Below, piece after piece: positions 1 to 64,000 of a stretch of 64,000 nt of DNA. The translations under genes and the position numbers were made by a program. The stretch is taken from the NCBI GenBank assembly GCA_965231155.1, contig OZ246418.1, positions 42,266 through 106,265 of the forward strand, given 5' to 3'. How positions within the stretch are numbered: the first letter of the stretch is position 1; each line of letters begins with the position of its first letter. The notes under the pieces are model-generated. The model was given only the letters and a program-made list of their open reading frames with translations, made no database searches and was not told the origin of the DNA. The stretch is from an uncultured Candidatus Saccharibacteria bacterium. Lineage in GTDB: Bacteria; Patescibacteriota; Minisyncoccia; UBA6257; 2-01-FULL-56-20.

Positions 1-274
1 AAACACACTTACTTTCGGAAAAATCTGGGAGGATTAAGATTTTAGCTTGATATCCACACCCCTCAGAGGCAATGGATAAATTCTCCAAGAGAGCACCGAG
101 GGCTACCCACGTTCCCCGATTTCTGTAATTCAAAATCGGATGATCCTTCTCAGGCAAGGCGAATATTTTCAATTTACTTTCCTTAAACTCAAATCGCCAT
201 GGCTGAGAGTTGCTTCCCGAGGGAGCATCCACGGCTATTTCGAGAATTTTTTTTATATCAGATACTGAGACCAT
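1..274 (-). CDS. Nitroreductase-family protein, N-terminal part only (gene continues beyond window start)
   Basis: Minus-strand translation from ATG at 272-274 gives MVSVSDIKKILEIAVDAPSGSNSQPWRFEF..., the classic nitroreductase/SagB-type N-terminal motif (SxSxxQPW). The ORF runs off the window edge. Confidence 0.55.
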   Translation of the reverse strand, partial: MVSVSDIKKILEIAVDAPSGSNSQPWRFEFKESKLKIFALPEKDHPILNYRNRGTWVALGALLENLSIASEGCGYQAKILILPDFSESKCV

Positions 275-295
275 TTTATCAGGCTCCAGTCTACC

Positions 296-2020
296 CTAAA
301 TTTTCCAGACGACATCATGGGCAAACTCCGCCATTTCTCGTTGACGATTTTTGATTTGTTCTTCTGTCCAGGAATCAATCTTCACGATCCTCTCAACGAG
401 TTCTTTGTTGATATGTAATTTTGATTGTTTGTACCACTCAACCTTCTTGATAAGCGATTGATTTCCCATTGAGCCATTAATTTTTTCAGAAATCAAAGTT
501 AAATTTCCTAAACTATCAACGTAGTCTTTGGTATCCTTCTTGAGCAATCCCCACTCAGTAGGGTCTTTTGGTAAGATATGCTCTATATTGACCTTAGAAA
601 AATTAATTACTTGTTCATCGCCGCCCTTAGCTCTCTCTATATTAGCCAGAATATAAACAACGAGAGCGTAGTTTTTATACTCAATATCCATAAACTTTTC
701 GATGAAGAATTCTCTATTAGGAACTTCTAGTCTGTTTTTAAACTCGCTGACTGCACTATTCACACCCGCAAGAATTCGCCCCTGGCTTCTAAGCTGTAAA
801 GATTCTTGAATTTTTCTGGCAGTCTGGAAATATAATTTCTCAACTCTATTTCCTGGTTGCTTGCAAACGGCAGAATAAACAAAATGATAATTCTCGATAG
901 TTTTAAATATTCCGCTCAAATCCATACCAATCTTCTCCCGATTTGCTAGTAAACATAATAAGAGAGGGAAGTTCTGTGTGATACCCATTACTTTAAGCCC
1001 TTGTAAGGCTTCAAATATTTTAGAACCACTCCTACGATCGCCAACTTCATCTTGCCAAACTTTAAGATTATCACTTGCTATTTTGAAATATAGATCGGAA
1101 GAATATTCTAGCTCCTTCAAGAAAGATTCTGGATCTGCAATATTCCTCTTTATTTCCCTGTAGAGATTTCTTTCTGAAACGAATGAGTACTTCGACAGCC
1201 AGTGATATCGAATGAATTTAGACACGCTCAGAGATTTTGCACTCTCGATATTGTTTTCAATATCAATCCAAGCCTCCTTTGCAGAATCAATACCTTCTTC
1301 TGTTCTATTGTGAATCTTGGAGAAAAGGTGATTTTTCAACAAGTCAGCAGCTGTTAGATCAGCTCCTCGAGCATTAACGGTTTCGAAGATAGAGTAAGCA
1401 TCATCGTCCCTATTGATCCTTATCCATATAATTCTAAGATTGGCAAGTTTTTTCTTGATCGAATCAAGGTAATTTATTTTCCTCACTCTTTCATCTATCT
1501 GTTCTAGCTCGTTGGATATTTGTTCTCTTAAGTATTCATAATTTTCTTTAACTCTCTTCTCTTCATTGCGCTTTGGACTGCTTGATAGAATTTGTGCATC
1601 TACAGACTGTATATTCTTTTCAAAAAACTTTACCAGGGTATCCCCGCATTTCAACCGATAAGTGGGTTCACCACTAATGGGATCTCTGAATTCTATTATG
1701 CTTGTCTGTGTCAGATCAGCCTTCTTCTCATCTTTTAATTCCCGATACAGATCTCTTAATACTGCGCTCAATATCGTAAAGGTAATTAAACGTTGCTGAC
1801 CATCAATGACCTCTATAAAGTTTTCCTTCTCTATAAACTCGTAATTAAAAACAAAGGAACCTAAAAAAGAGGTTTCTTCTTCTTTTAAATCATTCCAAAG
1901 ATCAGACACATGATCCTTAGTCCAAGAATATGGCCTCTGGTAGCGAGGAATTCTATATTTCTCTTTCCCAAAAAGTATATCTTGCAAACTCTTATCTTCT
2001 GCATCAAAGAAGTTTGACAT
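296..2020 (-). CDS. GmrSD-family DUF262/DUF1524 protein (type IV modification-dependent restriction endonuclease-like)
   Basis: N-terminal DGQQR motif (IDGQQRLITF) typical of DUF262 ParB-like NTPase domain; C-terminal NIEHILPK His-Me finger motif typical of DUF1524. Start placed at internal MSNFF (ORF-track start 2191 would overlap upstream gene by 100 nt). Confidence 0.7.
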   Translation of the reverse strand: MSNFFDAEDKSLQDILFGKEKYRIPRYQRPYSWTKDHVSDLWNDLKEEETSFLGSFVFNYEFIEKENFIEVIDGQQRLITFTILSAVLRDLYRELKDEKKADLTQTSIIEFRDPISGEPTYRLKCGDTLVKFFEKNIQSVDAQILSSSPKRNEEKRVKENYEYLREQISNELEQIDERVRKINYLDSIKKKLANLRIIWIRINRDDDAYSIFETVNARGADLTAADLLKNHLFSKIHNRTEEGIDSAKEAWIDIENNIESAKSLSVSKFIRYHWLSKYSFVSERNLYREIKRNIADPESFLKELEYSSDLYFKIASDNLKVWQDEVGDRRSGSKIFEALQGLKVMGITQNFPLLLCLLANREKIGMDLSGIFKTIENYHFVYSAVCKQPGNRVEKLYFQTARKIQESLQLRSQGRILAGVNSAVSEFKNRLEVPNREFFIEKFMDIEYKNYALVVYILANIERAKGGDEQVINFSKVNIEHILPKDPTEWGLLKKDTKDYVDSLGNLTLISEKINGSMGNQSLIKKVEWYKQSKLHINKELVERIVKIDSWTEEQIKNRQREMAEFAHDVVWKI

Positions 2021-2090
2021 GAGCTCAATTATATACTCTTTGAATAACAAATAACAACTTCCATCCCAATATGGAGGAAGGATACCCGAT

Positions 2091-3233
2091 CTAATCCTCA
2101 AGTCCAATAATCCCCAAAAAATTCCTCCTCTGTTCCTCTCTATCTTTTTCTGTCTCGGGCAAATGGTATTCAGGATCGAAAACTTCATCAAGATTCACTT
2201 CCATCTTCCCATTTTTCAGCTTTTCTCCAAGAGCTAGACGCTTCACCACATAAGCCACCGCCACGCCAGACAGAGTGGCGGCATCCCCTAGTTGTGGCCA
2301 AGAGTATAAAGTTCGGCCCACTTCTAAAAGCGACTGCTGCATCCGGGTCGTTACGAAGTGCTTCCCGGCGATTTTTGTCGCTAAACGAGGCAGTTCTTGC
2401 GGTGCCATCTTCTGAAACTCCTCCAACGTTAAATGACCGGCTACACCATTAAAGATTTCAAGATTCGGATCAAGATCGTATCGCTCAATATCGAAAATAA
2501 TATTGTCACCATTATCCGTAGCCATCACTACTGGGATACCGCGCTTCTTGGCCTCTATCCTCAATCTAATTTTTAGTTCTAAATTATCAAGCTCTTCAAC
2601 AAGTACATCTAAACCATCAAGAAATTCACCGATATTCTGATCCGTCACTCCCTCGGGATATACGCGTAGATCAGCATATGGATTCATCTGATACACCTGC
2701 TCAGTAACGACATCGCATTTATTCTTATTCACAAACGTAAAATCATACCGAAGACGATTTAAATTCGAACCAGAAATCACATCCGGATCAGCCAAGCGCA
2801 TGTGTTTTCCAGCACCCATCATAGCCAGGGTCAAAGCAGCGTGACTGCCCACACTCAAGCCGGCAACTCCAATCTTGAATTCATAAAACTTCTTTTGTTC
2901 TTCGGCGAGAATGATATTCCGGTTGCGCGCTGTTCGGAGCTCTTGATGCATCTCTTCTGGTAGATAATGCACAATAATTTTGTTCCAAGGAAAATAGAAC
3001 CAAACACCTAATTGTTCTAAGGGCCTACCCGCCGATTGTTCTGCTAAAAAGATTTCGAAATCAGCCTGATAGTCTTTATCAAACTTAAAACGAGGATTCC
3101 TAATCAAAAACAGTTCCTCGAGAAGTTCCCTGTATGCATCGAAAACCTGAGAAACTTCGTGAGATTTCCTAAATTGCTCCAGCGACTGTTCTTCTATGTT
3201 GATAATAATTGGCTTCATGCTTTTTCTACCCAT
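2091..3233 (-). CDS. ThiF/MoeB/E1-like adenylyltransferase with ~110-aa N-terminal extension
   Basis: Rossmann GxGxxG-like motif IGVAGLSVGSHAALTLAMMGAG followed by DPDVISGSNLNRL (E1 family signature D-x-D-x-V-x-x-S-N-L-N-R). The N-terminal extension resembles the architecture of MccB-type peptide-adenylating E1s (inference). Confidence 0.7.
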   Translation of the reverse strand: MGRKSMKPIIINIEEQSLEQFRKSHEVSQVFDAYRELLEELFLIRNPRFKFDKDYQADFEIFLAEQSAGRPLEQLGVWFYFPWNKIIVHYLPEEMHQELRTARNRNIILAEEQKKFYEFKIGVAGLSVGSHAALTLAMMGAGKHMRLADPDVISGSNLNRLRYDFTFVNKNKCDVVTEQVYQMNPYADLRVYPEGVTDQNIGEFLDGLDVLVEELDNLELKIRLRIEAKKRGIPVVMATDNGDNIIFDIERYDLDPNLEIFNGVAGHLTLEEFQKMAPQELPRLATKIAGKHFVTTRMQQSLLEVGRTLYSWPQLGDAATLSGVAVAYVVKRLALGEKLKNGKMEVNLDEVFDPEYHLPETEKDREEQRRNFLGIIGLED

Positions 3234-4732
3234 TTTTGTTTAATACCTGGCTTGAAATAACGACTATGTTCGGCTGGCCAGAAAACGAGATGAGGCAAGG
3301 CCCGCTCTCCAACATGTCGATATAACTCTCTGAACTCCGAGTTCTTATCTTTCATATCTTCAATAATAACCGTTAGAATCTTCTTCTCAAGTTGCTTAGT
3401 TAGCTTCTTCCCAGGTCGAAGTTCTAAGTTGAGTTCCCAGTACTGATCTTGCGAACGATCAAAACGAGTGAACATAGTCAACTTGCCTGTTAAATATTGA
3501 TTGATGGATTTCCTCAGTAATGCCTCTTTTACCACCTCCGGATATATCTGTAATCCATATATGGTGATAGAAAAATCCATCCGCTCATAGATATACACAA
3601 ACGGAAGTTTCTGCAGGTGATCACTAATCTTCGCCTTTTTTGCCTCTTTCTCGAAATCAATGCCATGAATTTTGAACTTGTCCATTATCTCACTAAACTC
3701 ATAGATTCCCCCATGATCTCCAATAGAATATCTGACCAATGGCACCGCACTATCACCAGTCAGCAAAATTTCTCCATTAGGAGCTTCAAACTTGATAAAT
3801 AGTGGATTGTACTGAGCAAGTGTCGGAGTCTTCTTTATTTTCGAAAAAATATCTTCAAAGACATTCCTCTCCTTCAGAGCGAGACGACGGATGAGGATGG
3901 AGGTTGGAGTTTCGTATCCCATTGTCCCAATATCGGCAGATCCATAAATATTCAACGTATCAAAATATGGGTCTTTCACATGAGCCTTCTTGGCCACATA
4001 GTCACGAAAATTCTCAGTAAAAGCCTCGGCTGCAAAAAGCAGTCTGAGATTTAGTTTCTTCAGATTCATCCCAGAAGCCTCTGCCTCATCGAGAACATCT
4101 TTAATAAACGGTGGGTAACCAACGAGTACTGTTTGATGGAATGAAGGCGACAGGCGACGCAAAGCCTTAATAATCTCCGCCTTATTGATACCTGTGGTAA
4201 TAATGGAAACTGGATAGTTTCCTCGCTGACTAGCCAGCTCGAATGCTTTGTATGTGATGAGTCCGGCAATCCAGACACCCATACCAAAACCCACAATCAC
4301 CAGTGTCGACTTATTCATTCTTTCTGAAGTTGCCTTCAGAAAGAATTCATGGAAGATAGAAGACTCCCAATCCAAATCATTGGAACGCAAGAAATAAAAA
4401 GGCTCCCCAGTTGAACCTGATGTCGATGTAAAAACAAATGGTTTATTAAGAGAGCCATCCCAGCACAATTTCTGAAGAGGATACTGCTGGAGATAGTTCT
4501 TCTTGCTTACAGGAGGAATATACTGAAAATCTTTGAAATGCTTGATCTTCTCGGGAGAAACTTTATGACGCTTCAAGAAGTCCTTATACGCAGGTACTCG
4601 TCGAGCCGCTTGATGGAATAAAGAAAGCGCCTTCTCTTCTCCTTGCTTCTTCCAAAATAACTCACCCTTATTTTCTAAAAAAGAGACAATCTGCTGAGCA
4701 GAGTACTCAGTCATATCGACCAATTGTACCAC
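3215..4732 (-). CDS. PaaK/CapK-like (phenylacetate-CoA ligase / F390 synthetase family) adenylate-forming enzyme
   Basis: FVFTSTSGSTGEPFYF P-loop-like adenylation motif (cf. SSGTTGKP of PaaK) and downstream YGSADIGTMGYE. Overlaps the E1-like gene by 19 nt, which suggests translational coupling. Confidence 0.6.
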   Translation of the reverse strand: MVQLVDMTEYSAQQIVSFLENKGELFWKKQGEEKALSLFHQAARRVPAYKDFLKRHKVSPEKIKHFKDFQYIPPVSKKNYLQQYPLQKLCWDGSLNKPFVFTSTSGSTGEPFYFLRSNDLDWESSIFHEFFLKATSERMNKSTLVIVGFGMGVWIAGLITYKAFELASQRGNYPVSIITTGINKAEIIKALRRLSPSFHQTVLVGYPPFIKDVLDEAEASGMNLKKLNLRLLFAAEAFTENFRDYVAKKAHVKDPYFDTLNIYGSADIGTMGYETPTSILIRRLALKERNVFEDIFSKIKKTPTLAQYNPLFIKFEAPNGEILLTGDSAVPLVRYSIGDHGGIYEFSEIMDKFKIHGIDFEKEAKKAKISDHLQKLPFVYIYERMDFSITIYGLQIYPEVVKEALLRKSINQYLTGKLTMFTRFDRSQDQYWELNLELRPGKKLTKQLEKKILTVIIEDMKDKNSEFRELYRHVGERALPHLVFWPAEHSRYFKPGIKQKWVEKA

Positions 4733-4758
4733 AACTCATAAGATTGGTAAGCAGGAAT

Positions 4759-5496
4759 CTATATCCTACTAGAATCAACCAGGAAAGGCTTGAGTATAAT
4801 AGGGCTCGAAAGAAAGGCTAAGAAAATTAAGCCCACTACTCCGATTATCAGATCCAAGCCGTATAAGTGATCACCTCTTGATTCTGAATACAATAAAACA
4901 AATCTCAAAAATACATCAAAAAAACCAAGCAAACCACCAACAACAAGAAATCTAGATAGAATTTTTACTTCACGAGTTTTCCCCTTCTGAGCAAGCTGAG
5001 AAAAAATGTAGATGAAAGATCCTATACTGGCAGCTAGAAGTAGAAAAGTTAATAGGGATACCCTATAGCTAATGTCCCAGTAGAGGCCGCCCTCCGGAGT
5101 TATTACTCCCCGAGGCGCAAAGATTAGGGTAACTAGAATTAATAAAAATCCTAATAAGCCGGTCGCTATCGGACCAAAGTGAAAAGGAAATCTGGGGAAA
5201 AAGATATAATAAACTGAATAAACTCCGAGAGTTGCATGTAACACTAGAGCTACATTCGTGAGAAGCAATACATAAAAAAGACCGACCTGACTGCCGGAGA
5301 AAAGTAATGAACCAAAGCCTAGAATCCCATTTTGTAAGGCTGATAAAAAAATGAATACGCTAATGACCAAACCGATATAACTACTTTGTTGGTTCTCGGT
5401 GGATCTACGGAAAGCTTGGAAGAACCAAAAACTACAAATACTTAAACCAACAAAAAGGAGGGTGAAGGCAATCGATGTAGAGGTGATAACCATCAA
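4759..5496 (-). CDS. Polytopic membrane protein, unknown function (first gene of the E1/PaaK operon)
   Basis: 245 aa dominated by hydrophobic helices (at least 6 predicted TM segments). No recognisable motif. Confidence 0.4.
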   Translation of the reverse strand: MMVITSTSIAFTLLFVGLSICSFWFFQAFRRSTENQQSSYIGLVISVFIFLSALQNGILGFGSLLFSGSQVGLFYVLLLTNVALVLHATLGVYSVYYIFFPRFPFHFGPIATGLLGFLLILVTLIFAPRGVITPEGGLYWDISYRVSLLTFLLLAASIGSFIYIFSQLAQKGKTREVKILSRFLVVGGLLGFFDVFLRFVLLYSESRGDHLYGLDLIIGVVGLIFLAFLSSPIILKPFLVDSSRI

Positions 5497-5512
5497 AGGT
5501 TTCTATGGTTTA

Positions 5513-6295
5513 CTACGCTCCGCCGAATGCAACGGAACCAGAACCAAAGAATGGCTTCTTGTGTGCTTTTTTAGCGTCCTCCCAAGAAAGATCAAAAGCT
5601 TTTTTCAGGGCTTCGGCCATCTCCTGACTCTCAATCACTAACGCGAATTTGTTAACTGGCGACATAAACACAATCTTATTGTCATAGACGCTAATCTCTG
5701 GAGAAACTTTTAATGGAGCGCTATCTTTACTAACTTTCGCGAACTCATGCATGGTCGCCGTCTCTGGAAACAACATCTTCACTTTGACATTTTTCTTGGC
5801 GAGACGATCGTAGTATTTTTCTGGGACAGTTCCTCCTTCATCTTTCGCGGCATAGGCACGAATTGTTTCCAGTGAGCTCAGCGCATCTTCATACACCGTT
5901 TTCATTCCTTCGACGCCTTCGAAGAGTTGTACCTTAGGCATCAAGGAGTTCTCCTTGCCGGCTTCGAGTTTCAGTTTTGGCAAAAGTTCTCGAGCCACAC
6001 TGGCCAGTTCGGTATATTCTTTAGCGCTCCCTTCGAGATACTGGACGAGTTGTTCGGGAGAAATCGAATTGTAGACCTTCACGCCACGTCGTTCGGTAAT
6101 GCTCACCAATCCACGCTTTGATAGGGCGTCTAAAATAACATAGGTGGTGCTACGATTGATGCCCGCTTTTTTGGAGATATCGCTCACAATCGAGGAACCA
6201 AGCTTTAAAAGCGCGGTATAGACCTCCGCTTCTTTCTCGGAAAAACCTGCTTTTCGCAAAACGCCGTCGAGGTTCATAGTGTTCTTATTATACAA
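5513..6295 (-). CDS. TrmB-family transcriptional regulator
   Basis: N-terminal winged HTH: LRKAGFSEKEAEVYTALLKLGSSIVSDISKKAGINRSTTYVILDALSKRGLV, characteristic of TrmB/sugar-specific regulators. Confidence 0.7.
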   Translation of the reverse strand: MYNKNTMNLDGVLRKAGFSEKEAEVYTALLKLGSSIVSDISKKAGINRSTTYVILDALSKRGLVSITERRGVKVYNSISPEQLVQYLEGSAKEYTELASVARELLPKLKLEAGKENSLMPKVQLFEGVEGMKTVYEDALSSLETIRAYAAKDEGGTVPEKYYDRLAKKNVKVKMLFPETATMHEFAKVSKDSAPLKVSPEISVYDNKIVFMSPVNKFALVIESQEMAEALKKAFDLSWEDAKKAHKKPFFGSGSVAFGGA

Positions 6296-6303
6296 TAACT
6301 AAA

Positions 6304-6327
6304 TTTATAATTGTTAATAATTATAAA
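6304..6327. promoter_or_regulatory. AT-rich inverted repeat (TTTATAATT-N6-AATTATAAA) immediately upstream of TrmB-family gene start; candidate operator/promoter element
   Basis: Perfect 9-bp inverted repeat seen directly in sequence, 9-30 nt upstream of the minus-strand start codon at 6295. Confidence 0.25.
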
Positions 6328-6375
6328 CAACAATAATAAACCTGTCAACAAGGGGACACCCGAGTCCAGAAAAGA

Positions 6376-6804
6376 CTATCCCCTGGCCTCGTCTAAGGCC
6401 TTATTGACCATCCGATCAGCAGCTTTATTCAGCTCTCGGGGAATGTGTTTGAACGTCACGCTCTTAAAGTCTAGTCGCAAGTTCCAGATCTGCATAAAAT
6501 AGGGCTGGAGTTTCTCATCTTCGATTTTATAAATTGCATTCATCTGCTTCACGATCAACTCACTATCCATTCTGACTTCAACATCTGTTTGTTTTGCTTT
6601 TGTTTTCCCAAGAAGTGCCTTGGCTTTCTTTAACGCGAAAACCAATGCCAAGTACTCAGCTTGGTTATTCGTCATAATTCCTAAGTACTCTCCGTATTCT
6701 TTTCCACCAACTACCGCGCCCAAAGCCGCTGGCCCAGGATTACCTCGCGATCCCCCATCGGTATAGATAAGAAATTTATTTTCTGTTGGAAAAAGTGAAC
6801 TCAT
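6376..6804 (-). CDS. rnhA: Ribonuclease HI
   Basis: FLIYTDGGSRGNPGPAALGAVV ... TNNQAEYLALVFALKKA: canonical RNase H catalytic D/E/D motifs. Confidence 0.85.
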   Translation of the reverse strand: MSSLFPTENKFLIYTDGGSRGNPGPAALGAVVGGKEYGEYLGIMTNNQAEYLALVFALKKAKALLGKTKAKQTDVEVRMDSELIVKQMNAIYKIEDEKLQPYFMQIWNLRLDFKSVTFKHIPRELNKAADRMVNKALDEARG

Positions 6805-7376
6805 TTGCCAATTAATCGTAAGAAAACCTGATATGTTGTCCGTGCATCATCAATCGCCCGGTGCGCTCGGCCACGATCAACACCAAAATAATTTGCTAAC
6901 TCTCGCAAAGAAAACCTCACTAACGACGGATCGTCCCGCAACTGCAACCAGGCCAACGCAAACGTATCTAGCGGTTTATAAAAATAGTTTCCTTCCAGGT
7001 CGTGATCCCAAAGTGCTTTTTCGAGATGAAGCATATCAACAGAAACATTGTGGCCAACAAGGATCGCGTCCTTGGTGTACCGCAGAAACTCTTCAAGCCC
7101 GGCCTTCATCTCTACTCCTTCCCGCTTCCACTCCTCCTCGTCGTAACCACTAATCTCTAAACCACTCGGATCAGCGTTCTCGATATGCTCTGGTTTAAGC
7201 TTAATGTCTCTCTCATTCAGAATCTCAAAACTACCGGCCTTGGCCTTAACAAGACCAATCTCGGTGATCTCGTGATCAAATCGAAGACCAGTAAACTCAC
7301 AATCAAAAAACACCAAATCGCGATCATGGATGAGGGGCTCGTATTCTGGCTGGATGATATCAGTTTCTTCTGGCAT
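6801..7376 (-). CDS. DEDDh 3'-5' exonuclease (DNA polymerase III epsilon/DnaQ-like)
   Basis: Exo I FFDCEFTGL, Exo II GHNVSVDMLHL, Exo III HRAIDDARTT motifs. Start set at MPEETD to avoid 100-nt overlap with the upstream paralog. Confidence 0.75.
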   Translation of the reverse strand: MPEETDIIQPEYEPLIHDRDLVFFDCEFTGLRFDHEITEIGLVKAKAGSFEILNERDIKLKPEHIENADPSGLEISGYDEEEWKREGVEMKAGLEEFLRYTKDAILVGHNVSVDMLHLEKALWDHDLEGNYFYKPLDTFALAWLQLRDDPSLVRFSLRELANYFGVDRGRAHRAIDDARTTYQVFLRLIGK

Positions 7377-7380
7377 AGAA

Positions 7381-9162
7381 TTAGGCAACTTCCGCCTGGT
7401 AGCACGCTTCGCAGTATACAATCTCCGGTCGATCAGGGCTATAGGAGGTCTGAAAAACATTAGAACACTGCGCTTCTCCATGAGGATGCACTGCCAAATT
7501 AAGATACACTCCTCCGTCTGAACACTTCCCGGAACACTGACAAGTCCGTGGCCATAGTTTAATCGGATTTCTTTCGGCTAAGCGTTCGTAGTGTCGACAG
7601 TTCGAACAGAGATGAGGAGCTGGTATATTCATCTGCCGATAAAACGCCAACTCAGTAGGAATAATCTTAAATACCGTTCCGCACTGATGATTGCACTGAC
7701 CTGCGTGTTCACATGAGACTGTCTGTTCGAGAATAGAGTCATCAATCTCGGTAATAGTATTCGGGAGGTTCTTTGATTGGACGGTTGCTTGGTAGTTTTT
7801 CTCTGTTGCTCCCTTCCACTTCACAGAACCGAGTTTGGCCTGCTCCTGGCTTAATGGTCGCAACTCCTGAGCCACTGTTTCGTTGTACGCAAAAGGAGAA
7901 ATCTGCGCAGGGAAAAACTCTCCGTACTTATACATACGACCACCCTGATCTACATACGGCATCGTATTCATGTGTTCGATAATCTTCGGAACCAGAGCTT
8001 CATACTCCTCTTTTGAGTATTGTTTATTCAAAATACAGTACTGTTTATTCCGTAACCCAACACACCCAAAAAGATAGGAGGAGTTGTGGCAGTTGTATGA
8101 GTACTGTACGTTGTGGCAGTTAAAAATAAATCGAGAGAAAACGGACTTGCTGCCTGGATAGATTGTCGAAATCTCATACGAGAGTTCTGATTTCAAACCA
8201 AAGTGATCACAATCAACACAATCCTTCACACTCGAATAGGCCAACCATAAATAACGGCAATCTTCGGCACCACCAAAAACATCGAACGTCATAAAACAAT
8301 TCTTGGTCTCCTCGAGATTATCACCGAGAGAGTTGATCCCTCTTAATATCCGCGCAAATTTTCGAGGATACTTCTGGGCATGGAGCTTAAACTCGGCTTT
8401 CAGTTTTTGAACAGCCTCATAGTTTCCTAAATCGAACTCCTTGATCTTCTTTTCATACTCCTCCTTTGAATACTGAACATTAAAAATGCAGTAGGATTGA
8501 TTCGAAAGATTGACGCACCCAAAACAATCATGGCAGTTTCTACAGTTCAGAAGAAAAGCAGAATTATAACAACCCTCACAGTACCGACTATAGAGAAGTT
8601 TCGAGCAGTTAATACAGTCGATCGTACTGTAGTTCCATTCACATTTCGTATCCCAGTAACAGTCGGAACATTCTTTACTCTGAAAAATAAATGCAGAGTA
8701 GTTTGTATTTTCATTAAAATCGCCACCAATAACCAAATAACAATTCTTGTTCCCTTCAGTAATGCTGCAATAGTCACTATTCACTGGATTAATATTTAGA
8801 AGGGCTATATCAGGAACCTCTCCCCAAAGTTCCTGTAGTTGAGTAAAAAATGGACGATTGAAATCGTACTCCCTAAAAAAAGTAGCGGCATCCCAAGAAT
8901 CGCTCCACCACTCCTTGTGATCGTACACTTTCTGAGAGTTGTCAGGAGAAAAAATTGAAATCACTTCCTCGGTGTGACCTGGAGCATCACATTTTCTTCG
9001 GTAGAGCGTCCTTTCATTACGGAAAGTCATTCGACGCACAAGCCGACACTCAAAACAGAAGGTTGGCGGAGGCACATCCATCTTCTTATAGAACTCGAAA
9101 TCAGCCGATTCAATCGTGAACGACTGTTTGCAGTTCTGACAGTTTTTAGTCTCTGAGTTCAT
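7381..9162 (-). CDS. Cysteine-rich ~590-aa protein, paralog 1 of 3 (zinc-ribbon-like N- and C-terminal modules, internally repeated Cys-rich core)
   Basis: N-terminal CQNCKQSF-I-DFEFYKKMDVPPPTFCFECR...RN.R.LY.RKC and matching C-terminal module (CNHQCGTVF-I-ELAFYRQMNIPAPHLCSNCR...RNP..L..R.C). The core has two copies of C..C..C..S..L.NC.NC.DCFGCV.L.N..YCI.N.QYSKEEYE. More than 35 Cys residues. Confidence 0.6.
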   Translation of the reverse strand: MNSETKNCQNCKQSFTIESADFEFYKKMDVPPPTFCFECRLVRRMTFRNERTLYRRKCDAPGHTEEVISIFSPDNSQKVYDHKEWWSDSWDAATFFREYDFNRPFFTQLQELWGEVPDIALLNINPVNSDYCSITEGNKNCYLVIGGDFNENTNYSAFIFQSKECSDCYWDTKCEWNYSTIDCINCSKLLYSRYCEGCYNSAFLLNCRNCHDCFGCVNLSNQSYCIFNVQYSKEEYEKKIKEFDLGNYEAVQKLKAEFKLHAQKYPRKFARILRGINSLGDNLEETKNCFMTFDVFGGAEDCRYLWLAYSSVKDCVDCDHFGLKSELSYEISTIYPGSKSVFSRFIFNCHNVQYSYNCHNSSYLFGCVGLRNKQYCILNKQYSKEEYEALVPKIIEHMNTMPYVDQGGRMYKYGEFFPAQISPFAYNETVAQELRPLSQEQAKLGSVKWKGATEKNYQATVQSKNLPNTITEIDDSILEQTVSCEHAGQCNHQCGTVFKIIPTELAFYRQMNIPAPHLCSNCRHYERLAERNPIKLWPRTCQCSGKCSDGGVYLNLAVHPHGEAQCSNVFQTSYSPDRPEIVYCEACYQAEVA

Positions 9163-10952
9163 GTAACTTCGCTATTATAGCATTGCTCACAGTAGATAAT
9201 CTCGGGGCGATCTGGCGCGTAAGAAGTCTGGAAAGTGTTCAGACATTGGGCATCTCCGTGAAAATGAGGCGAGGTATTCGCGAAGGCACCGTTTGAAGAC
9301 CAGGAGCCACTACACTGACACTGTCGTGAATAAAGCGCCAATGGATTTCTCCAGCTGATCCGGTCCACATGACGACAGTTAAAACAAAGTCGTGGCAGCG
9401 GTAGTTGCATCTGACGATAAAATGCGAGTTCTTCAGGCGTGATACGAAAAGCCGTAGTGCAGTTAGAACCACACATACCAGAGTGATTATTTATTTCATC
9501 GTGCATGCAATGAATAATCTCTTTCACTATCGAGTCATCCACCCCGGAAATAGTTTCAGGTAGGTCTTTTGATTCTTTCGTTATCTGATACTCTCTTTTT
9601 TTAGAAGCTTGCCAGCGATAGCCTTGTTCTTCGACTTCTTTTTGTGTGAGGGGAAAATATTCTTGCCCCTGGCTTTCGTTATATCCTATGGGATTTATAT
9701 CGAGCGGAAAAAACTCGCCATACTTATACGTTCTTCCTTTCGAATCGACGTAGGGCATCTCACTCATATGCTTGATAATTCTCGGCACAAGCTCTTCGTA
9801 TTCTTCTTTAGAATACTGCTTATTAAGAACGCAGTACTGCTTACTTTTTAAGCCAACAGAACCAAAGACGTTGCTCACACTTTTGCAGTCCATGATATAC
9901 TGGGAGTCTGTTGCCGTCTCACAGTTCACAGTAAAAAAAGATCGATGAAGACCAAGTCCCGAACAGGAAGTTTCATAAGCAAGCTCCGCATCAACTCCAG
10001 TTGATGTTATATCCATGCAGTCCTTGATAGGGTCAAAGATGATACTCTGGGAGTATGCGCAATTTTGAGCTTCGTTTGCAAAATAACAGTTCTTGAGCTC
10101 GGAGGAGTTATAAATGTAATCCCCCTTACACCCCGCATCCTTTACGCCATGTCGGAAACGAACCGGATTTTTTATCCAAAACTCTTCCGCTTGTTTTCGA
10201 GCTTGATGTACTCCCTCTCGAGATTTCAAGTCGAACTCCTCTAGCTTCTTAACATACCCTTCTTTTGAATAAGGCTGGTTGAAAATATAATAATTTTTAT
10301 TTCGAAGACCACTGCAACCAAAACAGTTAGAACAACCAACACAATCCTGACTCAGCCACACATCACTGCACGAGTTACAGTTTCGGGAATAGAAAGTCTT
10401 ATAGCATTGCGTAAGGTTGATAGAGTAGTAACAAAGCTCTGAATATTTGGTATTAATGGTATCAAAGCAGTTCTTTGCCTTCTGCAAAGTCACGTTATAG
10501 GCACTATCCTCACACTCACCTGAATCAAAACACATATACGAGTTTTTCATGTCTAATCCTTGACCATACTCGCTATTCACACTGTTCGTATTAAATACGC
10601 TCATCGTCGGAACTTTGAAGTAGAGCTCTTTAAACTGCGCAAAAAATGGTCGAGAAAAATCATAGTCAACGCCATATTCTAAAGAATCCCACGCATCACT
10701 GATCCAGTACTGCCGATCATAGACAGGCATCGGCGCGTCCTCGGGAATTAGTGAGAATATTTTTTTACCAGTGGCGTCACACACACGTTCATGCAATGTG
10801 CGCATATTCCGAAATGACATTCGTCGCATCGCGCGGCACCGCCAACACCAGGTCGGCGGTGGAACCTCAATTTTCTTATAGAAATCAAAATCGGCGGGTT
10901 CGATTACAAAATCTAATTTGCAATTCTGACAGCTGCGTGTTTCTAAGTTCAT
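9159..10952 (-). CDS. Cysteine-rich ~597-aa protein, paralog 2 of 3
   Basis: Same architecture as 7381-9162 (MNLETRSCQNCKLDFVIEPADFDFYKKIEVPPPTWCWRCR...). Shares a 4-nt ATGA start/stop overlap with paralog 1. Confidence 0.6.
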   Translation of the reverse strand: MNLETRSCQNCKLDFVIEPADFDFYKKIEVPPPTWCWRCRAMRRMSFRNMRTLHERVCDATGKKIFSLIPEDAPMPVYDRQYWISDAWDSLEYGVDYDFSRPFFAQFKELYFKVPTMSVFNTNSVNSEYGQGLDMKNSYMCFDSGECEDSAYNVTLQKAKNCFDTINTKYSELCYYSINLTQCYKTFYSRNCNSCSDVWLSQDCVGCSNCFGCSGLRNKNYYIFNQPYSKEGYVKKLEEFDLKSREGVHQARKQAEEFWIKNPVRFRHGVKDAGCKGDYIYNSSELKNCYFANEAQNCAYSQSIIFDPIKDCMDITSTGVDAELAYETSCSGLGLHRSFFTVNCETATDSQYIMDCKSVSNVFGSVGLKSKQYCVLNKQYSKEEYEELVPRIIKHMSEMPYVDSKGRTYKYGEFFPLDINPIGYNESQGQEYFPLTQKEVEEQGYRWQASKKREYQITKESKDLPETISGVDDSIVKEIIHCMHDEINNHSGMCGSNCTTAFRITPEELAFYRQMQLPLPRLCFNCRHVDRISWRNPLALYSRQCQCSGSWSSNGAFANTSPHFHGDAQCLNTFQTSYAPDRPEIIYCEQCYNSEVT

Positions 10953-11215
10953 AGAATTTGGAAATCTTTATAATGCTTATGCTCAGCATTTTCGACTTCA
11001 ATCTTCTCGACTCGCGCCTCTCGCGGGCCTTTCTTACACCAAGCAATAAACAAATCCAACTGATCATCATCTCCTTCAACTTCGGCCAAAACTGAACCGT
11101 CTGGCATATTCTTTACATAACCAAACACGCCAATAACTTCTGCCATCTTCTTCGTTGTGTCCCTAAAGAAAACATCCTGGACCTTGCCGTATACTTTAAT
11201 AACGAGATGGTTCAT
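10949..11215 (-). CDS. acyP: Acylphosphatase
   Basis: VKVYGKVQDVFFRDTTKK ... GYVKNMPDGSVLAEVEGDDD: acylphosphatase signatures (V-x-G-x-V-Q-G-V-x-F-R and G-x-V-x-N). Confidence 0.8.
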   Translation of the reverse strand: MNHLVIKVYGKVQDVFFRDTTKKMAEVIGVFGYVKNMPDGSVLAEVEGDDDQLDLFIAWCKKGPREARVEKIEVENAEHKHYKDFQIL

Positions 11216-11220
11216 AGCTC

Positions 11221-12993
11221 TTATACGATTTCGGCATTATAACACTGCTCGCAATACACTATCTCTGGGCGATCTGGGGTGTAGGTCGTTTCAAATTTAT
11301 TCAGGCATCGTCCACCGACATGAGAGGTGTGCTCTTTAGAATTCCTAAAAACTTTGCCATCACATACGCACTGACGACTACAAAGCTTGAATTTATTCCG
11401 CTCTCCAAGACGCTCGTAGTGGCGGCAATTGACGCATAGTTCAGGAATGGGGACACCAAGCTTCTTTAACAATTGAAGCTCTGGAGCGATTAGACGAAAT
11501 ACCTTGGTGCATTGATGATTACAAACTCCTTCATGTCGACACTGAATCAGTTCCTGAAGAATACCCTGGTCCACCTCTTGGATTGATGTAGGGATCTGTG
11601 AAAACTTCATCGTAAAAGTATTCGACTTATCCTTTGCCTCACGCCATATATATCCTCTCTTAACCGCCTCCTCCTTATCTAACGGAAAATATTCTTGAGC
11701 GATGGTTTCGTTGTAGGCAAAAAAAGACATCTCCATAGGGAAAAATTCACCGTAACGATATTCTTTCTTGTGTGAATCAACATATGGCATAGCCATCATA
11801 TGTTCTTTGATCTTTGGCAGAATAGCTTCATATTCTTCTTTGGAATACTGCTTATTCAGAATGCAGTACTGTTTATTCCGAATACCTACGGACCCAAAAC
11901 AATGCGGAGAATTTCGCACAAAATAACAATACTGAGTATCGTAGCTTTCCCAAACATTACCGCAAAAAGCGACATTATGAACCTTAAGTCCGGTATCCAT
12001 AATGTCGTAACTTGATTCAACGAGACCTACGGCGTAAGCGTCATAGAGATCTCTCATCTCAGTCACACCATAGACTAGAAAGCGCGAGTTCTCAGCAGGA
12101 CCTTCCACATCGAAACAATCCTTACAGTCTTTCACGCCATTCAGGTAATCTCCAGTAGAGTTGACGGCTCGACGAGAGTTAGAGAACTTTCTAGGCCGAG
12201 TAAGTAATAATTCTCGGAAACGCTTCTCCACGATAGCCCGACCTGTTTTAGTGTCTAGACGAAGTTCTTTAACTTTTTCCTTGTATTCTTCAGGAGAAAA
12301 CTGCTGATTGAAAATTGAATGTTTGGCGTTTCTTAACCCTACACAACCAATACAATCCTGAGAATTACGGCAGTCATAGCAATATTTTGAATTGATACAT
12401 CCCTCAGAAAGAATGAGGTGATCACTCTCGTAGCAAGCCTCCGAATCAACCAGTTGGTAACAGTGTTCATTTTTCCTAGAACCAAGCATATCAAAACAAT
12501 CTTTGTTTTCGATTGAGTGGTAGAGATACGCCGTGTCTTCGTTCATGTCACTCGCAAAATTCAGATAGCAGTTTTTTGATTCATAGGTAAAGTTGCAATA
12601 ATCGCTTTGAACATCGCTAATGTTAATGAGTGAGATAAGCGGGACTGAGTTTAGAAGCTCTTTCCATTGCTCAAAAAAAGGCCTCGAGAAATCATACTCA
12701 CGCCCATACTGCATAGGATCCCACTCGTCGCTCCACCAGTATTTTGTATCGTATACAGGAATAGCGAGCTCTGGCGGATACATAGTAATAATGGATTCCC
12801 CATGACCCGGAGCATCACATTTTCGCTTATAGAGATTCCTCTCATTCCTCCAGGTTAAACGGCGCATCAAACGACAGTCCGGACAAAAAGTCGGTGGTGG
12901 CACCTGCATTTTTTTGTAGAAATCAAAATCGACTGACTCTATCGTAAATTCTTGTTTACAGTTCTGACAGTTTTTTACTTCTTTTTCGGCCAT
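11221..12993 (-). CDS. Cysteine-rich ~590-aa protein, paralog 3 of 3
   Basis: MAEKEVKNCQNCKQEFTIESVDFDFYKKMQVPPPTFCPDCR... Colinear with paralogs 1 and 2 throughout. Confidence 0.6.
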   Translation of the reverse strand: MAEKEVKNCQNCKQEFTIESVDFDFYKKMQVPPPTFCPDCRLMRRLTWRNERNLYKRKCDAPGHGESIITMYPPELAIPVYDTKYWWSDEWDPMQYGREYDFSRPFFEQWKELLNSVPLISLINISDVQSDYCNFTYESKNCYLNFASDMNEDTAYLYHSIENKDCFDMLGSRKNEHCYQLVDSEACYESDHLILSEGCINSKYCYDCRNSQDCIGCVGLRNAKHSIFNQQFSPEEYKEKVKELRLDTKTGRAIVEKRFRELLLTRPRKFSNSRRAVNSTGDYLNGVKDCKDCFDVEGPAENSRFLVYGVTEMRDLYDAYAVGLVESSYDIMDTGLKVHNVAFCGNVWESYDTQYCYFVRNSPHCFGSVGIRNKQYCILNKQYSKEEYEAILPKIKEHMMAMPYVDSHKKEYRYGEFFPMEMSFFAYNETIAQEYFPLDKEEAVKRGYIWREAKDKSNTFTMKFSQIPTSIQEVDQGILQELIQCRHEGVCNHQCTKVFRLIAPELQLLKKLGVPIPELCVNCRHYERLGERNKFKLCSRQCVCDGKVFRNSKEHTSHVGGRCLNKFETTYTPDRPEIVYCEQCYNAEIV

Positions 12994-14081
12994 GGTCGTT
13001 TTAGAGCCTCAATACCCGGCAACTTCTCACCAGCCAAATAAGCTAACATCGCACCTCCACCAGTGGAAACAAAATTAAACGCCTTATCAAGCTTATTCTC
13101 CTTAATGAACATCACCGTCTCTCCACCACCGGCCAATCGAAAGGCTTTTTTATTTTTAGCGATTTCTTTTATCAGAGCACAGGTCCCATACGAAAACTTC
13201 TTTTTTTCGATAAAGCCGAACGGACCGTTCCAGATAATCGTCCCCGCAGTCTTAATTTTCGGGATAAACGATTTTACCGATTGAGGCCCGGAGTCGAGAA
13301 TTCTTTCTTTTTCCCAAATAAAATCTATAGGCAGTAAGAGATTTTTATAACGTGCAATTTCTTTAACCACTGCTCCGGGATCTTCATCGGCCACTGATCC
13401 CTCAATATCAACTCCCCGTTCTCGAAGAATTGTATTGGCTACTGCTCCACCGAGAATAAAGGTGTCGGCTCTCGTTTTAAAATACTTAATAACCGGTAGC
13501 TTGTCGTGTGCTTTTCCGCCTCCAAAAATAATAACCAGTGGCTTCTGGGCACGCCTCATTACATAGGAAAGATGTCCAATTTCTGACTCTAATTCCAGAC
13601 CACCAAAACTTGGTAAAATTTTTGTAATCGCAGATACCGAAGCGTTGGCTCGGTGTGAAACAGCAAAAGCATCATTAACGTAATAATCTGCCAGCGAGCC
13701 CAGTTGCTTAGCCAACTTGATATCATCCTTCTCCTCTCCTTTTAAAAACCTAAGATTCTCCAGTAGGAATATACTTCCTCTTGGGGATCTCTCTATCTCT
13801 TTTTTGATTTCAGCAAAACGAAAATGTGGAATAAAAGAAACTTTTTTCTTCAAAAGTTTCTCTAGATTCTTAGCGTCTTTCTTTAAACTAAATTTTTCAT
13901 CAACCTCCCGTGGACGACCGCGATGGCTCACAATTACAATCTTCGAAGCCTGCTTCAGAAGAAAATGAATAGTTGGTATTGTCGCCTCCATACGCCATTC
14001 GTCTTCGGTATTGAAATCTAAGCGAAGCAGCGCAGTCCCTCCTAGTTTCTCCGGACTGGCTTGCTTCAGATATTTAATCAT
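12975..14081 (-). CDS. pgk: Phosphoglycerate kinase
   Basis: LLRLDFN...VSHRGRP, AFAVSHRANASV, FIWNGPFGFIEKKKFSYGT, AGGGETV: canonical PGK motifs. Confidence 0.9.
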   Translation of the reverse strand: MIKYLKQASPEKLGGTALLRLDFNTEDEWRMEATIPTIHFLLKQASKIVIVSHRGRPREVDEKFSLKKDAKNLEKLLKKKVSFIPHFRFAEIKKEIERSPRGSIFLLENLRFLKGEEKDDIKLAKQLGSLADYYVNDAFAVSHRANASVSAITKILPSFGGLELESEIGHLSYVMRRAQKPLVIIFGGGKAHDKLPVIKYFKTRADTFILGGAVANTILRERGVDIEGSVADEDPGAVVKEIARYKNLLLPIDFIWEKERILDSGPQSVKSFIPKIKTAGTIIWNGPFGFIEKKKFSYGTCALIKEIAKNKKAFRLAGGGETVMFIKENKLDKAFNFVSTGGGAMLAYLAGEKLPGIEALKRPWPKKK

Positions 14082-14123
14082 TACGGTTTATTATACTCGA
14101 GGTTTTCTATATAATGAAAAGGT

Positions 14124-15389
14124 ATGGAAAGAAAGCGGATAGTCATTCTGGGAGGGGGGTTCGGCGGTCTCACGACCGCTTTTTCCATATCGAAAGAACT
14201 CCACAGCCTCCGACTCCTCGACTCATATGAACTCGTCCTTATTGATCGGAACGAACATCACACCTTTATTCCCCTCTTATATGAGGTGGCAACTACGGCC
14301 AAAGAGACAGCAAATCTTATTCACCTTCATGACCTGGTCACCCACAACCTGACTGAACTAACCACACACTCATCAATCCGTTTCATTCAGGATGAGGTAC
14401 AAAGAATCTCTCCCAAAGAGGGCCTCATCACCCTGAAGAAAAACGGCACTATGAAAGCTGAATACATTGTCCTGGCCTTAGGCTCAGAAGTGAACTACTT
14501 CAATATTCCTGGACTCAAAGAGTATTCCCTGACACTGAAATCATTTTTCGACGCCATCCATCTTCGAGACGCTATCGTCAATCTGGCCGAAAACAAATCA
14601 GTCATTGAAATAGTGGTGGGTGGGGCAGGACCGACAGGAGTTGAGCTGGCTGGAGAACTCACTAACTGGTGTTCACGCTCACTTGGCTGCCAGCTCCATG
14701 TCACACTCATTGAAGCCCAGCCGAATATTCTTTTCGGCTTTCCTTCCAATATTGCTGGCCGAGCAGAAAGACGCCTCCGCGATCTTGGGGTACATATAAA
14801 AACTCAGGCAAAAATTCTTCAACTATCTACTAAGGAAGTGGAACTGGGAAATGGTGAAAAAATACCGTTTGATCTTTTCGTGTGGAGTGGTGGCGTAAAA
14901 ACTCCCGACCTCCTCCTCAACCTCCCTTTAAAAACTGAGACTCGTGGTAGAATCGAAACCCACGAGACTATGGCCTGTCTTCCGCAAACCCCAGATCTAG
15001 AGCTAGGCTGTATGGTTTACGGTATTGGCGACAATGTCTGTTCTTATGATCCTCGCACCAATAAACCAGTTCCGGCGGTTGCTCCGGCAGCTATCGCACA
15101 AGCAGGCGTGGCCGCGCACAACATTATGCAGGATATTAGAAAAGCAGAAGGTCTGCCCCAAACTATTCGCCGAACGTATATTCCAGCCGACTATCCTTAC
15201 GTCATTCCAGTCGGCGGTAAGTACGTTATTGCAAAAATTGGTCCTATTGTCCTTGCCGGAATCTTCGGCTGGATATTTAAAGGACTTGTCGAGTTCTATT
15301 ATCTCACTTCGATTATGCCGAAATCAAAAGCCTTTCGTGTCTGGATTAAAGGACTCCTCGTTTTTATGAAAAACGACAAGCTAGGATAG
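14124..15389 (+). CDS. ndh: Type II NADH dehydrogenase-like FAD/NAD(P)-binding oxidoreductase
   Basis: N-terminal RIVILGGGFGGL dinucleotide-binding motif and second GGAGPTGVELAGEL Rossmann motif. Length and layout match NDH-2. Confidence 0.7.
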   Translation: MERKRIVILGGGFGGLTTAFSISKELHSLRLLDSYELVLIDRNEHHTFIPLLYEVATTAKETANLIHLHDLVTHNLTELTTHSSIRFIQDEVQRISPKEGLITLKKNGTMKAEYIVLALGSEVNYFNIPGLKEYSLTLKSFFDAIHLRDAIVNLAENKSVIEIVVGGAGPTGVELAGELTNWCSRSLGCQLHVTLIEAQPNILFGFPSNIAGRAERRLRDLGVHIKTQAKILQLSTKEVELGNGEKIPFDLFVWSGGVKTPDLLLNLPLKTETRGRIETHETMACLPQTPDLELGCMVYGIGDNVCSYDPRTNKPVPAVAPAAIAQAGVAAHNIMQDIRKAEGLPQTIRRTYIPADYPYVIPVGGKYVIAKIGPIVLAGIFGWIFKGLVEFYYLTSIMPKSKAFRVWIKGLLVFMKNDKLG

Positions 15390-15402
15390 AGAGTAAGACC
15401 TT

Positions 15403-17775
15403 CTACGCTCTTAAACGACGGTGAATCTCTGATTCGACAACTGCCCGATCGGCACCATACTTCAAACGTGAATACTCTTTCATCTTGGTGGCAAGATCAA
15501 CATCCCCTCCCCGCCAGGAGGTGGTGGAGACTTTCATATTGAATGGTCTGGCCGTCTGACCATTAATCAAAAGTTTCACATGGGCATTTAAGTTGTCGAT
15601 ATTAATAAGGTCATTTTCATCAAAAACAGGAGCGAATTGTTTTGCCAAGAACTCAGCGTCCTGGACGCCAACTCGCATGGCCACCTGGGAACCGACGTTT
15701 CCGAATATTGAATCTCGAATCTTCTCCTCGAGCTGGGCGATAAACTGGTGGGCCACTGTTAAATTGAGACGGTACTTTCTGGCCTCCGAAAGAATGGTGG
15801 AGATCGAATCGGTCGTGAAGTTCTGAAACTCGTCAATGTAAAGATAGAAATCACGACGCTTATTCATATCAGGAATGTCACCACGCGAAAGTGCGGCCAT
15901 CAGAATCTTTCCGGTGAAAATCATACCTAACAAACTAGCATTAATATCACCAATCTTTCCTTTCGAAAGATTAATAATCAGAATCTTTCCAGAATCCATT
16001 ACTTCTCTGAAATTAAAAGCTGACTTCGGCTGACCAATGATTGGACGCATATAATCATTGGCAATGAAGTTGTTAAATTTAGAAGTGATATACGGAGTCA
16101 TGTTTGCTAATGACGCCTCACCACCAGCCTTGGCGGCTTCCTTCTCCCAAAAATCAACAACCACAGGATTTTGAATACGCTGTAATTTTCGTTTTCGAAA
16201 TTCGGTATCTGTAAAAATTCGTGGCACCTCAACCAGGGTCGCGGGCTCATTCGGCATATCTTCCATTAAAAGCAACAAGGCATTCCTCATATACTGTTCA
16301 AACATCGGACCCATTGTTTCGGCCACGAATAATTTATTAAAAATGCTTTGCATCTCGTTTACAATAAACGTCTTCTCCTCTGGACGATCAAAGTTGTAGT
16401 CGATCATATTTAATCCTAATGGTCGTGCCAGATCACCAGGGTTGAAGTAGATAAGATCGTCTAAACGTTCTTTGGGAATATGCTCAATCACATTCTCCGC
16501 CACATCACCGTGAGGATCGATGATCGAAACTCCCCGACCAGCCTTAATATCCTCAATGAGCATACTAGCCAAAAGAGTTGTCTTACCAGTTCCAGTCTGA
16601 CCAACAACATAGACATGACGTCGACGATCTTCCTCCATAATGTAGACAGGATGCTCCTGTCCTCGAAAATTGGTCTGGCCCATTAAAAGTCCTGACTTTG
16701 GCAAATCAGCAGGCGGTGGAGCCTCTTTTGATTTCAACCACTTCACTTTTGGTGTCTCGGTTGTGGAAATGGGAAGATGGTAGAGGCTGGCCAGTTCTTC
16801 GGCATTCAGAATCATAGCTTTTTCTTTATCAAATTTTCGGAAGACATACTGGTGCAAAAGCGCTTGGACATTACGCGGTTTTACAATACGAAAACTATTC
16901 CGTCGTGGACTGGTGAACTGACTAAAGGGAGTAGCGATGCCATCAATAATTTCATCAGCCACACGGGTATTCGGGGCCGAAGCGATAATCCGCACGTTTA
17001 CCATAAATAAAGCTTTTTCAATTTTTTGTTCCAGCATTTTCAACCCCTCCTCGTCGACAAGACGTTCATTTTTCCTACGCTCCCGTCCTTCGGCATCGAG
17101 CGCGTGTTTGATTTCTTTTACGTTCCATGGCGTCTTCTGATGAAACACTTTACTTAAGGACTCTCCTCGTTTCATCTCTTTAATATAATTTTCAACCAGT
17201 CGACGAGAGTCGCTCGGCGCTGGCTGAATAATCACCTGCAAGGCAGCTCCCTCGCCAAGCTCCTGGATTTTTGCGAAGCCGTTCAAAATGCCATCGAACG
17301 CATCGGCGCCAATCTCCTCGTACGTTCGAATGGGAAGCGCAAAAGATTCCTTTTGCTCAAAGAAGGCGGCGGTAGTAATTCCCTGAGCATTGAATACATT
17401 GTAGTCGTCCGGCAAAGGCACCACGCTGGCATTCGTCCAAACTCCCTGGACCTGTTTAATCGCCGCCTCGCTCAACTCTCGAGGAATCGCCATATGAAAA
17501 TGAATCTCTTCGCCAATATGAGGCACCGCTACTTCGAAAACAAATGGAGCACGGAAAGAAGCAAGGGAAGCAAAAAGTTGTTCGGTTTTATTAATTTCTC
17601 GCTTGAAGTCGTCAGATGGCCCGCCTTCTTTTTTTGGTTCACGGGGGATTCTAATTAAGAAAAGTTCGAGAGAAAGGGAGGAGAGGAGGGCCTGAGTCTG
17701 CACTCGACGAAAGATAAAGTATCCCCCCGCAACAAGAATGAGACCGATGAGTAAAATGAGAATTATTTCAATCAT
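15403..17775 (-). CDS. TraD/VirD4/TrwB-like type IV coupling-protein ATPase with N-terminal TM anchor
   Basis: N-terminal hydrophobic segment; Walker A VVGQTGTGKTT; DEFQNF and HQFIAQL motifs typical of T4CP/TraG-D C-terminal region. Confidence 0.7.
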   Translation of the reverse strand: MIEIILILLIGLILVAGGYFIFRRVQTQALLSSLSLELFLIRIPREPKKEGGPSDDFKREINKTEQLFASLASFRAPFVFEVAVPHIGEEIHFHMAIPRELSEAAIKQVQGVWTNASVVPLPDDYNVFNAQGITTAAFFEQKESFALPIRTYEEIGADAFDGILNGFAKIQELGEGAALQVIIQPAPSDSRRLVENYIKEMKRGESLSKVFHQKTPWNVKEIKHALDAEGRERRKNERLVDEEGLKMLEQKIEKALFMVNVRIIASAPNTRVADEIIDGIATPFSQFTSPRRNSFRIVKPRNVQALLHQYVFRKFDKEKAMILNAEELASLYHLPISTTETPKVKWLKSKEAPPPADLPKSGLLMGQTNFRGQEHPVYIMEEDRRRHVYVVGQTGTGKTTLLASMLIEDIKAGRGVSIIDPHGDVAENVIEHIPKERLDDLIYFNPGDLARPLGLNMIDYNFDRPEEKTFIVNEMQSIFNKLFVAETMGPMFEQYMRNALLLLMEDMPNEPATLVEVPRIFTDTEFRKRKLQRIQNPVVVDFWEKEAAKAGGEASLANMTPYITSKFNNFIANDYMRPIIGQPKSAFNFREVMDSGKILIINLSKGKIGDINASLLGMIFTGKILMAALSRGDIPDMNKRRDFYLYIDEFQNFTTDSISTILSEARKYRLNLTVAHQFIAQLEEKIRDSIFGNVGSQVAMRVGVQDAEFLAKQFAPVFDENDLINIDNLNAHVKLLINGQTARPFNMKVSTTSWRGGDVDLATKMKEYSRLKYGADRAVVESEIHRRLRA

Positions 17776-17790
17776 GATGAGAGCCTCGAA

Positions 17791-18186
17791 CTACAACACT
17801 CCCCGCTCTTCTAGGTGTGGATATAGTTTCTTCACTAACGCATCATGGAAGGCATCAAGGACAAAGGGGTTGGCCTTTCTGGCTTCACGATCAGCTTTCA
17901 GAATGCCTTGATGAAAAGCGATATCGAGTAAGTATTCCACCTGAAGCTTCGTTTCTGCTGAGGCGTTATCCACATACTGAGGCAAAGGATTCTGTAGGTC
18001 GGTTGGGGTGACCACTGGACCATTGTTCGTATCCGTAAAAGACTGAATAGACTTCTTTAAAAGCGCTTCTCCAGTGAGATGTCTTGTTTCTGGTGCCTCC
18101 TGATGCTTCCCTACTTCACGGGCTAGATGGGTGAGATCATCTTCAAGCGCCTGGTGTTCAAATTCTGGTAGTAATTGTTCAGCCAT
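17791..18186 (-). CDS. Hypothetical acidic protein upstream of the coupling ATPase
   Basis: 131-aa ORF, 16 nt upstream of the ATPase on the same strand. No recognisable motif. Confidence 0.35.
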   Translation of the reverse strand: MAEQLLPEFEHQALEDDLTHLAREVGKHQEAPETRHLTGEALLKKSIQSFTDTNNGPVVTPTDLQNPLPQYVDNASAETKLQVEYLLDIAFHQGILKADREARKANPFVLDAFHDALVKKLYPHLEERGVL

Positions 18187-18205
18187 GTTGTTATTATAGT
18201 ATACA

Positions 18206-19825
18206 ATGACTCGTTATATTTTCGTAACTGGTGGCGTCATGTCGGGGATTGGAAAGGGAGTCTCCACAGCCTCTATCGCCCGCCTCTTACAAGACAAAGG
18301 TTTCAAGACGACAGCGGTAAAGATTGATCCCTATGTAAACGTCGATGCCGGTACAATGAACCCTCTCGAACACGGAGAGGTTTTTGTTACCGAGGATGGT
18401 TTAGAGTGTGATCAGGATATTGGTAACTACGAACGATTTCTTGGTACCAATATTTTTCGCGACAACTACATGACCACTGGCCTGGTCTATCAAACTGTTA
18501 TCAACCGCGAACGAAGCCTGGGATACAACGGACAGTGCGTTCAGGTTGTTCCGGCTATCCCTGACGAAGTGATTCGCCGACTGAAAATCGTTGGCCAAAA
18601 ACAGAAAGCTGATTTTGTACTAATCGAAATTGGTGGCACGGTTGGTGAATATGAGAACCTTCTCTTCCTCGAGGCGGCACGCATGCTCAAGTTGCAGAAC
18701 CCCGAGGCGGTGATGTTTGTCCTTGTGAGTTATCTCCCAATCCCCTCGAAGATTGGAGAGATGAAGACCAAGCCAACCCAGCACGCAGTTCGCAACCTGA
18801 ACGGTGCGGGTATTCAGCCAGATATCATCCTCGCTCGTTCAACGGAACCCATTGATGAACCCCGTAAGAAAAAAATTGCCATCTTTTGTAACGTCTCGGC
18901 AGAAGATATCATCTCTGCCCCCGATGTCGATTTTATCTACGACATTCCTCTGAACTTTGAAAAAGAAGGAATTAGTAATCGTATCCTTAAAAAGTTTGGC
19001 CTCAAACCGAAAAAGATAAATGGTCATGAGTGGAAGACTTTCACAGAGTCTATTCATCGCGCTAAAAAACCACTAAAAATTGCTATCGCAGGAAAGTACT
19101 TTACTACAGGGAACTTCACTCTGAGCGACTCTTATCTTTCAGTTATCGAAGCCATCAAACACGCGGCCTGGCGCGTCGGCCGAAAACCAGAGATTCACTG
19201 GATCGATACGGGGGTTTTTGAAAAATCAAAAGCCAATTTAAAACAATTATCTCAGTATGATGGTTTGATTGTTCCGGGAGGCTTCGGCACGCGCGGCATC
19301 GAAGGAAAGATTCTAGCCATTCAGTATGCCAGAGAGAAAAAGATTCCATTCCTGGGGCTGTGTTATGGCCTCCAGTTAGCCGTCGTAGAATTTGCTCGTA
19401 ATGTGGCTGGGCTGAAAAATGCCCACACCACCGAAGTGGATCCAAAAACTCCTTATCCAGTGATTCATATCCTCCCTGAACAGTTAGAGAATCTACAGAA
19501 ACATAATCTTGGGGGCTCAATGAGACTGGGCGCCTATCCTTGCGAGATTAAAAAGAATACCAAGGCTTTCAAGGCGTACGGCCAGGAGTTGATCACTGAA
19601 CGACATCGCCATCGCTATGAAGTGAATAATCAGTATCGCGACTTGATCGAGAAAAAAGGCCTGACGATTTCTGGAATTAATCCAGAGAAAAACTTAGTGG
19701 AGATTATCGAGATCAAAAACCACCCGTTCTTTATGGCCAGCCAGTTCCACCCTGAGTTAAAATCTCGGCCACTGACTCCTCATCCAATGTTTTTGGACTT
19801 CGTGAAAGCAGCAAGTAAGAAATAA
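18206..19825 (+). CDS. pyrG: CTP synthase
   Basis: YIFVTGGVMSGIGKG..., DPYVNVDAGTMNP, and C-terminal glutamine amidotransferase GLCYGLQ with catalytic Cys. Confidence 0.95.
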   Translation: MTRYIFVTGGVMSGIGKGVSTASIARLLQDKGFKTTAVKIDPYVNVDAGTMNPLEHGEVFVTEDGLECDQDIGNYERFLGTNIFRDNYMTTGLVYQTVINRERSLGYNGQCVQVVPAIPDEVIRRLKIVGQKQKADFVLIEIGGTVGEYENLLFLEAARMLKLQNPEAVMFVLVSYLPIPSKIGEMKTKPTQHAVRNLNGAGIQPDIILARSTEPIDEPRKKKIAIFCNVSAEDIISAPDVDFIYDIPLNFEKEGISNRILKKFGLKPKKINGHEWKTFTESIHRAKKPLKIAIAGKYFTTGNFTLSDSYLSVIEAIKHAAWRVGRKPEIHWIDTGVFEKSKANLKQLSQYDGLIVPGGFGTRGIEGKILAIQYAREKKIPFLGLCYGLQLAVVEFARNVAGLKNAHTTEVDPKTPYPVIHILPEQLENLQKHNLGGSMRLGAYPCEIKKNTKAFKAYGQELITERHRHRYEVNNQYRDLIEKKGLTISGINPEKNLVEIIEIKNHPFFMASQFHPELKSRPLTPHPMFLDFVKAASKK

Positions 19826-19827
19826 AA

Positions 19828-19854
19828 AGTCCCTACATCTTACGATGTGGGACT
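19828..19854. terminator. Hairpin between convergent pyrG and small membrane ORF (candidate bidirectional terminator)
   Basis: AGTCCCTACATC-ttacg-GATGTGGGACT stem-loop, flanked by A-run on the + strand (T-run for the minus strand). Confidence 0.45.
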
Positions 19855-20119
19855 AAAATTGTTCGGGCGAACCTGCGCTCCCGGAATCTTGGGACGGCCA
19901 GAGCATGGAAATCCCGTTCAGACTCACGAGTGCGCCGACAGCTCCGAGAAAAAACATGCTACTCACATAGCCTTTGAGCATGAAGCTACCACCAATAGCC
20001 ACGTAGGTCATCGAAACTAGCTTCGAATCCTTGCTCAAGATACCGATCTTTTCGAGTAGGAGTACCCCAGCTCCAGCGAACCCAATTGGTAGCACGACAT
20101 AATAGTCTGCCCAATTCAT
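19853..20119 (-). CDS. Small membrane protein (2 TM), unknown
   Basis: 88 aa, hydrophobic with GxxxG-like motifs. Confidence 0.35.
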   Translation of the reverse strand: MNWADYYVVLPIGFAGAGVLLLEKIGILSKDSKLVSMTYVAIGGSFMLKGYVSSMFFLGAVGALVSLNGISMLWPSQDSGSAGSPEQF

Positions 20120-20170
20120 AGATCCTCCTTTCAGAATCTGACTGAATTATATTCAGCTAGGGAGTACGTG

Positions 20171-20200
20171 TCAAAAAAATACCAGCGGTTAGGCTGGTAT
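20171..20200 (-). terminator. Rho-independent terminator downstream of rplU
   Basis: Minus-strand reading gives AATACCAGC-ctaac-GCTGGTATT followed by TTTTTTT. The hairpin overlaps the rplU stop codon. Confidence 0.6.
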
Positions 20201-20503
20201 TTTTGTAATTTCTACTTCGGTGAATGGTTGGCGATGACCCTTGCGACGACGCAAGCGAGTCTTTGAGTGATATTTGAAAATAAGCTTCTTTACTCCCCGG
20301 CCTTCAGAGACTACCTTTGCGGCAACGGTTGTTTTGAGGTATGGAGTGCCCACCTCAACCTTGTCGCCATCCGCCACCAGCAGTACTTTATCAAAAGAAA
20401 CCTCGCCGCCAGTAGTGGTTTCGAGCTTCTCGATCTTCAGTTTTTCGCCAGAGACAATCTTATACTGCTTGCCCCCAGTCTCAATAATTGCAAATTGTGC
20501 CAT
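20189..20503 (-). CDS. rplU: 50S ribosomal protein L21
   Basis: MAQFAIIETGGKQYKIVSGEKLKIEKL... matches L21. Start set at MAQF rather than the upstream ORF-track Met. Confidence 0.9.
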   Translation of the reverse strand: MAQFAIIETGGKQYKIVSGEKLKIEKLETTTGGEVSFDKVLLVADGDKVEVGTPYLKTTVAAKVVSEGRGVKKLIFKYHSKTRLRRRKGHRQPFTEVEITKIPA

Positions 20504-20504
20504 A

Positions 20505-20873
20505 TCAATTGACAGTGATAATAGCCCGAAAGGCGACAAAAAGCAAGATGGCCAGGCCTAAAGTAACCGCAGCCACGAACTTCCCCCAAAACCAGTCCCT
20601 ATCCTCCAGTTCTATGGCAATGAAATAGTTACTTATAACAATTACTAAACCAATCAAGCCATACCCCTCTAACTGCCAGAGACTTCCGAACTGATCGATG
20701 CCACTCTTCGTGAAATGAAGGACCAAAGGATCACTCTCGCCCCGAAGGAAGAAAAAAGCCAACCCCTGCGCAAGGAGAATTAACGCAAAGGCTGAACCAC
20801 AAAGCATATTAATCAAAGGATACCCCTGAGCTTTTTTCGCAAAGTCACTCAGTCGTTTTTTTTGTTTGATCAT
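20505..20873 (-). CDS. Membrane protein, unknown
   Basis: 122 aa with 3 hydrophobic helices. Confidence 0.4.
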   Translation of the reverse strand: MIKQKKRLSDFAKKAQGYPLINMLCGSAFALILLAQGLAFFFLRGESDPLVLHFTKSGIDQFGSLWQLEGYGLIGLVIVISNYFIAIELEDRDWFWGKFVAAVTLGLAILLFVAFRAIITVN

Positions 20874-21865
20874 CGTGAAGACTTGAGAAAAGCTGCTACC
20901 GCATCCGGATCGGCAGTATTAATATCTACGCCCGTGGACAACTCAAAACCTGCCGACGTCGAGAGCTGAGGGAATATCTCCATATGCCAGTGGTAGTAGT
21001 GATATTTATCCTGATTTTTGAGTGGTGAAGTGTGAATGAAAAAATTCAGATCTGGGTCATGGAGCTTTTTCCTAATAATAGCGAGACTTTTCTGTAGCAA
21101 GTCGGTCACTCCAGCTAATACTTGAGGCGAAGAACGTTCGAAATATGATAAATGTTTCTTAGGGAAAAGCCTTATCTCGTATGATCGACGAGACACATAG
21201 GGAGCCATTACAATTGCCTCTTCGTTTTCTAAAATGATTCTCTTTCCGATCTTCTTTTCATAAGTCAACATTTCGCAGTGGATACAGGCCTTATTCTTTT
21301 CATAGTATCGCTCTGAACCACTCAGTGAGTGATGAATGTCTGGTGGCACAATCGGTAGCGAAAGAATCTGATAATGCGGATGATAGACGGAAGCCCCAGC
21401 CTTCGGACCCCAGTTAAAAAAGGCAGAGGTATATACAATGCAAGGATCGTCAACAAGTTGCTGATAGCGCATCTGCAGTATTTCTAGTACTTCTCGAGCA
21501 TGTGCCGGAGTAAGCATCGAAATATTTTTATTGTGATCACGTGTAATAATGAGATCGTGATGCCCAATCCCCGTCCTCGCCGCATACGGTCCATCCTTAA
21601 AAACCTCTGAACACTGCTCAATATGGTTCAAGGCGGGAAAACGATTCGGGATAACAATCACTCGCCATTTCCTAGATTTTGGCAAACTTAAAATCGGTGG
21701 CCAGTTAGAAGCCAGAGATAATCTCTTCTCTTCGAAAGGACAGGTATCACGAGAAGCCGGCTTACGCTTTTCCTTCCCCTTACCAAACTCAGAAGGTCGA
21801 GCAGCTCGCTCTGGAGACATGAGTATCCAGTCTCCAGAAACAGGATCTTGTCGAAATTCACTCAT
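20870..21865 (-). CDS. galT: Galactose-1-phosphate uridylyltransferase (HIT family)
   Basis: Zinc-binding C-x-F-C...H motif region (DTCPFE), HCEM and active-site H-x-H-x-E/Q (YHWHMEIFPQ). Overall GalT length. Confidence 0.8.
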   Translation of the reverse strand: MSEFRQDPVSGDWILMSPERAARPSEFGKGKEKRKPASRDTCPFEEKRLSLASNWPPILSLPKSRKWRVIVIPNRFPALNHIEQCSEVFKDGPYAARTGIGHHDLIITRDHNKNISMLTPAHAREVLEILQMRYQQLVDDPCIVYTSAFFNWGPKAGASVYHPHYQILSLPIVPPDIHHSLSGSERYYEKNKACIHCEMLTYEKKIGKRIILENEEAIVMAPYVSRRSYEIRLFPKKHLSYFERSSPQVLAGVTDLLQKSLAIIRKKLHDPDLNFFIHTSPLKNQDKYHYYHWHMEIFPQLSTSAGFELSTGVDINTADPDAVAAFLKSSR

Positions 21866-21894
21866 GAATAGTTAGGATAAAAAATCTAGATGAA

Positions 21895-23829
21895 TCAATC
21901 TTTCGGGGGTCTGACTGTTTCTTTCCCCATCTTATGTAGATAGTACCACTCGAAAACATCTTTGGCGATTGGCAGGGCGTTCAAGCTCCCCTGTTTCGCA
22001 TTCTCTACCAGCACCAGAATAGCTATTTCCGGTTTCTCTATCGGAGCATACCCCACAAAGAAAGCGTTCTCGGCGCGATTGTTATTAATCTGAGCCGTTC
22101 CCGTTTTTCCTGCAACTTTTATAGGCAACTTCACCAAACTGTAACTTGATCCTATGGGCGAAGTCACCGCTAACTCCATTCCTTTCTGGGCCCAGCGAAT
22201 CTCCGGACCAAGATACGTTAGATCTTTCATCACTTCAGGTTCCAGCTCAGCTGAAAAATGAGGACGGTAGAGCGTCCCACCATTCGCCATGGCGGCAATA
22301 TAATTCAGAAGTTGAATTGGGGTGACCTGAAGATCTCCCTGGCCGATACTCACATTATACGTATCACCCAAAGTCCACGGTCGGTTCCGACGAGCCTGCG
22401 ACTCATCTGGTTCGGGAAGCTTGCCCTTGGCCTCACCCACAAAATCAACGCCGGTTAATTTACCTAATCCGAAAACATCCCACCACGCAAGCAGGTGCCC
22501 AATACCCAAACCTTTGATATCACCGAAACCACCGCCCACCTCATAGAAATAAACATTCGAAGACTGAGCAATGGCCGACATTACATTCACATACCCTTGA
22601 GGTCGCCAGTCTAAGAACCGAGAAGGCTTAGAAGGATTATAGGGGTTAGGAATATCGAGATATCCAGGAGAGTAGATAGTTCTCTGAGGCGTAATCACCT
22701 TCTCCTTTAAGGCCGCAACGGCCACCAACGGCTTTATAGTTGAACCAGGACTATAGAATCCAGAAATGACTCGGTTAAAAAAAGGATGGAAAGGCGAATT
22801 GAATATTTCTTGTTTCTCTTTGTTTCTCCCAGGAGAGGAGAGGATATTGTTATCATATGTTGGAAGACTGACCATAGCTAAGATCTCTCCATTTTGAGGA
22901 TTCATAATGAGGCCAGCGCCAGACTGCCGACCAAGAGACTGTAAACCGCTCACCATCCGATTATAAAAATACCGCTGTAGATCGCTATCAATAGTGAGCC
23001 TAAGTGTCTTTCCAGAAACGGGCGGTACTGACTCGGCCTGGTTCAAAGCAGTCCCCCGAGCATCCCGACGCTCAGCCCGATATCCATTCACTCCTCTGAG
23101 ATAGTCGTCATAGTAAGCTTCAATACCTACCTTACCAACCAAGAACTCATTCTTCAGCTTCGGATTTTTTTCTAAGCTCACGGCATCAACCCGGCCAGTA
23201 TAGCCAACAATAGAAGAAAAGATGGGGCCACCAACATAATGACGCTTAAATCCAGACTGCACAGTCACGGGCAAGTTCGGATGAGTTTCGAAGGCAACAA
23301 TCTGTGCTTCATCTAATGCTTCGGAAAGTAAGATCTGATCTTTTTCTTTTTCCAGTCCTTCCACAATCTGATTTTCAATTTCTGCGATGGGAAGATTAAT
23401 TATTCCACTAATCCCCTCGAGAATAGCCTGCTGATCAGAAGTTGGCGCCAGAAAATCTTTCACTCGCAAAAAGGCAAGAAAACTGGGCGCGTTATCAACT
23501 AAGACTACGCCATTCCGATCAGTAATCACTCCCCGAGGAGCAGGATCAATTTTCCTTGCTTCCAAATTAGATTTTGCCCGTACTGAATAATCTTCATAAG
23601 AGAATGGTCCTAAAAATATCACCCGCCCTACCACAATAGTAAGCACTAACACTACCCAAAAACCAAGAACAACAAAAACTCGATTGCGAAGTGGCACTTC
23701 AACGAGTCCAAAACTCCCCAGCGACTCAGTCGCGGAGAGGTCTTCAAAAGCAAAATCAAAATCTGATTTTCTAGAAAAACGCTTCATATGGCTCAGCATT
23801 AAATGTATACCAGGAAGCCGTGTACGCAA
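21895..23829 (-). CDS. mrdA: Penicillin-binding protein 2 (class B transpeptidase)
   Basis: SxxK (SPGSTIKP), SxN, KTG (KTGTAQ) motifs. Follows mreBCD. Confidence 0.85.
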   Translation of the reverse strand: MRTRLPGIHLMLSHMKRFSRKSDFDFAFEDLSATESLGSFGLVEVPLRNRVFVVLGFWVVLVLTIVVGRVIFLGPFSYEDYSVRAKSNLEARKIDPAPRGVITDRNGVVLVDNAPSFLAFLRVKDFLAPTSDQQAILEGISGIINLPIAEIENQIVEGLEKEKDQILLSEALDEAQIVAFETHPNLPVTVQSGFKRHYVGGPIFSSIVGYTGRVDAVSLEKNPKLKNEFLVGKVGIEAYYDDYLRGVNGYRAERRDARGTALNQAESVPPVSGKTLRLTIDSDLQRYFYNRMVSGLQSLGRQSGAGLIMNPQNGEILAMVSLPTYDNNILSSPGRNKEKQEIFNSPFHPFFNRVISGFYSPGSTIKPLVAVAALKEKVITPQRTIYSPGYLDIPNPYNPSKPSRFLDWRPQGYVNVMSAIAQSSNVYFYEVGGGFGDIKGLGIGHLLAWWDVFGLGKLTGVDFVGEAKGKLPEPDESQARRNRPWTLGDTYNVSIGQGDLQVTPIQLLNYIAAMANGGTLYRPHFSAELEPEVMKDLTYLGPEIRWAQKGMELAVTSPIGSSYSLVKLPIKVAGKTGTAQINNNRAENAFFVGYAPIEKPEIAILVLVENAKQGSLNALPIAKDVFEWYYLHKMGKETVRPPKD

Positions 23830-24224
23830 ATACTGACTAATAGACTCATTACAAGAATCTCAAAAAGAAAAAGAGGGGCCGTGAAAAATGCTATCCCTAC
23901 AGTTCCAAGATAAAATAGGCTCACCCCTAGGCTGGCGAGCAAAGGAGAAAGTAAGGGAGAATGCCCTAACACAAATAGTCGCAAAAAGTGACTAAAAGAG
24001 ACTATCACTAAGATTGTAATCAACTCCACAGAGATGACAGGACCGGCCACTACAAGAAATCCACAAAGTGTAAGAATTAATAGATTGATAATTGGAATCC
24101 CCCCCGAAAGAGCAATCAGGCCCATGAGTAAAAGATCGGGCGCATAACCAGACCAGAGAACCATCTTCAACTGAAGGAGTGCGAGGAGAATGGTGAGGAA
24201 AAGTAATATAAAGCCTTTCTTCAT
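23799..24224 (-). CDS. mreD: Rod shape-determining protein MreD (membrane)
   Basis: 141-aa polytopic membrane protein directly between mreC and PBP2. Confidence 0.5.
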   Translation of the reverse strand: MKKGFILLFLTILLALLQLKMVLWSGYAPDLLLMGLIALSGGIPIINLLILTLCGFLVVAGPVISVELITILVIVSFSHFLRLFVLGHSPLLSPLLASLGVSLFYLGTVGIAFFTAPLFLFEILVMSLLVSICVHGFLVYI

Positions 24225-24913
24225 ATCTCAGATTCAACGACAACCTTCAGTAGGTTATTAATATCATACGGAAATTCGATATCAGCTTCCCTGAAAAGTT
24301 GATCGGAAGAAAGGCGAACCTCTCTAAGGCGCCCGATGACGGCGCCATATGGCATTTCAGGAGCAGCGCTCACAATAATATCGCCGGGAGATACTTTCGA
24401 TTCTTTTGGGAGAGTGGTAATTATTGGACTGAGCCCCCCAACGAATAACCCTGATGTTTTTTGATTACCAATTCGAACTGCACTTTTAAAATTATGATCG
24501 AAGACTGTCTTTACAAAACTTTTCGTAGCGGTTGTCTTTGAAATCGTACCAACAAAAAATATACCCGATGAAGATGGTTTTCTTTCAGTTCCGCTTAAAA
24601 ACGCCATAACAGCCGCTCCCTCTTTCACGCCACCACGAGTACCTTTGTCGATAATTAACTCGTGCTTAAAGTTAAGCGGATAGTGCGAGTATACATTCGC
24701 AACAATACCCTCGACACCTGAGACGCGATCGTCATTTTTCATTAACTGATTCTTAAGATAGGCGTTCTCGCCTCGTAGCAGATCAATCTCGTCCTGCACT
24801 GGACTCAGTTGTTGGCCAAAACTATGAAACCGCCAGAGCGTATTTGGAGACCAGGCAACGAGAATAACAAGGAGAATGAGAAAGGCTCCTGGAAGCCAGC
24901 CGTATTCTCTCAT
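24221..24913 (-). CDS. mreC: Rod shape-determining protein MreC
   Basis: N-terminal TM, coiled-coil, then beta-rich domain. Position between mreB and mreD. Confidence 0.7.
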   Translation of the reverse strand: MREYGWLPGAFLILLVILVAWSPNTLWRFHSFGQQLSPVQDEIDLLRGENAYLKNQLMKNDDRVSGVEGIVANVYSHYPLNFKHELIIDKGTRGGVKEGAAVMAFLSGTERKPSSSGIFFVGTISKTTATKSFVKTVFDHNFKSAVRIGNQKTSGLFVGGLSPIITTLPKESKVSPGDIIVSAAPEMPYGAVIGRLREVRLSSDQLFREADIEFPYDINNLLKVVVESEI

Positions 24914-25992
24914 GAAACGCGAATTTCTAACGCTCTTTGAGGGTTATCGAAAAGTGGACGATTTTGATCGATATCCTCGATTAACTGACCCAAACCACGA
25001 GCCACACACAACAATGGATCCTCAACAACTACCGTTTTCACTGACGTCTCTTTCTCAATCAGTCGATCCAGACCCCACAGAAGTGCCCCGCCACCACAAA
25101 GGTGGATACCACGCTCTAAGAGATCGCCGGCCAGTTCCGGAGGAGTTGACTCAATCACTTCCTCGACGCTCTCAACGATGGTTTTCAAGGAACGTTGGAG
25201 AGCTGTTCTCACCTGAGAACTTTTCATTACCACCTCCCGAGGAAGACCAGTTGAAACATCTCGTCCCTTAATAGAAAGCTCGTGTTGTCCTCCGGGCCGA
25301 TGCTCTCCTGGAAGAGCCGAACCAACCATCATTTTTGCCAACTCAGCAGTTGGTTCACCAATAATCAACTTAAACTCGTCTCGAACAAAACGAATAATAT
25401 CATCGTTGAACTTATCCCCCGCAGTCTTCAAAGTCTTCGAGATAACCATACCGCCCATAGAAATAACAGCGATATCGGTGGTGCCTCCACCGATATCAAC
25501 TATCAGACTGGCGGTTGGTGAGTAGATAGGAAGATTTGCCCCAAGTGCGGCGGCGACTGGCGAATCTACTAGATATACCCGAGAGCAACCAGAGTTTAAG
25601 GCGGCATCCTCTACGGACTTTCGTTCTACTTCAGTCAGTCCGTCGGGAATGGCGAGCACTGCACGACGAAATCCAAAAGAAAATCCCTGACTAAATCGTT
25701 TGAAAAAATGACGCAAAAGTTCCTGAGTCATCTCAAAATCAGAAATCACGCCATTCACTAGTGGTCGGATGACTTCGATATGTCCCGGAGTTCGCGCCAG
25801 CATCTTTTTGGCATCATCGCCAACCGCCACAATCTGATTTGCTTTTCGATTAATCGCCGTGACCGATGGTTCGTTCACCACCACACCTCTTCCCTTCACG
25901 TAGATCACGACGTTCGCGGTGCCAAGATCGATACCTATATCGGTGAAAAAATAGTTTAAATAATTCCGAGACATATTCTTTTGAGAAACCAA
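24910..25992 (-). CDS. mreB: Rod shape-determining actin homolog MreB
   Basis: DIGIDLGTANVVIYV..., DIGGGTTDIAV actin-fold phosphate motifs. Confidence 0.9.
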   Translation of the reverse strand: MVSQKNMSRNYLNYFFTDIGIDLGTANVVIYVKGRGVVVNEPSVTAINRKANQIVAVGDDAKKMLARTPGHIEVIRPLVNGVISDFEMTQELLRHFFKRFSQGFSFGFRRAVLAIPDGLTEVERKSVEDAALNSGCSRVYLVDSPVAAALGANLPIYSPTASLIVDIGGGTTDIAVISMGGMVISKTLKTAGDKFNDDIIRFVRDEFKLIIGEPTAELAKMMVGSALPGEHRPGGQHELSIKGRDVSTGLPREVVMKSSQVRTALQRSLKTIVESVEEVIESTPPELAGDLLERGIHLCGGGALLWGLDRLIEKETSVKTVVVEDPLLCVARGLGQLIEDIDQNRPLFDNPQRALEIRVS

Positions 25993-25994
25993 GA

Positions 25995-27257
25995 CTACTC
26001 TCCCTTAATCAATTTTAAAGCTTCTTCGTACGAAACAATTTGCACCTCCTCGCTATTCCGTTTTTTTAGTTCCACTTTATCTCCCAGTTTCGGACTGACG
26101 ACTGCTCGCCAGGGTAGACCAATAAGATCGGCATCGGCGAACTTTTCTCCCGCACTGACCTCTCTGTCGTCATAGAGTACTTCAACGCTCGCAGCTTGTA
26201 AATCTGCATAAAAATCCTCTCCCGAAGCCCCGCCAAGCGCGAGAATATGCACCTTAAATGGAGCCACCGATTCTGGCCAGATAATGCCCTTCTCATCGTG
26301 CCACTTCTCCACAATCACACCCATTAATCGGGAGATACCAATACCATAGCAACCCATAATCACTTCTTTTTCTGAACCATCCTGGTCTTTGTAGGTGAGA
26401 TTAAACGGTGCCGAGTACTTAGTTTTTAGTTTGAAGATATTCCCCACTTCGGCGGCCACATCTTCTTTTAAGTCAGTCGTTCCGCATGAAGGACAGGTTG
26501 ATTGCTCTTCGATAATTTCTTTGTTGATTGCGATCTTGCAGGACTGACAGATATAGATAGTATCCTCACCGGCCGAAGTGAGTGTCTGGAACTCGTGAGA
26601 GTATTTGGCAAAAGTGCCTCCTGATGCAAAGGTAAAATATGTCGACTCTCCTAGGCCCACCGCTTCATAGATGCGAGTATACGCCTCTCTCACTTTTTCA
26701 TAATACTCATCGAGATCGGTTTCGTTCGTATGGAAAGAATAGAGGTCTTTCATTAAGAATTCACGACCACGAAGCAATCCAGACTTGGCACGCTTCTCAT
26801 CGCGGAACTTAGTCTGTACCTGAAAGACGTATTTTGGTAAATCCTGATAAGAAAGAATACTTCGTTTACCCAGTGGCGAGACAATTTCTTCGTGAGTCGG
26901 TCCAAGCGCATACTCGCTTTGTGAGTAGTGACTCGTGAACCGGAATAACGTGTCATAAGTTTCCCATCGTCCAGTTGTCTCCCAGTTCGTTTTTGACTGC
27001 AATGCCGGCATCAAAATTTCCTGGCCTCCGACTGCCTCAATTTCTGTGCGAACAATATTTTCAATATTTCTTAAAGTCCTCAAACCTAATGGTAAAAAAG
27101 TGTAGACACCAGCCATCAACTTATCGACGAAACCAGCGCGCATCAATAACTGCGCATTTAAAGCCAACTCATCCTTCGGAGCCTGTCGTTCTGTTTTTGA
27201 AAAAAGTGTGGACTGTCGCATGAATACTAGGGTATCACGCGAGGCTAGGCTTGGCAA
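25995..27257 (-). CDS. proS: Proline--tRNA ligase (short form)
   Basis: N-terminal MRQSTLFSKTERQAPKD typical of ProRS; class II aaRS motifs; C-terminal anticodon-binding region. Confidence 0.7.
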   Translation of the reverse strand: MPSLASRDTLVFMRQSTLFSKTERQAPKDELALNAQLLMRAGFVDKLMAGVYTFLPLGLRTLRNIENIVRTEIEAVGGQEILMPALQSKTNWETTGRWETYDTLFRFTSHYSQSEYALGPTHEEIVSPLGKRSILSYQDLPKYVFQVQTKFRDEKRAKSGLLRGREFLMKDLYSFHTNETDLDEYYEKVREAYTRIYEAVGLGESTYFTFASGGTFAKYSHEFQTLTSAGEDTIYICQSCKIAINKEIIEEQSTCPSCGTTDLKEDVAAEVGNIFKLKTKYSAPFNLTYKDQDGSEKEVIMGCYGIGISRLMGVIVEKWHDEKGIIWPESVAPFKVHILALGGASGEDFYADLQAASVEVLYDDREVSAGEKFADADLIGLPWRAVVSPKLGDKVELKKRNSEEVQIVSYEEALKLIKGE

Positions 27258-27284
27258 AAACTGATTTCCTCGTAATAGGAGAAG

Positions 27285-27887
27285 TTAGGAGAAATCTCTG
27301 AGTAGAATCTCCCTCGCTCTTCGCAATGCCTGACCACGATGACTCACACTATTCTTCTCTTCAAAAGTAGCCTGAGCCCCTGTCTTTTTTAAGACACTAC
27401 TATAAAACACCGGGTCATAGCCAAAGCCATTTATGCCAACTGGTTCTCTGACGATGACCCCTTCGTACGAACCCTCACAAGTCCTCACTTTATCGTTTTC
27501 TGGATTATAGATCGCTACCACTGCTCGAAAACGCGCTGTCCTTTTTTCATCTGGGATATCTTTCAGTTCTTCTAAAAGTTTTCTGTAACGATCCTCGTCT
27601 GTGCCTGGAGCGTACCGAGCAGTATAGACTCCGGGCCGACCATTCAACGCATCGACTTCCAAACCAGCATCTTCGGCCAGAGTTAAAAGGCCAGTCTTTT
27701 TTCCAATGGTCATAGCTTTAACAATGGCGTTTCCTTCAAAGGTCATGCCGGGTTCTTCCACTTCATAGCCGGGAGGGAGGCCGGAAATATTATTTAAACT
27801 TAAAAATTCGAAAGGGAGATCTTTTAAAAGCGCCACAATCTCTGGAAATTTTCCCTGATTCCGCGTGGCAATTAAAAGTTGCTTCAT
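27285..27887 (-). CDS. rdgB: Non-canonical purine NTP pyrophosphatase (RdgB/HAM1 ITPase)
   Basis: LIATRNQGKFPE and FGYDPVF motifs. Confidence 0.85.
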   Translation of the reverse strand: MKQLLIATRNQGKFPEIVALLKDLPFEFLSLNNISGLPPGYEVEEPGMTFEGNAIVKAMTIGKKTGLLTLAEDAGLEVDALNGRPGVYTARYAPGTDEDRYRKLLEELKDIPDEKRTARFRAVVAIYNPENDKVRTCEGSYEGVIVREPVGINGFGYDPVFYSSVLKKTGAQATFEEKNSVSHRGQALRRAREILLRDFS

Positions 27888-27893
27888 ACCAAA

Positions 27894-28988
27894 CTACAGC
27901 AAAAGAAACTTATCAAGGAAAAATACGACCAGTCCCAAACCACAAGCCAAGGCTGAAATAATCCAAAAACGCATAGTAATCTTCGACTCATGCCAACCGA
28001 CTGCCTCAAAGTGATGATGGAGTGGCGTGGATATAAAAATCTTTTTCTTAAATAGCTTTTTACTGGCGATCTGCACTAATACCGAAATCGACTCAACGAC
28101 AGGAATAAACATGAAAAGTGGAAGAAGTAACGTAGTGTTAGTTAGCATGGCAATCACTCCTAAGGTGATACCCAGCGACATCGAGCCAGTGTCTCCCATA
28201 AACAACTTTGCCGGAAAAATGTTGTGCCAAAGAAATGCCAATAGGCTTCCCATCATTACCCCACCGAATGCTGCGAGGTGATACCGACCAAGCACAAAGG
28301 CAACTGTCGTTAAGGCACCGAACGCAAACAAAGAAACACCGCCCAGGAGACCATCAAGACCATCCGTCTCGTTCGCTGAAAAAGCTGAAGCAATAATAAT
28401 GAAAATAAAAAGTGGGATATACCAAGGACCAATCTCGAAGGTGCCAAACAAAGGAATCGCAATCTGACTAATCCCTAAACGCACATAAAACCACCAAGCC
28501 CCCACAAGCGCGATGACTGCATAAAGCACAAGTTTATAGCGAATTTTTACTCCGCCACCATCTGTGCCAATTCTCATCACACCAAGGCCATCATCAATAA
28601 GTCCCAGCACCGCAGCGATGAATAAAGTGGCGAGAGGAAGATAAGTTTCTCCTCGATCGATAAAATTAATAAAAGAAAATTGTGGCCATAAATGTCCAAA
28701 CAAAATGTCTAGTACCGCAAAAATAAGTGCCAAAGAGATGACTGTTCCCCAGATGACCACTCCACCAGCGGTTGGCGTACCCGCCTTTTTCTGATGAAGC
28801 CCGTGAAACACAGGAGCATTTTCCGGAGGTCGAATCTGCTTCCCAATATGATATTTATTCAGAATCTTAAACCAAGCTGGAGTTATAAAAAGAGTAACGA
28901 TAAAAGCCACTGCCATAAGTCCAATGATCCGAATGGATTCAAGAGGAATGAGTAAACGAGTGATACCAGTAAAATTCTCAGGACTCAT
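27894..28988 (-). CDS. mraY: MraY/WecA-family phospho-sugar transferase (likely phospho-MurNAc-pentapeptide translocase)
   Basis: NETDGLDGL motif and a 10-TM-type profile. Located in a cell-wall gene neighbourhood. Confidence 0.6.
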   Translation of the reverse strand: MSPENFTGITRLLIPLESIRIIGLMAVAFIVTLFITPAWFKILNKYHIGKQIRPPENAPVFHGLHQKKAGTPTAGGVVIWGTVISLALIFAVLDILFGHLWPQFSFINFIDRGETYLPLATLFIAAVLGLIDDGLGVMRIGTDGGGVKIRYKLVLYAVIALVGAWWFYVRLGISQIAIPLFGTFEIGPWYIPLFIFIIIASAFSANETDGLDGLLGGVSLFAFGALTTVAFVLGRYHLAAFGGVMMGSLLAFLWHNIFPAKLFMGDTGSMSLGITLGVIAMLTNTTLLLPLFMFIPVVESISVLVQIASKKLFKKKIFISTPLHHHFEAVGWHESKITMRFWIISALACGLGLVVFFLDKFLLL

Positions 28989-28996
28989 TTTTTTAT

Positions 28997-30046
28997 TTAT
29001 TCATAGTTTTGCTTAAACCAATCAAGAAGCGTTGAGGTGTCATCAAAACGATTAGAACTATTCAAAACTACAATCAACACCGGCCGTCTTTTCACTGAAA
29101 AAATAGAAAGGAGATTACCTCCAGCTTCGTCAATAAACCCGGTCTTGCCACCAATAAAATCAGATCGGCCTGCAAAGACATTAATGGGTAAGATACTTCG
29201 TTCCCGTTTTGATTTTTGCTCAACCACTCGAACACCAGACTGATGTGTAATATCCAAGATATCTTCATGGTGACTCACCAACTGGAAGGCCAACTTCTCC
29301 AAGTCGGTAACTGACGACTGATTCACTGGAGAAAGGCCAGAAGGATCATAATAGTAGGTCTGTGTCATTCCCCAGATCTTTGCCTGATCATTCATCTTTG
29401 AAAGAAAATCCTCTCGTCCATATGCCTGAGCGAGGGCCTCGGCTGCAGCATTGTCTGAGGCGATAAGCATAATTTCCATGAGATCGCGAACAGTGAACTC
29501 ATCCCCTGCCTTGAGTGCTCGCGTACTCGAACCTTCTTCTTTTGGAAAATTCTCTGGACTTATCGTGATGACTGTCTCTGGCGATAGAACCTTACTGGCG
29601 ATGACTGCAGTCATCAACTTCGTGATAGAAGCAATCGGCCAGTGCCGACTAATTCCCTTCTCAAGATAGTGCGTACCGCTATTCAGATCACCAACCAAAG
29701 CAATCCCTGCCTGTATTTCTGGTGGGTAGATTTCAGCACGCTGGATGAATGGTGATGTAAACGCATTCGTTGACGCAGCCAAGGCACCAACCATCAGTGC
29801 CTCCGTATTACCACCATCCTTGAGTCGGTTGCTATGAATACCCACAGCCATCTCTTTGTCAGACGTTTCGAGTGTAGGGATAGCGGCAGCCTGACTCTGA
29901 AGAGATGATAGAGAGGCGACTCCTGGATTAGTTTGTAACTTATCATTAGCAGTGATCGTCTTACCTTTTTGAGGGACCGTGTTAGCCCAAAAAGCAACAA
30001 GAACCATTACGACGAGCAAAGCAATTTTTTTATGAGTGATAATCAT
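28997..30046 (-). CDS. D-alanyl-D-alanine carboxypeptidase (S11 low-MW PBP)
   Basis: SITKLMT (SxxK), SDN, KTG motifs. N-terminal signal/TM. Confidence 0.8.
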   Translation of the reverse strand: MIITHKKIALLVVMVLVAFWANTVPQKGKTITANDKLQTNPGVASLSSLQSQAAAIPTLETSDKEMAVGIHSNRLKDGGNTEALMVGALAASTNAFTSPFIQRAEIYPPEIQAGIALVGDLNSGTHYLEKGISRHWPIASITKLMTAVIASKVLSPETVITISPENFPKEEGSSTRALKAGDEFTVRDLMEIMLIASDNAAAEALAQAYGREDFLSKMNDQAKIWGMTQTYYYDPSGLSPVNQSSVTDLEKLAFQLVSHHEDILDITHQSGVRVVEQKSKRERSILPINVFAGRSDFIGGKTGFIDEAGGNLLSIFSVKRRPVLIVVLNSSNRFDDTSTLLDWFKQNYE

Positions 30047-30057
30047 GAGCGATAAGG

Positions 30058-30594
30058 CTACCCGGAAAATGAAGCAAGAAGTTCTCGGAATTTTTCATAC
30101 TCAGGAAGTTGCACTTGTTTCTCAAGTCCTAGATGTTTCAGCGTATCAAAACTGGCCTGATATACAAAAGAATTCGCTCGGCTAGGATCCGAAGAACGCT
30201 CAACCAGTCCTCGCACTAAAAGTGAACGAAGGATGAACATAGAGTTCACTCCGCGCAGATACTCAATTCGTGTTCGAGAGATTGGTCCAAGATAAAGAAT
30301 AATAGAAAGCGTCTCAAGGCTGGCAGGAGTCAGATCTTCGCTCAACTCTTTTTTCATAAACACCTCGAGAAGTTTATGGAATTCTGGCTTGGTTACCAAC
30401 TGGACCTTGCCCTCATGACGAATCAGTCGCACACCACGCTCGGCGCGTTTTAACTCTTCTTCAAACTGATCAAGAAGCGTCTCACATTCTTCAAGTGGCA
30501 AGTTTAAAACCTCGCTCATCTTTTTCAGAGAGAGTGGTTCACCGTGTAAAAAAAGAAGGGCCTCGCATTCGGCGAGTAAATTTCTTGAGCTCAT
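30058..30594 (-). CDS. scpB: Segregation and condensation protein B
   Basis: ALLFLHGEPLSLKKMSEVL winged-helix ScpB signature. Confidence 0.8.
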   Translation of the reverse strand: MSSRNLLAECEALLFLHGEPLSLKKMSEVLNLPLEECETLLDQFEEELKRAERGVRLIRHEGKVQLVTKPEFHKLLEVFMKKELSEDLTPASLETLSIILYLGPISRTRIEYLRGVNSMFILRSLLVRGLVERSSDPSRANSFVYQASFDTLKHLGLEKQVQLPEYEKFRELLASFSG

Positions 30595-31340
30595 AGATTT
30601 TGAGAATTACGCGTAATGATTATATCAGAAAAATGTTCAGATTGTTCAAGGGTAATCGCCTGCTCACGAGCCAAGTGGAGAATAGCCAAAAAAGAAACGA
30701 CTATTTCCGAACGATCAGCGGTGGCGGAAAGTTCTGAGAAAGTTGTGTTTTCGATCTGTCGCAAACGCCCCAAAATAGTGTGCATCTGCTCTTCGAGGGT
30801 AACGACGGCTTCGCGCATCGTCTCCTCTTCTAAAATAATTTTTTCTAGAGATTGCGCCAGTCGCCCGAGGCCAGTTAATAAATTTTCCAGAGATAAGGTC
30901 TGGCCAGGATAAAAAAGTTTCTGTTCTGCTTCTCTTGGTAAATTTTTTGCAATAGAAAGAAAGTAAGGACGGCTGGCCTCATAGGCATCTTTCTGCCAGA
31001 GTTTCTGCACGAGCTTACTGGCCTCCTTAAACTCTCGATAGGCTTTCAGTCTCTCTTCTAGTTGATCTAAACTCCCCTCCTCTTCGGAAGTGAGCGGTAG
31101 TTCGGGTAAAAGGGATTTTGATTTGAGGAGAATCAACTGACTACCCACAACAATAAAATCAGCCAGAAGGGCCGGCGGAGTGTGTTCCAGTTTTTCGATA
31201 TGACGCAAGAAGTCGTCAGTGACCTTGGCCAGACTCAGACGACTGACATCAAGTTTTTCAGATTCGATAAGTTGCAGGAGTTTATCCAGTGGTCCGGAAA
31301 ACTCTCCGAGGCGTAATTCGTAGGGAGATAGTGGCGTCAT
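30591..31340 (-). CDS. scpA: Segregation and condensation protein A (kleisin)
   Basis: YELRLGEFSGPLDKLLQLIESEKLDV N-terminal ScpA signature. 4-nt overlap with scpB. Confidence 0.8.
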   Translation of the reverse strand: MTPLSPYELRLGEFSGPLDKLLQLIESEKLDVSRLSLAKVTDDFLRHIEKLEHTPPALLADFIVVGSQLILLKSKSLLPELPLTSEEEGSLDQLEERLKAYREFKEASKLVQKLWQKDAYEASRPYFLSIAKNLPREAEQKLFYPGQTLSLENLLTGLGRLAQSLEKIILEEETMREAVVTLEEQMHTILGRLRQIENTTFSELSATADRSEIVVSFLAILHLAREQAITLEQSEHFSDIIITRNSQNL

Positions 31341-31433
31341 ACGTTAGTGGCATTATAGGAAAAAATGCCAATGAAATCAAAGAAAAAATGAAATAATTTG
31401 TCTCGTCTTTGAAATACCCCTATAATCCTTTTT

Positions 31434-32570
31434 ATGGCTCTCGCATATCACCGTAAGTATCGACCGAAAAAACTCGACGAACTCGTCGGACAGGAAGAAA
31501 ATATTGAGATTCTCAGAAACGCCGCCAAAGAAGATCGTCTTGGTCAGGCCTACCTTTTTTATGGTTCACGTGGCACAGGCAAAACCACCACCGCACGCTT
31601 GGTGGCAAAACTCCTCAACTGCGAGAAACGCGTCAGCGATCCGAAGTTTGCCAAACTCGGCGAGCCTTGTGGCGAGTGTCAGTCATGCTTAGAGATTGAT
31701 TCGGCCAATGCCATCGACCTTATTGAAATCGACGCCGCTTCAAATCGTGGTATCGACGAGATTCGAAATCTCAAAGAGAATATTCGCACTGCTCCCACCT
31801 CAAGTAAGTACAAGGTCTACATTATAGATGAAGCGCACATGCTCACTCGTGAGGCTTCGAACGCACTCCTCAAAACACTCGAGGAACCTCCGGCGCACAC
31901 TACTATTATCCTCGCCACCACTGAATACGAAAAACTCCCTCCGACCATCACCTCGCGCACGCAACGCTTCCTCTTTAAAAAACTGACCAAACCAAAAATT
32001 ATTGAAAAACTTCAACGCATCGTTGATGAAGAAAAAATTAATATTGAGCCTGACGCCTTAGAGCTCATCGCCGCGCTCGGCGAAGGCAGTCTCCGCGACG
32101 CCGAATCGCTCCTTGATCAGATGGCGTCTTTCTCTGGTGCACTGGCTAAAAAGAAAGAGGATCTTCTGACCGTTGCCTTAGTTGAAAAACTTACTGGCCG
32201 AGTGGGTATGAAAAAAATTCACGGTCTCTCGGAGCTGATCTTAAAAAACGACGCCAAAACTGTAGTCGAATATCTGGAAAAAGTTGACGAAGAAGGACAC
32301 GACTTGGTGCGATTTACCAAAGATTTAATCCACTATCTTCGCAAAGTCATCGCCCTCAATGTGAGCGCGGAATTAGAGAAAGATTTCCAGTCAGAAATGA
32401 CCGACGAGGAGATTAAAAAACTGAAAAGCCTGGCCAGCCTTATTCATCGAGAAAAACATATCGCTCTGCTACGCAATCTCATTCGAGCCTATGCCGATAT
32501 GCGATACTCACCTTTTGCGCTGATTCCCTTGGAGATTACCCTTGTCGAACACTTGGAATCGAAGAAATAA
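31434..32570 (+). CDS. dnaX: DNA polymerase III subunit gamma/tau (short form)
   Basis: YRPKKLDELVGQE, Walker A GSRGTGKTT, zinc module CGECQSC, sensor motifs. Confidence 0.85.
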   Translation: MALAYHRKYRPKKLDELVGQEENIEILRNAAKEDRLGQAYLFYGSRGTGKTTTARLVAKLLNCEKRVSDPKFAKLGEPCGECQSCLEIDSANAIDLIEIDAASNRGIDEIRNLKENIRTAPTSSKYKVYIIDEAHMLTREASNALLKTLEEPPAHTTIILATTEYEKLPPTITSRTQRFLFKKLTKPKIIEKLQRIVDEEKINIEPDALELIAALGEGSLRDAESLLDQMASFSGALAKKKEDLLTVALVEKLTGRVGMKKIHGLSELILKNDAKTVVEYLEKVDEEGHDLVRFTKDLIHYLRKVIALNVSAELEKDFQSEMTDEEIKKLKSLASLIHREKHIALLRNLIRAYADMRYSPFALIPLEITLVEHLESKK

Positions 32571-32600
32571 AAAGAGCGATTCTGTAAAAAGATCGCCCTA

Positions 32601-34025
32601 TTAGATAGAAAGCCTTTTCGTGATGATTGTGCGTCGGAGAGCAAATGCCCGATGCACAATCTCAGCGCCAGATTCTGAAGCATCCCTCGCGTGAGGTTGG
32701 AGTGAGTAGCGTCCTCCTTCCGTTCCCGCGTTGTCGTTCTTCAGAACAACACCGAGCTGGACAAGTCGGAGAATGGTCTTCCGAGTCGGTTCCCGCTCTA
32801 AGCCATGAGCTGATGCCGCCTTCAAGAGATCTCGTTCCCCAATTCGACGCATCCCGACATATGGTTCGTGACGGCCGGGACGAAGAAGAATGAGAATGAT
32901 CTCCTTAGCTAGACCCTCATCAACATCCTCAGGCAAGAGGCCTGCGACATCAAAGAGATCGAAGATCCTTACCCGTTCTTCGGAAGAGTGGATGATTTCT
33001 TCGACTGCATCAGAATGAGGGAGTTCCTCCGGCATCTCGTCTGGCCAGACGAGACTTCTGGCATCGAGAATACGATGTCGAGCTTTCCGCAGTCGTCGCA
33101 TTGTATCTGGAAGATCAAGCTCTGCGATGTATCCACGGATTTGCTCCTCAGACTCCTCTGAGGGTGCAAGAAAGAGGAGTCTTCTCAATTCCTCGATGAT
33201 GCCCTCACACTCAGAGTGAATCTCCTCAGGAGTAATCTCTGGCGTAGGTTCGGGATGTGGGCAAGGAGGACCCGCGAAAGGAATCCTCTGTCTCTTTGGT
33301 CTTGGCAAAGAAGGCGAAGGTGGTCGATACACCTGTCGAGCTGGTTTTACAATTCGCCTCTGCTTTCTCCTCCTCACCATAATGAAACCGAGCACAGTGA
33401 GCGCCGACAGTCCGCCGGTCATTGAAGCAATGACAAACGGGAAATCGGTGATTAGTGGTTCGATCTTCGGAGTCAGGAGAGTCTGAATCTCCTCATCTCC
33501 AAGTTTCAGAATGGAAACAAGCTCAGAAACACCGACTGGCGTCTTCACGTATAAATTGAAGGCGACCTGATAGGATCTCTCTCCGTGATCATGGAGACCT
33601 GTTCGGTCGATATACTCCTTGCCTTCCGGAGACACTCGCCTGAAACCAAGGTAGGGGCTCCCGGGGGCGGTGGGTGGAAGCAGGACTTCGAACTGAATGT
33701 ATGCTTCCCGTTTCCGGAGCGTATCGCCCGAAGACCCTTCATTCAACCAGATGATATGCGCCAACCGAAGATCGAAAGAAGAGAGACTCACTCCTTGCGG
33801 AGCAGGCACTCGCTTCTCCTGCTGATCCTTGAGCTGTTTCTGATCTTCCTCGGGAACATTGTCTTCCAGCGTTCCCACCTCAGCAACAACTCTGAGTTTC
33901 CTCGCCTGCAAAACCTCCTCGAGACGAGAAAGATTTTCCAGAACCTTGACCTCTCCAGCTATCGCCCGGTTAGACCCCGCACAAAGGAGCCAGCCGAACA
34001 AAAAAGCTGAAACCAACCTTTTCAT
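32601..34025 (-). CDS. Secreted/membrane-anchored hypothetical protein, compositionally GC-rich
   Basis: Signal peptide MKRLVSAFLFGWLLCAGSNRAIAG, one internal TM, Arg/Pro/Glu-rich C-terminal half. Codon usage is visibly more GC-rich than neighbours. Confidence 0.4.
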   Translation of the reverse strand: MKRLVSAFLFGWLLCAGSNRAIAGEVKVLENLSRLEEVLQARKLRVVAEVGTLEDNVPEEDQKQLKDQQEKRVPAPQGVSLSSFDLRLAHIIWLNEGSSGDTLRKREAYIQFEVLLPPTAPGSPYLGFRRVSPEGKEYIDRTGLHDHGERSYQVAFNLYVKTPVGVSELVSILKLGDEEIQTLLTPKIEPLITDFPFVIASMTGGLSALTVLGFIMVRRRKQRRIVKPARQVYRPPSPSLPRPKRQRIPFAGPPCPHPEPTPEITPEEIHSECEGIIEELRRLLFLAPSEESEEQIRGYIAELDLPDTMRRLRKARHRILDARSLVWPDEMPEELPHSDAVEEIIHSSEERVRIFDLFDVAGLLPEDVDEGLAKEIILILLRPGRHEPYVGMRRIGERDLLKAASAHGLEREPTRKTILRLVQLGVVLKNDNAGTEGGRYSLQPHARDASESGAEIVHRAFALRRTIITKRLSI

Positions 34026-34160
34026 ACCCTACCCCTTTCTCCCATATGGGAATGACTATGATCTACCCGCAGTATAGCAGAGAACTAATCCCCTTCAAGG
34101 TTCCTCGAAAAATAGTCCGAAGGTTGAAAAATATCCAATTTCTTACTACCATACGAAAGC

Positions 34161-34187
34161 TACACTATATTCTTGCAATATAGTGTT
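34161..34187. repeat. Perfect 9-bp inverted repeat (ACACTATAT-N7-ATATAGTGT) just upstream of tRNA-Gln
   Basis: Seen directly in sequence; located in the divergent region between the 32601-34025 gene start and the tRNA. Confidence 0.3.
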
Positions 34188-34195
34188 TTCTTACT

Positions 34196-34266
34196 TGCCG
34201 GGTCGTCTAATGGTAGGACAACGGACTCTGAATCCGTTTATCTTGGTTCGAATCCAGGCCCGGCAG
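34196..34266 (+). tRNA. tRNA-Gln (anticodon CTG)
   Basis: Manual cloverleaf: acceptor TGCCGGG/CCCGGCA, D-arm GTCT-AATGGTA-GGAC, anticodon arm ACGGA-CTCTGAA-TCCGT (anticodon CTG), T-arm CTTGG-TTCGAAT-CCAGG, discriminator G. Confidence 0.8.
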
Positions 34267-34360
34267 CAGTCTAGTTTAGTATCGATGGACCAGGAGCTGT
34301 AATAAATGACACCCAATAACCTGGACGGGTTATTAAGAAAACTATACTCTTGTTCTCATA

Positions 34361-37300
34361 ATGTTTGACGCTTCTGACTTACAGCTTAATCCCAAAGAAA
34401 TAGATCCTCCCGGAAGTCCGGATAAGTTCGAAGCTTTCTGTTGCGCACTAGTACGAGAAGTCTGGAAGGATCCTACAGCTGGACGCATTGGACGATCAGG
34501 ACAGAAGCAGAACGGGCTCGATGTTATTGCCCGTTACAACATGGGAGCAGAATATTGGGGACTACAGAGCAAGAACAAGGATTCTTTAACAGGCTCCCTC
34601 TCAAGGAGCGATGTAGAAGTAGAAGTGGAAAAAGCTAAAGGATTCACACCCCCACTGAAATGTTTTTACATTGTAACCACTCTTCCACGAGATCAAGCCC
34701 TTCAAGCTATCGCACGAGATATTACATCTAAGAATCTTTCTCTTGGACTTTTTTCTGTACACTTTTGGTTTTGGGAAGATATTTGCGAGCACCTTCTCGA
34801 ACATCGAGAGCTTCTTTACATCTATTGGCCTCATTTACGTCCTGGGACACAAACTAATCCGAGCAGTGCTCCTTCTTCTATCAAGAAAGGTACCGAGAAG
34901 ATTCTTGAAGATGAGGCAAATCTTCGGGAAACCAATATCACGAACTCTGGAACTGGCACCATTAACATCGCCATCGGAGATGGCGGGACCGTTACTGTTA
35001 TCCCCGACGAAAAGAAAGAGATCCACGCCAAACTCGATATAATTCGAAATTACATCGATGAAAATATCCCCATAACAGCCCTGCGTGAATTGGAGCAGAT
35101 CAAAAAGGATCACTGGGTAACCGCAGATAGTATATTGAAATTCAGAATTCTAACTAACATTGCCGCTTCAGAATCGAAGGTAGGCAAAGAAAGTGACGCT
35201 GGGAAACATTTCATCGAAGCTCTTCAATACAATCCTAATGACGAAAAGGCTTTATGCAATGCGGCAACCGGTTATCTTATTCAAGAAGATAAAGAAGAAG
35301 CACGGAAATATATTCAGAAGGCATTGATGATAAACCCAGCTAGCGACCGTGCTTTTTCTTTAACGATTTACGCTGCGCCTACTGGTGCATTTATCGAAGA
35401 ACTTCAAAAGAATATCCCTTCGATAAACCTAAGGTCTGCCCCTGTTTCTTATGCCATTGGATTCGTCTTAAGAGCTAGGGGTGAACTTGAGGAATCAATC
35501 CCATGGTTCAGACAAGCAGCCGATATGGCACCTACGGATATAGAGATGAGCACTTCGTTAGCTGAGACATTACTTCAGACAATTATTGATGATCAGTCTG
35601 TTGTGTTCGGCCAACAATTGACTGAAAAAACACGAAACCTCTTAAACGAGATTGATGACATATTTAAGAAAGCGTGGAATACAGTGTCCAACAAAGAGAT
35701 AAAAGTATATAGAACAAGCTGGCTTTTGAATCGCAGTCTCGTAAATAAATTATTGAGCAACTACGATATTGCAATTCGGACAGTAGACGAGGCGCTTGAG
35801 TTAAGACCAGATGATCTGAGTGTGATTAAGCAAAAAGCGATTCTTCTCTTTGAAGGCGGAAGGAAAGATGAAGCTCTTGTGTTTATTAAGGATATAATCA
35901 AAGATACCTCAAAACCGGAGATGGTTATCCCGGCCGCTGCGCTCCTTGCAAGCACATCTCATTATGATGAGGCGCTCGAGATACTTAATAGTTTAAAAAA
36001 TAAAACTGACGACAAGAAAGCTATCGCCGAAGCAAACCGGATGCTCGTTGATTTACTAGGAGCGGTGGGCAAATTTGAGGATGCTAGAATCTTGTCTGAC
36101 CAAATAATGATTGCGGAACCTGATAATATTGGATATTACATTGATCGAGCGAATCTTCACTCAGCAATAAAAGATACGGACGGAGTCCAAAAATATATTG
36201 ACCAAGCAAAAATTCGGGCAAATGAAAGTTCTTCCAAAAGAGAGCTGATCGAACTAGCCAATGCCTTATATAAATTTGAGAAATTTGCTGATGCAAGTGA
36301 TATCTTCACTTTGGTTGCTGATAAAAACACAGACTCCGATCTCACGCGAAAGCTACTTAATAGTTATTACCGCGCCGGCAAACTGGGGGAAGCTCTGAAA
36401 GTGATCCAAGCTCTTAAGGCCGGAACTGTGTCTTCCAATAAATATCTTGTAGAAATGGAATCCTCAATTTATGAGGAGATTGGAAACTGGCAAAAGGCGA
36501 AAGAAATATGCCTCGAATTCTTCAAAAAGAATCCCGAAGACAACGAGATTAAGATTCGATATGCCGCTGCCTTATTGAGGAGTAGCACCACGGAAGACCT
36601 AAAAGAACTTGATGAACTACTCGACTCGGAAATTGATACTTCTGATTTCTCTTTTAATTTATGGATGCAACTGATAAATCTATATGAATTTCGGGGACGA
36701 GTAGGACGTGCGATTGCTTCAGCATATGAAGCCCGAAGAAAGTTCTTCAATATGCCCGAAGCACATATTCAATACGTTGGTGTTTTTTTCCGGCGCGAGA
36801 AAGTCCTCGACCCAGAGCTTAACTGTTTGGAAGCACAGGAGAATTCAGCGATCCTTTTGGGAGATGGCTTATCCAACGACTGGTTTATACTTGAAAAACG
36901 AAAAGATTCTGACTTAAATAAAAAAGAAATAAATCCCGATCATCCTCTATTTTCTCTTTTACTTGGGAAGAAGACTGGTGATGAAATTATTGTGCAAAAC
37001 ACGGGACCAATCCCTGACAAGAGAAAGATACAAGAGATTAAACATAAATTTGTTTATGCCCTGCACGATAGTTTAAATAATTTCAGTTCTAGATTCCCTA
37101 CGGCTGGTGGTCTTTGGGGTATTAAAGTAGGCACTACAACAGACTCCTCTGAGGGAGAGGCGCCTAACGGGATAAAGCTAATACTTGATCAAGTTTCTAA
37201 GCATGACAATTTCATCCATAAGGTAGAGGATTATTACAATAAGGGTCGGCTCACTCTTGGGGCATTCGGCAAGTTAATTGGGAAAGATGTATTGACTGTC

Positions 37301-38335
37301 TGGGGCGGTATCATTTCTTCTCAAGGCTCTGGAATCCAAGCTTCTCTTGGAACTCCTCAAGAACTTAAAGAAAGCACCCTACTCCTAAGACGCGTCCCTC
37401 CATTGAAACTAGTTATTGATCCTGTTTCTATTATGACAATTCACGGTATGGGAATGGCCGATAGTCTGATAAAGATATTTGGACGACCGATAGTTACTTC
37501 CTCAACAGTTGATCTCATTCGAGTTGCTATTGCAGAGAAAGGAGGTCTCGGCTCAGACGGCTATATGAGCATCGCTAAGGAAGGAGACAAGTTCGTTAGA
37601 AACGAAGTTACTCCTGAGCAAATGACAAAACATATTCAGTATCTCGATTCGATTGCGAAATGGATTGAGAATAATTGCGACATACTTCCTTGTGAACCCG
37701 CTCTCTCTATAGACAGAGATATCCGAAAAAAGAACGAAGAGATTCTAGGCAGAGAATCCTATGAAACAATATTACTTGCGGCTCAACCTGGAAACCTTTT
37801 ATATTCTGACGATGAACGACTTCGCGCGCTCGCTCGGAATGACTACAATTGTACTCCTGGTGTTTGGACTCAACTCTTGATGATGGAGATGCGAGAGAAG
37901 AATGTCATTACAAAAGAAGCGTACGCACAAGCTATTCTTAAACTACTCAACTCTAAATATCGACACACAAGTGTTAGCAAGGAAGTGATGGTAGAAGCAG
38001 CAATTCAGGCCTCATGGAAGATCCGGGAGCCACTCACAAGCGTCCTCGCAAAACTTAAAGAAGGAGATGCTGATACCAAATCAGCCGCGGCAGTAAGCGC
38101 AGAGTTTCTTTTAGAGATTTGGAATAAAGAAAATGCTATGTCTCCCGAAGAGAAGGAAAATATGACGAGTTATCTAGCTGGAGTTCTGGTAGAGAATCGG
38201 TCGTTCACAGATGTGCTCTTCCAATTGAGAGCCGAGCTTGCACGAGTTTTCAAGAGTAATTCTCTTGAAAAAGAAGAGGTGATGTCGGCATTACGTGCTT
38301 GGGCCAAAGAGAGCGGTATCACTTACGAAATTTAG
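34361..38335 (+). CDS. Giant multi-domain protein: N-terminal Mrr-cat-like (PD-D/ExK) nuclease domain, central TPR array, C-terminal alpha/beta domain of unknown function (possibly PIN-like)
   Basis: N-terminus FEAFCCALVREVW...GRSGQKQNGLDVIA...EYWGLQSKNK matches Mrr_cat pattern (FE..L...G....RSG..DgGiDvia....vQcK). More than 12 TPR-like helical repeats in residues 230-760. C-terminal LKLVIDPVSI...LYSDDERL is suggestive of a PIN-like acidic pattern. No Walker A found. Confidence 0.55.
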   Translation: MFDASDLQLNPKEIDPPGSPDKFEAFCCALVREVWKDPTAGRIGRSGQKQNGLDVIARYNMGAEYWGLQSKNKDSLTGSLSRSDVEVEVEKAKGFTPPLKCFYIVTTLPRDQALQAIARDITSKNLSLGLFSVHFWFWEDICEHLLEHRELLYIYWPHLRPGTQTNPSSAPSSIKKGTEKILEDEANLRETNITNSGTGTINIAIGDGGTVTVIPDEKKEIHAKLDIIRNYIDENIPITALRELEQIKKDHWVTADSILKFRILTNIAASESKVGKESDAGKHFIEALQYNPNDEKALCNAATGYLIQEDKEEARKYIQKALMINPASDRAFSLTIYAAPTGAFIEELQKNIPSINLRSAPVSYAIGFVLRARGELEESIPWFRQAADMAPTDIEMSTSLAETLLQTIIDDQSVVFGQQLTEKTRNLLNEIDDIFKKAWNTVSNKEIKVYRTSWLLNRSLVNKLLSNYDIAIRTVDEALELRPDDLSVIKQKAILLFEGGRKDEALVFIKDIIKDTSKPEMVIPAAALLASTSHYDEALEILNSLKNKTDDKKAIAEANRMLVDLLGAVGKFEDARILSDQIMIAEPDNIGYYIDRANLHSAIKDTDGVQKYIDQAKIRANESSSKRELIELANALYKFEKFADASDIFTLVADKNTDSDLTRKLLNSYYRAGKLGEALKVIQALKAGTVSSNKYLVEMESSIYEEIGNWQKAKEICLEFFKKNPEDNEIKIRYAAALLRSSTTEDLKELDELLDSEIDTSDFSFNLWMQLINLYEFRGRVGRAIASAYEARRKFFNMPEAHIQYVGVFFRREKVLDPELNCLEAQENSAILLGDGLSNDWFILEKRKDSDLNKKEINPDHPLFSLLLGKKTGDEIIVQNTGPIPDKRKIQEIKHKFVYALHDSLNNFSSRFPTAGGLWGIKVGTTTDSSEGEAPNGIKLILDQVSKHDNFIHKVEDYYNKGRLTLGAFGKLIGKDVLTVWGGIISSQGSGIQASLGTPQELKESTLLLRRVPPLKLVIDPVSIMTIHGMGMADSLIKIFGRPIVTSSTVDLIRVAIAEKGGLGSDGYMSIAKEGDKFVRNEVTPEQMTKHIQYLDSIAKWIENNCDILPCEPALSIDRDIRKKNEEILGRESYETILLAAQPGNLLYSDDERLRALARNDYNCTPGVWTQLLMMEMREKNVITKEAYAQAILKLLNSKYRHTSVSKEVMVEAAIQASWKIREPLTSVLAKLKEGDADTKSAAAVSAEFLLEIWNKENAMSPEEKENMTSYLAGVLVENRSFTDVLFQLRAELARVFKSNSLEKEEVMSALRAWAKESGITYEI

Positions 38336-38340
38336 ATTCA

Positions 38341-39627
38341 CTATTCTAGGGTTAACTTCTTGTCTATTAAGATCAACTTACTTCTAAATGATTGCATCAA
38401 CTCTCGCTTCTCTTCTAAGATTCCATCTTTAAGTAGGTATTTCGCATACGATCGCAAGTCAGTTTTGTTTTGCTCTAACCTTTCTTTCTCGTCTAGGCCA
38501 AGCACCTTATTTCGAAAGTGACCGAACCGCTCCATCTCTTTTTCCAACTTCTGTCTTATGCCAATAGAATTGAGATCAATTTTATCCATAAGCTCCAAGA
38601 GTTGGGCAATTAAGACTTTTTCTTCAATATATCCGCCCTTGCAATTTCTATCTTTGAACCGAGTACAGCCATAATAGATATATTTTGCTATTGTTCCATC
38701 TTTAAGATTCTTATACTTCTCCTCTGCCGATATCCCCGAACCACAAAGCCCGCAGGACATAAGACGAGTGAATGCAAACTCTCCATGCTTTGTCCTGACT
38801 TTCCGCTGAAGCTGCAATTGCTTCTGTGTTGAGTCAAATAGTTCTTTTGTAATAATCGGAATGTGTTTTCCTTGAAACCATCTTCCACTCCCCCGAGGAT
38901 ATTCGTATCTTCCGTAGTAGAAAGTATTGTTAAAAAGAATGTACACATTACTCAACGTAAATGGTTTCCCATTTCTTGATACAAATTTTATTTCACGAAG
39001 CCATTCGTAAACTTTTCTGCCGCTCCAACCCGTTAAAGCAACTTTCTCGAACATTTCTTTTACAATAGGAGCGCGCTCAGGATCAATGAAAATATGGCCC
39101 TTCTCGTCGACATTTTTTGAATTCAGATAGCCAGTAGGCGCTACCGATGGCCAAAGCCCCATCTCGCACTTGGTTTTCAATCCCCTTTTTACATTTATGC
39201 TCTTATTGTCATTCTCTAGTTTTGCCTGGGAGCCAAGAATCATGAGGAGAAATTTCTCATTAGGATTATCAGTGAACCTCTGACTGTAAGTCTTGATCTC
39301 AACTAGTTTCTTTTGATCAAAGAGGTCAACAATTGCTCCGAGATCGCCTGCGTTGCGACTCAGTCGATCTGGATGCCAGACTAGGATACCATTGAACTTA
39401 TCCTCCCGAATGTCGTTAAGAAGCTTGTTGAATACTGGACGTTGTCCACAGTCTTTAGCTGAGTGTGATTCTCTGTAAATATCAGTAACGTTCAGATTGT
39501 CTCGCTGCGCCACCAACAACATCTCCTTTGTTTGAGAGTCTATCGAAAGAGCCTGCTTCTCCTCTGCTTCGCTAGATTTCCTCGCATAGAGGCAGTAACG
39601 GACCTCCTGAGCTATTTCTGTATCCAT
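38341..39627 (-). CDS. Large serine recombinase (resolvase N-domain + recombinase domain + zinc ribbon)
   Basis: YCLYARKSSEAEEKQALSIDSQ catalytic Ser region, then recombinase domain and C-terminal CGLCG...C..C zinc ribbon. 428 aa. Confidence 0.85.
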   Translation of the reverse strand: MDTEIAQEVRYCLYARKSSEAEEKQALSIDSQTKEMLLVAQRDNLNVTDIYRESHSAKDCGQRPVFNKLLNDIREDKFNGILVWHPDRLSRNAGDLGAIVDLFDQKKLVEIKTYSQRFTDNPNEKFLLMILGSQAKLENDNKSINVKRGLKTKCEMGLWPSVAPTGYLNSKNVDEKGHIFIDPERAPIVKEMFEKVALTGWSGRKVYEWLREIKFVSRNGKPFTLSNVYILFNNTFYYGRYEYPRGSGRWFQGKHIPIITKELFDSTQKQLQLQRKVRTKHGEFAFTRLMSCGLCGSGISAEEKYKNLKDGTIAKYIYYGCTRFKDRNCKGGYIEEKVLIAQLLELMDKIDLNSIGIRQKLEKEMERFGHFRNKVLGLDEKERLEQNKTDLRSYAKYLLKDGILEEKRELMQSFRSKLILIDKKLTLE

Positions 39628-39669
39628 ACCCCAATGGATGACGCAGACCTCCGAGGAAGTCCAGGGCTC

Positions 39670-40344
39670 TCAAGAACCCTTTATCAGCCTCACTAATTCG
39701 GCAAACTGATTTGCTCCAATATTTCCTTCGCTAATATATGGCTTTTGAGGATTGCATGTGGCGTATGGAATCTTGGTTAAAAAAGGAACAGCTTCTCTCC
39801 AAATCCGTTCACCGCGCATAACGATGACGACTGGGTTTCTTTTTAAGGCATTCCCAACAAGATGCACCGAGTAACGCTGCGAGGGTAGTAGCTCTCCTTT
39901 CCATTGATACTTAACCGAGTGATAAGGAAAGTACTCAACGCAAAATATCTTTTTGGATAGCTCTTCCCACCCTACATTCACTGCACGCATGAGCGGCCCA
40001 ACCCTTCCTTTCCACCACTCATGCCCGGCTTGCGATACCTCAGCGAGTGCCGGGTTGAAGGGATAAAAAGGATAGTCATCAAACTGATGTAAGAAGTTTG
40101 ATCGAGCAATACTACTGAATAATTCACAGGCTTTTTCTGACCCAGTTTCTAATCCATATCCAGGATTGAGGTTAAGGAGAATAATTGGCGCGTCTGGATT
40201 ACCGACATAAGGAGATGGCAGCTGATCTAATAATATCTTCCCTTTGGGATCACGACATCGATCATTGAAGACTTCGATTGCCTTTTCATCTTCAGAAAAG
40301 ATAAATGGCGGAACTGTAGGCAGATGCGTCCAAGGATTTCTCAT
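39670..40344 (-). CDS. Hypothetical protein (weak uracil-DNA-glycosylase-superfamily-like N-terminal motif)
   Basis: PYVGNPDAPIILLNLNPGYG loosely resembles UDG family motif A. Otherwise ORFan. Confidence 0.35.
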   Translation of the reverse strand: MRNPWTHLPTVPPFIFSEDEKAIEVFNDRCRDPKGKILLDQLPSPYVGNPDAPIILLNLNPGYGLETGSEKACELFSSIARSNFLHQFDDYPFYPFNPALAEVSQAGHEWWKGRVGPLMRAVNVGWEELSKKIFCVEYFPYHSVKYQWKGELLPSQRYSVHLVGNALKRNPVVIVMRGERIWREAVPFLTKIPYATCNPQKPYISEGNIGANQFAELVRLIKGS

Positions 40345-40365
40345 AGCCCGAGGGGATAGGAGTCG

Positions 40366-41178
40366 CTACTCCCCAAATCCATTTTCGACCTTTTCAATAA
40401 ACCCTTCCTTTATAAATGTTTTTCCAGACTCTACCCCAATGCCACTTAGTTTATAGTGGAATTCTCCGAATCCAGGCACGCGATTACAATACTGTCTCTC
40501 CCCTTTTTTAAGATTGTAGAGAGAATGAGATGAAGCTCTTAGTGGGTCATCGAACTCAAAAAGAAAGTTATGAGTCATCAGCCTCCAAAGAGTCCCATTT
40601 TCACTAATACTGAATTCGATATTCTTAATATCCTCAGTCCCATCGTTAAAAAGTTCGAGCATCTTATAACTACGATTAAGACCAAATCTAACATCCACAC
40701 TCGGAATCCGATCGAATTGCAATCCCGCCGTAATAGCTGGAAAATCAGGGTGAATCTGGGAGTGTTTCATAAATAACGGAGCTAACACTTGAGCGGTTAA
40801 AGTCCCCGAGCTCCACTTGTACGAAGCGGCTTCTTCTCGAATAAGATCAATGACCTCAACCGGCAAATCATCTGGAGTGATGAACATCCACTCCTTAATT
40901 CGTAGGCCAATCTTTTTTTGACTTATAGCTTCAGCTAGCTTGCCGATATCTTCTCTTATTTTATTCCGATACTGAGAAAGTTCTTTACGCTCGGGATACA
41001 TCGGACAGTAAACTGCGCAAACAATCTGCTCATTTTTAATGTAACCGTCCACTCCCGAATCATGCCACTCTTTAAGACTTTGAAAGTTCTTTCCGTACTC
41101 AGCTCCTAAGACAGTATTTACCAATCTTTTAAACTCAATCGGATCTTCTATTTTCCGGATACGTGCGTATATATTCAT
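40366..41178 (-). CDS. Hypothetical protein with Mrr-cat-like N-terminal segment
   Basis: EFKRLVNTVLGAEYGKNF...HDSGVDGYI resembles restriction-endonuclease-like core (FE..l...G....DgGiDg). Remainder unknown. Confidence 0.35.
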   Translation of the reverse strand: MNIYARIRKIEDPIEFKRLVNTVLGAEYGKNFQSLKEWHDSGVDGYIKNEQIVCAVYCPMYPERKELSQYRNKIREDIGKLAEAISQKKIGLRIKEWMFITPDDLPVEVIDLIREEAASYKWSSGTLTAQVLAPLFMKHSQIHPDFPAITAGLQFDRIPSVDVRFGLNRSYKMLELFNDGTEDIKNIEFSISENGTLWRLMTHNFLFEFDDPLRASSHSLYNLKKGERQYCNRVPGFGEFHYKLSGIGVESGKTFIKEGFIEKVENGFGE

Positions 41179-41339
41179 AGGTTGGAGTGATTATATTCCT
41201 ACCCCATCTCAATATCCAGTTGAAAGACTGGACGAAGAGCTGTCGACAACTCCCCCTTCGCAAGGTCCCAGATCTAAGCTAGGAATGGACAAGAAAGGTC
41301 GAAAATCGGTACAATTCCTTTACAACTAAATAGCCGTAA

Positions 41340-41545
41340 GGCAGAGACCTAAACCCTCGGAGCAATCCGGCGGCATGGTCTACGAAGTCCCTTGGAAGAC
41401 ACTGAACCCCGCGTTCAGCGACTCTTCCAAGGGCCATACTGGGAAACTGGTATGGGGTCGTAAGACCTAGCTGATGCGGGGTTTAGTGTTTCTCCACCCC
41501 GCAAGACATAAACCACCTCTGTCGGGGTGAATACTATTTATTAAT
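41340..41545. ncRNA. Candidate structured non-coding RNA (nested hairpins, two GNRA tetraloops), strand undetermined
   Basis: Perfect 11-bp stem CCCTTGGAAGA...TCTTCCAAGGG enclosing inner 6-bp stem CTGAAC/GTTCAG (41389-41433); CCATACTGG-GAAA-CTGGTATGG (41434-41456); GGTC-GTAA-GACC; GCGGGGT...ACCCCGC. No ORF of at least 60 aa in a 370-bp gap between divergent genes. Confidence 0.3.
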
Positions 41546-41548
41546 TTT

Positions 41549-42229
41549 ATGCGTCTCATCTACGAAGAACCGCAGTCCATGGGAGGAGTTCTCAAAATCT
41601 ACGAGGACAAGATCGTCTACAAATCCGCCTATCTCAACCCAGAACAAACAATCCTTACCAAGCAAATTGTTTCCGTAAATCTTTCTGCTTTGCTACCTCA
41701 AGTGATTTTGGAAATGACGGGTAATCAGAAAGTTTCCATCACCACTAGCGACAAAGAAAAGATCCGAGAAACTATTCTGGATGTCATTAGTGGGACCGCC
41801 AAACCCCACCACGCAGAAGAAGTTTCTCCAGTCAGTGAACCAGAGCAACAGGAAGAAAAACCAGAACATGATGCTACCAAGAAGAAATGGGCGATATTTG
41901 GATTTGTCATTATCCTCATATGCGTAGTCGGAATATTCACAAGCGGGAGTAATTCATCACTAGTCTCTTCACTTCAAGGGAATAGATTTATGGCCGCCGC
42001 CGAAGCCGAGGGCTACGCCAAAGATCTACTTCGAAAAGAAGGATACTTAAATATAAAGCTTGGATCTTTCCCGACGATTAACGAGAATCCAGAAAAGACC
42101 ACATTCTATATCGAAAATACCTTCTCGGCAGAGATCTATGCCCGAGGTATACAAGGGACTTATGTAGCCATCGTTTCCTTCGCCCATGGTTCATATGAAG
42201 TAACAGATATCGCTTTCGAGAGAGACTAA
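41549..42229 (+). CDS. Single-pass membrane protein, unknown (N-terminal PH-like beta region, acidic linker, TM, C-terminal domain)
   Basis: TM segment WAIFGFVIILICVVGIF. No catalytic motif. Confidence 0.4.
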   Translation: MRLIYEEPQSMGGVLKIYEDKIVYKSAYLNPEQTILTKQIVSVNLSALLPQVILEMTGNQKVSITTSDKEKIRETILDVISGTAKPHHAEEVSPVSEPEQQEEKPEHDATKKKWAIFGFVIILICVVGIFTSGSNSSLVSSLQGNRFMAAAEAEGYAKDLLRKEGYLNIKLGSFPTINENPEKTTFYIENTFSAEIYARGIQGTYVAIVSFAHGSYEVTDIAFERD

Positions 42230-42233
42230 TTTC

Positions 42234-42620
42234 TTAAGAGATTGGAGGATCATCTCTATCCTTATCCAGTCGCGCCACATCTTCGAGAAGTTTCTTGAAC
42301 AATTCAGTTGCCTCTCTCATCTGCGAATTATTTTCCTCCCGGGATCTCATGTAGCGAGGATGGTTGTTATCGAGATAATACTTCGTCGCGGGAAAACTCC
42401 CTTTTTGAGCCATGACTAAGAGATTCCCTTCCATGAGATCGTTCTTATTATCCCTGCCACGTCCTAGGGCCTTGCCCATCTCCCTATCAAATCGAGAATC
42501 CCCATCTCTCCATCGGTAAATATGCGCTCGCGAGATACCGGCACGCTTCGAAGCAATACTGATATTGGCAGTTTCCTCTAGGACCTCCAGAAACTTCTTT
42601 TTATCCGCATGGCTTTTCAT
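42234..42620 (-). CDS. HTH protein resembling phage terminase small subunit
   Basis: SIASKRAGISRAHIYRWRDGD helix-turn-helix. Size, basic charge and position directly downstream of a ParB-methylase are typical of phage packaging modules. Confidence 0.4.
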   Translation of the reverse strand: MKSHADKKKFLEVLEETANISIASKRAGISRAHIYRWRDGDSRFDREMGKALGRGRDNKNDLMEGNLLVMAQKGSFPATKYYLDNNHPRYMRSREENNSQMREATELFKKLLEDVARLDKDRDDPPIS

Positions 42621-43956
42621 CTATTTTTACCGCTTTTTCTCCCGTTAGTTTTTCCCATCTTTTCTTGATCACCTCGGCGTAGATTGGCTGCTTCTCCATG
42701 AGATAGCATCGTCGCTTCATCCGGGTGGCGGCAATAAGCGTACTGCCACTTCCTCCAAAGGGTTCAACGATCAGATCGCCACGCTTGGTAAGGACTTTGA
42801 TGTAGGGAATAAGAATCTCCAATGGCTTTGTCCCGAATATAATCCCCTGTCCCGAGCTTTTCTCATCTGATGCCTTGTACCCTATGAAATCAGTTGGCTG
42901 GATCTTCTTCCCATGTTCGTAGCCTTCCCACTGGGGCTTCCCGGAGATGGCATAGAGGGCCGTTTCATATTCTTCTTGGAGGAGCTGATCTTCTGGTTCC
43001 ATGTGCATGTTCTCTTTGTCTTCTGAACTTCCAACCATAGCGATATCGTGCTTAGAGAAGAACTTGTACTTGGCCGCGAACCCTTGGGTACGGTTAGGTA
43101 GGTGCCACACGATCATGTTTTTGACCTTCCAGTACTTTTCCATCTCACCCCAGATGATCCGGAGATTCTTCCAATTCTCGTAGACAATGATGTGGAAGTT
43201 CGGCTTGGCAATCTCGGCGATGTTCGCCATCCAGAGTTCAGTGAAGTTGGATGGCAAGGTATCGGTGCCAATATATCTACGATCACGCTTCAAGCCAAAG
43301 CCTTCGATTGCTTCACCATGCTTCTTCTTGCCCTTCAGATAGTCGAGAATGTACGGTGGGTCAGTGAAACACATGTCGGCTCGTTCCTCCCCCATGAGCT
43401 TCAAGACGTCATCTCTCTCCATACTGTCCCCGCACATGAGACGCGAACCGCCAAGATCATAAACATCACCAAGCTTGGTCTCGATACTGTTGATATCCAA
43501 CTTCTCTAGTTCTTTCTGGATATCAAAGACTTCTGGCGTTTCTTCTTCCGGAAAGATGTCATCTAACTCTTCACTTGAGAAACCAATGTCCTTCAGTAAC
43601 GACTCATCGAACTCGGCCAACAAGGAGAGGTCGAACTCTCCGGTATTCTTGTTGAGCCGGATGATCAACTCTTCTTCTTTCTTCAGATCAGCAATGTGGA
43701 CATAAACGACGGGGATCTCCTCGAGGCCCATCGACTTCGCAACCTCGAAACGGAAGTTGCCGCCCACGATCACCCCCTCCCGACCCTCGGCCGAGTTGAC
43801 GATCAAAGGATCAACTAACCCATGCTGCTCGATACTTTCCCTCAACTGCGCCGTGGCCTCCTTAGACCAGACTCGTGGATTCCGTTCCGGATGTCGAAGG
43901 GACGACAAGGGAACATAACTAACCTGCAGCTTATCGCTGCTTTGTGTTGTGTACAT
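42601..43956 (-). CDS. ParB-like nuclease domain fused to beta-class N4/N6 DNA methyltransferase
   Basis: N-terminal ParB/Srx motif (GGNFRFEVAKSMG); MTase motif IV FTDPPY precedes motif I VEPFGGSGST (beta-class order). Confidence 0.8.
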   Translation of the reverse strand: MYTTQSSDKLQVSYVPLSSLRHPERNPRVWSKEATAQLRESIEQHGLVDPLIVNSAEGREGVIVGGNFRFEVAKSMGLEEIPVVYVHIADLKKEEELIIRLNKNTGEFDLSLLAEFDESLLKDIGFSSEELDDIFPEEETPEVFDIQKELEKLDINSIETKLGDVYDLGGSRLMCGDSMERDDVLKLMGEERADMCFTDPPYILDYLKGKKKHGEAIEGFGLKRDRRYIGTDTLPSNFTELWMANIAEIAKPNFHIIVYENWKNLRIIWGEMEKYWKVKNMIVWHLPNRTQGFAAKYKFFSKHDIAMVGSSEDKENMHMEPEDQLLQEEYETALYAISGKPQWEGYEHGKKIQPTDFIGYKASDEKSSGQGIIFGTKPLEILIPYIKVLTKRGDLIVEPFGGSGSTLIAATRMKRRCYLMEKQPIYAEVIKKRWEKLTGEKAVKIDEKPCG

Positions 43957-44297
43957 AAGTTTATATGAACTATTACTTTTTTCCGACAGATATCTACAAC
44001 TGAAAGAACAACCTAGACACCATTTTCAATTTTTTAATTAGCAACCTACCAACGAAGATGTCCGCAATGTAAAAAAGCATTACCAGACATAAATTTTCCA
44101 TTTTCCATATTTATTTTGTCTGTACAATGCTCCTTTACGCTGCAGGCATATAAAGAAGCTATCTCGCGTGCTCTTCCGATAAGGAAGCGCTCTATGATTC
44201 ACGTTACTTTTATTCGACCTTTAGGGTTATTATAGTGTGCTAGATAGTTCTGGCAAGTGCTATTGTGCACAACTCTCCCCCGTGATACTCTTATCCC

Positions 44298-44639
44298 ATG
44301 AAGCTTTCTGAGCTTACCGCTAAGATACGGAGTCTTCCGGCCAAACAACAAGTTGGCTTATGGGTCATCCTCAATAAATTCCACAAAGAAAAGGGAACTT
44401 GGTTTACGACGGGCGACTTCTCTCTAGAAATGCAGAACTACCTCACTCCCGATGATCCTAATCGGTTAGCCAGGATTATGGGTGGCATTATGAGTAGCTT
44501 GTTAAGAAACGGAGTTATTGAACAATTCACCGGCGGACAGAAACCAGTCTGGACGGTCTCCCCTCAAATCCATAAGTATGCAAAAGAAATAAAAGATTCT
44601 ATCTTCCCTGTAATCACCTACTGGGAAGAAGGACGGTAG
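44298..44639 (+). CDS. Hypothetical protein
   Basis: 113-aa ORF after an AT-rich 340-bp gap. No motif. Confidence 0.3.
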   Translation: MKLSELTAKIRSLPAKQQVGLWVILNKFHKEKGTWFTTGDFSLEMQNYLTPDDPNRLARIMGGIMSSLLRNGVIEQFTGGQKPVWTVSPQIHKYAKEIKDSIFPVITYWEEGR

Positions 44640-44643
44640 ATTC

Positions 44644-45117
44644 TTACCAAACTTTCTTACTGGCTAGCTTCGGAAACGCTAACGTGAAGAGTCCCAGTAA
44701 GACGCTGGTAATTAAAAAATAAAACAAGAAAGACGGTAGGATCATTATGATCCATATCGAATTAACGTAGGCGGCGGTGTTCACCTGAAGTGAAAACTGA
44801 GACATCGGTATTGGGCCCTTCGCAACTAGCGTAAATAACGTCGGGATACAAAAACTTGCAATCCCAAGAAGCAATAACCAATTCAGTGTCTGTAAAACCA
44901 ACTTAAGTGGTGGAAGCAACTTCACTATCTGGAAGCAAACATAACTCCCAATATAGAATCCGATTAATGGAGAAAATATAAACGCATTCTTCTTTTCTTC
45001 TGGAGAACCTCCGACGATATCGAAATAAGTGAGCATGAGGACTGCAAAAAACATCGCGATAGTCAGTGAAACCTCGAATCGCTTTTCCACGCCTTCGGTG
45101 AGCTCTTTCGTAGACAT
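44644..45117 (-). CDS. Membrane protein, unknown
   Basis: Four hydrophobic helices. Start set at MSTKEL to avoid overlap. Confidence 0.35.
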   Translation of the reverse strand: MSTKELTEGVEKRFEVSLTIAMFFAVLMLTYFDIVGGSPEEKKNAFIFSPLIGFYIGSYVCFQIVKLLPPLKLVLQTLNWLLLLGIASFCIPTLFTLVAKGPIPMSQFSLQVNTAAYVNSIWIIMILPSFLFYFLITSVLLGLFTLAFPKLASKKVW

Positions 45118-45131
45118 CAAAGTGTTGGATG

Positions 45132-45332
45132 CTAGAACCACCGTTTCACCCCCTTGTGATGAGAACAAGTTCCTTGGCGAGTTTTACTCGTGCTGTACGT
45201 TCCATCTTTACACTGGGCGGTAATACGCGGCTGTTTATATACGGGAATGGAAGTCTTAGCCTGCACCGGAGAGGAAGCTGCTGGGATTAAGAGCATGCCA
45301 AGTGCCATGCCGAAAAACAACTTATTCTTCAT
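45132..45332 (-). CDS. Small secreted DUF3761-like protein
   Basis: Signal peptide, then CKDGTYSTSKTRQGTCSHHKGVKRW, matching the DUF3761 C-DG-YS-S...GTCS-HGGV-W pattern. Confidence 0.55.
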   Translation of the reverse strand: MKNKLFFGMALGMLLIPAASSPVQAKTSIPVYKQPRITAQCKDGTYSTSKTRQGTCSHHKGVKRWF

Positions 45333-45431
45333 GCCCTCATCCTACTCCTTTAAGGCTTCCTGACAAGCTGTGTCGCACAATCATATGTTGTATGACCACA
45401 CAATAAGCTATTAGAATGGTCCTATAAGGGC

Positions 45432-46025
45432 ATGGAAATTGATATAAGATTTTACTTAGGAATTATTGCGGGGGTAATTTCATTTGGTGCGTACCTTATT
45501 TATTTCCGCTCAATACTAAAAGGTGAGTCAAAGCCTAACCGCGTTACCTGGTGGATCTGGACATTTATGGGAGCGATTCTTGCTTTGAGTTACTACTATT
45601 CTGGAGCAGAAAACACCATCTGGACGCCGATAGTTGAATTTATCGGTCCTTTCTTAACGGCGCTCCTCTCAATTAAATATGGAGAGGGAGGAACGGTGGA
45701 TAAGACAGATATAGTTTGCCTCTGTGGAGGGATAGTCAGCATCTTACTTTGGATTGTTACCGGAAATCCTGTCCTCGCTCTTATATTAAATCTTGCAATA
45801 GATCAGTTTGCGTTGATTCCCACGATGAAGAAATCATATCTACGACCCGAGGGAGAAAGCTTTTGGGCATGGGTTGGCACCAGCTTGGGAGATTTCGTAA
45901 ATATATTAGCGATAGAGAAATTTACCTTTGCTGTTGTGGTTTACCCAATCTGGATGTTTATTGATGATGTGATTATCGTATGGTTCCTGGGAATGGGTAA
46001 AAGAAAAGCAAGAAATAGAACATGA
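45432..46025 (+). CDS. Membrane protein, unknown
   Basis: 197 aa with 5-6 TM segments. Confidence 0.35.
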   Translation: MEIDIRFYLGIIAGVISFGAYLIYFRSILKGESKPNRVTWWIWTFMGAILALSYYYSGAENTIWTPIVEFIGPFLTALLSIKYGEGGTVDKTDIVCLCGGIVSILLWIVTGNPVLALILNLAIDQFALIPTMKKSYLRPEGESFWAWVGTSLGDFVNILAIEKFTFAVVVYPIWMFIDDVIIVWFLGMGKRKARNRT

Positions 46026-46046
46026 AACTTGCGGAACCGAGAGTGA

Positions 46047-47264
46047 TCACTGACGCTTCACTCCCGCTCTCCAAAATAGTCCTAGAAGAATTGTGCCTAC
46101 TCCCGCAACGATAAGGGCAGTAGTAGAAAAACCCATAATATCAAGCAGGATACCAAGAAGAAGTGGGGCAGTCAGATCGCCAAGGTTAATAATCCCTTCG
46201 AAGGCACTCCCCCGTTCGCCGTAGGTAGCCGGTGAACTGAATGATGTTACCAAACCTTTCTGGATGATAGCGAACCACTCAAGAACAATTCCCAAAATAA
46301 AGCTGGCCAGAAGCTTGAACCCATAATCCGGAAAAAGCACGAGACCGATCGTAACTCCTACAATGGTTACCAAGCCCAGAGCAATCAACTGATATTTATT
46401 ATGATGATCGGCAACTTTTCCCAGTGCATATCCAAATAGTGATGGGATAGTCCCTACGATACCCAACAGAATCACCATGGCCGGTTGAGCACCATCAATA
46501 TAAGCATCGATCGGAATAAAGAAGGAGATCAAAGTGCCAATAAGGGAAGAAAAGAACATAAGGGTACCCAGAAGGCGCAGATCTCCATTCCAACTGATCC
46601 ATTCCTGAATGGCCATCCGATAGGAAGCGAGCACTGAAGCTTTTCCGGATTCCGCAACCGGAGGTACTACATCGTCTGGAGCTTTCAAGGCTATAAAGAA
46701 GGCCAGCAATGCAAACGGAATAATTCCCCCAAGTAAGTAGTAAATTGGTACAAATTTGACTAGGGCCATACCAATCAAGGCTGAGCCGATCCAACCAAAG
46801 TTAGCGACCATATCCATGTATCCAAAAGATGAGTTCACATCAGTCGAATCGGTACTCCGGCGATAATAGGTATCCACCCCAATATTATTCATGCTCCACC
46901 CTATGCCGTTCACTACCCGAGCAAATACCACAAAGATTGCCATCCCAGTCATCCCCGCAAGCAGATAACCAAAACCTACCAACGGATATAGGAGTAAAGA
47001 AAAAAGGATTATTTTCTTGGCGGAACTCCGGTCGGCCCACTCACCGACTAAAGGAAGACATAGCAAACCGGTAATGTCTATAAGGGAACGAAAAAGCCCC
47101 GCTTCCGCGAATGTCTGAGAAAAATGGAATAAAAAAAGCGGGATAAGAGACTCGCCAAATCCCCAGCCAATCCAATGAGCCGTACGAGCCCAAGCAATGA
47201 TCCGCACCCCTTGGGATAGTGATCCTTTCTTGTGTTTGCGGGAGAAGGCACCGTGCAGTGACAT
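46047..47264 (-). CDS. MFS transporter
   Basis: 12-TM profile with MFS-type loop motif between TM2 and TM3 (GEWADRSSAKK). Confidence 0.65.
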   Translation of the reverse strand: MSLHGAFSRKHKKGSLSQGVRIIAWARTAHWIGWGFGESLIPLFLFHFSQTFAEAGLFRSLIDITGLLCLPLVGEWADRSSAKKIILFSLLLYPLVGFGYLLAGMTGMAIFVVFARVVNGIGWSMNNIGVDTYYRRSTDSTDVNSSFGYMDMVANFGWIGSALIGMALVKFVPIYYLLGGIIPFALLAFFIALKAPDDVVPPVAESGKASVLASYRMAIQEWISWNGDLRLLGTLMFFSSLIGTLISFFIPIDAYIDGAQPAMVILLGIVGTIPSLFGYALGKVADHHNKYQLIALGLVTIVGVTIGLVLFPDYGFKLLASFILGIVLEWFAIIQKGLVTSFSSPATYGERGSAFEGIINLGDLTAPLLLGILLDIMGFSTTALIVAGVGTILLGLFWRAGVKRQ

Positions 47265-47272
47265 AGCCTCGA

Positions 47273-47914
47273 TTATATCATCTGTTCCGTATATCCCAAT
47301 TCGATAAGTCGCTCATAAGCTTTCCAAATATCGTCTGGAATTTCCTGAGCAATTTGGAATCCATTTTCGCCATAGAGTTTGATTCGCTGAAGATCGCCAA
47401 CCATAATGTTTATAACATCTTCTTTGGAGCGAAGATGGTCGGGATACTCTTCGAATGATATCGGCGGCGAAGTCACAATGACATCTTTCTCCGGCCATCG
47501 TTTTCTGAAAGTAGCATACGATCGTCGCTCCATGTACGGTTTCTGGACGACAATAAACTTTTGTAGGTCAATTCCTTTTTCTTCTAAGAGCTTCCTTGTG
47601 AATAAAATATTCTCTCCGGTATTCGTAGACTTGTTTTCTACGATGATCTTATCTTCGGGAACTCCCATTTTGATTGCAATTTCTGCGAACCTATCCCCTT
47701 CTGTTTTATCCCATAATCCTTCGGTTAGTCTGCCTAGACCACCGGAGAAGATAATCAGCGGTGCCCAGTCTTCGAGAAGCAGTTTGCTGGCATATTCCGC
47801 CACTCGTTCGTCGTGACTCCCGAGGACTAAAATACATTCAGCTTTTTCGAGCTTCTGATTCATGTGGTGGTAGTCCCAAATCTTTTTGGCGAGAGTCTCA
47901 ATTTCGGATTCCAT
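47273..47914 (-). CDS. DUF218 (YdcF/SanA-family) protein
   Basis: ILVLGSHDERV...IFSGG...TNTGENI pattern of DUF218. Confidence 0.55.
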   Translation of the reverse strand: MESEIETLAKKIWDYHHMNQKLEKAECILVLGSHDERVAEYASKLLLEDWAPLIIFSGGLGRLTEGLWDKTEGDRFAEIAIKMGVPEDKIIVENKSTNTGENILFTRKLLEEKGIDLQKFIVVQKPYMERRSYATFRKRWPEKDVIVTSPPISFEEYPDHLRSKEDVINIMVGDLQRIKLYGENGFQIAQEIPDDIWKAYERLIELGYTEQMI

Positions 47915-47916
47915 AT

Positions 47917-48243
47917 CTATTTCTGATTTTCTAATCTGTCCATTTCTTGCATAATCAAGCCATAAAGATCCTCCTCTCCTTCCTGATGAGCTTGGAGTCT
48001 GGTCTCTTCATAGGTTTCCAATGCTTCTTCCTTGTAGCCAGCCGAGGCAAGCACAAAAGCTCGTTCGATATTCACAATGATGTTTGCTCTGCTGGTATTC
48101 ACTGCATCAGCAATTCTTTCTTGCTGGATGATGTAGTCGACAAATAATTGCCTTGCTTCAAGGTCTTCGATTTTCTTATTTCGAAGAGTCTCAATGACTT
48201 TCTCCTGACTAATGGTTTCCTGATTAGGAATGGATTCTTTCAT
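47917..48243 (-). CDS. Hypothetical protein
   Basis: 108-aa acidic helical ORF. Confidence 0.3.
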   Translation of the reverse strand: MKESIPNQETISQEKVIETLRNKKIEDLEARQLFVDYIIQQERIADAVNTSRANIIVNIERAFVLASAGYKEEALETYEETRLQAHQEGEEDLYGLIMQEMDRLENQK

Positions 48244-48506
48244 TAGACGTGGCTGATGGATTGATGGCTCTCTTTACGCCATTCTCTCCGTAAAGATACA
48301 AGGTCGAGGTTCTGTTTTTCTAATTCAAACTGTTGTACAAAAACCGGAAACCAATTATCGGAAGAAGTAGGTCTACCTTCTCCATCGTAGGCTGCGTTTC
48401 CTTTTCTTTTGCTTTGAAAGTTCATGGTTCCGAAACTCTCTGAGTCGGTATTAGTAAAGAAGACTTCTCCTTGTTGAGTTTCGGGATGCATGAACTCTTT
48501 AACCAT
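48243..48506 (-). CDS. Hypothetical protein
   Basis: 87-aa ORF. Confidence 0.3.
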   Translation of the reverse strand: MVKEFMHPETQQGEVFFTNTDSESFGTMNFQSKRKGNAAYDGEGRPTSSDNWFPVFVQQFELEKQNLDLVSLRREWRKESHQSISHV

Positions 48507-48558
48507 TCCCCTATTATATCACTGGTTCAACTCCGAGCATCTAAACAAATAAAAAAAC

Positions 48559-49224
48559 CTATACCCGATTTCCAAATATAGGCTTTTTCTTTTTTGCCAC
48601 AATGAAATTATTTAAACGATAAGAAAATACTCTCTCTATATTAAATCCTGCCCCTTCTAAGAGCTTGCCCAACTCAGTTTGATCGTACACATGTTTTTGA
48701 ATCTCGAAAATTGGTCCCAGATATCGGAAAATAAGTTTTCCCAAAAAAGTATCGGCTCCGGGATCGGCCAAAAGAAATCTCCCCTCCCCTCGTAATACGC
48801 GAAATATTTCTCGAAGCGTCTGCTCCGGATTCCAAAAGTGGTGAAAAGCCTCGGATGAAATAACAAGATCGAATGATTCTTTTTCAAAGGGCATAGACTC
48901 CACACCGCCCAGGACGAAGGAAGTAGTGGCGGTGCCCTCTGTCTTCCTCTTTGCCTCGGCGACCATCTGAGGCGAGGCGTCGATTCCCACAAACTGACTC
49001 TCTGGATATGCCCTTGCTAAACGGGCAAGAACCTCTCCCGTACCACAAGCCACATCAAGCACGCGAGACTGCCTGTGAATCAAATGCTCCCCCTCGATTA
49101 TTTCAATTAGTTTCTTATACAAAGGTTCAAAATAAAACCTGGAAATACGTGAGTCGTACTGGCTAGCCATGCGATTAAATAACGCCGTGGTCTTACTTTC
49201 AAATTTTATTTTTTGGTCGTCCAT
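48559..49224 (-). CDS. Class I SAM-dependent methyltransferase
   Basis: Motif I VLDVACGTGEV, motif post-I GIDASPQMV. Confidence 0.75.
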   Translation of the reverse strand: MDDQKIKFESKTTALFNRMASQYDSRISRFYFEPLYKKLIEIIEGEHLIHRQSRVLDVACGTGEVLARLARAYPESQFVGIDASPQMVAEAKRKTEGTATTSFVLGGVESMPFEKESFDLVISSEAFHHFWNPEQTLREIFRVLRGEGRFLLADPGADTFLGKLIFRYLGPIFEIQKHVYDQTELGKLLEGAGFNIERVFSYRLNNFIVAKKKKPIFGNRV

Positions 49225-49227
49225 GTT

Positions 49228-49662
49228 TTACCAGTTTTTACAGCACTCAATAATTTTTTGACCAATTCTCCGCCAACGAGGATGCGCGTATAAAACAAAG
49301 ATGCCACCGAATATTATCCATAACCCGACAAGGAGAGGCATGGTTAAATTTATATCCGTCGTTTGCTTTCCGATCAGCCAGTAGGCAGTCGCAAAGAAAG
49401 TAAGGAGTGTCGGAAATTTGAAGATCTGATACTTCTCGGAAGCCTTAGAAAAAAGATAGTACATTCCCCCGACTGCGCTTCCCCCGAGGAGAATACCAAG
49501 AAGAATCGGATCGCCCTCTTCGTAAAACCAGTAATTATAGAGGAGAATGAGCCACGTCAAACTAACCGAAATACAAAGGGCGCATATTTTTTTACTAACA
49601 ATCTCTCGGGCAAGTAACCCCAGAAGAAAAAAACCGATAAGAATGACGACGGCAAAGGTCAT
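49228..49662 (-). CDS. Membrane protein with CxxC (CALC) and C-terminal CC motifs
   Basis: Four TM segments. Cys pairs possibly metal/thiol-active. Adjacent to copper cluster. Confidence 0.35.
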   Translation of the reverse strand: MTFAVVILIGFFLLGLLAREIVSKKICALCISVSLTWLILLYNYWFYEEGDPILLGILLGGSAVGGMYYLFSKASEKYQIFKFPTLLTFFATAYWLIGKQTTDINLTMPLLVGLWIIFGGIFVLYAHPRWRRIGQKIIECCKNW

Positions 49663-50180
49663 AGGAAGATTTGGATGAGCGCTGAGACTATGATCAAGAG
49701 CGCGAAGGTAATGCTTACTCCTTGATACGGCAAGAACTTTCCCTTTCTTAAAGTGGTTACAAGTCGGCTCACGTACGGCGCGATCAGAATGATTACCGCA
49801 CCAATCGCCACCCCCACCAAGAAAAGATCGATGGTATAGGTATTATGAAATAACGTTCCATATTTTCCCCACCAACTGATGTAGAGCGGATCGTAATCCC
49901 GGATCAATGGCATGATGGGGATAATCGTGCCCAAGAAAATTAAAATGGAAAGGATACAATACTGCGCCGGAATATACTTTTTCTTTGGCAGCCCAGCAAG
50001 CCACATACCCAAGGCTAACGCGAACGCCCCAATCATGACGCCAACAATCACCGAAGAAATTCCCAGAGATACCGCGAGAACCGCGAGCACGCCGGCTCCA
50101 GCTGTACACAAGGGACAGTGGGCCAGAGCCAACTTAGGGAAAAACAACAACGATAGAGGTAGCCAAAGAAATTTCTTCAT
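49659..50180 (-). CDS. Membrane protein with N-terminal HCPLC motif
   Basis: Signal/TM then CPLC. Four further TM segments. 4-nt overlap with preceding gene. Confidence 0.35.
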   Translation of the reverse strand: MKKFLWLPLSLLFFPKLALAHCPLCTAGAGVLAVLAVSLGISSVIVGVMIGAFALALGMWLAGLPKKKYIPAQYCILSILIFLGTIIPIMPLIRDYDPLYISWWGKYGTLFHNTYTIDLFLVGVAIGAVIILIAPYVSRLVTTLRKGKFLPYQGVSITFALLIIVSALIQIFL

Positions 50181-50182
50181 AG

Positions 50183-50674
50183 TTAGTATTTCATGAACTC
50201 ACCGATCGAACCGTCTTTTCCCAGGGCAAAGATAGTCCACTCTCCGGTTTTCTGACCAGGCATACCAGGTGATCCCGCAGGCATGCCGGGCAAAGCGATA
50301 CCCTTGATATCCGGCTTTTCGGTCAGTAGTTTATTAATGATCTCAAGCGGAATATGGCCTTCGATCACATAGTCTCCGATCACCGTCGTATGACAGCTCT
50401 GTAGATTGGCTGGAATACCATACTGGTTTTTGATCGGAGTAAGATCAGGAAGATTTTCTATTTTCACCGACAGGCCTTCGTGCTTCAGATATTCAGCGTA
50501 GACCTGACAACAGCCGCAGGTGGGAGTTTTGTAGACGGTCGCCTGAAGGGCTAATCCCACAGTACCAGTTTTTGGAGCCTCCTGACTATTCGTAAAGGTA
50601 CCGATAAGAACCAGACCGCCGATCACCACCACCGCTCCGAGAAACAAGATTTTGTTTGTAGCATATTTTTTCAT
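50183..50674 (-). CDS. DUF411-like periplasmic metal-binding protein
   Basis: Signal anchor, then TCGCC motif characteristic of DUF411 proteins, often found in copper-resistance loci. Met/Pro/Gly-rich GMPAGSPGMPG segment. Confidence 0.5.
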   Translation of the reverse strand: MKKYATNKILFLGAVVVIGGLVLIGTFTNSQEAPKTGTVGLALQATVYKTPTCGCCQVYAEYLKHEGLSVKIENLPDLTPIKNQYGIPANLQSCHTTVIGDYVIEGHIPLEIINKLLTEKPDIKGIALPGMPAGSPGMPGQKTGEWTIFALGKDGSIGEFMKY

Positions 50675-50687
50675 GAGTGAGTGATTT

Positions 50688-51290
50688 TTATTTGGACCAA
50701 GCCTTTTCCCAACTCCGCATCATCTCAATCTCTTTGGACTGCGAGGTGATAATCTGATCGGCCAATTCTTTCATCTCCGCCCGATCGGTTGTCGAGGCAA
50801 GCATCCGGGCCATCATCACCGCCATCTCGTGATGCGGAATCATCTGTCGGATAAACTCTAAGTCAAAATCTTTGGCGCTACTTAAAACATCTAAATCTCC
50901 ACTCATACTATCCATATGCATCATACCGCCACCCATCATACCCATACTTTGATTCGTTGCCGGAACCTGCGCGCCAAACCAATTCTCGTACCATCCTTTC
51001 ATACTCACGATCTCGCGCTGTTGTGCTTCAATAATTCCATTCGCCAAAGAAAGTATCTCCGGCCGTTTTGATTTTTTGAGCGCCAGTTCGGCCATCGCGA
51101 TCGCCCCGTCGTGATGCGGAATCATCTGCTCAATGAAATGCTGATCGATATTTCCCATCATTGATCCGCTTGAACCTCGATAGAAACCTCCCATCATTCC
51201 TCTCATTCCCCATCCACCGAAGAGCAGTGGCGTAAGAAGTACGCCGACTAACACTCCTCCTAAACCAACGATTATGTTTTCTTTTGTCAT
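50688..51290 (-). CDS. DUF305 protein (tandem duplicated, copper-resistance associated)
   Basis: Two copies of the MIPHHxxA...M motif (MIPHHDGAIAMA and MIPHHEMAVMMA). Met/Gly-rich linker. Confidence 0.7.
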   Translation of the reverse strand: MTKENIIVGLGGVLVGVLLTPLLFGGWGMRGMMGGFYRGSSGSMMGNIDQHFIEQMIPHHDGAIAMAELALKKSKRPEILSLANGIIEAQQREIVSMKGWYENWFGAQVPATNQSMGMMGGGMMHMDSMSGDLDVLSSAKDFDLEFIRQMIPHHEMAVMMARMLASTTDRAEMKELADQIITSQSKEIEMMRSWEKAWSK

Positions 51291-51301
51291 GTTTTTATTA
51301 T

Positions 51302-53287
51302 TTATAAAGTTTTCTGTCGCAGTAGCACAGCATTCACCGCCACAATTACTGTGGAGAGGGACATGAGTGCTGCTGCTAATGCTGGCTCAAGAAACAATCC
51401 CCACGTCGCGAATACTCCAGCAGCTAACGGAATGGCAATCACGTTGTACCCCGTAGCCCAGAAAAGATTCTGGATCATCTTCCGATAGGTCAGACGAGAA
51501 AGTTTGATGATCTTCACAATGTCTCTCGGATCATTTCTGACGAGAATTATTCCCGCTGATTCAATGGCCACATTCGTTCCTGCGCCAATTGCTATCCCCA
51601 AGTCTGCTTGTGTGAGCGCCGGAGCGTCATTGATCCCATCCCCCACCATAGCGACCTTTTTGCCCTGTTCTTGAAGCAGTTTCACTTTTTCCGATTTATC
51701 TTTCGGCATAACGCGGGCAAAGTAGTCATCAAGGTTCAATTCTTTGGCCACCCAGCGAGCGACATCCTCAGCATCTCCCGTAATCATCATCACCTTTACT
51801 CCTGTGCTCTGAAGGTCACGGACCGCATCCCGGGATTCTTCGCGAATAATATCGGCGAGAGCGATAGCACCAACAAGCGCATCATTTTGGATAACATACA
51901 CAACAGTTTTTCCTTCTTCGGAAAGCGTGGCGACTTTCCGCTTGAACTCCTCTCCTCCTGCAATATGCTTACCTAGAATCAACGACTCGCTCCCCACCAC
52001 TACTTTATTTCCGCCGACTGTCGCGGCCGATCCCTGTCCGGGTAAACGAGTAAATTCTTCGATTCGCGGCAAAGAAATGTTTCTCTTCTCGGCTTCGCGA
52101 ATGATTGACTTGGCGATGGGATGCTCCGACTGGCTATCAACGGCGGCGGCCAAAGCGAGAACTTCTTCCTCGCTCTTGCTTTCTGCGGGAATGATATTAG
52201 AAACTCCGAACTCACCGCGAGTGAGCGTTCCTGTCTTATCGAATAGAACCGTATCAATATTTCTGGCCGCTTCGAGCGCCAAACGTTGCTTTACCAAAAA
52301 TCCATTCTGAGCAGCTTTCGTTGTAGATATAGAAGCCACTAACGGAATGGCCAAACCAAGTGCATGGGGACAAGCGATGACCAAAACCGCGACCATCCGC
52401 TCGATCGCAAACGAAGGCTCGGCAAAGAAAAGCCAAGCAATTAAAGTAGCTAAGCCGGTCGCGATAGCAATGATCGTGAGGTAATATGCGGCTCTATCTG
52501 AAAGTATCTGCAAGCGAGACTTCGAGGCTTGAGCTTCGGAAACAAGCCGCATCACTCCAGCTAAAAATGTATGCTCACCAATTTTATTTATTTTAACGGT
52601 GAGGGAGCCATCACCATTTACTGTTCCAGCGATTACCTCATCTCCTTCTTTTTTAGAGACTGGCTTTGATTCTCCGGTCGCTACTGACTCGTTTACTTCG
52701 GAGGTTCCTTCTAGGACCATACCATCAGCAGGAATTGTGCTTCCAGGTCGGACCAAAACCATATCTCCTTCCTTGAGTTGATCGAGAGGAATCACCACTG
52801 TCTTACCATCACGAATAACCTCGGCTTGATCCGGCAGAAGTTTAGAAAGCTCCTTCAAAGCACCTTGAGCACCGGAGACTGCTCGCATTTCGATCCAGTG
52901 TCCAAGAAGCATGATCGTAATCAGAGTTGCTAGTTCCCAGAAAAGAGTATGCGATTCTCCTCTTAAGAAAATGTAAAGACTATAGATATATGCTACCGAA
53001 ATCGCGAGAGAAATCAGGGTCATCATTCCCGGCAGTTTGGCCTTGATTTCGTTCTGGGCGCTTTTTATAAATACCCACCCTCCATACAAGAAGATGATTG
53101 AAGAAAGTATCGGAGAAATAAACTGCCACCCAGGAAACAAAGGTGGTTGCCAGTTAAAAAGCATCGGGACGATATCCGAGTAAAGTAATACCGGAATCGT
53201 TAATACAAAAGATACGAGGAATTTCTTTTTGAAGGCTTCCGTATGATGCCCAGCGTGCTTATTGAACTTATGTATATTGTGGTCCAT
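51302..53287 (-). CDS. copB: Copper-translocating P1B-type ATPase (CopB-like, His-rich N-terminus, no HMA domain)
   Basis: CPH motif in TM6 (IACPHALGLA), DKTGTLT phosphorylation site, GDGINDAP hinge. N-terminal HKFNKHAGHH. Confidence 0.9.
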   Translation of the reverse strand: MDHNIHKFNKHAGHHTEAFKKKFLVSFVLTIPVLLYSDIVPMLFNWQPPLFPGWQFISPILSSIIFLYGGWVFIKSAQNEIKAKLPGMMTLISLAISVAYIYSLYIFLRGESHTLFWELATLITIMLLGHWIEMRAVSGAQGALKELSKLLPDQAEVIRDGKTVVIPLDQLKEGDMVLVRPGSTIPADGMVLEGTSEVNESVATGESKPVSKKEGDEVIAGTVNGDGSLTVKINKIGEHTFLAGVMRLVSEAQASKSRLQILSDRAAYYLTIIAIATGLATLIAWLFFAEPSFAIERMVAVLVIACPHALGLAIPLVASISTTKAAQNGFLVKQRLALEAARNIDTVLFDKTGTLTRGEFGVSNIIPAESKSEEEVLALAAAVDSQSEHPIAKSIIREAEKRNISLPRIEEFTRLPGQGSAATVGGNKVVVGSESLILGKHIAGGEEFKRKVATLSEEGKTVVYVIQNDALVGAIALADIIREESRDAVRDLQSTGVKVMMITGDAEDVARWVAKELNLDDYFARVMPKDKSEKVKLLQEQGKKVAMVGDGINDAPALTQADLGIAIGAGTNVAIESAGIILVRNDPRDIVKIIKLSRLTYRKMIQNLFWATGYNVIAIPLAAGVFATWGLFLEPALAAALMSLSTVIVAVNAVLLRQKTL

Positions 53288-53299
53288 AGATCTAAAAAT

Positions 53300-53569
53300 T
53301 TATTTCTTCTTTGATCGTTTATAGACGGTCATAATCTCCTTCATAGCCTGTGCCTCCTTACCACTCTTCATCTGCTCAACCACATGAGTCGTGAGGTGAT
53401 TTTCTAATAAAAGATCTTCGACACTCGATAAGGCCTCTTTGATCGCCGAAGACTGAGTGATGATGTCTATGCAATATTTCTCCTCATCGACCATGCGCTC
53501 CAATCCCCGTACCTGTCCCTCGATCCGATGCAACCGAGAAGTTAATTTATTTTTAATGTCTTTTCTCAT
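53300..53569 (-). CDS. csoR: CsoR/RcnR-family metal-sensing repressor
   Basis: RLHRIEGQVRGLERMVDEEKYCIDIITQSSAIKEA: CsoR signature with Cys (C-x-D-I) and the His/Cys ligand set. Confidence 0.8.
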   Translation of the reverse strand: MRKDIKNKLTSRLHRIEGQVRGLERMVDEEKYCIDIITQSSAIKEALSSVEDLLLENHLTTHVVEQMKSGKEAQAMKEIMTVYKRSKKK

Positions 53570-53574
53570 AACCC

Positions 53575-53599
53575 CATTATACCCCCCTAGGGTATAATG
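53575..53599. promoter_or_regulatory. 25-bp palindrome CATTATACCCCCCTAGGGTATAATG: CsoR-box-like operator (ATACCC-N-GGGTAT) with symmetric -10 TATAAT hexamers on both strands (divergent promoter)
   Basis: Perfect 10-bp arms around a CCCTAGGG core, seen directly. Sits 6 nt upstream of the csoR start and about 180 nt upstream of the first cassette gene on the + strand. Confidence 0.5.
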
Positions 53600-53616
53600 T
53601 CAACATCCTGTTAAAA

Positions 53617-53756
53617 CTGTCTCATTTGTCTCATTTAGCCCTAGACCGAGACGGGTCAGTTATTACCCTATTCTGACCCCCAAAGAACCCTTATACTGAT
53701 TGAAAGTTCCTGGTACTAGACCGAGGAACACAGCCACCTTGAGATAGGTTCCTCGG
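53617..53756 (+). repeat. Leader repeat copy 1 (modules W gtctcatttgtctcattt, X gaccgagacgggtcag, Z tatactgattgaaagttcctggtactagaccgaggaacacag...ccaccttgagataggtt) upstream of gene 53777
   Basis: Roughly 140 nt, highly similar to 59288-59470 upstream of unrelated gene 59515. Ends in hairpin CCTCGG-gtc-CGAGG that pairs with the GAGGAG RBS. Confidence 0.5.
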
Positions 53757-53776
53757 GTCCGAGGAGCATTAAAGAT

Positions 53777-54439
53777 ATGTTTGAATGGCTAAAAGATAAA
53801 ACAATCGGAAAGTTCAGGCGCTGGAAGTCTCGACTATTTCTACGTATTATCGGAGAACTACATAAAGAACGCATGCGCGAACGCTTAAAAGACGTCCCCG
53901 CAGAACTGAAAGAGTATCATGCCAGAGAGACCATAATGAATGGAAATAGCACCGCACTGCATAATCTTTATAGAAAGGCCAAAGATAGCAAAAAGTTTCA
54001 GGAGGCATTTTTGTATTTTTTCTATGAGTTTGAAATAAATCTTAAGCATATGATCATGTCCGAGATGATGGTTGCAAACAGCATGGAGGCACTCAAACGT
54101 GACGAGAATAATCATTTCCCCATATATTCGGAAGATGAGGTATTAAAAATTCAAAAAATTGGACATATTTCCACTCTGATAGAAAAATTTTCCTCCGTTC
54201 ATGGTGATGAGATTGAAGATAGCTTAAAGGCCATCAACGACGCAAGAAATTTCATCATTCACAACATGCTAAAGGAGGAAATGAACGAAGGGCAGATTGA
54301 AAAATCATTTGAATACTTCTTCGTAGCCACCAATGGTCACATCAATAAAGCTTATAGATTTTTTGATAAAACGCTCGAAGAAAGACCCGAAAAAATACTG
54401 GCTACAGTGAAAAAGATTGCAGTAGAGAAGATACGCTAG
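53777..54439 (+). CDS. Hypothetical alpha-helical protein with HEPN-type R-N-x3-H motif
   Basis: C-terminal KAINDARNFIIHNML (RNxxxH). Mostly helical composition. Cassette 1 of the array. Confidence 0.4.
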   Translation: MFEWLKDKTIGKFRRWKSRLFLRIIGELHKERMRERLKDVPAELKEYHARETIMNGNSTALHNLYRKAKDSKKFQEAFLYFFYEFEINLKHMIMSEMMVANSMEALKRDENNHFPIYSEDEVLKIQKIGHISTLIEKFSSVHGDEIEDSLKAINDARNFIIHNMLKEEMNEGQIEKSFEYFFVATNGHINKAYRFFDKTLEERPEKILATVKKIAVEKIR

Positions 54440-54463
54440 AATTCCGTCCGAGGAGCATCAGAA

Positions 54464-54823
54464 ATGGAAGATTCAATATCATTGCAACTCGCAAAACAGT
54501 ATCTCGGAAAAGAGGTTGAGGTGACTATGGACCGACCGCTTGGAACTAAACATCCCAAGCATGGCTTTATATATGAAGCGAACTACGGTTTTATTGAAGG
54601 AGTAGAAGCTCCTGACGGAGAAGATCTGGACGCCTACTACCTGGGAGTGCAAACACCTCTTCAACAAGCAAAAGGAGTTTGTATTGCAATAGCCCATCGC
54701 AGAGACAATGACGACGACAAACTGATTGTCGTTCCCAAAGGAACTAAATTAACAGATGAGCAGATTATGCTTGCAATCCATTTCCAAGAGCAGTGGTTTG
54801 ATACAGGAATCGTTAGAAAATGA
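54464..54823 (+). CDS. Small protein with degenerate inorganic-pyrophosphatase-like acidic motif
   Basis: APDGEDLDAYY resembles family I PPase D-x-D-x-x-D signature in degenerate form. 119 aa. Confidence 0.3.
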   Translation: MEDSISLQLAKQYLGKEVEVTMDRPLGTKHPKHGFIYEANYGFIEGVEAPDGEDLDAYYLGVQTPLQQAKGVCIAIAHRRDNDDDKLIVVPKGTKLTDEQIMLAIHFQEQWFDTGIVRK

Positions 54824-54868
54824 CCCGTCCGAGGAGGGTCAAAAGGTAAGATAAAGAAACTTAAGAAA

Positions 54869-54914
54869 AGCCTCTGGTGGTCTCACTTTTTAAATATCCG
54901 AGACCGAGGAGGCC
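54869..54914 (+). repeat. Y-module hairpin copy 1 (CCTCTGGTGGTCTC-actttttaaatatcc-GAGACCGAGGAGG) pairing RBS with upstream CCTC
   Basis: One of three near-identical copies (also at about 55605-55650 and 56735-56773), each 10-20 nt upstream of a different start codon. Confidence 0.5.
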
Positions 54915-54922
54915 AGACGGCC

Positions 54923-55558
54923 ATGGGCCTTGAACAACGTAATAACGGAAGCGATATACTTAAGCTAATGGAACCAGAAATTAAACTTGTAGTCGAAGAA
55001 TCATTAACAAAAGTAAAGCGCATTTTCAACGTGGAAGATGTTTCAGCTCAAGTCGAAGAAGATCCCTCCCAGGTGATTCCTGAAACCGGCGCAGGCGGCT
55101 CCACTCCCGACTCACATACCATCTGCGTCTATTACGACTCCAACAATAAAAATCTTAGGAAAAATTTTCGGGAGGAAATCAAGAGCACGGTAACGCATGA
55201 ATTCCACCATGCAATCAGGAATAGGACCTACAACTGGAAGGAAGATACACTGCTTGGCGCGATAATCAGCGAAGGACTTGCCGATCACTTTGATATAGAA
55301 GTAAACAGTGGAAAACCAAAACCTTGGTCTGTTGCCCTAACTGATACTGAGCTAGAAAGAGTTGAAGAAATTGCTACCCCTGAATTGAATAGTCGCGAAT
55401 ACAACCACGCGGATTGGTTCTTCGGTTCGAAAAAAAGAAATATTCCCAGATGGGCAGGGTATGCGATGGGTTTTAAACTTGTGGGCGAATACCTGAAAAA
55501 GACCGGCAAGAAAGCTTCTGCGTTAGTTGCCGAACCTGCGAGATCTTTCTTTGACTAG
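54923..55558 (+). CDS. Putative zincin-like metallopeptidase (HExxH)
   Basis: THEFHHAIRN HExxH motif with downstream Glu/Asp-rich segment. Roughly DUF2268-like arrangement (inference). Confidence 0.35.
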   Translation: MGLEQRNNGSDILKLMEPEIKLVVEESLTKVKRIFNVEDVSAQVEEDPSQVIPETGAGGSTPDSHTICVYYDSNNKNLRKNFREEIKSTVTHEFHHAIRNRTYNWKEDTLLGAIISEGLADHFDIEVNSGKPKPWSVALTDTELERVEEIATPELNSREYNHADWFFGSKKRNIPRWAGYAMGFKLVGEYLKKTGKKASALVAEPARSFFD

Positions 55559-55604
55559 TGCTCGAGATGGATTGGAACGGTAGCATAAAGAAACCTCAGA
55601 AAAA

Positions 55605-55650
55605 CCTCTGGTGGTCTCACTTTTAAAATATCCGAGATCGAGGAGGCCAG
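55605..55650 (+). repeat. Y-module hairpin copy 2
   Basis: cctctggtggtctcacttttaaaatatccgagatcgaggaggccag; followed by an X-like gagaccgagacggatca segment. Confidence 0.5.
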
Positions 55651-55727
55651 CACGAGTCAGCGCGGTATCGTATGAGACCGAGACGGATCATATTTTGCTA
55701 ATTCTTGAAAAAGATTAGAATGGGAGC

Positions 55728-56156
55728 ATGTCTCAGGATTTGCCACAAAAAGAATTGATAATCGCCGTAGTGGAAAAAGACAGCGCTTTATTAATGCGAA
55801 AAAAGCCAGCTGGATCTCCTCCGTATGTAGAAACCTGGTATTCGCTGGGATGCGATCGAATTCCCGGCCAGGATGATCCAACCACTATAAAGAATTATTT
55901 GAAATCAGAAGTTGGCATCGACGTTGAAGTTGATCCTAAATCGATTCCCTTTGGAACTGAAATTAAAGAAGATCACGATGGCATTACCAAGAATTTTATC
56001 TACGTTAACCTCCTTTGTCATTATCTCGGCGGCACACCCAAGATACCCAAAGGCGCTGAAAAAATTGAATGGCTACCAAAAAATAGTTTGGGATCATTTG
56101 ATATCGTACCACCCTCAATAAATCTTTTTAAATCTCTTGGGTATCTAAATTCTTAA
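55728..56156 (+). CDS. Hypothetical protein, weak NUDIX-like layout
   Basis: ELIIAVVEKDSALLMRKK...G(x5)...SEVGI weakly resembles a Nudix fold start. Low confidence. Confidence 0.25.
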   Translation: MSQDLPQKELIIAVVEKDSALLMRKKPAGSPPYVETWYSLGCDRIPGQDDPTTIKNYLKSEVGIDVEVDPKSIPFGTEIKEDHDGITKNFIYVNLLCHYLGGTPKIPKGAEKIEWLPKNSLGSFDIVPPSINLFKSLGYLNS

Positions 56157-56157
56157 A

Positions 56158-56688
56158 ATGCGCAAAAGAAATCTTGGGAAGCTTGAACAATACGATTATA
56201 TCGATGACGAATTTATTGGAGAAACCAGCCCTGATTATATCGAAGCTATCGGCCTATTTGTGCTTGAATTTAGCGCTCTGGAACATGAAATAAATTTACG
56301 AATTGCAGATCAAATTAACGATAGAGCACACTTTCAAGGATATCAGGTCATTGAACTTTTATCCTCAAAAGATAAGATTGATTTATTTTCGAGATGGGTT
56401 GGCGCTTATATGGTCATGGGCAATAGTAAAAAGAAAACTCGATTTAATCGCCTCGTTCAAAAGCTTCGAGAATTAAATGCATTTCGAAATAAAGTTCTGC
56501 ATGCCAATTGGATGTCTGCGGCTAAGGATGGCACAGTTAGAACTCGTATCGTCATCAACGAGGGAGAAGGCGCTGTTCGCTTCGAGAGAACAAAAATCAC
56601 TCCAACATTAATTAATAAAAAATCGGAAGAATGCTCCAGGGCGAGAGATGAGCTCGATGAGATTATGGAGGGAGCTTATAACAGCTAG
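56158..56688 (+). CDS. Hypothetical protein with HEPN-type R-N-x3-H motif
   Basis: LRELNAFRNKVLHANWM (RNxxxH), very similar in local context to the motif in gene 53777 (N-[DA]-[AF]-R-N-x-[IV]-[IL]-H-[NA]-N). Start codon overlaps previous stop (TAAAATG). Confidence 0.4.
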   Translation: MRKRNLGKLEQYDYIDDEFIGETSPDYIEAIGLFVLEFSALEHEINLRIADQINDRAHFQGYQVIELLSSKDKIDLFSRWVGAYMVMGNSKKKTRFNRLVQKLRELNAFRNKVLHANWMSAAKDGTVRTRIVINEGEGAVRFERTKITPTLINKKSEECSRARDELDEIMEGAYNS

Positions 56689-56734
56689 ACCGAGACGGGT
56701 CAGTTACTCCCCTACTACGACCCTCAGAAAACCC

Positions 56735-56773
56735 TTTGGTGGTCTCACTTTTTAAATATCCGAGACCGAGGAG
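56735..56773 (+). repeat. Y-module hairpin copy 3, preceded by X-module copy (56686-56736)
   Basis: tagaccgagacgggtcagttactcccc...aaccctttggtggtctcactttttaaatatccgagaccgaggag. Confidence 0.5.
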
Positions 56774-56877
56774 TCCCATTATAAAAAACGGCGTATTCAG
56801 GTTTTGAATGACTAGACTTAATGTCATTTATATCTCATAATTTCCCCAGCTTTTCCAAAACCTTAGGGAGGACACTC

Positions 56878-58188
56878 ATGGCACAAGAAAACACTGCGGT
56901 TCAAGACGCTGGAGCTTCCCCAATGGAAGCGGATCTTCGAAACATTCCCATTGATCTCATCGATCCAGATCCTCGTCAACCCCGCACCGACTTCGACGAA
57001 GAAGCCCTAAATGCGCTGGCCGAGAACATAGAGGCAGTAGGGGGCTTACTCCAAACCGTTGTAGTTCGTCCATCACCTACTGATCCGGGTCGCTTCATGC
57101 TGATCGGTGGCGAACGGCGATACCGTGCTTCGAAAAAAGCCGGGTCAAGCACTCTTCCTTGCATCGTCCGGCAGGGCGATAGGATTCCCTTCGTCATGTC
57201 TATGGTTGAGAACATGCTCCGGGCAAGTCTCAACCCCATCGAAGAGGCGCGCGCCTTTAGACGATGCCACGACGAGTATGGGATGTCGTATCACGAGATT
57301 GACCGAACTTTCAAATTCAAACGAAAGAAATCGGAAAACGTGGTGCGCCTTCTGGAACTGCCGGAAGAAATTCAGCAAATGGTGGAGAACGGCACATTGC
57401 CGCCAAGCTATGCGCTGGGTTTACATCAGTACGCTGAAACCCGAGACGTCGTCGCCATGGCCTACGCCCTTGCCGATGGACGTGATCCCGGGGTTGTCTT
57501 GCCAAAACGGAAGACAAAATATGTTAAAGGTGAGCCGAAACCAACGGAGTTTCGAGAGTATTTCCTGTTAGCCAAACAGAGTGATCGTGTGAGAAGACTC
57601 GCCGATGCACTTCTGGCACACGACACAGGGATACAGCGTCGGGCGTGGATGAAGAACTCACGCACGAGCAGAACGAACCTTCAACTCAATCTTCGTGCCA
57701 TGGCAATTGCCTTCGGGCAAATGACTGCTCGACTCGAAGATCTCGAGAAACCATCAACAGTAACGTTCTCGCCTGCGTCAGAAGCCAAGTCGAGCCCTCT
57801 TACTCGGCCGACAACTCCGCCCAAGAAACCGACGCAGGAAAAATGGTTACCTCTCCCGGACGAAAGCACCTTCGAAAAAATCGCTGGAGTAATTCGATTG
57901 GTCTCCTTTGATCGCAGGGGAGGTAGACTTGCCTACCTGAGCGAAGAACGTCTCAAGCGGAAGGGATGCTCACCGGAACTCCTCCTCGAAGCCTTACGAG
58001 TTTTTCGAGATCAGTGGAATCGAGAACCGGCCACAGGGAATACTCAGGTAGAACGAGAATTCCTGGGGTTTCTCAAGGGAACTCGCGAAAATTCCGGGTG
58101 TAACCAGTTTTTCAGTTTTATCGGAAAACTCAGAGATCTAGATACCTCCGAAGATCCAGTTCCTCTGAGCCCCCTATCAGACGACTAA
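56878..58188 (+). CDS. ParB/Srx-domain protein with long Pro/Thr/Arg-rich C-terminal extension (GC-rich gene)
   Basis: LIDPDPRQPR...LLQTVVVRP...LIGGERRYRASKKAG: ParB N-terminal domain with GERRxRA motif. RBS AGGGAGG 7 nt upstream of ATG at 56878. Codon usage distinctly GC-rich. Confidence 0.65.
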   Translation: MAQENTAVQDAGASPMEADLRNIPIDLIDPDPRQPRTDFDEEALNALAENIEAVGGLLQTVVVRPSPTDPGRFMLIGGERRYRASKKAGSSTLPCIVRQGDRIPFVMSMVENMLRASLNPIEEARAFRRCHDEYGMSYHEIDRTFKFKRKKSENVVRLLELPEEIQQMVENGTLPPSYALGLHQYAETRDVVAMAYALADGRDPGVVLPKRKTKYVKGEPKPTEFREYFLLAKQSDRVRRLADALLAHDTGIQRRAWMKNSRTSRTNLQLNLRAMAIAFGQMTARLEDLEKPSTVTFSPASEAKSSPLTRPTTPPKKPTQEKWLPLPDESTFEKIAGVIRLVSFDRRGGRLAYLSEERLKRKGCSPELLLEALRVFRDQWNREPATGNTQVEREFLGFLKGTRENSGCNQFFSFIGKLRDLDTSEDPVPLSPLSDD

Positions 58189-58212
58189 AACCCTCATCGT
58201 GAGGGTTTTTTA
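58188..58212. terminator. Rho-independent terminator shared by convergent ParB-like and sigma54-activator genes
   Basis: AAAACCCTCA-tcg-TGAGGGTTTT followed by TTATT. Begins at the ParB-like stop codon. Confidence 0.8.
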
Positions 58213-58240
58213 TTACTGAAAATAAAAATCCGTCATAAGG

Positions 58241-59206
58241 TTATGACGGAAGTTGAACTGGTGAACCGCTACTTTGATACTCACTCAAACGGTTATAAAG
58301 AGTCTTCAAAGAAATTCCCAGGCTTGCTGATGCCGCTTGCTTATTGCCTTTATGGTATTCAAGCGCTGCCAAGATGTGTTCTCTCTCGATATCAACCAGC
58401 GGGCGCGGGGTATGAGATGGTGCAAGTTGATTCTTAACCGGAGAGCCTCCTCGAACACGATCCGGAATATGCTCAAGACCAACTTCCCTTTCAGAAAGTA
58501 CGGTTGCCCGCTCCATAACGTTCAGCAGCTCCCGAACATTGCCGGGCCAGCTGTAACGCAGGAGATGAGTCAAGGCATCCTTGGCGATAGTCTTCCGATA
58601 GATCTCGAGTCTGTTCCTGATCAAGACTTCAATATCTTCTGGACGATCGCGCAACGCAGGCATGGTCAGATCGAGAACGCTCAGACGATAAAAGAGATCT
58701 TCTCGGAACGTTTGTTCTCGGACCATTTTCCACAGATCCCGATTTGTTGCTGCAATAATACGAACATCGGTCTTCTGCGCCTGATCGCTGCCCAAGGCGA
58801 AAATCTCACCATTATCTAGGAAGCGAAGTAGCTTTGATTGAAGCGACAAGGACAACTCCCCTATCTCTTCCAACAAAACCGTACCCCCATTAGCAGTCAT
58901 CAATACTCCTGGCCTATTTTCTAACGCTCCGGTGAACGACCCTCGAGTATGACCAAAAGCCATGGAATGCCAGAGATCTTCTTGGTGGATATATGTTCCA
59001 TCAACCACGGCCAGTGATTTGTGCTCTTGCCCTCGAGGACTTTTTTCGTGGATAAACTGAGCCAGTGCGGACTTGCCTGTGCCCGTTTCTCCGCCAATCA
59101 GTATGACACTACCAGTTTGAGCAAAACGTTCTGCTCGTGCCAAAGCTTCCTGCATGAGACGACTCGCCGCAACCCATTTCATATGAACTCCCCTCTCATC
59201 GAACAA
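58241..59206 (-). CDS. Sigma-54-dependent transcriptional activator, AAA+ core plus Fis-type HTH, no sensory/receiver domain (PspF-like)
   Basis: GETGTGKSALAQ Walker A, GSFTGAL (GAFTGA equivalent), GTVLLEEIGEL Walker B, RIIAATN, FREDLFYRL, WPGNVREL, C-terminal ASLGISLKTLYNRL HTH. Probable true start at internal MKWVAASR (59182). Confidence 0.85.
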   Translation of the reverse strand: MFDERGVHMKWVAASRLMQEALARAERFAQTGSVILIGGETGTGKSALAQFIHEKSPRGQEHKSLAVVDGTYIHQEDLWHSMAFGHTRGSFTGALENRPGVLMTANGGTVLLEEIGELSLSLQSKLLRFLDNGEIFALGSDQAQKTDVRIIAATNRDLWKMVREQTFREDLFYRLSVLDLTMPALRDRPEDIEVLIRNRLEIYRKTIAKDALTHLLRYSWPGNVRELLNVMERATVLSEREVGLEHIPDRVRGGSPVKNQLAPSHTPRPLVDIEREHILAALEYHKGNKQAASASLGISLKTLYNRLSEYQSSGSPVQLPS

Positions 59207-59287
59207 CTGCCTCTATCTAAGAGGAAATACTTTCTCCTGTCAAACACAAAGAGTCACTCAGTGTCGATATCGTTGCAAGTCTCAAAA

Positions 59288-59470
59288 ACCGTCTCGTTTG
59301 TCTCATTTTTACCCGACCAAGGTGGGTCAGCAACTCCCCTGTTCCTACCCAAAAAACCCTTACACTGATTGAAAGTTCCCAGTACTAGACCAAGGAACAC
59401 AGTAACTGAGCGAGAGCGAAGGAGTACTGAGGTTAGTAGGCCGAATGTGCCACCTTGAGATAGGTTTCCA
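59288..59470 (+). repeat. Leader repeat copy 2 (W-X-Z modules with a ~45-nt insertion) upstream of gene 59515
   Basis: gtctcgtttgtctcattttt...gggtcag...aacccttacactgattgaaagttcccagtactagaccaaggaacacag...ccaccttgagataggtt; compare 53617-53756. Confidence 0.5.
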
Positions 59471-59514
59471 GTGCTTCTATTCGGGAACGGGCTCTTCTAA
59501 ACTATAATGGAAGA

Positions 59515-59784
59515 ATGAAAGAAACTGCCAAATCATTCCCTGATGCAGAAATGAACCCCCGTCAAAAAGATTCTCAGGGGTTAGACTTCTGGGCTACCAG
59601 CCTACTCGAAAACAACCTTATTAGTAAAAGGGAATATGACGAGTTCATCGAAAAAAATAATTCGAAGGAAAAAATGATGGAAGAGAGAAGGTTGCCCCAG
59701 CTCAAACACTATGGAGAATTTACTTCGACCGAACAAATAAGAAAAAAGATTAGACCGCAAGAGGAAGAAAAATTTATTATATGA
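59515..59784 (+). CDS. Hypothetical small charged protein
   Basis: 89-aa Lys/Glu-rich ORF behind leader repeat copy 2. Confidence 0.3.
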   Translation: MKETAKSFPDAEMNPRQKDSQGLDFWATSLLENNLISKREYDEFIEKNNSKEKMMEERRLPQLKHYGEFTSTEQIRKKIRPQEEEKFII

Positions 59785-59895
59785 TGCACCTCAAAGAAAA
59801 ATGGAGAGATCAAAAGACTAATCGACGCAAACCTAGATGAAGTTTGCGACTTCGCAGACAAACTTCCTGGTGGATTTGAATATTGGGATGTCGAG

Positions 59896-60246
59896 GTGAA
59901 AGAATTCGTCAAAAGTATTGCAGCTGGCACGATCATTGTCTCCCCAAACGGCAGGACAATAATTGAAACGTGGCATGGTCCACATTATCTGAATACTACA
60001 AATGTTCCAAAGTATCATGCCGAGTTTGATCCCGATCAATTCCATATGCACTTTAATTGGAAAGGGCCAGAAGAAGCTCGTGATCTGCCCGAGATGCAGA
60101 ACTATGCCTTAAAAGCATTGCGCTATTTTTTCCGGCATCTAAAACCAAGAGAGAACGAACCTATATACGCAGAGTATGGAGTGAAAGCTAGTGGGGAGAT
60201 TTATTTTATTGAAGCAAACGACTCCTCCTTGTTAACTGGAAAATAA
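59896..60246 (+). CDS. Hypothetical protein
   Basis: 116-aa ORF. No motif. Confidence 0.3.
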   Translation: MKEFVKSIAAGTIIVSPNGRTIIETWHGPHYLNTTNVPKYHAEFDPDQFHMHFNWKGPEEARDLPEMQNYALKALRYFFRHLKPRENEPIYAEYGVKASGEIYFIEANDSSLLTGK

Positions 60247-60287
60247 AACTGAACGGCCAAGATGGGGCAACTTCTCTCCCTAATCTC

Positions 60288-60776
60288 CTAACCCCGACGG
60301 GCTGCGTCTATGGTAGCGACGTCAATCTTCTTCATTGTCATCATCGCTTTAAATGCACGTTCTGTTGCTGCGCCACCAACAGCGAGAGCTTCAATAAGCG
60401 TTCGTGGAGTAATCTGCCAGGATACTCCCCAACGATCCTTACACCACCCACACGCACTCTCCTGTCCACCGTTTCCAACAATTGCATTCCAGTAGCGATC
60501 TGTTTCCTCCTGATTATCAGTAGCGATCTGGAAAGAAAATGCTTCACTTTGTTTAAACGCTGGTCCGCCGTTCAGACCAATACAGGGAATTCCACAGACC
60601 GTGAAATCCACCGTGAGCGCGTCGCCTTTCTTGCCATCCGGGAAATCACTGGGTGCATAAAAAACAGCGTTCACCTTACTATCAGGAAAAGTCGCCGCGT
60701 AAAAGTTTGCCGCTGCTTCCGCATCCTTATCAAACCAGAGACAGATCGTGTTTTTAGGTATTTGATTCATATGCAA
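60288..60776 (-). CDS. VOC-superfamily (PhnB/3-demethylubiquinone-9 3-methyltransferase-like glyoxalase fold) protein
   Basis: ICLWFDKDAEAAANFY...GDALTVDFTV...RWGVSWQI pattern typical of PhnB-like VOC proteins. Confidence 0.65.
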   Translation of the reverse strand: MHMNQIPKNTICLWFDKDAEAAANFYAATFPDSKVNAVFYAPSDFPDGKKGDALTVDFTVCGIPCIGLNGGPAFKQSEAFSFQIATDNQEETDRYWNAIVGNGGQESACGWCKDRWGVSWQITPRTLIEALAVGGAATERAFKAMMTMKKIDVATIDAARRG

Positions 60777-60864
60777 CTATCTTAACGCACCCCCGAATAG
60801 CTCACAAATAAAAATCCCACCATCGGATTCTTCCTTTGGTGGGATTGGATAAATTGTTTTGTAC

Positions 60865-61500
60865 TCACAGAAGGAAGGCGCCTCCCCTAGCCTTCTCTTC
60901 GCTGGTCATCCAAGCGTCGTAGGCAGCTGCGACACAACCGTCGACAACCATGCCAGCGATCATCTTGTCATACCAAGACTGAACGCCAGAACAAGCGACG
61001 ACCAAACCACTACGCTTCACCCCTCCCCAGAAAGGTGTGTCGCCGGGGAAGAGGAGATGCGGCATGACGTCGGTACGGTCGTCATTCCGATCGTGCCAGA
61101 GCTGAAGCGCCTTACAACGAGCGATATCGCTATAGGGGTGCTCCCACTCCTTCGGGTTACCGAACGAGCGCTCGTAAAGCGCCATCGGCTCGATGACGTA
61201 GTTCGGCCACTTCGGATAATCTCCAGCCCGATCATTTTCCATCGAGGGAACAAGAATCACAACGTGGCAGTGTTGCCGTTTCGGACCGAAGGGGCTGGGT
61301 CGACTCTCGGTACCCATGGCCAACCTCAGAACCTCCTCGACGACAACCTCCGCAACCTCTCGGTTGAGGAACCGAGGAACAAGCTTACCGGACATACAGC
61401 TCCTTTCAATCACTCCCAGATCCTGAGAGTTACTAATTAATTTTATAATACACAAATAAACATTTGTCAATTCTGAAAGACGCGGAGTTTTCTCCCTCAC
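60865..61500 (-). CDS. Hypothetical protein (GC-rich)
   Basis: 211-aa ORF with GC-rich codon usage. No recognisable motif. Start uncertain (several internal Met). Confidence 0.3.
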   Translation of the reverse strand: MREKTPRLSELTNVYLCIIKLISNSQDLGVIERSCMSGKLVPRFLNREVAEVVVEEVLRLAMGTESRPSPFGPKRQHCHVVILVPSMENDRAGDYPKWPNYVIEPMALYERSFGNPKEWEHPYSDIARCKALQLWHDRNDDRTDVMPHLLFPGDTPFWGGVKRSGLVVACSGVQSWYDKMIAGMVVDGCVAAAYDAWMTSEEKARGGAFLL

Positions 61501-61594
61501 TCTAATTTATCCTTGTATAAATTTGGATACTTTTCTGGAAATAGTCTGAAATATTTTCCATCCTACGTGTTAAAGTTATTGTATATTTAGTTAA

Positions 61595-61831
61595 ATGAGC
61601 AAAATGCACATCCTTCCTCCAGATCTCAAAAAAGCTATTCAGTCGAATAAAAAAGTAAAAAATCTTTGGGAAGATATCACACCGCTCGCTCGCAATGAAT
61701 GGATCTGCTGGGTGACTTCGGGGAAAAAATCTGAAACGCGAAATATACGAATTGCAAAAGCGCTCTCTAAAATGCAGACGGGTATGCGTCGTCCTTGTTG
61801 TTGGGCAGGTTGTCCGCATCGAAATACTTAA
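61595..61831 (+). CDS. YdeI/OmdA-family small protein
   Basis: WEDITPLARNEWICWVTSGKKSETRNIRIAKA matches the YdeI/OmpD-associated C-terminal domain pattern (NEWI.WV.SAKK.ETR..RI). Confidence 0.55.
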   Translation: MSKMHILPPDLKKAIQSNKKVKNLWEDITPLARNEWICWVTSGKKSETRNIRIAKALSKMQTGMRRPCCWAGCPHRNT

Positions 61832-61892
61832 AAAATAACCTGTGCGGAAAATAAAAGATTTCATATGACTTGAGTTGCGGTATACTTAATCT

Positions 61893-63608
61893 ATGAATCT
61901 CAGCGTATTCGCCGAAATTGGAATACTGATCAGCATCGCCACCCTCGTTTCTCTCTTGATGCGGTTGTTGCGACAACCACTCATCATCGGACACATCTTT
62001 ACCGGACTCCTCGTTGGTAGTTTTGCCCTAGAACTTTTTGATAGCACCGAAACCTTAGAACTTTTTAGTCAGCTCGGTATCGCCTTCCTATTATTTAGCG
62101 TTGGCCTCACCCTGAATCCAAAAATACTACGCGATTACGGCAAAGCCTCTCTCGTTACGGGGTTCGGTCAGGTCCTTCTCACCGGCAGTGTTGGTATCAT
62201 CGCCTGCCTCCTACTAGGGTTCAACTGGATAACTTCTCTGTATGTTGGTGTCGCCCTGGCTTTCTCGAGCACCGTTATCGTCCTTAAACTTCTTTCAGAT
62301 AAGGGCGATCTGGACAAGCTCTATGTAAAACTTTCGATCGGCTCACTCCTCCTCCAAGACATCATTGCTATTGTTCTTCTGTTTATTATTCCTTTTATTA
62401 CCGGCTCTCAAGGAAGTGGCTTTGAACTCATACGAACAATTGGCTTGGGAGTGACGACTGGTTTTGGAGTCTTCCTCTTCGCTCATTACATTATCCGCCA
62501 CCTTCATTCTTACCTCACCCGCTCACAAGAACTACTCTTTTTATTTGCCAACGCCTGGGGCATGGGCGTCGCCGCCTTATTCGCACAAGTTGGCTTCTCT
62601 CTCGAAGGTGGTGCCTTGATTGCCGGTGTGGCTCTTTCCACACTCCCGAGTCGCCATGAAATTAGTGCTCGACTGGCGCCACTCCGCGACTTCTTCATTG
62701 TCGCTTTCTTCATTCTCCTCGGCACACGAATGGTGGTCGGAAACTTCAGCGAGATCCTCGTCCCGGCGCTCATCCTCTCTGCGTTTGTTCTTATCGTGAA
62801 TCCCTTGCTCCAGTTAATTGTTATGGGAGCTCTTGGATATCGTCGAAAGACAAGTTTCCAAACTGGAATGATGGCTGCGCAGATCAGCGAGTTCTCGCTT
62901 ATCCTCATTGCACTCGGTGTTTCTCTTGGTCAGGTCGCACCGGCCGTTCTCTCGATGGTAACGCTCGTTGGACTCATCACAATTTTCATCTCCAGTTATC
63001 TCATTCTATATTCCGATATCCTCTACCGTTACGTCGCTCCCTACCTCCGCATCTTCGAACGTAAAGGATTATCTGCTGAACGTTCTCCTCGTACCAAGGC
63101 CTACGCCGCACTCCTTATAGGAAGTAATCGTATTGGTTTTGATTTCATTAAACTCTTCAAGGAAAGAAAACTAAGATTCTTGGTTCTTGATCATGATCCA
63201 GAAGTCATCGGCCAACTCGCTCATGAAAAAATAGCGCACGAGTATGGTGATGCGCAGGATCCTGATTTACTCGAAGAACTAAAAATTCACAAAACGAAAC
63301 TGGTTGTCTCGACCATCCCCGACCTCGAAACCAATCTCGTCATTCTTTCCTGTGCAAAACGGAATGGCCAGGGACCTATTGTGATGATGGTGGCTCATAG
63401 TATCTCCAACGCACTCGCACTCTATGAAGCAGGTGCTGACTATGTCATCCTTCCACACTTCCTCGGAGGAACACACGGTGCCTCGCTGGCTCGTCGGTTT
63501 GCTGAAGATGCAACCGAGATACGATCAATCAAAGTAGATCACATTAGCGATCTACAAACTCGTTTGGCTCATGGTCATGAGCATCCTCAACTTGAACGGT
63601 GGCGATAA
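61893..63608 (+). CDS. Cation:proton antiporter (CPA2/Kef-type) with C-terminal RCK/TrkA-N domain
   Basis: 12-13 TM antiporter core followed by IGSNRIGFDFIKLF Rossmann-like RCK motif. Confidence 0.8.
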   Translation: MNLSVFAEIGILISIATLVSLLMRLLRQPLIIGHIFTGLLVGSFALELFDSTETLELFSQLGIAFLLFSVGLTLNPKILRDYGKASLVTGFGQVLLTGSVGIIACLLLGFNWITSLYVGVALAFSSTVIVLKLLSDKGDLDKLYVKLSIGSLLLQDIIAIVLLFIIPFITGSQGSGFELIRTIGLGVTTGFGVFLFAHYIIRHLHSYLTRSQELLFLFANAWGMGVAALFAQVGFSLEGGALIAGVALSTLPSRHEISARLAPLRDFFIVAFFILLGTRMVVGNFSEILVPALILSAFVLIVNPLLQLIVMGALGYRRKTSFQTGMMAAQISEFSLILIALGVSLGQVAPAVLSMVTLVGLITIFISSYLILYSDILYRYVAPYLRIFERKGLSAERSPRTKAYAALLIGSNRIGFDFIKLFKERKLRFLVLDHDPEVIGQLAHEKIAHEYGDAQDPDLLEELKIHKTKLVVSTIPDLETNLVILSCAKRNGQGPIVMMVAHSISNALALYEAGADYVILPHFLGGTHGASLARRFAEDATEIRSIKVDHISDLQTRLAHGHEHPQLERWR

Positions 63609-63615
63609 CTTATCT

Positions 63616-64000
63616 ATGTTCCTCGAATTTATTGATCAGAAAACAATCTATCTCATCGCTCATATCTTCGGCGTAGCACTTGGCGCCGGCGGTGCTTTCG
63701 CGAGCGACACAATGTTTTTCAGTACCATAAAAGACGGGCGTATCCAGAAACACGAACTCCGTTTTATGAAACTGGGTGGCAGACTTGTTTGGCTGGGACT
63801 CGCAGTTCTTTTTGTCTCAGGAATACTTCTTGTTCTCACTGATCCCACTGGATATCTTTCTTCAAGCAAATTCCTGGCCAAAATCTCTATCGTTGGCGTG
63901 ATCGTCTTAAACGGCATCATCTTCCACTTCATACATATTCCCCACATTCATAATCATCTTGGTCTCAAGTTTGCCGACTCTCCCACGTTCGTAAAAAGAG
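63616..64000 (+). CDS. Membrane protein, partial (continues beyond window end)
   Basis: ATG at 63616, then MFLEFIDQKTIYLIAHIFGVALGAGGAFASD... with multiple TM segments. No stop before window end. Confidence 0.35.
   Translation, partial: MFLEFIDQKTIYLIAHIFGVALGAGGAFASDTMFFSTIKDGRIQKHELRFMKLGGRLVWLGLAVLFVSGILLVLTDPTGYLSSSKFLAKISIVGVIVLNGIIFHFIHIPHIHNHLGLKFADSPTFVKR

Follow-up and report, generated by a model that had tools for sequence, protein, structure and literature searches.

Modular repeats at the gene junctions of a variable island in a Patescibacteria genome, with a possible role in occluding ribosome-binding sites

The leader-like block that recurs at two gene junctions of the window (the whole 64-kb stretch of DNA analysed here) does not, as judged from sequence comparison, stand as a self-contained unit, but appears to be one permutation (A-B-D-F) of a modular repeat family. 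We found the anatomy of a mosaic repeat, with modularity, strand bias, conservation across genomes and a predicted occlusion of ribosome-binding sites (RBSs). We tentatively favour, as a possible explanation, a mosaic repeat family comparable to the BOX, BIME and NIME elements, which is co-transcribed with the genes that it separates, serves as structural punctuation and occludes RBSs. Lineage-restricted modular repeats would in that case punctuate a variable, cassette-like island in a genome of ~0.8 Mb from the Patescibacteria or candidate phyla radiation (CPR). The repeats would be transcribed together with the island genes, their stem-loops in the RNA might hide RBSs in cis and/or stabilise or segment the mRNA, and the repeats themselves would have spread through duplication and recombination between junctions. 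The repeat does not look like a ligand-sensing riboswitch.

If this reading is true, BOX/BIME-like mosaic repeats would hereby be described for the first time from a bacterium of the candidate phyla radiation; no new riboswitch class is added. The repeats stand at the junctions of an island that changes fast and carries defence-like genes, and they are kept more strictly than the neighbouring genes. CPR genomes are tiny and hold very little non-coding DNA, and repeats that are retained in them therefore likely matter. The repeats could then also serve as a practical marker of variable loci in such uncultured organisms, and would offer a testable case of RBS occlusion as a generic brake on accessory genes.

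Anatomy of the repeats and of their island

Two full copies of the composite repeat, E1 and E5, lie on the + strand of the window (Table 1), at about the positions at which an earlier, sequence-only reading had placed them, and their recurrence is far above chance: there are exactly two occurrences of the 25-mer AACCCTTAYACTGATTGAAAGTTCC in the 64 kb, where 100 shuffles gave an expectation of 0.00. An nhmmer profile placed E5 at 59286-59404 plus 59449-59466. Identity between the two copies reaches 91% over a 55-nt core (repeat family D5) and 80% overall. The conserved block of ~140 nt that had been described is found in both, with the qualification that in E5 a discrete insertion of 47 nt accounts for the gap ahead of ccaccttgagataggtt and splits GGAACACAG from CCACCTTGAGATAGGTT.

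The finer features given for this block hold to varying extents. The direct-repeat block is present in both copies, the first 9-mer of E5 being GTCTCGTTT, with one mismatch to GTCTCATTT. The GGGTCAG hairpin is found in E1 and is imperfect in E5, where the 3' arm is one base short. Differences between the copies in the GTTCC...GGAAC stem had been read as pair-preserving or loop-located; all three of the E1/E5 changes lie in the loop, which makes them compatible with the stem and uninformative on it. Finally, the hairpin CCTCGG-gtc-CGAGG does cover GAGGAG in E1, but it occurs in E1 only and is not part of the conserved element; E5 has a hairpin of its own (UCUUCU/GGAAGA), which is different from and weaker than that of E1.

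Table 1. Coordinates of the repeats, their modules and selected genes. Positions are those of the window unless a related contig (L004, L005 or L012) is named.
Feature	Position	Strand	Remarks
Module A of E1, AAAACTGTCTCATTTGTCTCATTT	53613..53636	+	two 9-nt direct repeats; pairing with module F possible at 53617-53624 (5' part)
E1, full composite repeat, copy 1	53613..53750	+	modules A-B-D-F; nhmmer 149 bits
GUCUC...GAGAC hairpin	53628..53652	+	module A repeat 2 plus module B start; in the minimum-free-energy structure; same unit as module C core (sequence comparison)
Module B hairpin, GGGTCAG-N13-CTGACCC	53653..53679	+	repeat family D6; least conserved module; 5' arm deleted in Eb
Module D core, ATACTGATTGAAAGTTCC..GTACTAGACCGAGGAACACAG	53693..53733	+	15-nt run invariant in 4/4 copies; GTTCC/GGAAC stem
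Module F, CCACCTTGAGATAGGTT	53734..53750	+	counterpart of module A at the 3' end, as a closing helix or an imperfect terminal inverted repeat; also in Ea and at L012:8727-8744
E1-specific hairpin GUUCCUCG/CGAGGAGC	53748..53767	+	covers GAGGAG RBS (53761-53766) of the gene starting at 53777
First cargo gene, 220 aa	53777..54439	+	small family with invariant R-x4-H, HEPN-like, below Pfam thresholds
Hairpin TGACCC-N10-GGGTCA	54821..54841	+	start of junction E2; overlaps TGA stop codon of gene 54464-54823; similar block at L004:6444-6459
Module C, copy 1	54842..54916	+	repeat family D4; GGTCTC-N15-GAGACC hairpin, then GAGGAGG, the RBS of gene 54923
Module C, copy 2	55576..55650	+	GAGGAGG without a start codon after it
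Junction E3 tail	55651..55700	+	GGCCAGCACGAGTCAGCGC, common to L005:4544-4562, then truncated module B start GAGACCGAGACGGATCAT
Module B, copy 2	56685..56736	+	repeat family D6, 85%; starts on TAG stop codon of gene 56158-56688
Module C, copy 3	56704..56778	+	followed by a promoter that belongs to the ParB-like gene itself
Long ParB-like protein (ParB_N plus HTH)	56878..58188	+	conserved convergent pair with bEBP gene; context only
bEBP (sigma-54 enhancer-binding protein), RtcR/PspF type, without CARF	58241..59182	-	context only; lies divergently to E5
E5, full composite repeat, copy 2	59285..59466	+	modules A-B-D-insertion-F; between divergent bEBP gene and gene 59515
Extra internal module of E5, 47 nt (GAGCGAGAGCGAAGGAGTACTGA...)	59403..59449	+	homologous to the 48-nt tandem unit of L012 (model M, 44 bits)
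Ea, full copy	L004:1441-1576		between convergent genes; 20 nt from stop codon of opposite-strand gene
Eb, full copy	L004:5584-5793		upstream of an unrelated small gene

The full copies number four (E1, E5, and Ea and Eb of a related genome). In every pairwise comparison of them, 19-23 of the 24 positions of module A and 32-39 of the 41 positions of the module D core are identical. The end modules of the element (AAACTGTCTCA and TGAGATAGGTT) are imperfect inverted repeats of each other, with 9 of 11 positions in agreement. When the whole window was scanned for repeats, module C (75 nt, ...CCTCTGGTGGTCTCACTTTTTAAATATCCGAGACCGAGGAGGCCAG) came up in three copies and module B (CTAGACCGAGACGGGTCAG...AACCCTT) in two. 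Module B begins with the motif on which module C ends (15 of 19 positions agree), and the module C core and the stretch of E1 that runs from the second repeat of module A into the beginning of module B are, when read in parallel, one and the same unit. This recurring unit consists of GTCTCAYTT, a spacer and AGACCGAG-RNGG-NYCAG, and carries a GUCUC/GAGAC hairpin. Its signatures GTCTCAYTT and AGACCGAG occur six times each in the island, and AGACCRAGGA four times, invariably on the + strand; the three motifs are confined to 53.6-59.5 kb and absent from the rest of the window on either strand. Internal modules can be gained, lost or repeated in tandem: insertions of 47 nt in E5 and 102 nt in Eb lie exactly at module borders, and a more distant relative (L012) has a two-copy tandem of a 48-nt unit. 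The A-to-D spacing, 72-75 bp in three copies, is roughly doubled in Eb. As in known mosaic repeats, the modules are separable and appear in varying permutations and copy numbers, and the inverted terminal modules are predicted to pair (in E1, E5 and, less strongly, Ea, but not in Eb).

The repeats are restricted to an island of 6.6 kb (53.6-60.2 kb), where they sit at five gene junctions, each time on the + strand; the other 57 kb of the window have none. They occupy every multi-base junction of the same-strand gene array, begin on or right after the preceding stop codon, and in some cases finish in the Shine-Dalgarno sequence of the next gene. Besides the first, HEPN-like gene, the cargo encodes a pyrophosphatase-like and a DUF2268 protein, a 142-aa protein weakly matching the defence candidate PDC-S07, a 176-aa protein, the long ParB-like protein, the bEBP (on the opposite strand) and then proteins of 89 and 116 aa. 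The left neighbour of the array is csoR-copA. That the genes downstream of the copies are unrelated, as first claimed, is borne out by a comparison of all island proteins against each other, which gave no similarity among them.

Copies and modules in related genomes

When one genome per species was scanned for exact patterns, a single other genome came up, a Patescibacteria/'Saccharibacteria' MAG (L004), and a metagenome scan found the same organism in Hainich groundwater (L005, L006). Viral contigs, phage records and plasmid records gave no match to the repeat, and a phage or plasmid origin was rejected on these grounds. The MAG contains Ea and Eb; in Eb the 5' half of module B is missing, and the 102-nt insertion, with a UUCG-capped hairpin, falls precisely where module B meets module D. 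In the more distant relative L012, whose bEBP and ParB-like proteins are 69% and 59% identical to those of the window, module F, with a unit ahead of it, directly follows tRNA-Gln and precedes DUF218; a tandem of two 48-nt units, homologous to the 47-nt insertion of E5, lies upstream of the ParB-like gene, and a D-like block lies upstream of a DUF817 gene. A 470-nt spacer at L005:4318-4789 contains, in antisense to both flanking genes, GTCACTTTTGTCACTTTTT, a block like that of E2 and another that recurs in junction E3. With respect to the DUF218-cop block, the cassette array is found on a different side in the window than in L004/L006.

A search anchored on proteins (homologues of the bEBP, the ParB-like protein and DUF218, with their contigs) retrieved modules in L012 only, and the DUF218-sharing contigs of other lineages had none. 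Profiles for A-F, module C and the 48-nt unit, run with nhmmer over ~150 kb, yielded no more copies, the known ones being all clustered. Within the window's own genome of roughly 808 kb, the copy search covered the 64 kb of the window and ~6 kb to its right. The finds across relatives are few and clustered, and the family is therefore probably small, lineage-restricted, clustered and mosaic.

Between genomes, the repeats seem to be under constraint, being better conserved than the adjoining coding DNA: identity is 87.6% between Ea and E1, but 78.5% in the DUF218 gene and 71.5% in the copper-resistance (cop) cluster of the same two genomes. This conservation bears directly on a neutral explanation, in which the repeats are functionless leftovers of a duplicated old intergenic or translation-initiation region that underwent gene conversion in a recombination hotspot. 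The mosaic, decayed junctions E3 and E4, with their orphan RBSs and truncated module B, would be well accommodated by such an origin, as would the motif common to the start of module B and the end of module C. Neutral leftovers would nevertheless not be expected to exceed coding DNA in conservation, nor to contain modules that are recognisable in L012 despite shared proteins of only 59-69% identity, and we regard this explanation as quite improbable.

RNA structure, promoters and control at the DNA level

The sequence-only reading had proposed a transferable regulatory leader, such as a riboswitch, an attenuator or an sRNA-binding element. What stands of this proposal is a reused, constrained non-coding block for which a role in cis is plausible; what does not is the discrete riboswitch, attenuator or sRNA leader, with no Rfam match and covariation no better than that of shuffles. 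Rfam 15, applied to the whole window at the gathering threshold, returned only LOOT and a tRNA and left the element unmatched, and even at E-values up to 10 the region 53400-59700 gave only two chance snoRNA hits. The genomic positions of the copies are equally ambivalent. E1, E5 and Eb, three of the four full copies, do lie directly upstream of a co-oriented gene. Ea and the modules of L005:4318-4789 do not share this place; since Ea is found between convergent genes, with no gene downstream of it, there is nothing for Ea to lead. Additional copies that lack a conserved structure and sit at random positions relative to genes had been named in advance as the observation that would point to a plain dispersed repeat, and in part, with Ea and the antisense modules of L005, this is what was found.

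We give very little credence to a discrete cis-regulatory RNA (riboswitch, attenuator, or leader bound by an sRNA or protein) that was moved between genes. Apart from the position of three copies, such an RNA would be in line with the folding of the E1 region, which beats its shuffles (z -3.4), with both large insertions (47 and 102 nt) being located at predicted helix junctions, and with the RBS-occluding hairpin of E1. On the other hand, module B is dispensable, half of it being deleted in Eb, the expression platform differs among E1, E5 and Eb, no terminator/antiterminator pair is present in the leaders, and the downstream genes have no common pathway that would hint at a ligand. A leader-peptide attenuator (TTG AAA GTT ...) was likewise rejected: the TTG-initiated ORF of module D is not preceded by a Shine-Dalgarno sequence in three of the four copies (E1, E5 and Ea), and its peptide is poorly conserved, with many non-synonymous changes in Eb (hand translation).

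Folding and covariation give a mixed picture. The hairpins of six short folded regions have z-scores from +0.9 to -2.3, and the whole E5 region (z +0.9) folds no better than shuffles. In the covariation test, which had only four sequences to draw on, 87.2% of cells were paired versus 86.6% in shuffles, one pair was changed on both sides, and 235-316 of 500 shuffles did as well as the real alignment of the four copies. RNAalifold assigned the four copies a covariation term of -0.62 kcal/mol and proposed a closing helix with one compensatory change, C-G to U-A, in Eb; this helix is not predicted in the pairing-probability fold of Eb. Pairing of the A and F ends has a probability of 0.5-0.98 in E1 and E5 (0.78-0.97 at E1 53617-53624), and in Ea five pairs reach ~0.7. 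The module B stem of Ea has a G-C to A-U change. Among transition-type stem changes, ~9 G·U stand against 3 A·C on the + strand (hand count; one-sided binomial p ~0.07), and broken pairs are found mostly in Ea, the sole copy without a downstream gene. Such weaker observations may point to a role of the sense-strand RNA, none of them being decisive.

Occlusion of RBSs was assessed in a crude survey of 30 window genes. The RBS of gene 53777, behind E1, has an unpaired probability of 0.007, the third lowest of the 30, and that of gene 54923, behind module C, has the second lowest (0.005). The Shine-Dalgarno sequence is predicted to pair with a pyrimidine-rich stretch in each of E1, module C and E5, a likeness to RNA thermometers (ROSE, fourU) and translational operators, from which the repeats differ in having no Rfam match, no conservation of the occluding hairpin within the repeat and no U-rich or ROSE signature. 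Because sense-strand hairpins are predicted to occlude RBSs, a cis-acting role of the RNA is still plausible. At junctions E3 and E4, module C carries an RBS without a start codon, and occlusion can therefore not be its sole role.

Conservation is best in modules A, D and F, which consist mostly of unpaired primary sequence, and lowest in the hairpin-bearing module B. The invariant runs of A and D would fit recognition by a protein or at the DNA level at least as well as RNA structure. This leads to the possibility of a DNA-level control region, whose invariant blocks would be sites for the CARF-less bEBP or the ParB-like CTPase and would define a small regulon of cassette promoters. The proposed sites are two 9-bp repeats (GTCTCATTT) and a ~40-bp core (ATACTGATTGAAAGTTC...TAGACC), ~75 bp apart, and KorB of plasmid RK2 is the model for a ParB-like regulator. 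Conservation that peaks in primary sequence and not in stems, and an A-D spacing that is held within 72-75 bp in three copies (and is about double in Eb), would agree with bound proteins. So would the location of E5 in the divergent region adjoining the bEBP gene, the similar motifs (GTCTCAT, TTGTCACTTTTTGG and GATACTG) in the bEBP-patatin intergenic region of L012, and the conservation of the bEBP/ParB-like gene pair in two genomes.

The promoters and operators that this control would require are, however, not in evidence. No sigma-54 promoter (GG-N10-GC) was detected in E1, E5, Ea or Eb, even at the low cut-off of a score of at least 5, and the 23 matches found window-wide equal chance (21.6 expected). 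The + strand of E1 and E5 has no sigma-70-like promoter (-35/-10 with 16-18 nt spacing; scan of 53200-60400), and no parS-like palindrome was found for the ParB-like protein. The 26 kb covered of the MAG with Ea and Eb contain no bEBP or ParB pair, a fixed arrangement of protein on DNA would be disturbed by the 47 and 102 nt inserted between the supposed sites, and the bias of stem changes towards G·U over A·C is unexpected for protein-bound palindromes. Altogether, we consider control at the DNA level unlikely, while according it some weight.

Individual promoter candidates were examined as well. TGGCAC boxes, perfect on the minus strand of E5 and of L012, were rejected as sigma-54 promoter or activator sites on account of their wrong spacing to GC. 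TATACT in module D was rejected as a -10 box, as it has no conserved -35 partner and the insertion in Eb cuts off the upstream sequence. By eye, no fit to the ECF, sigma-32 or sigma-28 consensus was apparent, and the island operon yielded no identifiable promoter. The ParB-like gene has a promoter of its own, TAGACT-17-CATAAT at 56813-56841, which lies downstream of the E4 repeats and is conserved in L012.

Recombination and comparison with known repeat families

The layout of the island also invites an explanation by recombination or mobility, according to which the repeats are cassette junctions (attC-like or NIME/dRS3-like) or a MITE with 11-bp terminal inverted repeats, and the adjacency to genes is a by-product of cassette shuffling and not regulation. 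The arrangement repeat-gene(s)-repeat is compact and in a single orientation, the elements start on stop codons, and AGACCGAG cores ~75 nt apart bracket each unit. Cargo is entirely different in the relatives that share the repeats, and the array lies on different sides of the DUF218-cop block in the window and in L004/L006. At the ends of the element stand the inverted repeats mentioned above, and GTTCCTGG-TACTAGA-CCGAGGAAC resembles a recombinase core, with inverted arms and a 7-bp spacer. Against this, the integron cores RYYYAAC and GTTRRRY are not present at the element ends (direct reading), the AGACCGAG cores are direct and not inverted, no target-site duplications are seen at E1, E5, Ea or Eb, and the window encodes no tyrosine recombinase (IntI), its only recombinase, a large serine recombinase, lying 14 kb away (38341-39627). 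Identity is lower between E1 and E5 (80%) than between E1 and Ea (88%), which is evidence against recent transposition. We therefore hold recombination or mobility sites to be an unlikely explanation, albeit one that deserves consideration.

More specific candidates of this type were rejected. A typical MITE would have duplicated flanks, which are absent from the four full copies, and these are not AT-rich (GC 45-48%, against 44% for the window). An integron was dismissed with no attC core sites and no IntI beside the array. A tRNA-derived att site was considered in view of L005:4529-4578, which resembles the flank of tRNA-Gln and of which 19 nt recur in junction E3; an att origin is unproven because the segment between the L005 block and the tRNA holds a methylmalonyl-CoA mutase and not an integrase.

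A combination of both functions can also be imagined, namely an undescribed cassette system of Patescibacteria, integrase-independent or distantly served, with junction elements that are at once recombination substrate and translational gate. The AGACCGAG cores and GUCUC/GAGAC hairpins would there swap cargo of a defence type (HEPN-like, PDC-S07-like, patatin), and the gate would keep new, potentially toxic genes silent. Taken jointly, these suppositions are very improbable.

Integron attC sites and CALINs (clusters of attC sites without an integrase) are nevertheless instructive for comparison. They likewise form one-orientation arrays of unrelated, mostly apparently promoterless genes, with imperfectly palindromic separators of 60-140 nt that extend from the stop codon and whose centres vary and ends are conserved. 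The repeats of the island differ from them in the lack of RYYYAAC and GTTRRRY cores, in their direct-repeat cores, in the absence of IntI and in a sense strand that appears to fold. REP and BIME elements of enterobacteria and the NIME and Correia elements of Neisseria are mosaic palindromic units in intergenic or intercistronic places, with roles in the stabilisation, attenuation or processing of mRNA; NIMEs are found in clusters between silent cassettes, where they serve in recombination (in part after PMC3049150). Mosaic combinations of short palindromic units between genes are common to these families and to the repeats described here. The latter are set apart by the lack of homology, by units that include the Shine-Dalgarno sequence, and by the absence from the window of a RAYT-type transposase or matching IS.

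The closest anatomical model for the mosaic-repeat reading is given by the BOX elements. In Streptococcus pneumoniae, BOX has the structure boxA-(boxB)n-boxC, with paired ends and internal modules that fold independently, and can change the expression of co-transcribed genes (PMC3049150). Like BOX of S. pneumoniae and the BOX-type elements of S. suis, which are modular intergenic composites of ~70-600 bp, the repeats have ends that are predicted to pair (A-F) and variable interior modules (B, D, 47/48-nt unit). The two are not homologous in sequence, and BOX numbers more than 100 dispersed copies with terminal inverted repeats and target-site duplications, whereas the copies known here are few, belong to one island, are nearly all in sense orientation and are without duplication. 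Only four full copies are known and the known copies are clustered, unlike the dispersed BOX and REP elements, an observation that speaks against the mosaic-repeat reading.

Strain variation of the island, which cassette shuffling might have left behind, was not seen in five public read-set assemblies, all of which are identical. DNA of the organism occurs in the assemblies of read sets SRR14271365, -66, -72 and -73. The public contigs break at module C, because its 36-nt exact repeat is longer than the assembler k-mer length, assumed to be 31.

A promoter beside the cassette island, and cargo of the island

The promoter of the csoR-copA operon (Table) lies next to E1, one of the two full copies of the modular intergenic repeat in the window, and encloses the palindrome ATACCCCCCTAGGGTAT. 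This palindrome produces a mirror-image TATAAT on the forward strand (53593-53598), for which no -35 hexamer was found on that strand. Since the mirror-image element is directed into E1, weak transcription of E1 and of the island genes under copper/CsoR control could start from it.

The cargo of the island looks defence- or toxin-like. The 220-aa protein (53777-54439) belongs to a tiny family of 12 clusters at 50% identity, in which an R-x4-H motif is invariant and matches to HEPN_Apea, HEPN_Cthe2314 and DUF3644 are all sub-threshold; RNKVLH is also present in the 176-aa protein (56158-56688). The 142-aa protein (55728-56156) weakly matches the defence candidate PDC-S07.

The island also carries a sigma-54 enhancer-binding protein (bEBP) of the RtcR/PspF type, which lacks a CARF domain, retains the GSFTGA loop and matches the PADLOC model RtcR_PspF2 (E 3e-88). 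It is paired with a ParB-like protein of unusual length (436-443 aa) that contains a GERRxR motif. This convergent pair was found in two genomes only, that of the window and that of L012, a contig of a more distant relative, and no sigma-54 promoter was found near it.

Coordinates of features in the window and on the contigs of two relatives
Feature	Location	Strand	Basis or remark
Three tandem paralogous units, spacing about 1.8-2.0 kb	window 7948-12975		repeat scan
tRNA-Gln(CTG) and putative integrated element	window 34196-43956		gene content
Large serine recombinase, tRNA-Gln element	window 38341-39627	-
LOOT RNA motif (RF03000)	window 41346-41468	+	Rfam, full-length, 77.5 bits vs gathering score 46.4
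ParB_N-methyltransferase fusion, tRNA-Gln element	window 42601-43956
csoR-copA operon promoter, TTGACA-16-TATAAT, perfect consensus	within window 53570-53603	-
Conserved convergent bEBP/ParB-like pair	window 56878-59182; L012:5377-7752
Two tandem 48-nt units, GAGCGA-AGGAGTACTGA-ACACAG-CAGTGCGAACGTGC	L012:7866-7964	-	upstream of ParB-like gene
470-nt spacer rich in repeat modules, then methylmalonyl-CoA mutase gene	L005:4318-6406

Repeat modules in relatives and in public assemblies

In L012, a third copy of the 48-nt unit adjoins tRNA-Gln(TTG), and each unit is predicted to fold into a GUACUG/CAGUGC hairpin with AAGGAG in the flanking internal loop. On L005, a Hainich groundwater contig of the organism of the related MAG, the mutase gene behind the module-rich spacer is assigned with a Pfam E-value of 1.6e-215; an enzyme of this kind is a surprise in a member of the Patescibacteria.

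Module C, a 75-nt repeat module of the island, is the break point in most short-read public assemblies of the source organism (L001-L003, L007-L011, L015-L016), among which one breaks within E5, the second full repeat copy of the window, and another within the bEBP gene. Because an exact repeat of 36 nt exceeds the k-mer length of the assemblers, assumed to be 31, variable islands of this kind are expected to be systematically fragmented in MAGs.

Other loci of the window

Directly 3' of tRNA-Gln(CTG) lies a probable integrated element, for whose tRNA 3' end no att repeat was found within the window. Besides those for the recombinase and the methyltransferase fusion, its genes include several of no known function and one for a TPR protein (1324 aa) that contains a PIN-TPR-GreABC domain, and the LOOT match occupies an intergenic gap within this island downstream of the tRNA. 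Elsewhere in the window, the three tandem units share 62-77% identity across blocks of 124-173 nt, and represent a local expansion of a gene family.

What the first reader, a model, noticed from the sequence alone, without database searches (positions are those of the whole stretch)
53777..56688. Cassette-like array of five small unrelated genes, two carrying HEPN RNxxxH motifs, each with a standardised RBS context
Five consecutive + strand genes (220, 119, 211, 142, 176 aa) with no mutual similarity are separated by recurring modules and share the translation-initiation context (G/T)CCGAGGAG-N9-11-ATG. The first and last have near-identical local motifs (NDARNFIIHN / NAFRNKVLHAN) matching the established HEPN RNase catalytic motif. 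Another has HExxH, another a degenerate PPase-like acidic motif. The organisation resembles an integron-type or defence-island cassette array, but with no integrase and with a different repeat logic.
Basis: partly seen in the sequence, partly recalled or inferred. Interest (0 to 1): 0.8.

Follow-up and report, generated by a model that had tools for sequence, protein, structure and literature searches.

The report
Gene cassettes beside a tRNA-Gln integration site
The five small genes sit in a patchwork of mobile DNA next to a 19.5-kb integrated element in a Patescibacteria (CPR) genome, and the repeats between them are copies of that element's conserved end, so this is an integration hotspot and not an integron.

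Summary
The five ORFs and the recurring intergenic modules are real. The "standardised RBS" holds for only three of the five genes. It comes from duplicated junction sequence: a 13-bp repeat around P1, a 12-bp repeat around P2, and the 3' end of a repeat copy in front of P3.

The modules are five copies of one ~91-nt, strand-specific element. Copies of it occur in at least 12 other distinct Patescibacteria loci. It usually starts at the stop codon of a variable gene and ends in CAGC, as tRNA-Gln does, and tRNA-Gln often lies just upstream.

Compared with a relative (L035), the window has a 19,467-bp insertion (34268-53734) between tRNA-Gln and the P1 leader. That insertion carries a large serine recombinase and ends in the element. 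A viral contig of the same element family shows the element joined directly to the "leader", as expected for an attP.

I read the array as recombinase-less cassettes stacked at this site, resembling SCC composite islands or tycheposons. The recombination itself is inferred, not shown.

- **P5:** HEPN, well supported.
- **P1:** probably HEPN.
- **P2:** the widespread short pyrophosphatase-like protein of Patescibacteria, probably not a defence gene.
- **P3:** a DUF2268 predicted metalloprotease.
- **P4:** weakly Nudix-like.

This is not an integron.

The parts
34196..34267 (+). tRNA-Gln(CTG). Proposed attachment site; its 3' end ...CCCGGCAGC is the left junction (attL) of the integrated element.
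   Evidence: ARAGORN and Rfam. L035 210-286 aligns to 34191-34267.
34268..53734 (.). 19,467-bp integrated element. It carries TPR-PIN, the large serine recombinase, LOOT RNA, ParB-methylase and the copper-resistance genes CopA and CsoR.
   Evidence: It is an insertion relative to L035, where tRNA-Gln and the P1 leader are contiguous; CAGC is present at both junctions. Pfam. Recombinase 54% identical to that of L008; ParB-methylase 59% identical to that of viral contig L040.
38341..39627 (-). Large serine recombinase, 428 aa (Resolvase + Recombinase + Zn_ribbon_recom). Candidate enzyme.
53644..53734 (+). Element copy 1: GACCGAGACGGGTCA ... GGTACTAGACCGAGGAACACAGC. Right end (attR side) of the integrated element.
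   Evidence: nhmmer E 2e-26. Homology to 13 other loci starts at about 53641-53645 and stops at 53734-53736.
53735..53776 (+). C-type leader (CACCTTGAGATAGGTTC...GTCCGAGGAGCAT), including the P1 Shine-Dalgarno sequence. 53757-53769 is the first copy of the 13-bp direct repeat.
   Evidence: The same leader follows tRNA-Gln in L035 and L036 and follows an element in L026.
53777..54439 (+). P1, probable HEPN-family protein (220 aa).
54446..54458 (+). Second copy of the 13-bp direct repeat GTCCGAGGAGCAT, which is also the P2 ribosome-binding site. 54444-54455 is the first copy of the 12-bp repeat CCGTCCGAGGAG (second copy 54825-54836).
   Evidence: three-way comparison with L035 and L036.
54464..54823 (+). 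P2, the short inorganic-pyrophosphatase-like protein of Patescibacteria (119 aa).
   Evidence: PF00719, 25.6 bits against a cut-off of 23.5. 1085 homologues found; the 120 listed are 71-100% identical to P2. PDB pyrophosphatases at E 0.01-0.05.
54822..54916 (+). Element copy 2, diverged, overlapping the P2 stop codon. Its 3' end GACCGAGGAGG supplies the P3 ribosome-binding site.
   Evidence: nhmmer over profile positions 7-100, E 0.019; alignment; repeat family D4.
54923..55558 (+). P3, DUF2268 predicted zinc metalloprotease (HEFHH).
   Evidence: Pfam E 3.2e-36.
55559..55652 (+). Element copy 3, with a degenerate 5' part, ending ...GAGGAGGCCAGC.
   Evidence: 89% identical to copy 2 over 75 nt; alignment.
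55653..55727 (+). F-type leader (ACGAGTCAGCGCGGTATCG...GAGACCGAGACGG) upstream of P4.
   Evidence: The same leader follows tRNA-Gln or an element end in L006, L008, L011, L014, L024, L028 and L040.
55728..56156 (+). P4, weakly Nudix-like (142 aa). Its stop overlaps the P5 start.
   Evidence: PDB NudG E 0.2; PADLOC PDC-S07 E 5.5e-4; no Pfam family.
56158..56688 (+). P5, HEPN-family protein (176 aa).
56686..56773 (+). Element copy 4, overlapping the P5 stop codon (TAGACCGAGACGGGTCAG...GACCGAGGAG).
   Evidence: nhmmer E 2.5e-9 over profile positions 7-100.
56878..58188 (+). ParB-like protein. The ORF opens at 56821, but the likely start is 56878, behind AGGGAGGA. It is followed by the first + strand terminator, at 58187-58209.
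59315..59402 (+). Element copy 5. It is followed by a 46-nt remnant of a GIY-YIG-type leader (59403-59448) and a second C-type leader (59449-59466).
   Evidence: nhmmer E 2.6e-21; 91% identical to copy 1 over 55 nt.

Best explanation
The five genes lie in a tRNA-Gln-associated integration hotspot of a Patescibacteria (CPR) chromosome.

A 19.5-kb integrative element carrying a large serine recombinase is inserted at the 3' end of tRNA-Gln. Its right end is a conserved ~91-nt element that finishes in CAGC, like the tRNA.

The genes that follow (P1-P2, then P3, then P4-P5, then the ParB-like segment) are small units without a recombinase, arranged head to tail. Each has the form [short leader] - gene(s) - [copy of the same element].

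The junction "element...CAGC | leader" has the layout of the family's attP. It is seen uninterrupted in a viral contig of the same family.

**Shown:**
- the insertion and its exact ends
- the recombinase
- the element family, its strand-specific placement and its sharp 3' boundary
- the 13-bp and 12-bp direct repeats bracketing P1 and P2
- the turnover of neighbouring genes in relatives

**Inferred:**
- that the serine recombinase makes these junctions
- that the small units were captured, and could be mobilised in trans, through the same sites, as in SCC composite islands or ICE/CIME accretion
- that the genes are read as one transcript
- that P1 and P5 are RNase effectors of defence or abortive-infection type

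The shared CCGAGGAG start context is part of the junction sequence. It doubles as a Shine-Dalgarno sequence, so an inserted unit brings or duplicates a ribosome-binding site for the gene behind it.
For: **Insertion**
- L035 has tRNA-Gln | C-leader - P1 contiguous.
- In the window the two halves are 19,467 bp apart (L035 210-286 = 34191-34267; L035 283-1008 = 53731-54459).
- The 4 nt CAGC are present at both junctions.

**Recombinase**
- Resolvase + Recombinase + Zn_ribbon at 38341-39627.
- It is 54% identical to the recombinase next to tRNA-Gln and a P1 homologue in L008.

**attP-like junction**
- Viral contigs L039 and L040 carry ParB-methylase (59% identical to the window's) and a serine recombinase.
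- In them an element-like sequence abuts the F-leader directly...GACAGTCAGC|ACGAGTCAGCGCAGTATCGAGG.
- Joining the window's right and left ends gives ...GGAACACAGC|AGTCTAGTTTAGTATCGA..., which resembles the contiguous junctions in L011 and L024.
- The last 23 nt of the element resemble the T-arm and acceptor 3' half of tRNA-Gln: GGTTCGAATCC...CAGC against GGTTCAAGACC...CAGC and GGTACTAGACC...CAGC.

**Element family**
- An nhmmer profile finds five copies in the window and none elsewhere in its 64 kb.
- It finds copies in 12 further distinct loci, from genomes titled Patescibacteria, Brennerbacteria and Saccharibacteria or from metagenomes.
- Homology always stops at 53734-53736.
- The element is better conserved than the neighbouring gene: 84% against 67% identity with L006.
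- The upstream ORF ends within the element's first few nucleotides or runs into it in 13 of 14 cases.
- tRNA-Gln lies just upstream on the same strand in nine of the other loci (L008, L012, L014, L016, L023-L025, L035, L036); seven of these also carry an element copy or a diverged one.

**Cassette junctions**
- Relative to L036 (tRNA-Gln | leader - ppa), P1 is a 689-bp insertion between 13-bp repeats.
- Relative to L035, P2 is a 381-bp insertion between 12-bp repeats.
- P3 is bracketed by 75-nt copies that are 89% identical.

**Cargo and transcription**
- Cargo differs at every locus.
- There is no intrinsic terminator inside the array.
Against: - No recombination product was observed; everything rests on comparing static sequences.
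- The element (~91 nt) is much longer than a serine-recombinase half-site (~25 nt). Its 5' two-thirds need another explanation.
- For serine recombinases attL and attR are normally inert without a directionality factor, so tandem accretion is not automatic.
- Copies 2 and 4 do not end in CAGC, and P3 has essentially no leader.
- Dyad symmetry around the proposed crossover is weak.
- The 4-nt identity does not fix the crossover point.
- Several element-bearing loci show no recombinase within the 8 kb held.
- P2 is probably a resident gene, so not every gene in the array is a captured cassette.
Confidence: 0.55

Rival explanations
1. The ~91-nt element acts at the RNA level. It would be a 3'-UTR or intercistronic module, such as a stabilising or terminating hairpin, a processing site, or a device that presents the ribosome-binding site. 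It would travel with horizontally moving genes, and the sharp CAGC end would be a functional RNA end.
For: - It is always co-oriented with the genes and starts at or within a few nt of the stop codon in 13 of 14 cases.
- A GGGTCAG/CTGACCC helix appears in the minimum-free-energy fold of about 8 of 14 copies, with compensatory changes in L006 and L023.
- Intergenic regions 1 and 2 fold better than shuffled sequence (z -2.6 and -2.4).
- The 3' motif GAGGAG serves as the ribosome-binding site for P3.
Against: - RNAalifold on 6 and on 14 copies finds only 4-bp hairpins and no covariation.
- Conservation is in blocks of primary sequence.
- No Rfam family matches, even at E up to 5.
- Two other intergenic regions fold no better than shuffled sequence.
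- The element also sits in front of convergent genes, where nothing lies downstream to regulate (L014, L016).
- This reading does not explain why tRNA-Gln and the element are interchangeable left neighbours of the same leaders.
Confidence: 0.2
2. No site-specific enzyme is involved. The conserved element, tRNA-Gln and the short leaders serve only as portable homology for ordinary recombination, possibly started by the small free-standing GIY-YIG endonucleases found at these sites. Genes are swapped between genomes in this way, as with the PeSL regulatory cassettes of T4-type phages or the minimal mobile elements of Neisseria.
For: - Small GIY-YIG genes sit directly after tRNA-Gln or after an element end in L012, L017 and L024; in L006 one follows tRNA-Asn. 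A leader remnant lies at 59403-59448.
- Element copies of 75-95 nt are long enough for homologous exchange.
- P3 is bracketed by 89%-identical copies.
- The P1/P2 arrangement looks like a recombinant between an L035-type and an L036-type unit through the shared 12-13 nt.
Against: - Junctions are precise. Homology ends at the same nucleotide in 13 loci, whereas homologous exchange would scatter breakpoints inside the repeat.
- The 19.5-kb insertion carries its own recombinase and has a tRNA-like end.
- There is no GIY-YIG gene in the window.
Confidence: 0.15
3. It is a classical integron array or a CALIN (a cluster of attC sites lacking an integrase).
For: The genes are promoterless, share one orientation and are unrelated, and each is followed by a repeat of 90-100 nt.
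Against: - No IntI-type tyrosine recombinase appears among the ORFs scanned from 31 to 63 kb.
- The repeat has direct CCGAG motifs at its two ends, not inverted R''/R' cores.
- There is no GTTRRRY core and no long imperfect hairpin on either strand.
Confidence: 0.02
4. It is an ordinary operon whose intergenic regions were duplicated locally, with no mobility.
For: The three D-type copies are close relatives of one another (71-89% identical). There is no terminator inside the array.
Against: - The same element and leaders occur in many other genomes next to unrelated genes.
- P1, P2 and P5 homologues never keep the same neighbours.
Confidence: 0.05

Closest known systems
Staphylococcal cassette chromosome (SCC/SCCmec) composite islands (from my own knowledge, not checked here)
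   Same: - A large serine recombinase.
- Insertion at the 3' end of one conserved gene.
- Head-to-tail arrays in which recombinase-less units (pseudo-SCC) are bounded by the same short att repeats.
- Cargo of adaptive or defence genes.
   Different: - The target here is tRNA-Gln, not rlmH (orfX).
- The repeated unit is a ~91-nt conserved end, not an ~18-bp direct repeat.
- The units are 0.4-1.2 kb with one or two genes.
- The phylum is Patescibacteria.
- No recombination has been demonstrated.
Tycheposons and tRNA-seeded genomic islands of Prochlorococcus (bioRxiv 10.1101/2020.12.28.424599)
   Same: - Elements integrate next to a specific tRNA.
- Successive integrations push older material outwards.
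- Degenerate elements and cargo accumulate, separated by att remnants.
- Defence and niche genes are the cargo.
   Different: - Most tycheposons use tyrosine recombinases, and the separators are partial tRNA copies of about 40 nt.
- Here the enzyme candidate is a large serine recombinase.
- The separator is only tRNA-like in its last 23 nt, and Rfam does not recognise it as a tRNA fragment.
Integrons and CALINs
   Same: An array of promoterless genes in one orientation, each followed by a repeat that begins at or near the stop codon. ORFs sometimes read into the repeat.
   Different: No IntI, no attI, no attC hairpin and no GTTRRRY core. The repeat motifs are direct, not inverted.
ICE/CIME accretion at a conserved gene's 3' end in Streptococcus thermophilus, ICESt1/ICESt3 (from my own knowledge)
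   Same: Elements that lack recombination genes but are flanked by att sites, lying in tandem with an autonomous element.
   Different: Those systems use a tyrosine integrase with identical cores of tens of bp and involve conjugative elements. The autonomous element here looks phage-like: a relative in L008 carries a terminase, and the family occurs in IMG/VR contigs.
HEPN superfamily (Pfam HEPN_RiboL-PSP, HEPN_Cthe2314, HEPN_Apea; the Csm6 HEPN domain)
   Same: An invariant R-N-x-x-x-H motif, a conserved acidic residue in the first helix (P5: E42), an all-helical bundle, and a defence-island neighbourhood.
   Different: Neither P1 nor P5 reaches any Pfam gathering score. Both represent unannotated families: 31 homologues for P1 and 407 cluster representatives for P5. 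There is no MNT partner.

Membership tests
HEPN superfamily (P5, 56158-56688) | Conserved Rx4-6H motif | tested here: met
   R110, N111 and H115 are invariant in 48 members down to 19% identity. E42 is also invariant.
HEPN superfamily (P5, 56158-56688) | Profile or sequence match to established HEPN families | tested here: inconclusive
   No hit for P5 itself. Among 48 relatives: HEPN_RiboL-PSP in 7 (best E 9.6e-4), Cthe2314 in 3, MAE_28990 in 1, Apea in 1; separately, Abi_2 in 2. Profile against PDB: Csm6' HEPN domain, E 0.033, with the motif aligned. All hits are consistent with HEPN but all lie below the curated cut-offs.
HEPN superfamily (P5, 56158-56688) | Four-helix up-and-down bundle with the motif on a core helix | tested here: inconclusive
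HEPN superfamily (P1, 53777-54439) | Conserved Rx4-6H motif | tested here: met
   R157, N158 and H162 are invariant in 17 homologues of 53-87% identity. This is a narrow family, so the test is weaker than for P5.
HEPN superfamily (P1, 53777-54439) | Profile match or fold match to HEPN | tested here: inconclusive
HEPN superfamily (P1 and P5) | RNase activity or toxicity that depends on the R and H residues | not testable with these tools
   Needs expression of wild-type and R/H mutant proteins.
HEPN-MNT toxin-antitoxin pair | An adjacent minimal nucleotidyltransferase partner | tested here: not met
   P4 has no Pfam or NCBIfam match and is only weakly Nudix-like. The P5 homologue examined (P0036; loci L031-L034) stands alone.
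Integron | IntI tyrosine recombinase with attI next to the array | tested here: not met
   Pfam on the ORFs from 31 to 63 kb finds only a serine recombinase. ORFs from 1 to 31 kb were not scanned.
Integron | attC sites: imperfect inverted repeats R''-L''/L'-R' with a GTTRRRY core, folding as a hairpin | tested here: not met
   The end motifs are direct repeats (CCGAG). Only 4-bp hairpins are predicted on either strand.
Serine-recombinase integrative element with tandem cassettes (SCC-like) | A large serine recombinase encoded in the element | tested here: met
   Resolvase + Recombinase + Zn_ribbon_recom at 38341-39627.
Serine-recombinase integrative element with tandem cassettes (SCC-like) | A precise insertion at one conserved site, with an empty site in a relative | tested here: met
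   L035 holds the uninterrupted site. The insertion is 34268-53734, with CAGC at both ends.
Serine-recombinase integrative element with tandem cassettes (SCC-like) | The joined ends (attP) seen in an excised or packaged form | tested here: inconclusive
   Viral contigs L039 and L040 of the same family have element-like sequence abutting the F-leader. This is not the window's own element, and whether those contigs are circular is unknown.
Serine-recombinase integrative element with tandem cassettes (SCC-like) | Recombinase-less units bounded by the same att-type repeats | tested here: met
   Five element copies bound P1-P2, P3, P4-P5 and the ParB segment. This holds at the sequence level only.
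Serine-recombinase integrative element with tandem cassettes (SCC-like) | The recombinase acts on these sites | not testable with these tools
   Needs a recombination assay or read-level detection of junctions.
Family I inorganic pyrophosphatase (P2) | Pfam PF00719 match and the acidic signature D-[SGDN]-D-[PE]-[LIVMF]-D | tested here: inconclusive
   25.6 bits against a cut-off of 23.5, but only profile positions 31-98 of 153 are covered. P2 has DGEDLD where the signature (quoted from my own knowledge of PROSITE) expects DxD[PE]xD. The protein is 119 aa against about 170-180. Homologues are annotated as pyrophosphatase by their sources.

The most novel reading that the evidence does not exclude
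Patescibacteria have a gene-capture platform of their own, anchored at tRNA-Gln. One- or two-gene cassettes that carry a ~91-nt end element plus a short leader (together an attP) would be inserted and excised in trans by the large serine recombinases of resident phage-like elements. They would be expressed by read-through from the tRNA or from upstream promoters. This would be a functional analogue of the integron built from unrelated parts, with the element's long conserved 5' region having a second, still unknown role.
Probability: 0.25. Interest if true: 0.8.

Novelty: new variant of a known kind. Interest (0 to 1): 0.5.

Why it matters
Patescibacteria have tiny genomes, are almost uncultured, and their gene traffic is poorly understood.

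If the reading is right, it supplies three things:
- **A searchable marker.** The ~91-nt element, absent from Rfam, marks variable-gene hotspots across several Patescibacteria classes.
- **A candidate recombinase with predicted sites.** The serine recombinase comes with predicted attB (the tRNA-Gln 3' end) and attP, which could be tested directly and might be useful as a tool.
- **Two unannotated HEPN-like families.** They recur in defence neighbourhoods of these bacteria.

It also explains an odd-looking "standardised RBS" as a consequence of how the pieces were joined.

If the reading is wrong, the element is still an unusually well conserved non-coding sequence of unknown function.

Tried and rejected
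**Rfam**
- The repeats match nothing at E up to 5.
- At gathering score the window holds only tRNA-Gln and LOOT RNA.

**Ideas from reading the element by eye, dropped for lack of tool support**
- SRP RNA.
- The 3' end of 23S rRNA.
- A tRNA-like structure. ARAGORN and Rfam see none, and the putative T-stem does not covary.
- A sigma-54 promoter.
- A sigma-70 promoter. No + strand site falls within an element copy or a leader, and the total of 9 sites equals the shuffle mean of 9.0.
- A dif-like 11-6-11 site; its symmetry is of the wrong kind.

**RNA structure**
- Consensus folds on both strands with 6 copies, and on the + strand with 14, gave only 4-bp hairpins.

**Collection scans**
- GTDB genomes scanned for the core of the D-type module: 0 hits.
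- Viral contigs scanned for the 21-mer of the element and for its 5' part: 0 hits each. Only the F-leader pattern hit, twice.

**Defence and phage libraries**
- PADLOC, PHROGs and NCBIfam gave nothing useful for P1 or P5.

**Look-ups**
- The exact-sequence look-up of the 571-aa antiporter failed.

**Assembly breaks**
- I first took the breaks in the Logan contigs at the repeats as a sign of genome-wide multicopy repeats. The local copies alone explain them: 37 nt are identical between copies 2 and 4.

**Literature**
- Searches for cassettes, tRNA-Gln hotspots or LOOT in Patescibacteria found no description of this element.

Full report
**1. What is in the sequence**

Their neighbours are:
- Left: a copper operon on the - strand, CopA at 51302-53287 and a CsoR-type repressor at 53300-53569. 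It has a perfect sigma-70 promoter at 53603-53576.
- Right: a ParB-like gene, then a sigma-54-type activator on the - strand.
- Further left: tRNA-Gln(CTG) at 34196-34267, a 1324-aa TPR-PIN protein, a large serine recombinase (38341-39627, - strand), a LOOT RNA and a ParB-methylase fusion.

The organism is a member of the Patescibacteria (CPR).
- The conserved 21-mer of the repeat occurs only in genomes titled Patescibacteria, Brennerbacteria, Saccharibacteria or "uncultured bacterium".
- Sources name P2 homologues as Patescibacteria, Pacebacteria, Kaiserbacteria, Azambacteria or Sungbacteria proteins.

**2. The observation**

The recurring modules are not chance.
- CCGAGGAG occurs 8 times against 2.0 expected, and five of these lie in 3 kb on one strand.
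- All six GACCGAG lie in 53644-56770 on the + strand.
- A 75-nt module occurs three times.

The shared start context holds for P1, P2 and P3 only. P4 has its own GGGAG, and P5 overlaps P4. The motif claims for the proteins hold (see section 7).

**3. The modules are one element family**

Reading the intergenic regions side by side and aligning them shows one ~91-nt element in five copies. A sequence profile built from copies in other genomes detects four of them; copy 3 was placed from the alignment.

| Copy | Coordinates | nhmmer E |
|---|---|---|
| 1 | 53644-53734 | 2e-26 |
| 2 | 54822-54916 | 0.019, full length |
| 3 | 55559-55652 | seen by eye and in the alignment |
| 4 | 56686-56773 | 2.5e-9 |
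| 5 | 59315-59402 | 2.6e-21 |

There are no copies anywhere else in the 64 kb.

The layout, from 5' to 3', is:
- G(A/T)CCGAG..GGGTCA
- about 25 nt
- (A)AGAAC(C/G)CTT
- about 25 nt, in two subtypes
- AGACCGAGGA(A/G)
- ..CAGC

The same element occurs in 12 further distinct loci fetched from genomes and metagenomes.
- Against the window, homology always begins near 53641-53645 and stops at 53734-53736.
- The element is better conserved than the adjacent coding sequence: 84% against 67% identity with L006.
- It is always on the same strand as the gene before it.
- In 13 of 14 cases that gene's stop codon lies within the element's first few nucleotides, or the ORF runs into it. This gives unrelated proteins the tail ..DRDGS*.

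**4. What the element is next to**

In nine of the other loci (L008, L012, L014, L016, L023-L025, L035, L036) a tRNA-Gln lies just upstream on the same strand. Seven of these also carry an element copy or a diverged one.

tRNA-Gln and the element both end in CAGC. Both are followed by the same small set of leaders:
- C type: YACCTTGAGRTAGGTTC...CGAGGAG
- F type: A(C/T)GAGTCAGCG..GTATCGAGG.AGACC
- a GIY-YIG gene leader

**5. The key comparisons**

- **L035**, whose P1 is 87% identical, has tRNA-Gln | C-leader - P1 with nothing in between. In the window the tRNA half aligns to 34191-34267 and the leader-P1 half to 53731-54459, and CAGC is present at both places. The window therefore carries a 19,467-bp insertion (34268-53734) whose right end is element copy 1. 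That insertion contains the serine recombinase.
- **The same family elsewhere.** The recombinase is 54% identical to the one beside tRNA-Gln in L008. The ParB-methylase is 59% identical to that of IMG/VR contig L040, which also has a serine recombinase.
- **An uninterrupted junction.** In L040 an element-like sequence runs straight into an F-leader (...GACAGTCAGC|ACGAGTCAGCGCAGTATCGAGG). This is what the joined ends (attP) of such an element should look like. The window's own ends, joined on paper, resemble the contiguous junctions of L011 and L024.
- **A tRNA-like end.** The last 23 nt of the element resemble the T-arm and acceptor 3' half of tRNA-Gln. This is usual for elements that target tRNA genes.

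**6. The five-gene stretch in this light**

- **L036** has tRNA-Gln(TTG) | C-leader - ppa, where ppa is an 87%-identical P2 homologue. Relative to it the window has a 689-bp insertion holding P1, bracketed by the 13-bp repeat GTCCGAGGAGCAT at 53757-53769 and 54446-54458.
- **Relative to L035,** P2 is a 381-bp insertion bracketed by CCGTCCGAGGAG at 54444-54455 and 54825-54836.
- These two repeats account for the identical start contexts of P1 and P2. The context of P3 is the 3' end of element copy 2.
- P3 lies between copies 2 and 3, which are 89% identical over 75 nt.
- P4-P5 have an F-leader in front and copy 4 behind.
- The ParB segment ends with copy 5.

The stretch therefore reads as head-to-tail units of the form leader - gene(s) - element. 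No intrinsic terminator occurs before 58187, so the units may be read as one transcript; this is inferred.

**7. The proteins**

- **P5.** A whole-library profile search finds 407 cluster representatives.
  - In 48 diverse members the only invariant residues are E42, R110, N111 and H115.
  - Twelve of the 48 give weak hits to HEPN families, and two more to Abi_2.
  - The profile finds the Csm6' HEPN domain with the motif aligned (E 0.033).
  - I take P5 as HEPN at about 85%.
- **P2.** It belongs to a very large and tightly conserved family of 117-124-aa pyrophosphatase-like proteins of Patescibacteria (1085 hits; the 120 listed are 71-100% identical to P2). It is probably a resident metabolic gene.
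- **P3.** A DUF2268 predicted zinc protease.
- **P4.** Only faintly Nudix-like.

Homologues of P1 and P5 elsewhere sit beside restriction-modification genes, AIPR, Mrr, HamA plus helicase, and an OLD/TOPRIM nuclease, and never with the same neighbours. Cargo at other element-bearing loci is equally varied.

**8. Interpretation and its limits**

The best reading is a tRNA-Gln integration hotspot. An autonomous serine-recombinase element sits there together with several recombinase-less units that share its end sequences. This is comparable to SCC composite islands, ICE/CIME accretion or tycheposon islands (for the last).

Not shown:
- any recombination event
- the crossover point
- how a serine recombinase would stack units
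- why about 65 nt beyond a normal half-site are so well conserved

An RNA-level role for the element cannot be excluded. One helix forms in about 8 of 14 copies, with two compensatory changes. Consensus folding, however, finds no covarying structure, and Rfam has no match.

An integron is excluded by the absence of IntI among the scanned ORFs and by the architecture of the repeat.

**9. Verdict**

- The finding is a new variant of a known kind of system, in a poorly studied phylum.
- It has one unexplained component, the long conserved element, and two unannotated HEPN-like families.
- Interest 0.5.

Noticed in passing
window 41346-41468; L006 3451-3564; L008 10720-10842: LOOT RNA (RF03000, 77-86 bits) lies inside the serine-recombinase element in all three loci; in the window and L008 it lies near the ParB-methylase gene, in L006 next to a methylase-Mrr gene. 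In Patescibacteria LOOT appears to be carried by this mobile-element family.
   Followed up: partly
window 59403-59448; L012 7388-7470; L024 12172-12255; L017 (- strand) 7892-7963: Small GIY-YIG endonuclease genes with a conserved hairpin leader (TTCGACTCGCT...CCTGAGCGAAGCCGAAGG) sit directly after tRNA-Gln or after an element end in relatives. The window keeps only a 46-nt remnant of that leader, with no ORF.
   Followed up: partly
window 53619-53636 and 59291-59308; L040 about 4320-4370: The motif GTCTCATTTGTCTCATTT lies just upstream of element copies 1 and 5. In viral contig L040 the same motif forms an inverted pair (AATGAGACA...TGTCTCATTTGTCTC) next to a TATAAT box, which looks like a repressor operator.
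   Followed up: no
window 34361-38335: A 1324-aa TPR protein with a PIN domain of the TPR-GreAB-C-PIN system (PF20698, E 8e-31) fills the slot between tRNA-Gln and the recombinase. In L008 a P1 homologue occupies that slot.
   Followed up: no
window 56821-56880: The ParB-like ORF opens at 56821, but a strong Shine-Dalgarno sequence (AGGGAGGA, 56865-56872) precedes the ATG at 56878, so the real start is probably 56878. G+C rises to 0.53 across 57001-58000, against about 0.44 around it.
   Followed up: partly
Logan contig SRR14271365_20136 = window 34227-54904 (L001, L041): An independent assembly of the same organism breaks inside tRNA-Gln at one end and inside element copy 2 at the other. Both are att-like repeats. 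This could reflect alternative arrangements in the population or simply repeat collapse.
   Followed up: partly
window 53580-53596: The palindrome ATACCCCCCTAGGGTAT lies between csoR and the array and overlaps the -10 box of the perfect sigma-70 promoter of the csoR-copA operon. It is a likely CsoR operator.
   Followed up: no
window 7381-12993: Three paralogous genes of about 590 aa lie in tandem on the - strand, with 60-77% nucleotide identity in several blocks (repeat families D1-D6).
   Followed up: no
L011 1278-1298; L016 4887-4907; L027 170-193; P1 homologues P0019, P0021, P0022, P0026, P0027: Unrelated proteins end in ..(S/G/P)DRDGS-like tails translated from the first 15 nt of the element. 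The element therefore supplies the C-terminus and the stop codon of whatever gene lies in front of it.
   Followed up: partly

Follow-up and report, generated by a model that had tools for sequence, protein, structure and literature searches.

Mosaic hairpin repeats at the gene junctions of a small accessory-gene array in Patescibacteria

Background

Intergenic repeats composed of short imperfect hairpins and linker blocks, joined in recombinant mosaics, are represented by BIME/REP in Enterobacteria and by NIME/dRS3 in Neisseria, where they lie just after stop codons in co-directional gene clusters and are co-oriented with transcription. In integron arrays with attC repeats, such as the VCRs of Vibrio, similar hairpin repeats of about 95 nt separate small, unrelated accessory or defence-like genes on one strand. 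In these respects both descriptions apply to a locus of about 6 kbp in the window (the whole stretch of 64,000 nucleotides analysed here). The locus belongs to Patescibacteria, which have tiny genomes and in which the turnover of accessory genes is little known; no comparable repeat family in this group is described in the literature searchable here.

Results and discussion

The repeated sequences of this locus, X and Y, are real and lie far above the level of chance. Y (42 nt) exists in three copies, all on the plus strand, at 54871–54912, 55605–55646 and 56733–56774, with zero, two and two mismatches, respectively. Shuffled sequences gave no match to it, and the three copies to which an earlier note on this DNA had drawn attention are confirmed. 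X (GACCGAGACGGGTCAG) has exact copies at 53644 and 56688 and recurs with two mismatches at 55676 and with three at 59315, and the core GWCCGAGRMG is found eight times (0.8 expected), on the plus strand only and entirely within 3.1 kbp (53644–56773). The earlier note had taken Y and a partner X for separate modules; they are instead the right and left parts of one unit of about 95 nt, present in five copies, three with a Y core (U1, U2 and U3) and two with a Z core (V1 and V2), plus fragments. Searching with an HMM of the five units returned those five copies only (68 kbp scanned; E values of 1e-20 to 1e-26), and the other 62 kbp examined contain no unit. In a scan of genome collections Y gave only chance matches, to unrelated high-GC genomes; metagenome and viral scans gave no match to it, and blastn against plasmids and phages returned nothing relevant. 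All Logan contigs are identical to the window. The repeats split short-read assemblies of the same strain, in which contigs break at Y1 and Y3, and they mislead gene callers, as in the extension of g3 described below.

The left arm of the unit is constant, consisting of X, a hairpin (hairpin 1, GGGTCAG/CTGACCC) and a linker; the middle is a 26-nt core that comes in two alternative forms, Y and Z, between the same flanks; and the right arm is the X core again. The X core, 10–16 nt long, has the same orientation at both ends, the two ends of a unit form direct repeats (AGACCGAGAC... / ...AGACCGAGGAG), and the predicted folds are two separate local hairpins. Flanking copies of AGACCGAG can be read as an 8-bp duplication, the ends that they enclose not being inverted repeats, and inspection revealed no evident terminal inverted repeats at the ends of the units or of W, an insert described below. 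X contains the dyad GACC-N6-GGTC, with palindromic arms of just 4–5 bp, and its copies in U1, U2 and U3 have degenerated to about 60% identity. U3 has a V-type left half (85% identity to V1) and a Y core (96% identity to Y1) and is therefore a recombinant. V2 is 85–91% identical to V1, the sole length difference being the 47-nt W.

The array, all on the plus strand except where stated, begins with two tandem copies of GTCTCATTT (53619–53636) just upstream of V1 (53641–53735); the equivalent sequence at 59291–59308 precedes V2. V1 contains the X core (53644–53659), hairpin 1 (53653–53659 and 53673–53679), the linker CAAAGAACCCTT, the Z-core hairpin (53706–53729) and the right arm AGACCGAGGAAC. 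A T block (GCCACCTTGAGATAGGTT, 53733–53750), with an identical copy at 59449–59466 and near-identical ones in the related loci L039 and L040, is followed by a CCTCGG/CCGAGG hairpin (within 53733–53776) that pairs the Shine-Dalgarno sequence of g1. The g1 product (53777–54439, ATG at 53777; 220 amino acids) has no family match, only an RNxxxH motif. Six nucleotides past the g1 stop, serving as the Shine-Dalgarno region of g2, lies a lone X-type core, GTCCGAGGAGCATCAG (54446–54461), 13 nt of which are identical to the Shine-Dalgarno region of g1 (53757–53769). Next come g2 (54464–54823, ATG at 54464; 119 amino acids, a weak match to inorganic pyrophosphatase) and U1 (54824–54917), in which a degenerate X (54827–54842), three nucleotides past the g2 stop, leads through the linker to Y. 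A DUF2268 gene, g3 (54923–55558), encodes 211 amino acids as called, or 196 from ATG 54968. It is followed by U2 (55559–55651), whose degenerate X (55560–55575) begins one nucleotide past the g3 stop and is again joined by the linker to Y, and then by a lone extra X (GACCGAGACGGATCAT, 55676–55691), between U2 and the promoter-like TAGAAT (55716–55721) of g4. The genes g4 (142 amino acids) and g5 (176 amino acids) form a two-gene module (55728–56688), conserved as a pair in L061. HEPN assignments for g1 and g5 were rejected, having an Rx4H motif alone and no support from Pfam, PADLOC, NCBIfam, BLAST or Foldseek. In U3 (56686–56778), X (56688–56703) overlaps the g5 stop codon TAG and precedes a V-type hairpin 1 and linker and then Y. 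A promoter, TAGACT-17-CATAAT (56813–56841; TGGACT-17-CATAAT in L038), serves the ParB-like gene (56878–58188), which is convergent with that of a receiver-less sigma-54 activator on the minus strand (58241–59206), each having its own canonical terminator. V2 (59312–59402), with X at 59315–59330 and Z at 59375–59398, is followed directly by W (59403–59449).

The units and X cores lie on the coding strand and start 0–6 nt past stop codons, X being directly 3' of the real stop codons of g1, g2, g3 and g5. The placement of X after stop codons in the earlier note stands for g2 and g5 but fails at 53644, in a divergent spacer where no plus-strand ORF ends, and at 55676, likewise not behind a stop; the degenerate X at 55560, directly past the g3 stop, had escaped it, as had V2, which lay outside the region it covered. 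Within the 6-kbp array, the modular order that it proposed (stop, X, Y or Z, next gene) holds in essence. The gene that follows U1, U2, U3 or V2 has a promoter of its own, downstream of the unit. Y1 is the only one of the three Y copies that adjoins a start codon; Y2 is succeeded by another X, and Y3 is upstream of the ParB promoter and hence of the ParB transcription start. The 3' arm of Y1 places GGAGG 10 nt ahead of ATG 54923, and g3 as called carries a 15-codon N-terminal extension because this arm resembles a Shine-Dalgarno sequence. Close homologues of g3 all start at ATG 54968 (M16), 45 nt downstream of ATG 54923, and a promoter-like TGAACA-18-TATACT (54931–54960) has its -10 box 7 nt before ATG 54968. 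Judged from these sequences, the real start is probably ATG 54968, behind its own -10 box, rather than ATG 54923. Short minus-strand ORFs overlap Y1 and Y3 (54883–55029 and 56663–56827), and short ORFs across Y were rejected as an explanation, since stop codons occur in several frames and Y2 has no counterpart of these minus-strand ORFs.

W belongs to a family of structured, dispersed elements that is also present in other CPR contigs. It is a hairpin with covariation: 96.6% of cells are paired, four pairs are changed on both sides, and the observed score was reached by none of 500 shuffles. It forms tandem arrays of two copies in L038 and three in L042, lies directly 3' of tRNA-Gln in L039 and L040, and in many cases borders the tRNA-Gln 3' end or X. 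In L044 it is located in frame inside miaA, where it adds 16 residues relative to PDB 2qgn.

Other species contain unit-like sequences whose blocks follow the same order (L040, 2140–2250; L043, 805–870). The ParB-like/activator pair is kept in L038 and L042, flanked there too by X-like spacers, and in L038 GTCACTTT-like motifs occur ahead of the X-like motifs; the g1–g5 array is missing from the syntenic, X-containing pre-ParB spacer of L038. In L052 a g3 homologue lies next to tRNA-Gln(TTG), and direct copies of the 3' end of this tRNA, together with a shared 29-nt block, stand on either side of the homologue; in L055–L059 the g5 homologues adjoin OLD-family nucleases. No units accompany the g3 and g5 homologues of more distant genomes.

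The repeats could in principle act at the level of RNA, DNA recombination or transcription, and the evidence for these possibilities is uneven. A cis-acting RNA, either a Shine-Dalgarno-sequestering attenuator or a 3'-end stabiliser, processing site or insulator, perhaps with a common factor, is in our judgement unlikely. The coding-strand position immediately behind stop codons would suit it, Y1 and the V1 leader hairpin fully pair a Shine-Dalgarno sequence, the two one-sided changes in Y each replace C by U opposite G and so keep G.U pairs on the plus strand only, and an unrelated gene in L039 likewise has a T block and then a Shine-Dalgarno hairpin leader ahead of it. However, a start codon follows only one of the three Y copies and is probably not the native one, given where the homologues begin; Y3 is upstream of a promoter; the Z hairpin of V2 is degraded by non-compensatory changes; Y, with only three sequences, exhibits no covariation; and the repeats have no U-tract, though canonical terminators are nearby. 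X, Y, Z and W matched no Rfam covariance model at gathering or E<=5 thresholds; the LOOT RNA at 41346 is unrelated to the repeats. The reading of the Y 3' arm as a ribosome-binding site in the earlier note survives for Y1 with the long g3 only, not for Y2 or Y3, and sequestration of that site as a common function falls with it, applying to one copy of three and to a start that homologues place 45 nt downstream. An RNA thermometer, also suggested there, is ruled out, because the stem does not melt between 10 and 60 °C: in folding runs the Shine-Dalgarno sequence was >97% paired throughout, with unpaired probabilities of 0.00–0.02 for Y1 and 0.01–0.03 for the g1 leader. An intrinsic terminator was likewise rejected, Y having a 15-nt loop and no T-run and the terminator scan flagging those of the ParB-like and activator genes only, as was a type III toxin–antitoxin or CRISPR/TIGR-like array, the copies being neither tandem nor regularly spaced and having no matching effector.

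Recombination-related sites, in a wider sense, would fit both the mosaic structure and the related loci. The attC-like sites of the earlier note are a different matter and were rejected, since core boxes, an end-to-end palindrome and an integrase are missing: a regex search for R''(RYYYAAC)...R'(GTTRRRY) pairs found none on either strand of 53500–59600, none of the seven spacers contains either box on its own, and the unit ends are direct, not inverted. A Pfam scan of about 60 window ORFs (49 of the 74 ORFs of at least 110 amino acids, plus shorter ones) detected no tyrosine recombinase or IntI and no RAYT (IS200/IS605-like Y1 transposase). There is no transposase or recombinase beside the array, and the window yielded just one recombinase, of the large serine type (38341–39627), 14 kbp away. 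These absences also weigh on a broader proposal, rather improbable in our view, that the 16-nt X core, whose origin may be a tRNA-Gln 3' end, is the crossover of active site-specific recombination analogous to integron gene capture, which would insert cassettes with their own promoters ahead of the ParB-like gene. In its favour, a co-oriented X core stands at every cassette boundary, the array is, relative to L038, an insertion exactly at the X-containing spacer, tRNA-Gln 3'-end copies bracket the g3 homologue in L052, and X-like motifs end in CAGCAAC, as does the tRNA-Gln(TTG) 3' flank in L039 and L043. Against it, the palindromic arms of X are very short and are not kept in L038, X is degenerate among the U units, and no excised or alternative arrangement or cassette presence/absence polymorphism was seen among the Logan contigs. 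An origin of X from the T-loop/acceptor end of a tRNA is speculation, suggestive by eye on a very short match. We give little credence to the fullest form of this proposal, in which an undescribed Patescibacteria system, using tRNA-Gln-3'-end-like sites and some recombinase, stacks promoter-bearing accessory or defence cassettes upstream of the ParB-like/sigma-54 activator pair, and W is another structured mini-element of this clade that moves independently. It is very unlikely, finally, that X and the upstream GTCTCATTT repeats are operators where the ParB/KorB-like protein or the sigma-54 activator binds and coordinates the expression of all cassettes. X-containing spacers do flank this gene pair in two species, in both upstream of plus-strand genes, and X carries a dyad and is present twice per spacer. 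The dyad is, however, short and missing from the L038 versions; ParB-type HTH dimers normally bind palindromes of 13–16 bp; the copies have a single orientation, and many are at gene 3' ends, not near promoters; and the array contains no sigma-54 promoter or UAS (no match to TGGCAC-N5-TTGC).

The explanation that we prefer, with about an even chance of being correct, is that the repeats are DNA-level mosaic junction units of the BIME/REP or NIME kind, specific to a small Patescibacteria clade, and not a switch of ribosome binding. A unit would fill the spacer from the stop of one accessory gene or gene pair to the promoter or ribosome-binding site of the next. Its blocks (X core, hairpin 1, linker, Y or Z core, second X core and optional W) would be swapped and spread through recombination and mini-element insertion, and the co-oriented X cores at both ends could provide the homology for gain, loss and reshuffling of one- or two-gene cassettes. 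In readthrough transcripts the units would fold into stable hairpins within the 3' UTR of the upstream gene, and the pairing of the Shine-Dalgarno-like GAGGAG would be a by-product, mattering at most for g1 and the long g3. If junction repeats of a single clade do surround self-promoted cassettes, they would point to a repeat-mediated route of cassette exchange, an idea supported by W, which covaries, varies in copy number and sits in frame inside a gene. Against the mosaic-junction explanation, all copies are co-oriented with transcription and lie right after stops, which an RNA-level role would fit equally well, and it must also accommodate the lack of an adjacent recombinase, transposase or RAYT, the lack of cassette polymorphism, and distant g3 and g5 homologues without units.

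Comparison with known systems

The likeness of the array to integrons ends with its gene content and repeat size: the spacers contain no R''/L''/L'/R' boxes or GTTRRRY, there is no end-to-end palindromy and no IntI, and several cassettes have their own promoters. Shine-Dalgarno-sequestering leaders and RNA thermometers (ROSE, fourU) share with Y1 and the g1 leader an anti-Shine-Dalgarno CCUC(U) that pairs GGAGG; here, in contrast, stem stability is far too high (-20 to -26 kcal/mol), pairing persists even at 60 °C, and two of the three Y copies have no downstream start codon. The tRNA-Gln(TTG) 3'-end copies around the L052 g3 homologue, the CAGCAAC tail of X-like motifs and the position of W 3' of tRNA-Gln in L039 and L040 recall the att duplications of tRNA-integrated islands, but the window contains no tRNA-Gln(TTG), X resembles the tRNA end only weakly and by eye, and the segments are of 0.4–1.2 kbp and have no integrase. 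W alone resembles Rickettsia palindromic elements (RPE) and MITE-like mini-elements, being a dispersed hairpin of about 48 nt, variable in copy number and in frame in a conserved gene (miaA, L044); it is much shorter than RPE and has no recognised terminal inverted repeats or target duplications. With BIME/REP and NIME/dRS3 the units share extragenic imperfect palindromes set in mosaics with linkers, as in hairpin 1, the Y/Z alternation and U3. They differ from both in having no RAYT or transposase in sight and no visible dispersal, forming one 6-kbp cluster within the sequence examined, in which each unit is bounded by direct copies of its 10–16-nt core.

Repeat units and their mosaic structure

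The element Y has three copies, as an earlier note had claimed; they lie on the + strand at 54871, 55605 and 56733 (0, 2 and 2 mismatches), whereas no match was found across 100 shuffles. The element X (GACCGAGACGGGTCAG) has exact copies at 53644 and 56688 and near-copies at 55676 (2 mismatches) and 59315 (3 mismatches). The core GWCCGAGRMG occurs eight times between 53644 and 56773, always on the + strand, compared with 0.8 expected in the whole window. Because Y is absent from the shuffles and the core so exceeds its expectation, the repeats are real, and the feature is genuine and non-random.

The earlier note treated X and Y as separate modules, but repeat finding and alignment established that X makes up the left part and Y the right part of a single unit of ~95 nt. 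The unit starts with the X core, often 0–6 nt past a stop codon (g1, g2, g3 and g5 among the small accessory genes g1–g5), continues with hairpin 1 (GGGTCAG-N13-CTGACCC) and a linker ending AGAA(A)CCCTT, then has a 26-nt core in two alternatives, Y (TGGTGGTCTCACTTTTTAAATATCCG) or Z (ATACTGATTGAAAGTTCCTGGTACT), and closes with a right arm, AGACCGAGGAG, which is the X core again in direct orientation. Three units are of the X-linker-Y type (U1, 54824–54917; U2, 55559–55651; U3, 56686–56778) and two of the X-linker-Z type (V1, 53641–53735; V2, 59312–59402). V2 lies beyond the range first described; the earlier structural description was largely right but incomplete in coordinates and scope. A lone X (55676) and a lone X-type core (54446) lie outside any unit. 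A five-unit HMM recovered just these five units (E 1e-20 to 1e-26), with no further copies in the 64-kb window and a 4.2-kb extension from a Logan contig.

In U3, the left half is of the V type (85% identity to V1) and the core is Y (96% identity to Y1), and therefore the blocks of the unit recombine. The repeat shared by V1 and V2 extends upstream into two tandem copies of GTCTCATTT and downstream into the block GCCACCTTGAGATAGGTT; the sole length difference between them is a precise 47-nt insert at V2 (59403–59449), the element W. Logan contigs assembled from several short-read runs on the same strain (L001–L004, L036 and L037; window 43777–68188) are all exact matches to the window, with no polymorphism observed, and merely break at Y1 (ending at 54904 or starting at 54882) and Y3 (starting at 56744); the repeats fragment short-read assemblies.

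Array genes and translation

The window comes from the chromosome of a Patescibacteria (CPR) bacterium and contains housekeeping genes; homologues of g3 are named from Patescibacteria, Parcubacteria and similar, and an identical entry for the ParB-like protein is recorded on an 808-kb NCBI contig. The array consists of g1, g2 (pyrophosphatase-like), g3 (DUF2268), the two-gene module g4-g5, the ParB-like gene and, convergent to the latter, a sigma-54 activator without a receiver domain. Canonical terminators exist in the array only at the ParB/activator junction. The ParB-like protein (436 aa) and the activator are encoded convergently, a pairing conserved between two CPR species (window 56878–59206; relative contig L038 9477–11852). 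The activator has AAA+ and Fis HTH domains, its top PADLOC match is RtcR/PspF-like, and no sigma-54 promoter was found near the pair.

Y had been proposed as a switch occluding the ribosome-binding site, a reading that is not supported. Of the three copies only Y1 precedes a start codon (ATG 54923, preceded by GGAGG at a distance of 10 nt), and that start is doubtful: all 16 closest homologues of g3 have 192–203 aa, versus 211 aa called in the window, and in all five read at the DNA level the start is the residue matching M16 (ATG 54968). A -10-like hexamer lies 7 nt ahead of the M16 ATG in the window (TATACT) and in L052 and L053 (TATAAT), the nearest two loci with DNA sequence, and a promoter match, TGAACA-18-TATACT, is located at 54931–54960. 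These homologue starts, hexamers and promoter match indicate that g3 is most likely transcribed from a promoter of its own into a near-leaderless mRNA, with Y1 upstream of the promoter, and that the called start is probably too long by 15 codons. Downstream of Y2 come a further X and then TAGAAT (g4 promoter-like); downstream of Y3 comes the ParB promoter, TAGACT-17-CATAAT, which is kept in L038. At several accessory genes the ATG has no Shine-Dalgarno sequence and is preceded, at only 6–7 nt, by a -10-like hexamer (TATACT, TAGAAT or TATAAT; window 54955–54970, 55716–55730 and 59503–59517; L052 3491; L053 602), which suggests near-leaderless transcripts.

An RNA thermometer, also suggested earlier, is not supported by folding, as the Shine-Dalgarno sequence stays paired (probability >0.97) from 10 to 60 C in both Y1 and the g1 leader hairpin; such stems, if acting at all, would be constitutive blocks. 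The Y stem, in its three copies only, has no compensatory changes, but two one-sided C-to-U changes keeping G.U pairs and three broken cells. In V2 the Z hairpin is degraded by non-compensatory changes.

The csoR promoter is a perfect sigma-70 consensus (TTGACA-16-TATAAT, minus strand, 53576–53603) overlapping the palindrome TATACCCCCTAGGGTATA, likely the CsoR operator; a copper cluster (P-type ATPase, DUF305, DUF411) lies upstream. Elsewhere in the window, three tandem paralogous ORFs of ~590 aa each (7381–12993; 60–77% DNA identity in blocks), without a Pfam match, adjoin RNase H-like and exonuclease genes, and GmrSD and ThiF-family genes are found at the window start.

Proposed recombination sites and the W element

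The attC reading raised earlier is not supported: neither strand of any spacer has a RYYYAAC or GTTRRRY box, the unit ends are direct rather than inverted repeats, and no tyrosine recombinase, transposase or RAYT was found among ~60 window ORFs scanned (49 of the 74 listed ORFs of at least 110 aa, plus shorter ones). No site-specific recombinase linked to the array was found; the sole one among these ORFs is a large serine recombinase (38341–39627) in an island after tRNA-Gln(CTG) (34196–34267). This island also includes LOOT RNA (RF03000; 41346–41468, 77.5 bits), a TPR-GreAB-C-PIN protein and a ParB-methyltransferase fusion. Neither W nor any module of the unit matched Rfam.

A W pattern search matched six metagenome contigs. 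W (~48 nt) is about 90% identical between CPR species that share only 59% identity in ParB, and often abuts the 3' end of tRNA-Gln(TTG): it follows this tRNA directly in L039/L040 (L039 5317–5371), and a partial tRNA 3' end in L043 (226–277). Three or four copies each occur in L041 (including 1774–1831, 11562–11615 and 14722–14774) and L044 (including 1030–1073, 5331–5380 and 6736–6780), and one L044 copy is in frame within miaA, with 16 more residues than PDB 2qgn. Thirteen copies support a bipartite 9-bp hairpin (GUACU/A-GUGC, tandem GA/GA loop, 4-bp stem, AGNA loop) that covaries strongly: pairing holds in 96.6% of cells, both partners have changed in four pairs, the observed score was reached in 0 of 500 shuffles, and slid controls are near zero.

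Related loci

The ParB-like protein has a full-length relative only in L038 (59% identity) and in L042, of the same species. Their order is tRNA-Gln(TTG), W, DUF218, X-like sequence, then tandem W of variable copy number (two in L038, 8453–8488 and 9265–9365 being its W regions; three in L042, 423–570), promoter, ParB, activator, X-like sequence and patatin. Thus, X-containing spacers flank the conserved pair in both species, and at the ParB-side spacer the window has the g1–g5 array in addition. Unit-like sequences of equal block order follow stop codons in L040 (2140–2250) and L043 (805–870); none were found around more distant g3 and g5 homologues. In L052, a g3 homologue (72% identity) adjoins tRNA-Gln(TTG) and has on either side a direct copy of the last 17 nt of the tRNA (100% and 76% identical); ahead of both copies stands a common 29-nt block containing a small hairpin. 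This lone DUF2268 gene forms a 0.8-kb 'cassette' within att-like repeats (3174–4217), and a perfect 19-nt inverted repeat after the tRNA takes in its 3' end. A different intergenic hairpin repeat, 53 nt long and species-specific, occurs in two copies (1395–1447 and 7076–7128; 87% identity) on L047, a related CPR contig of 788 kb, and such small repeats may be common in the clade.

Interpretation

The reading best supported is a clade-specific family of mosaic repeats at gene junctions, working at the level of DNA: the blocks are exchangeable, with U3 recombinant and W precisely inserted; the units lie between a stop codon and the next promoter; one relative lacks the array at the syntenic spacer; and in another, tRNA-end repeats bracket a gene similarly. 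We infer this rather than observe it, since no recombinase is linked and no polymorphism was observed. In transcripts the units would probably form hairpins within 3' untranslated regions, and in the DNA they would probably offer patches of homology at which cassettes are gained and lost. They may instead act at the RNA level, with which their strict co-orientation with transcription agrees; X may also be an operator, or part of an active X-based capture system.

Mosaic intergenic repeats are a known kind of element; none have been described for this phylum in the literature that could be searched. In position and mosaicism, the junction units would behave like the BIME/REP elements of E. coli and the NIME of Neisseria.
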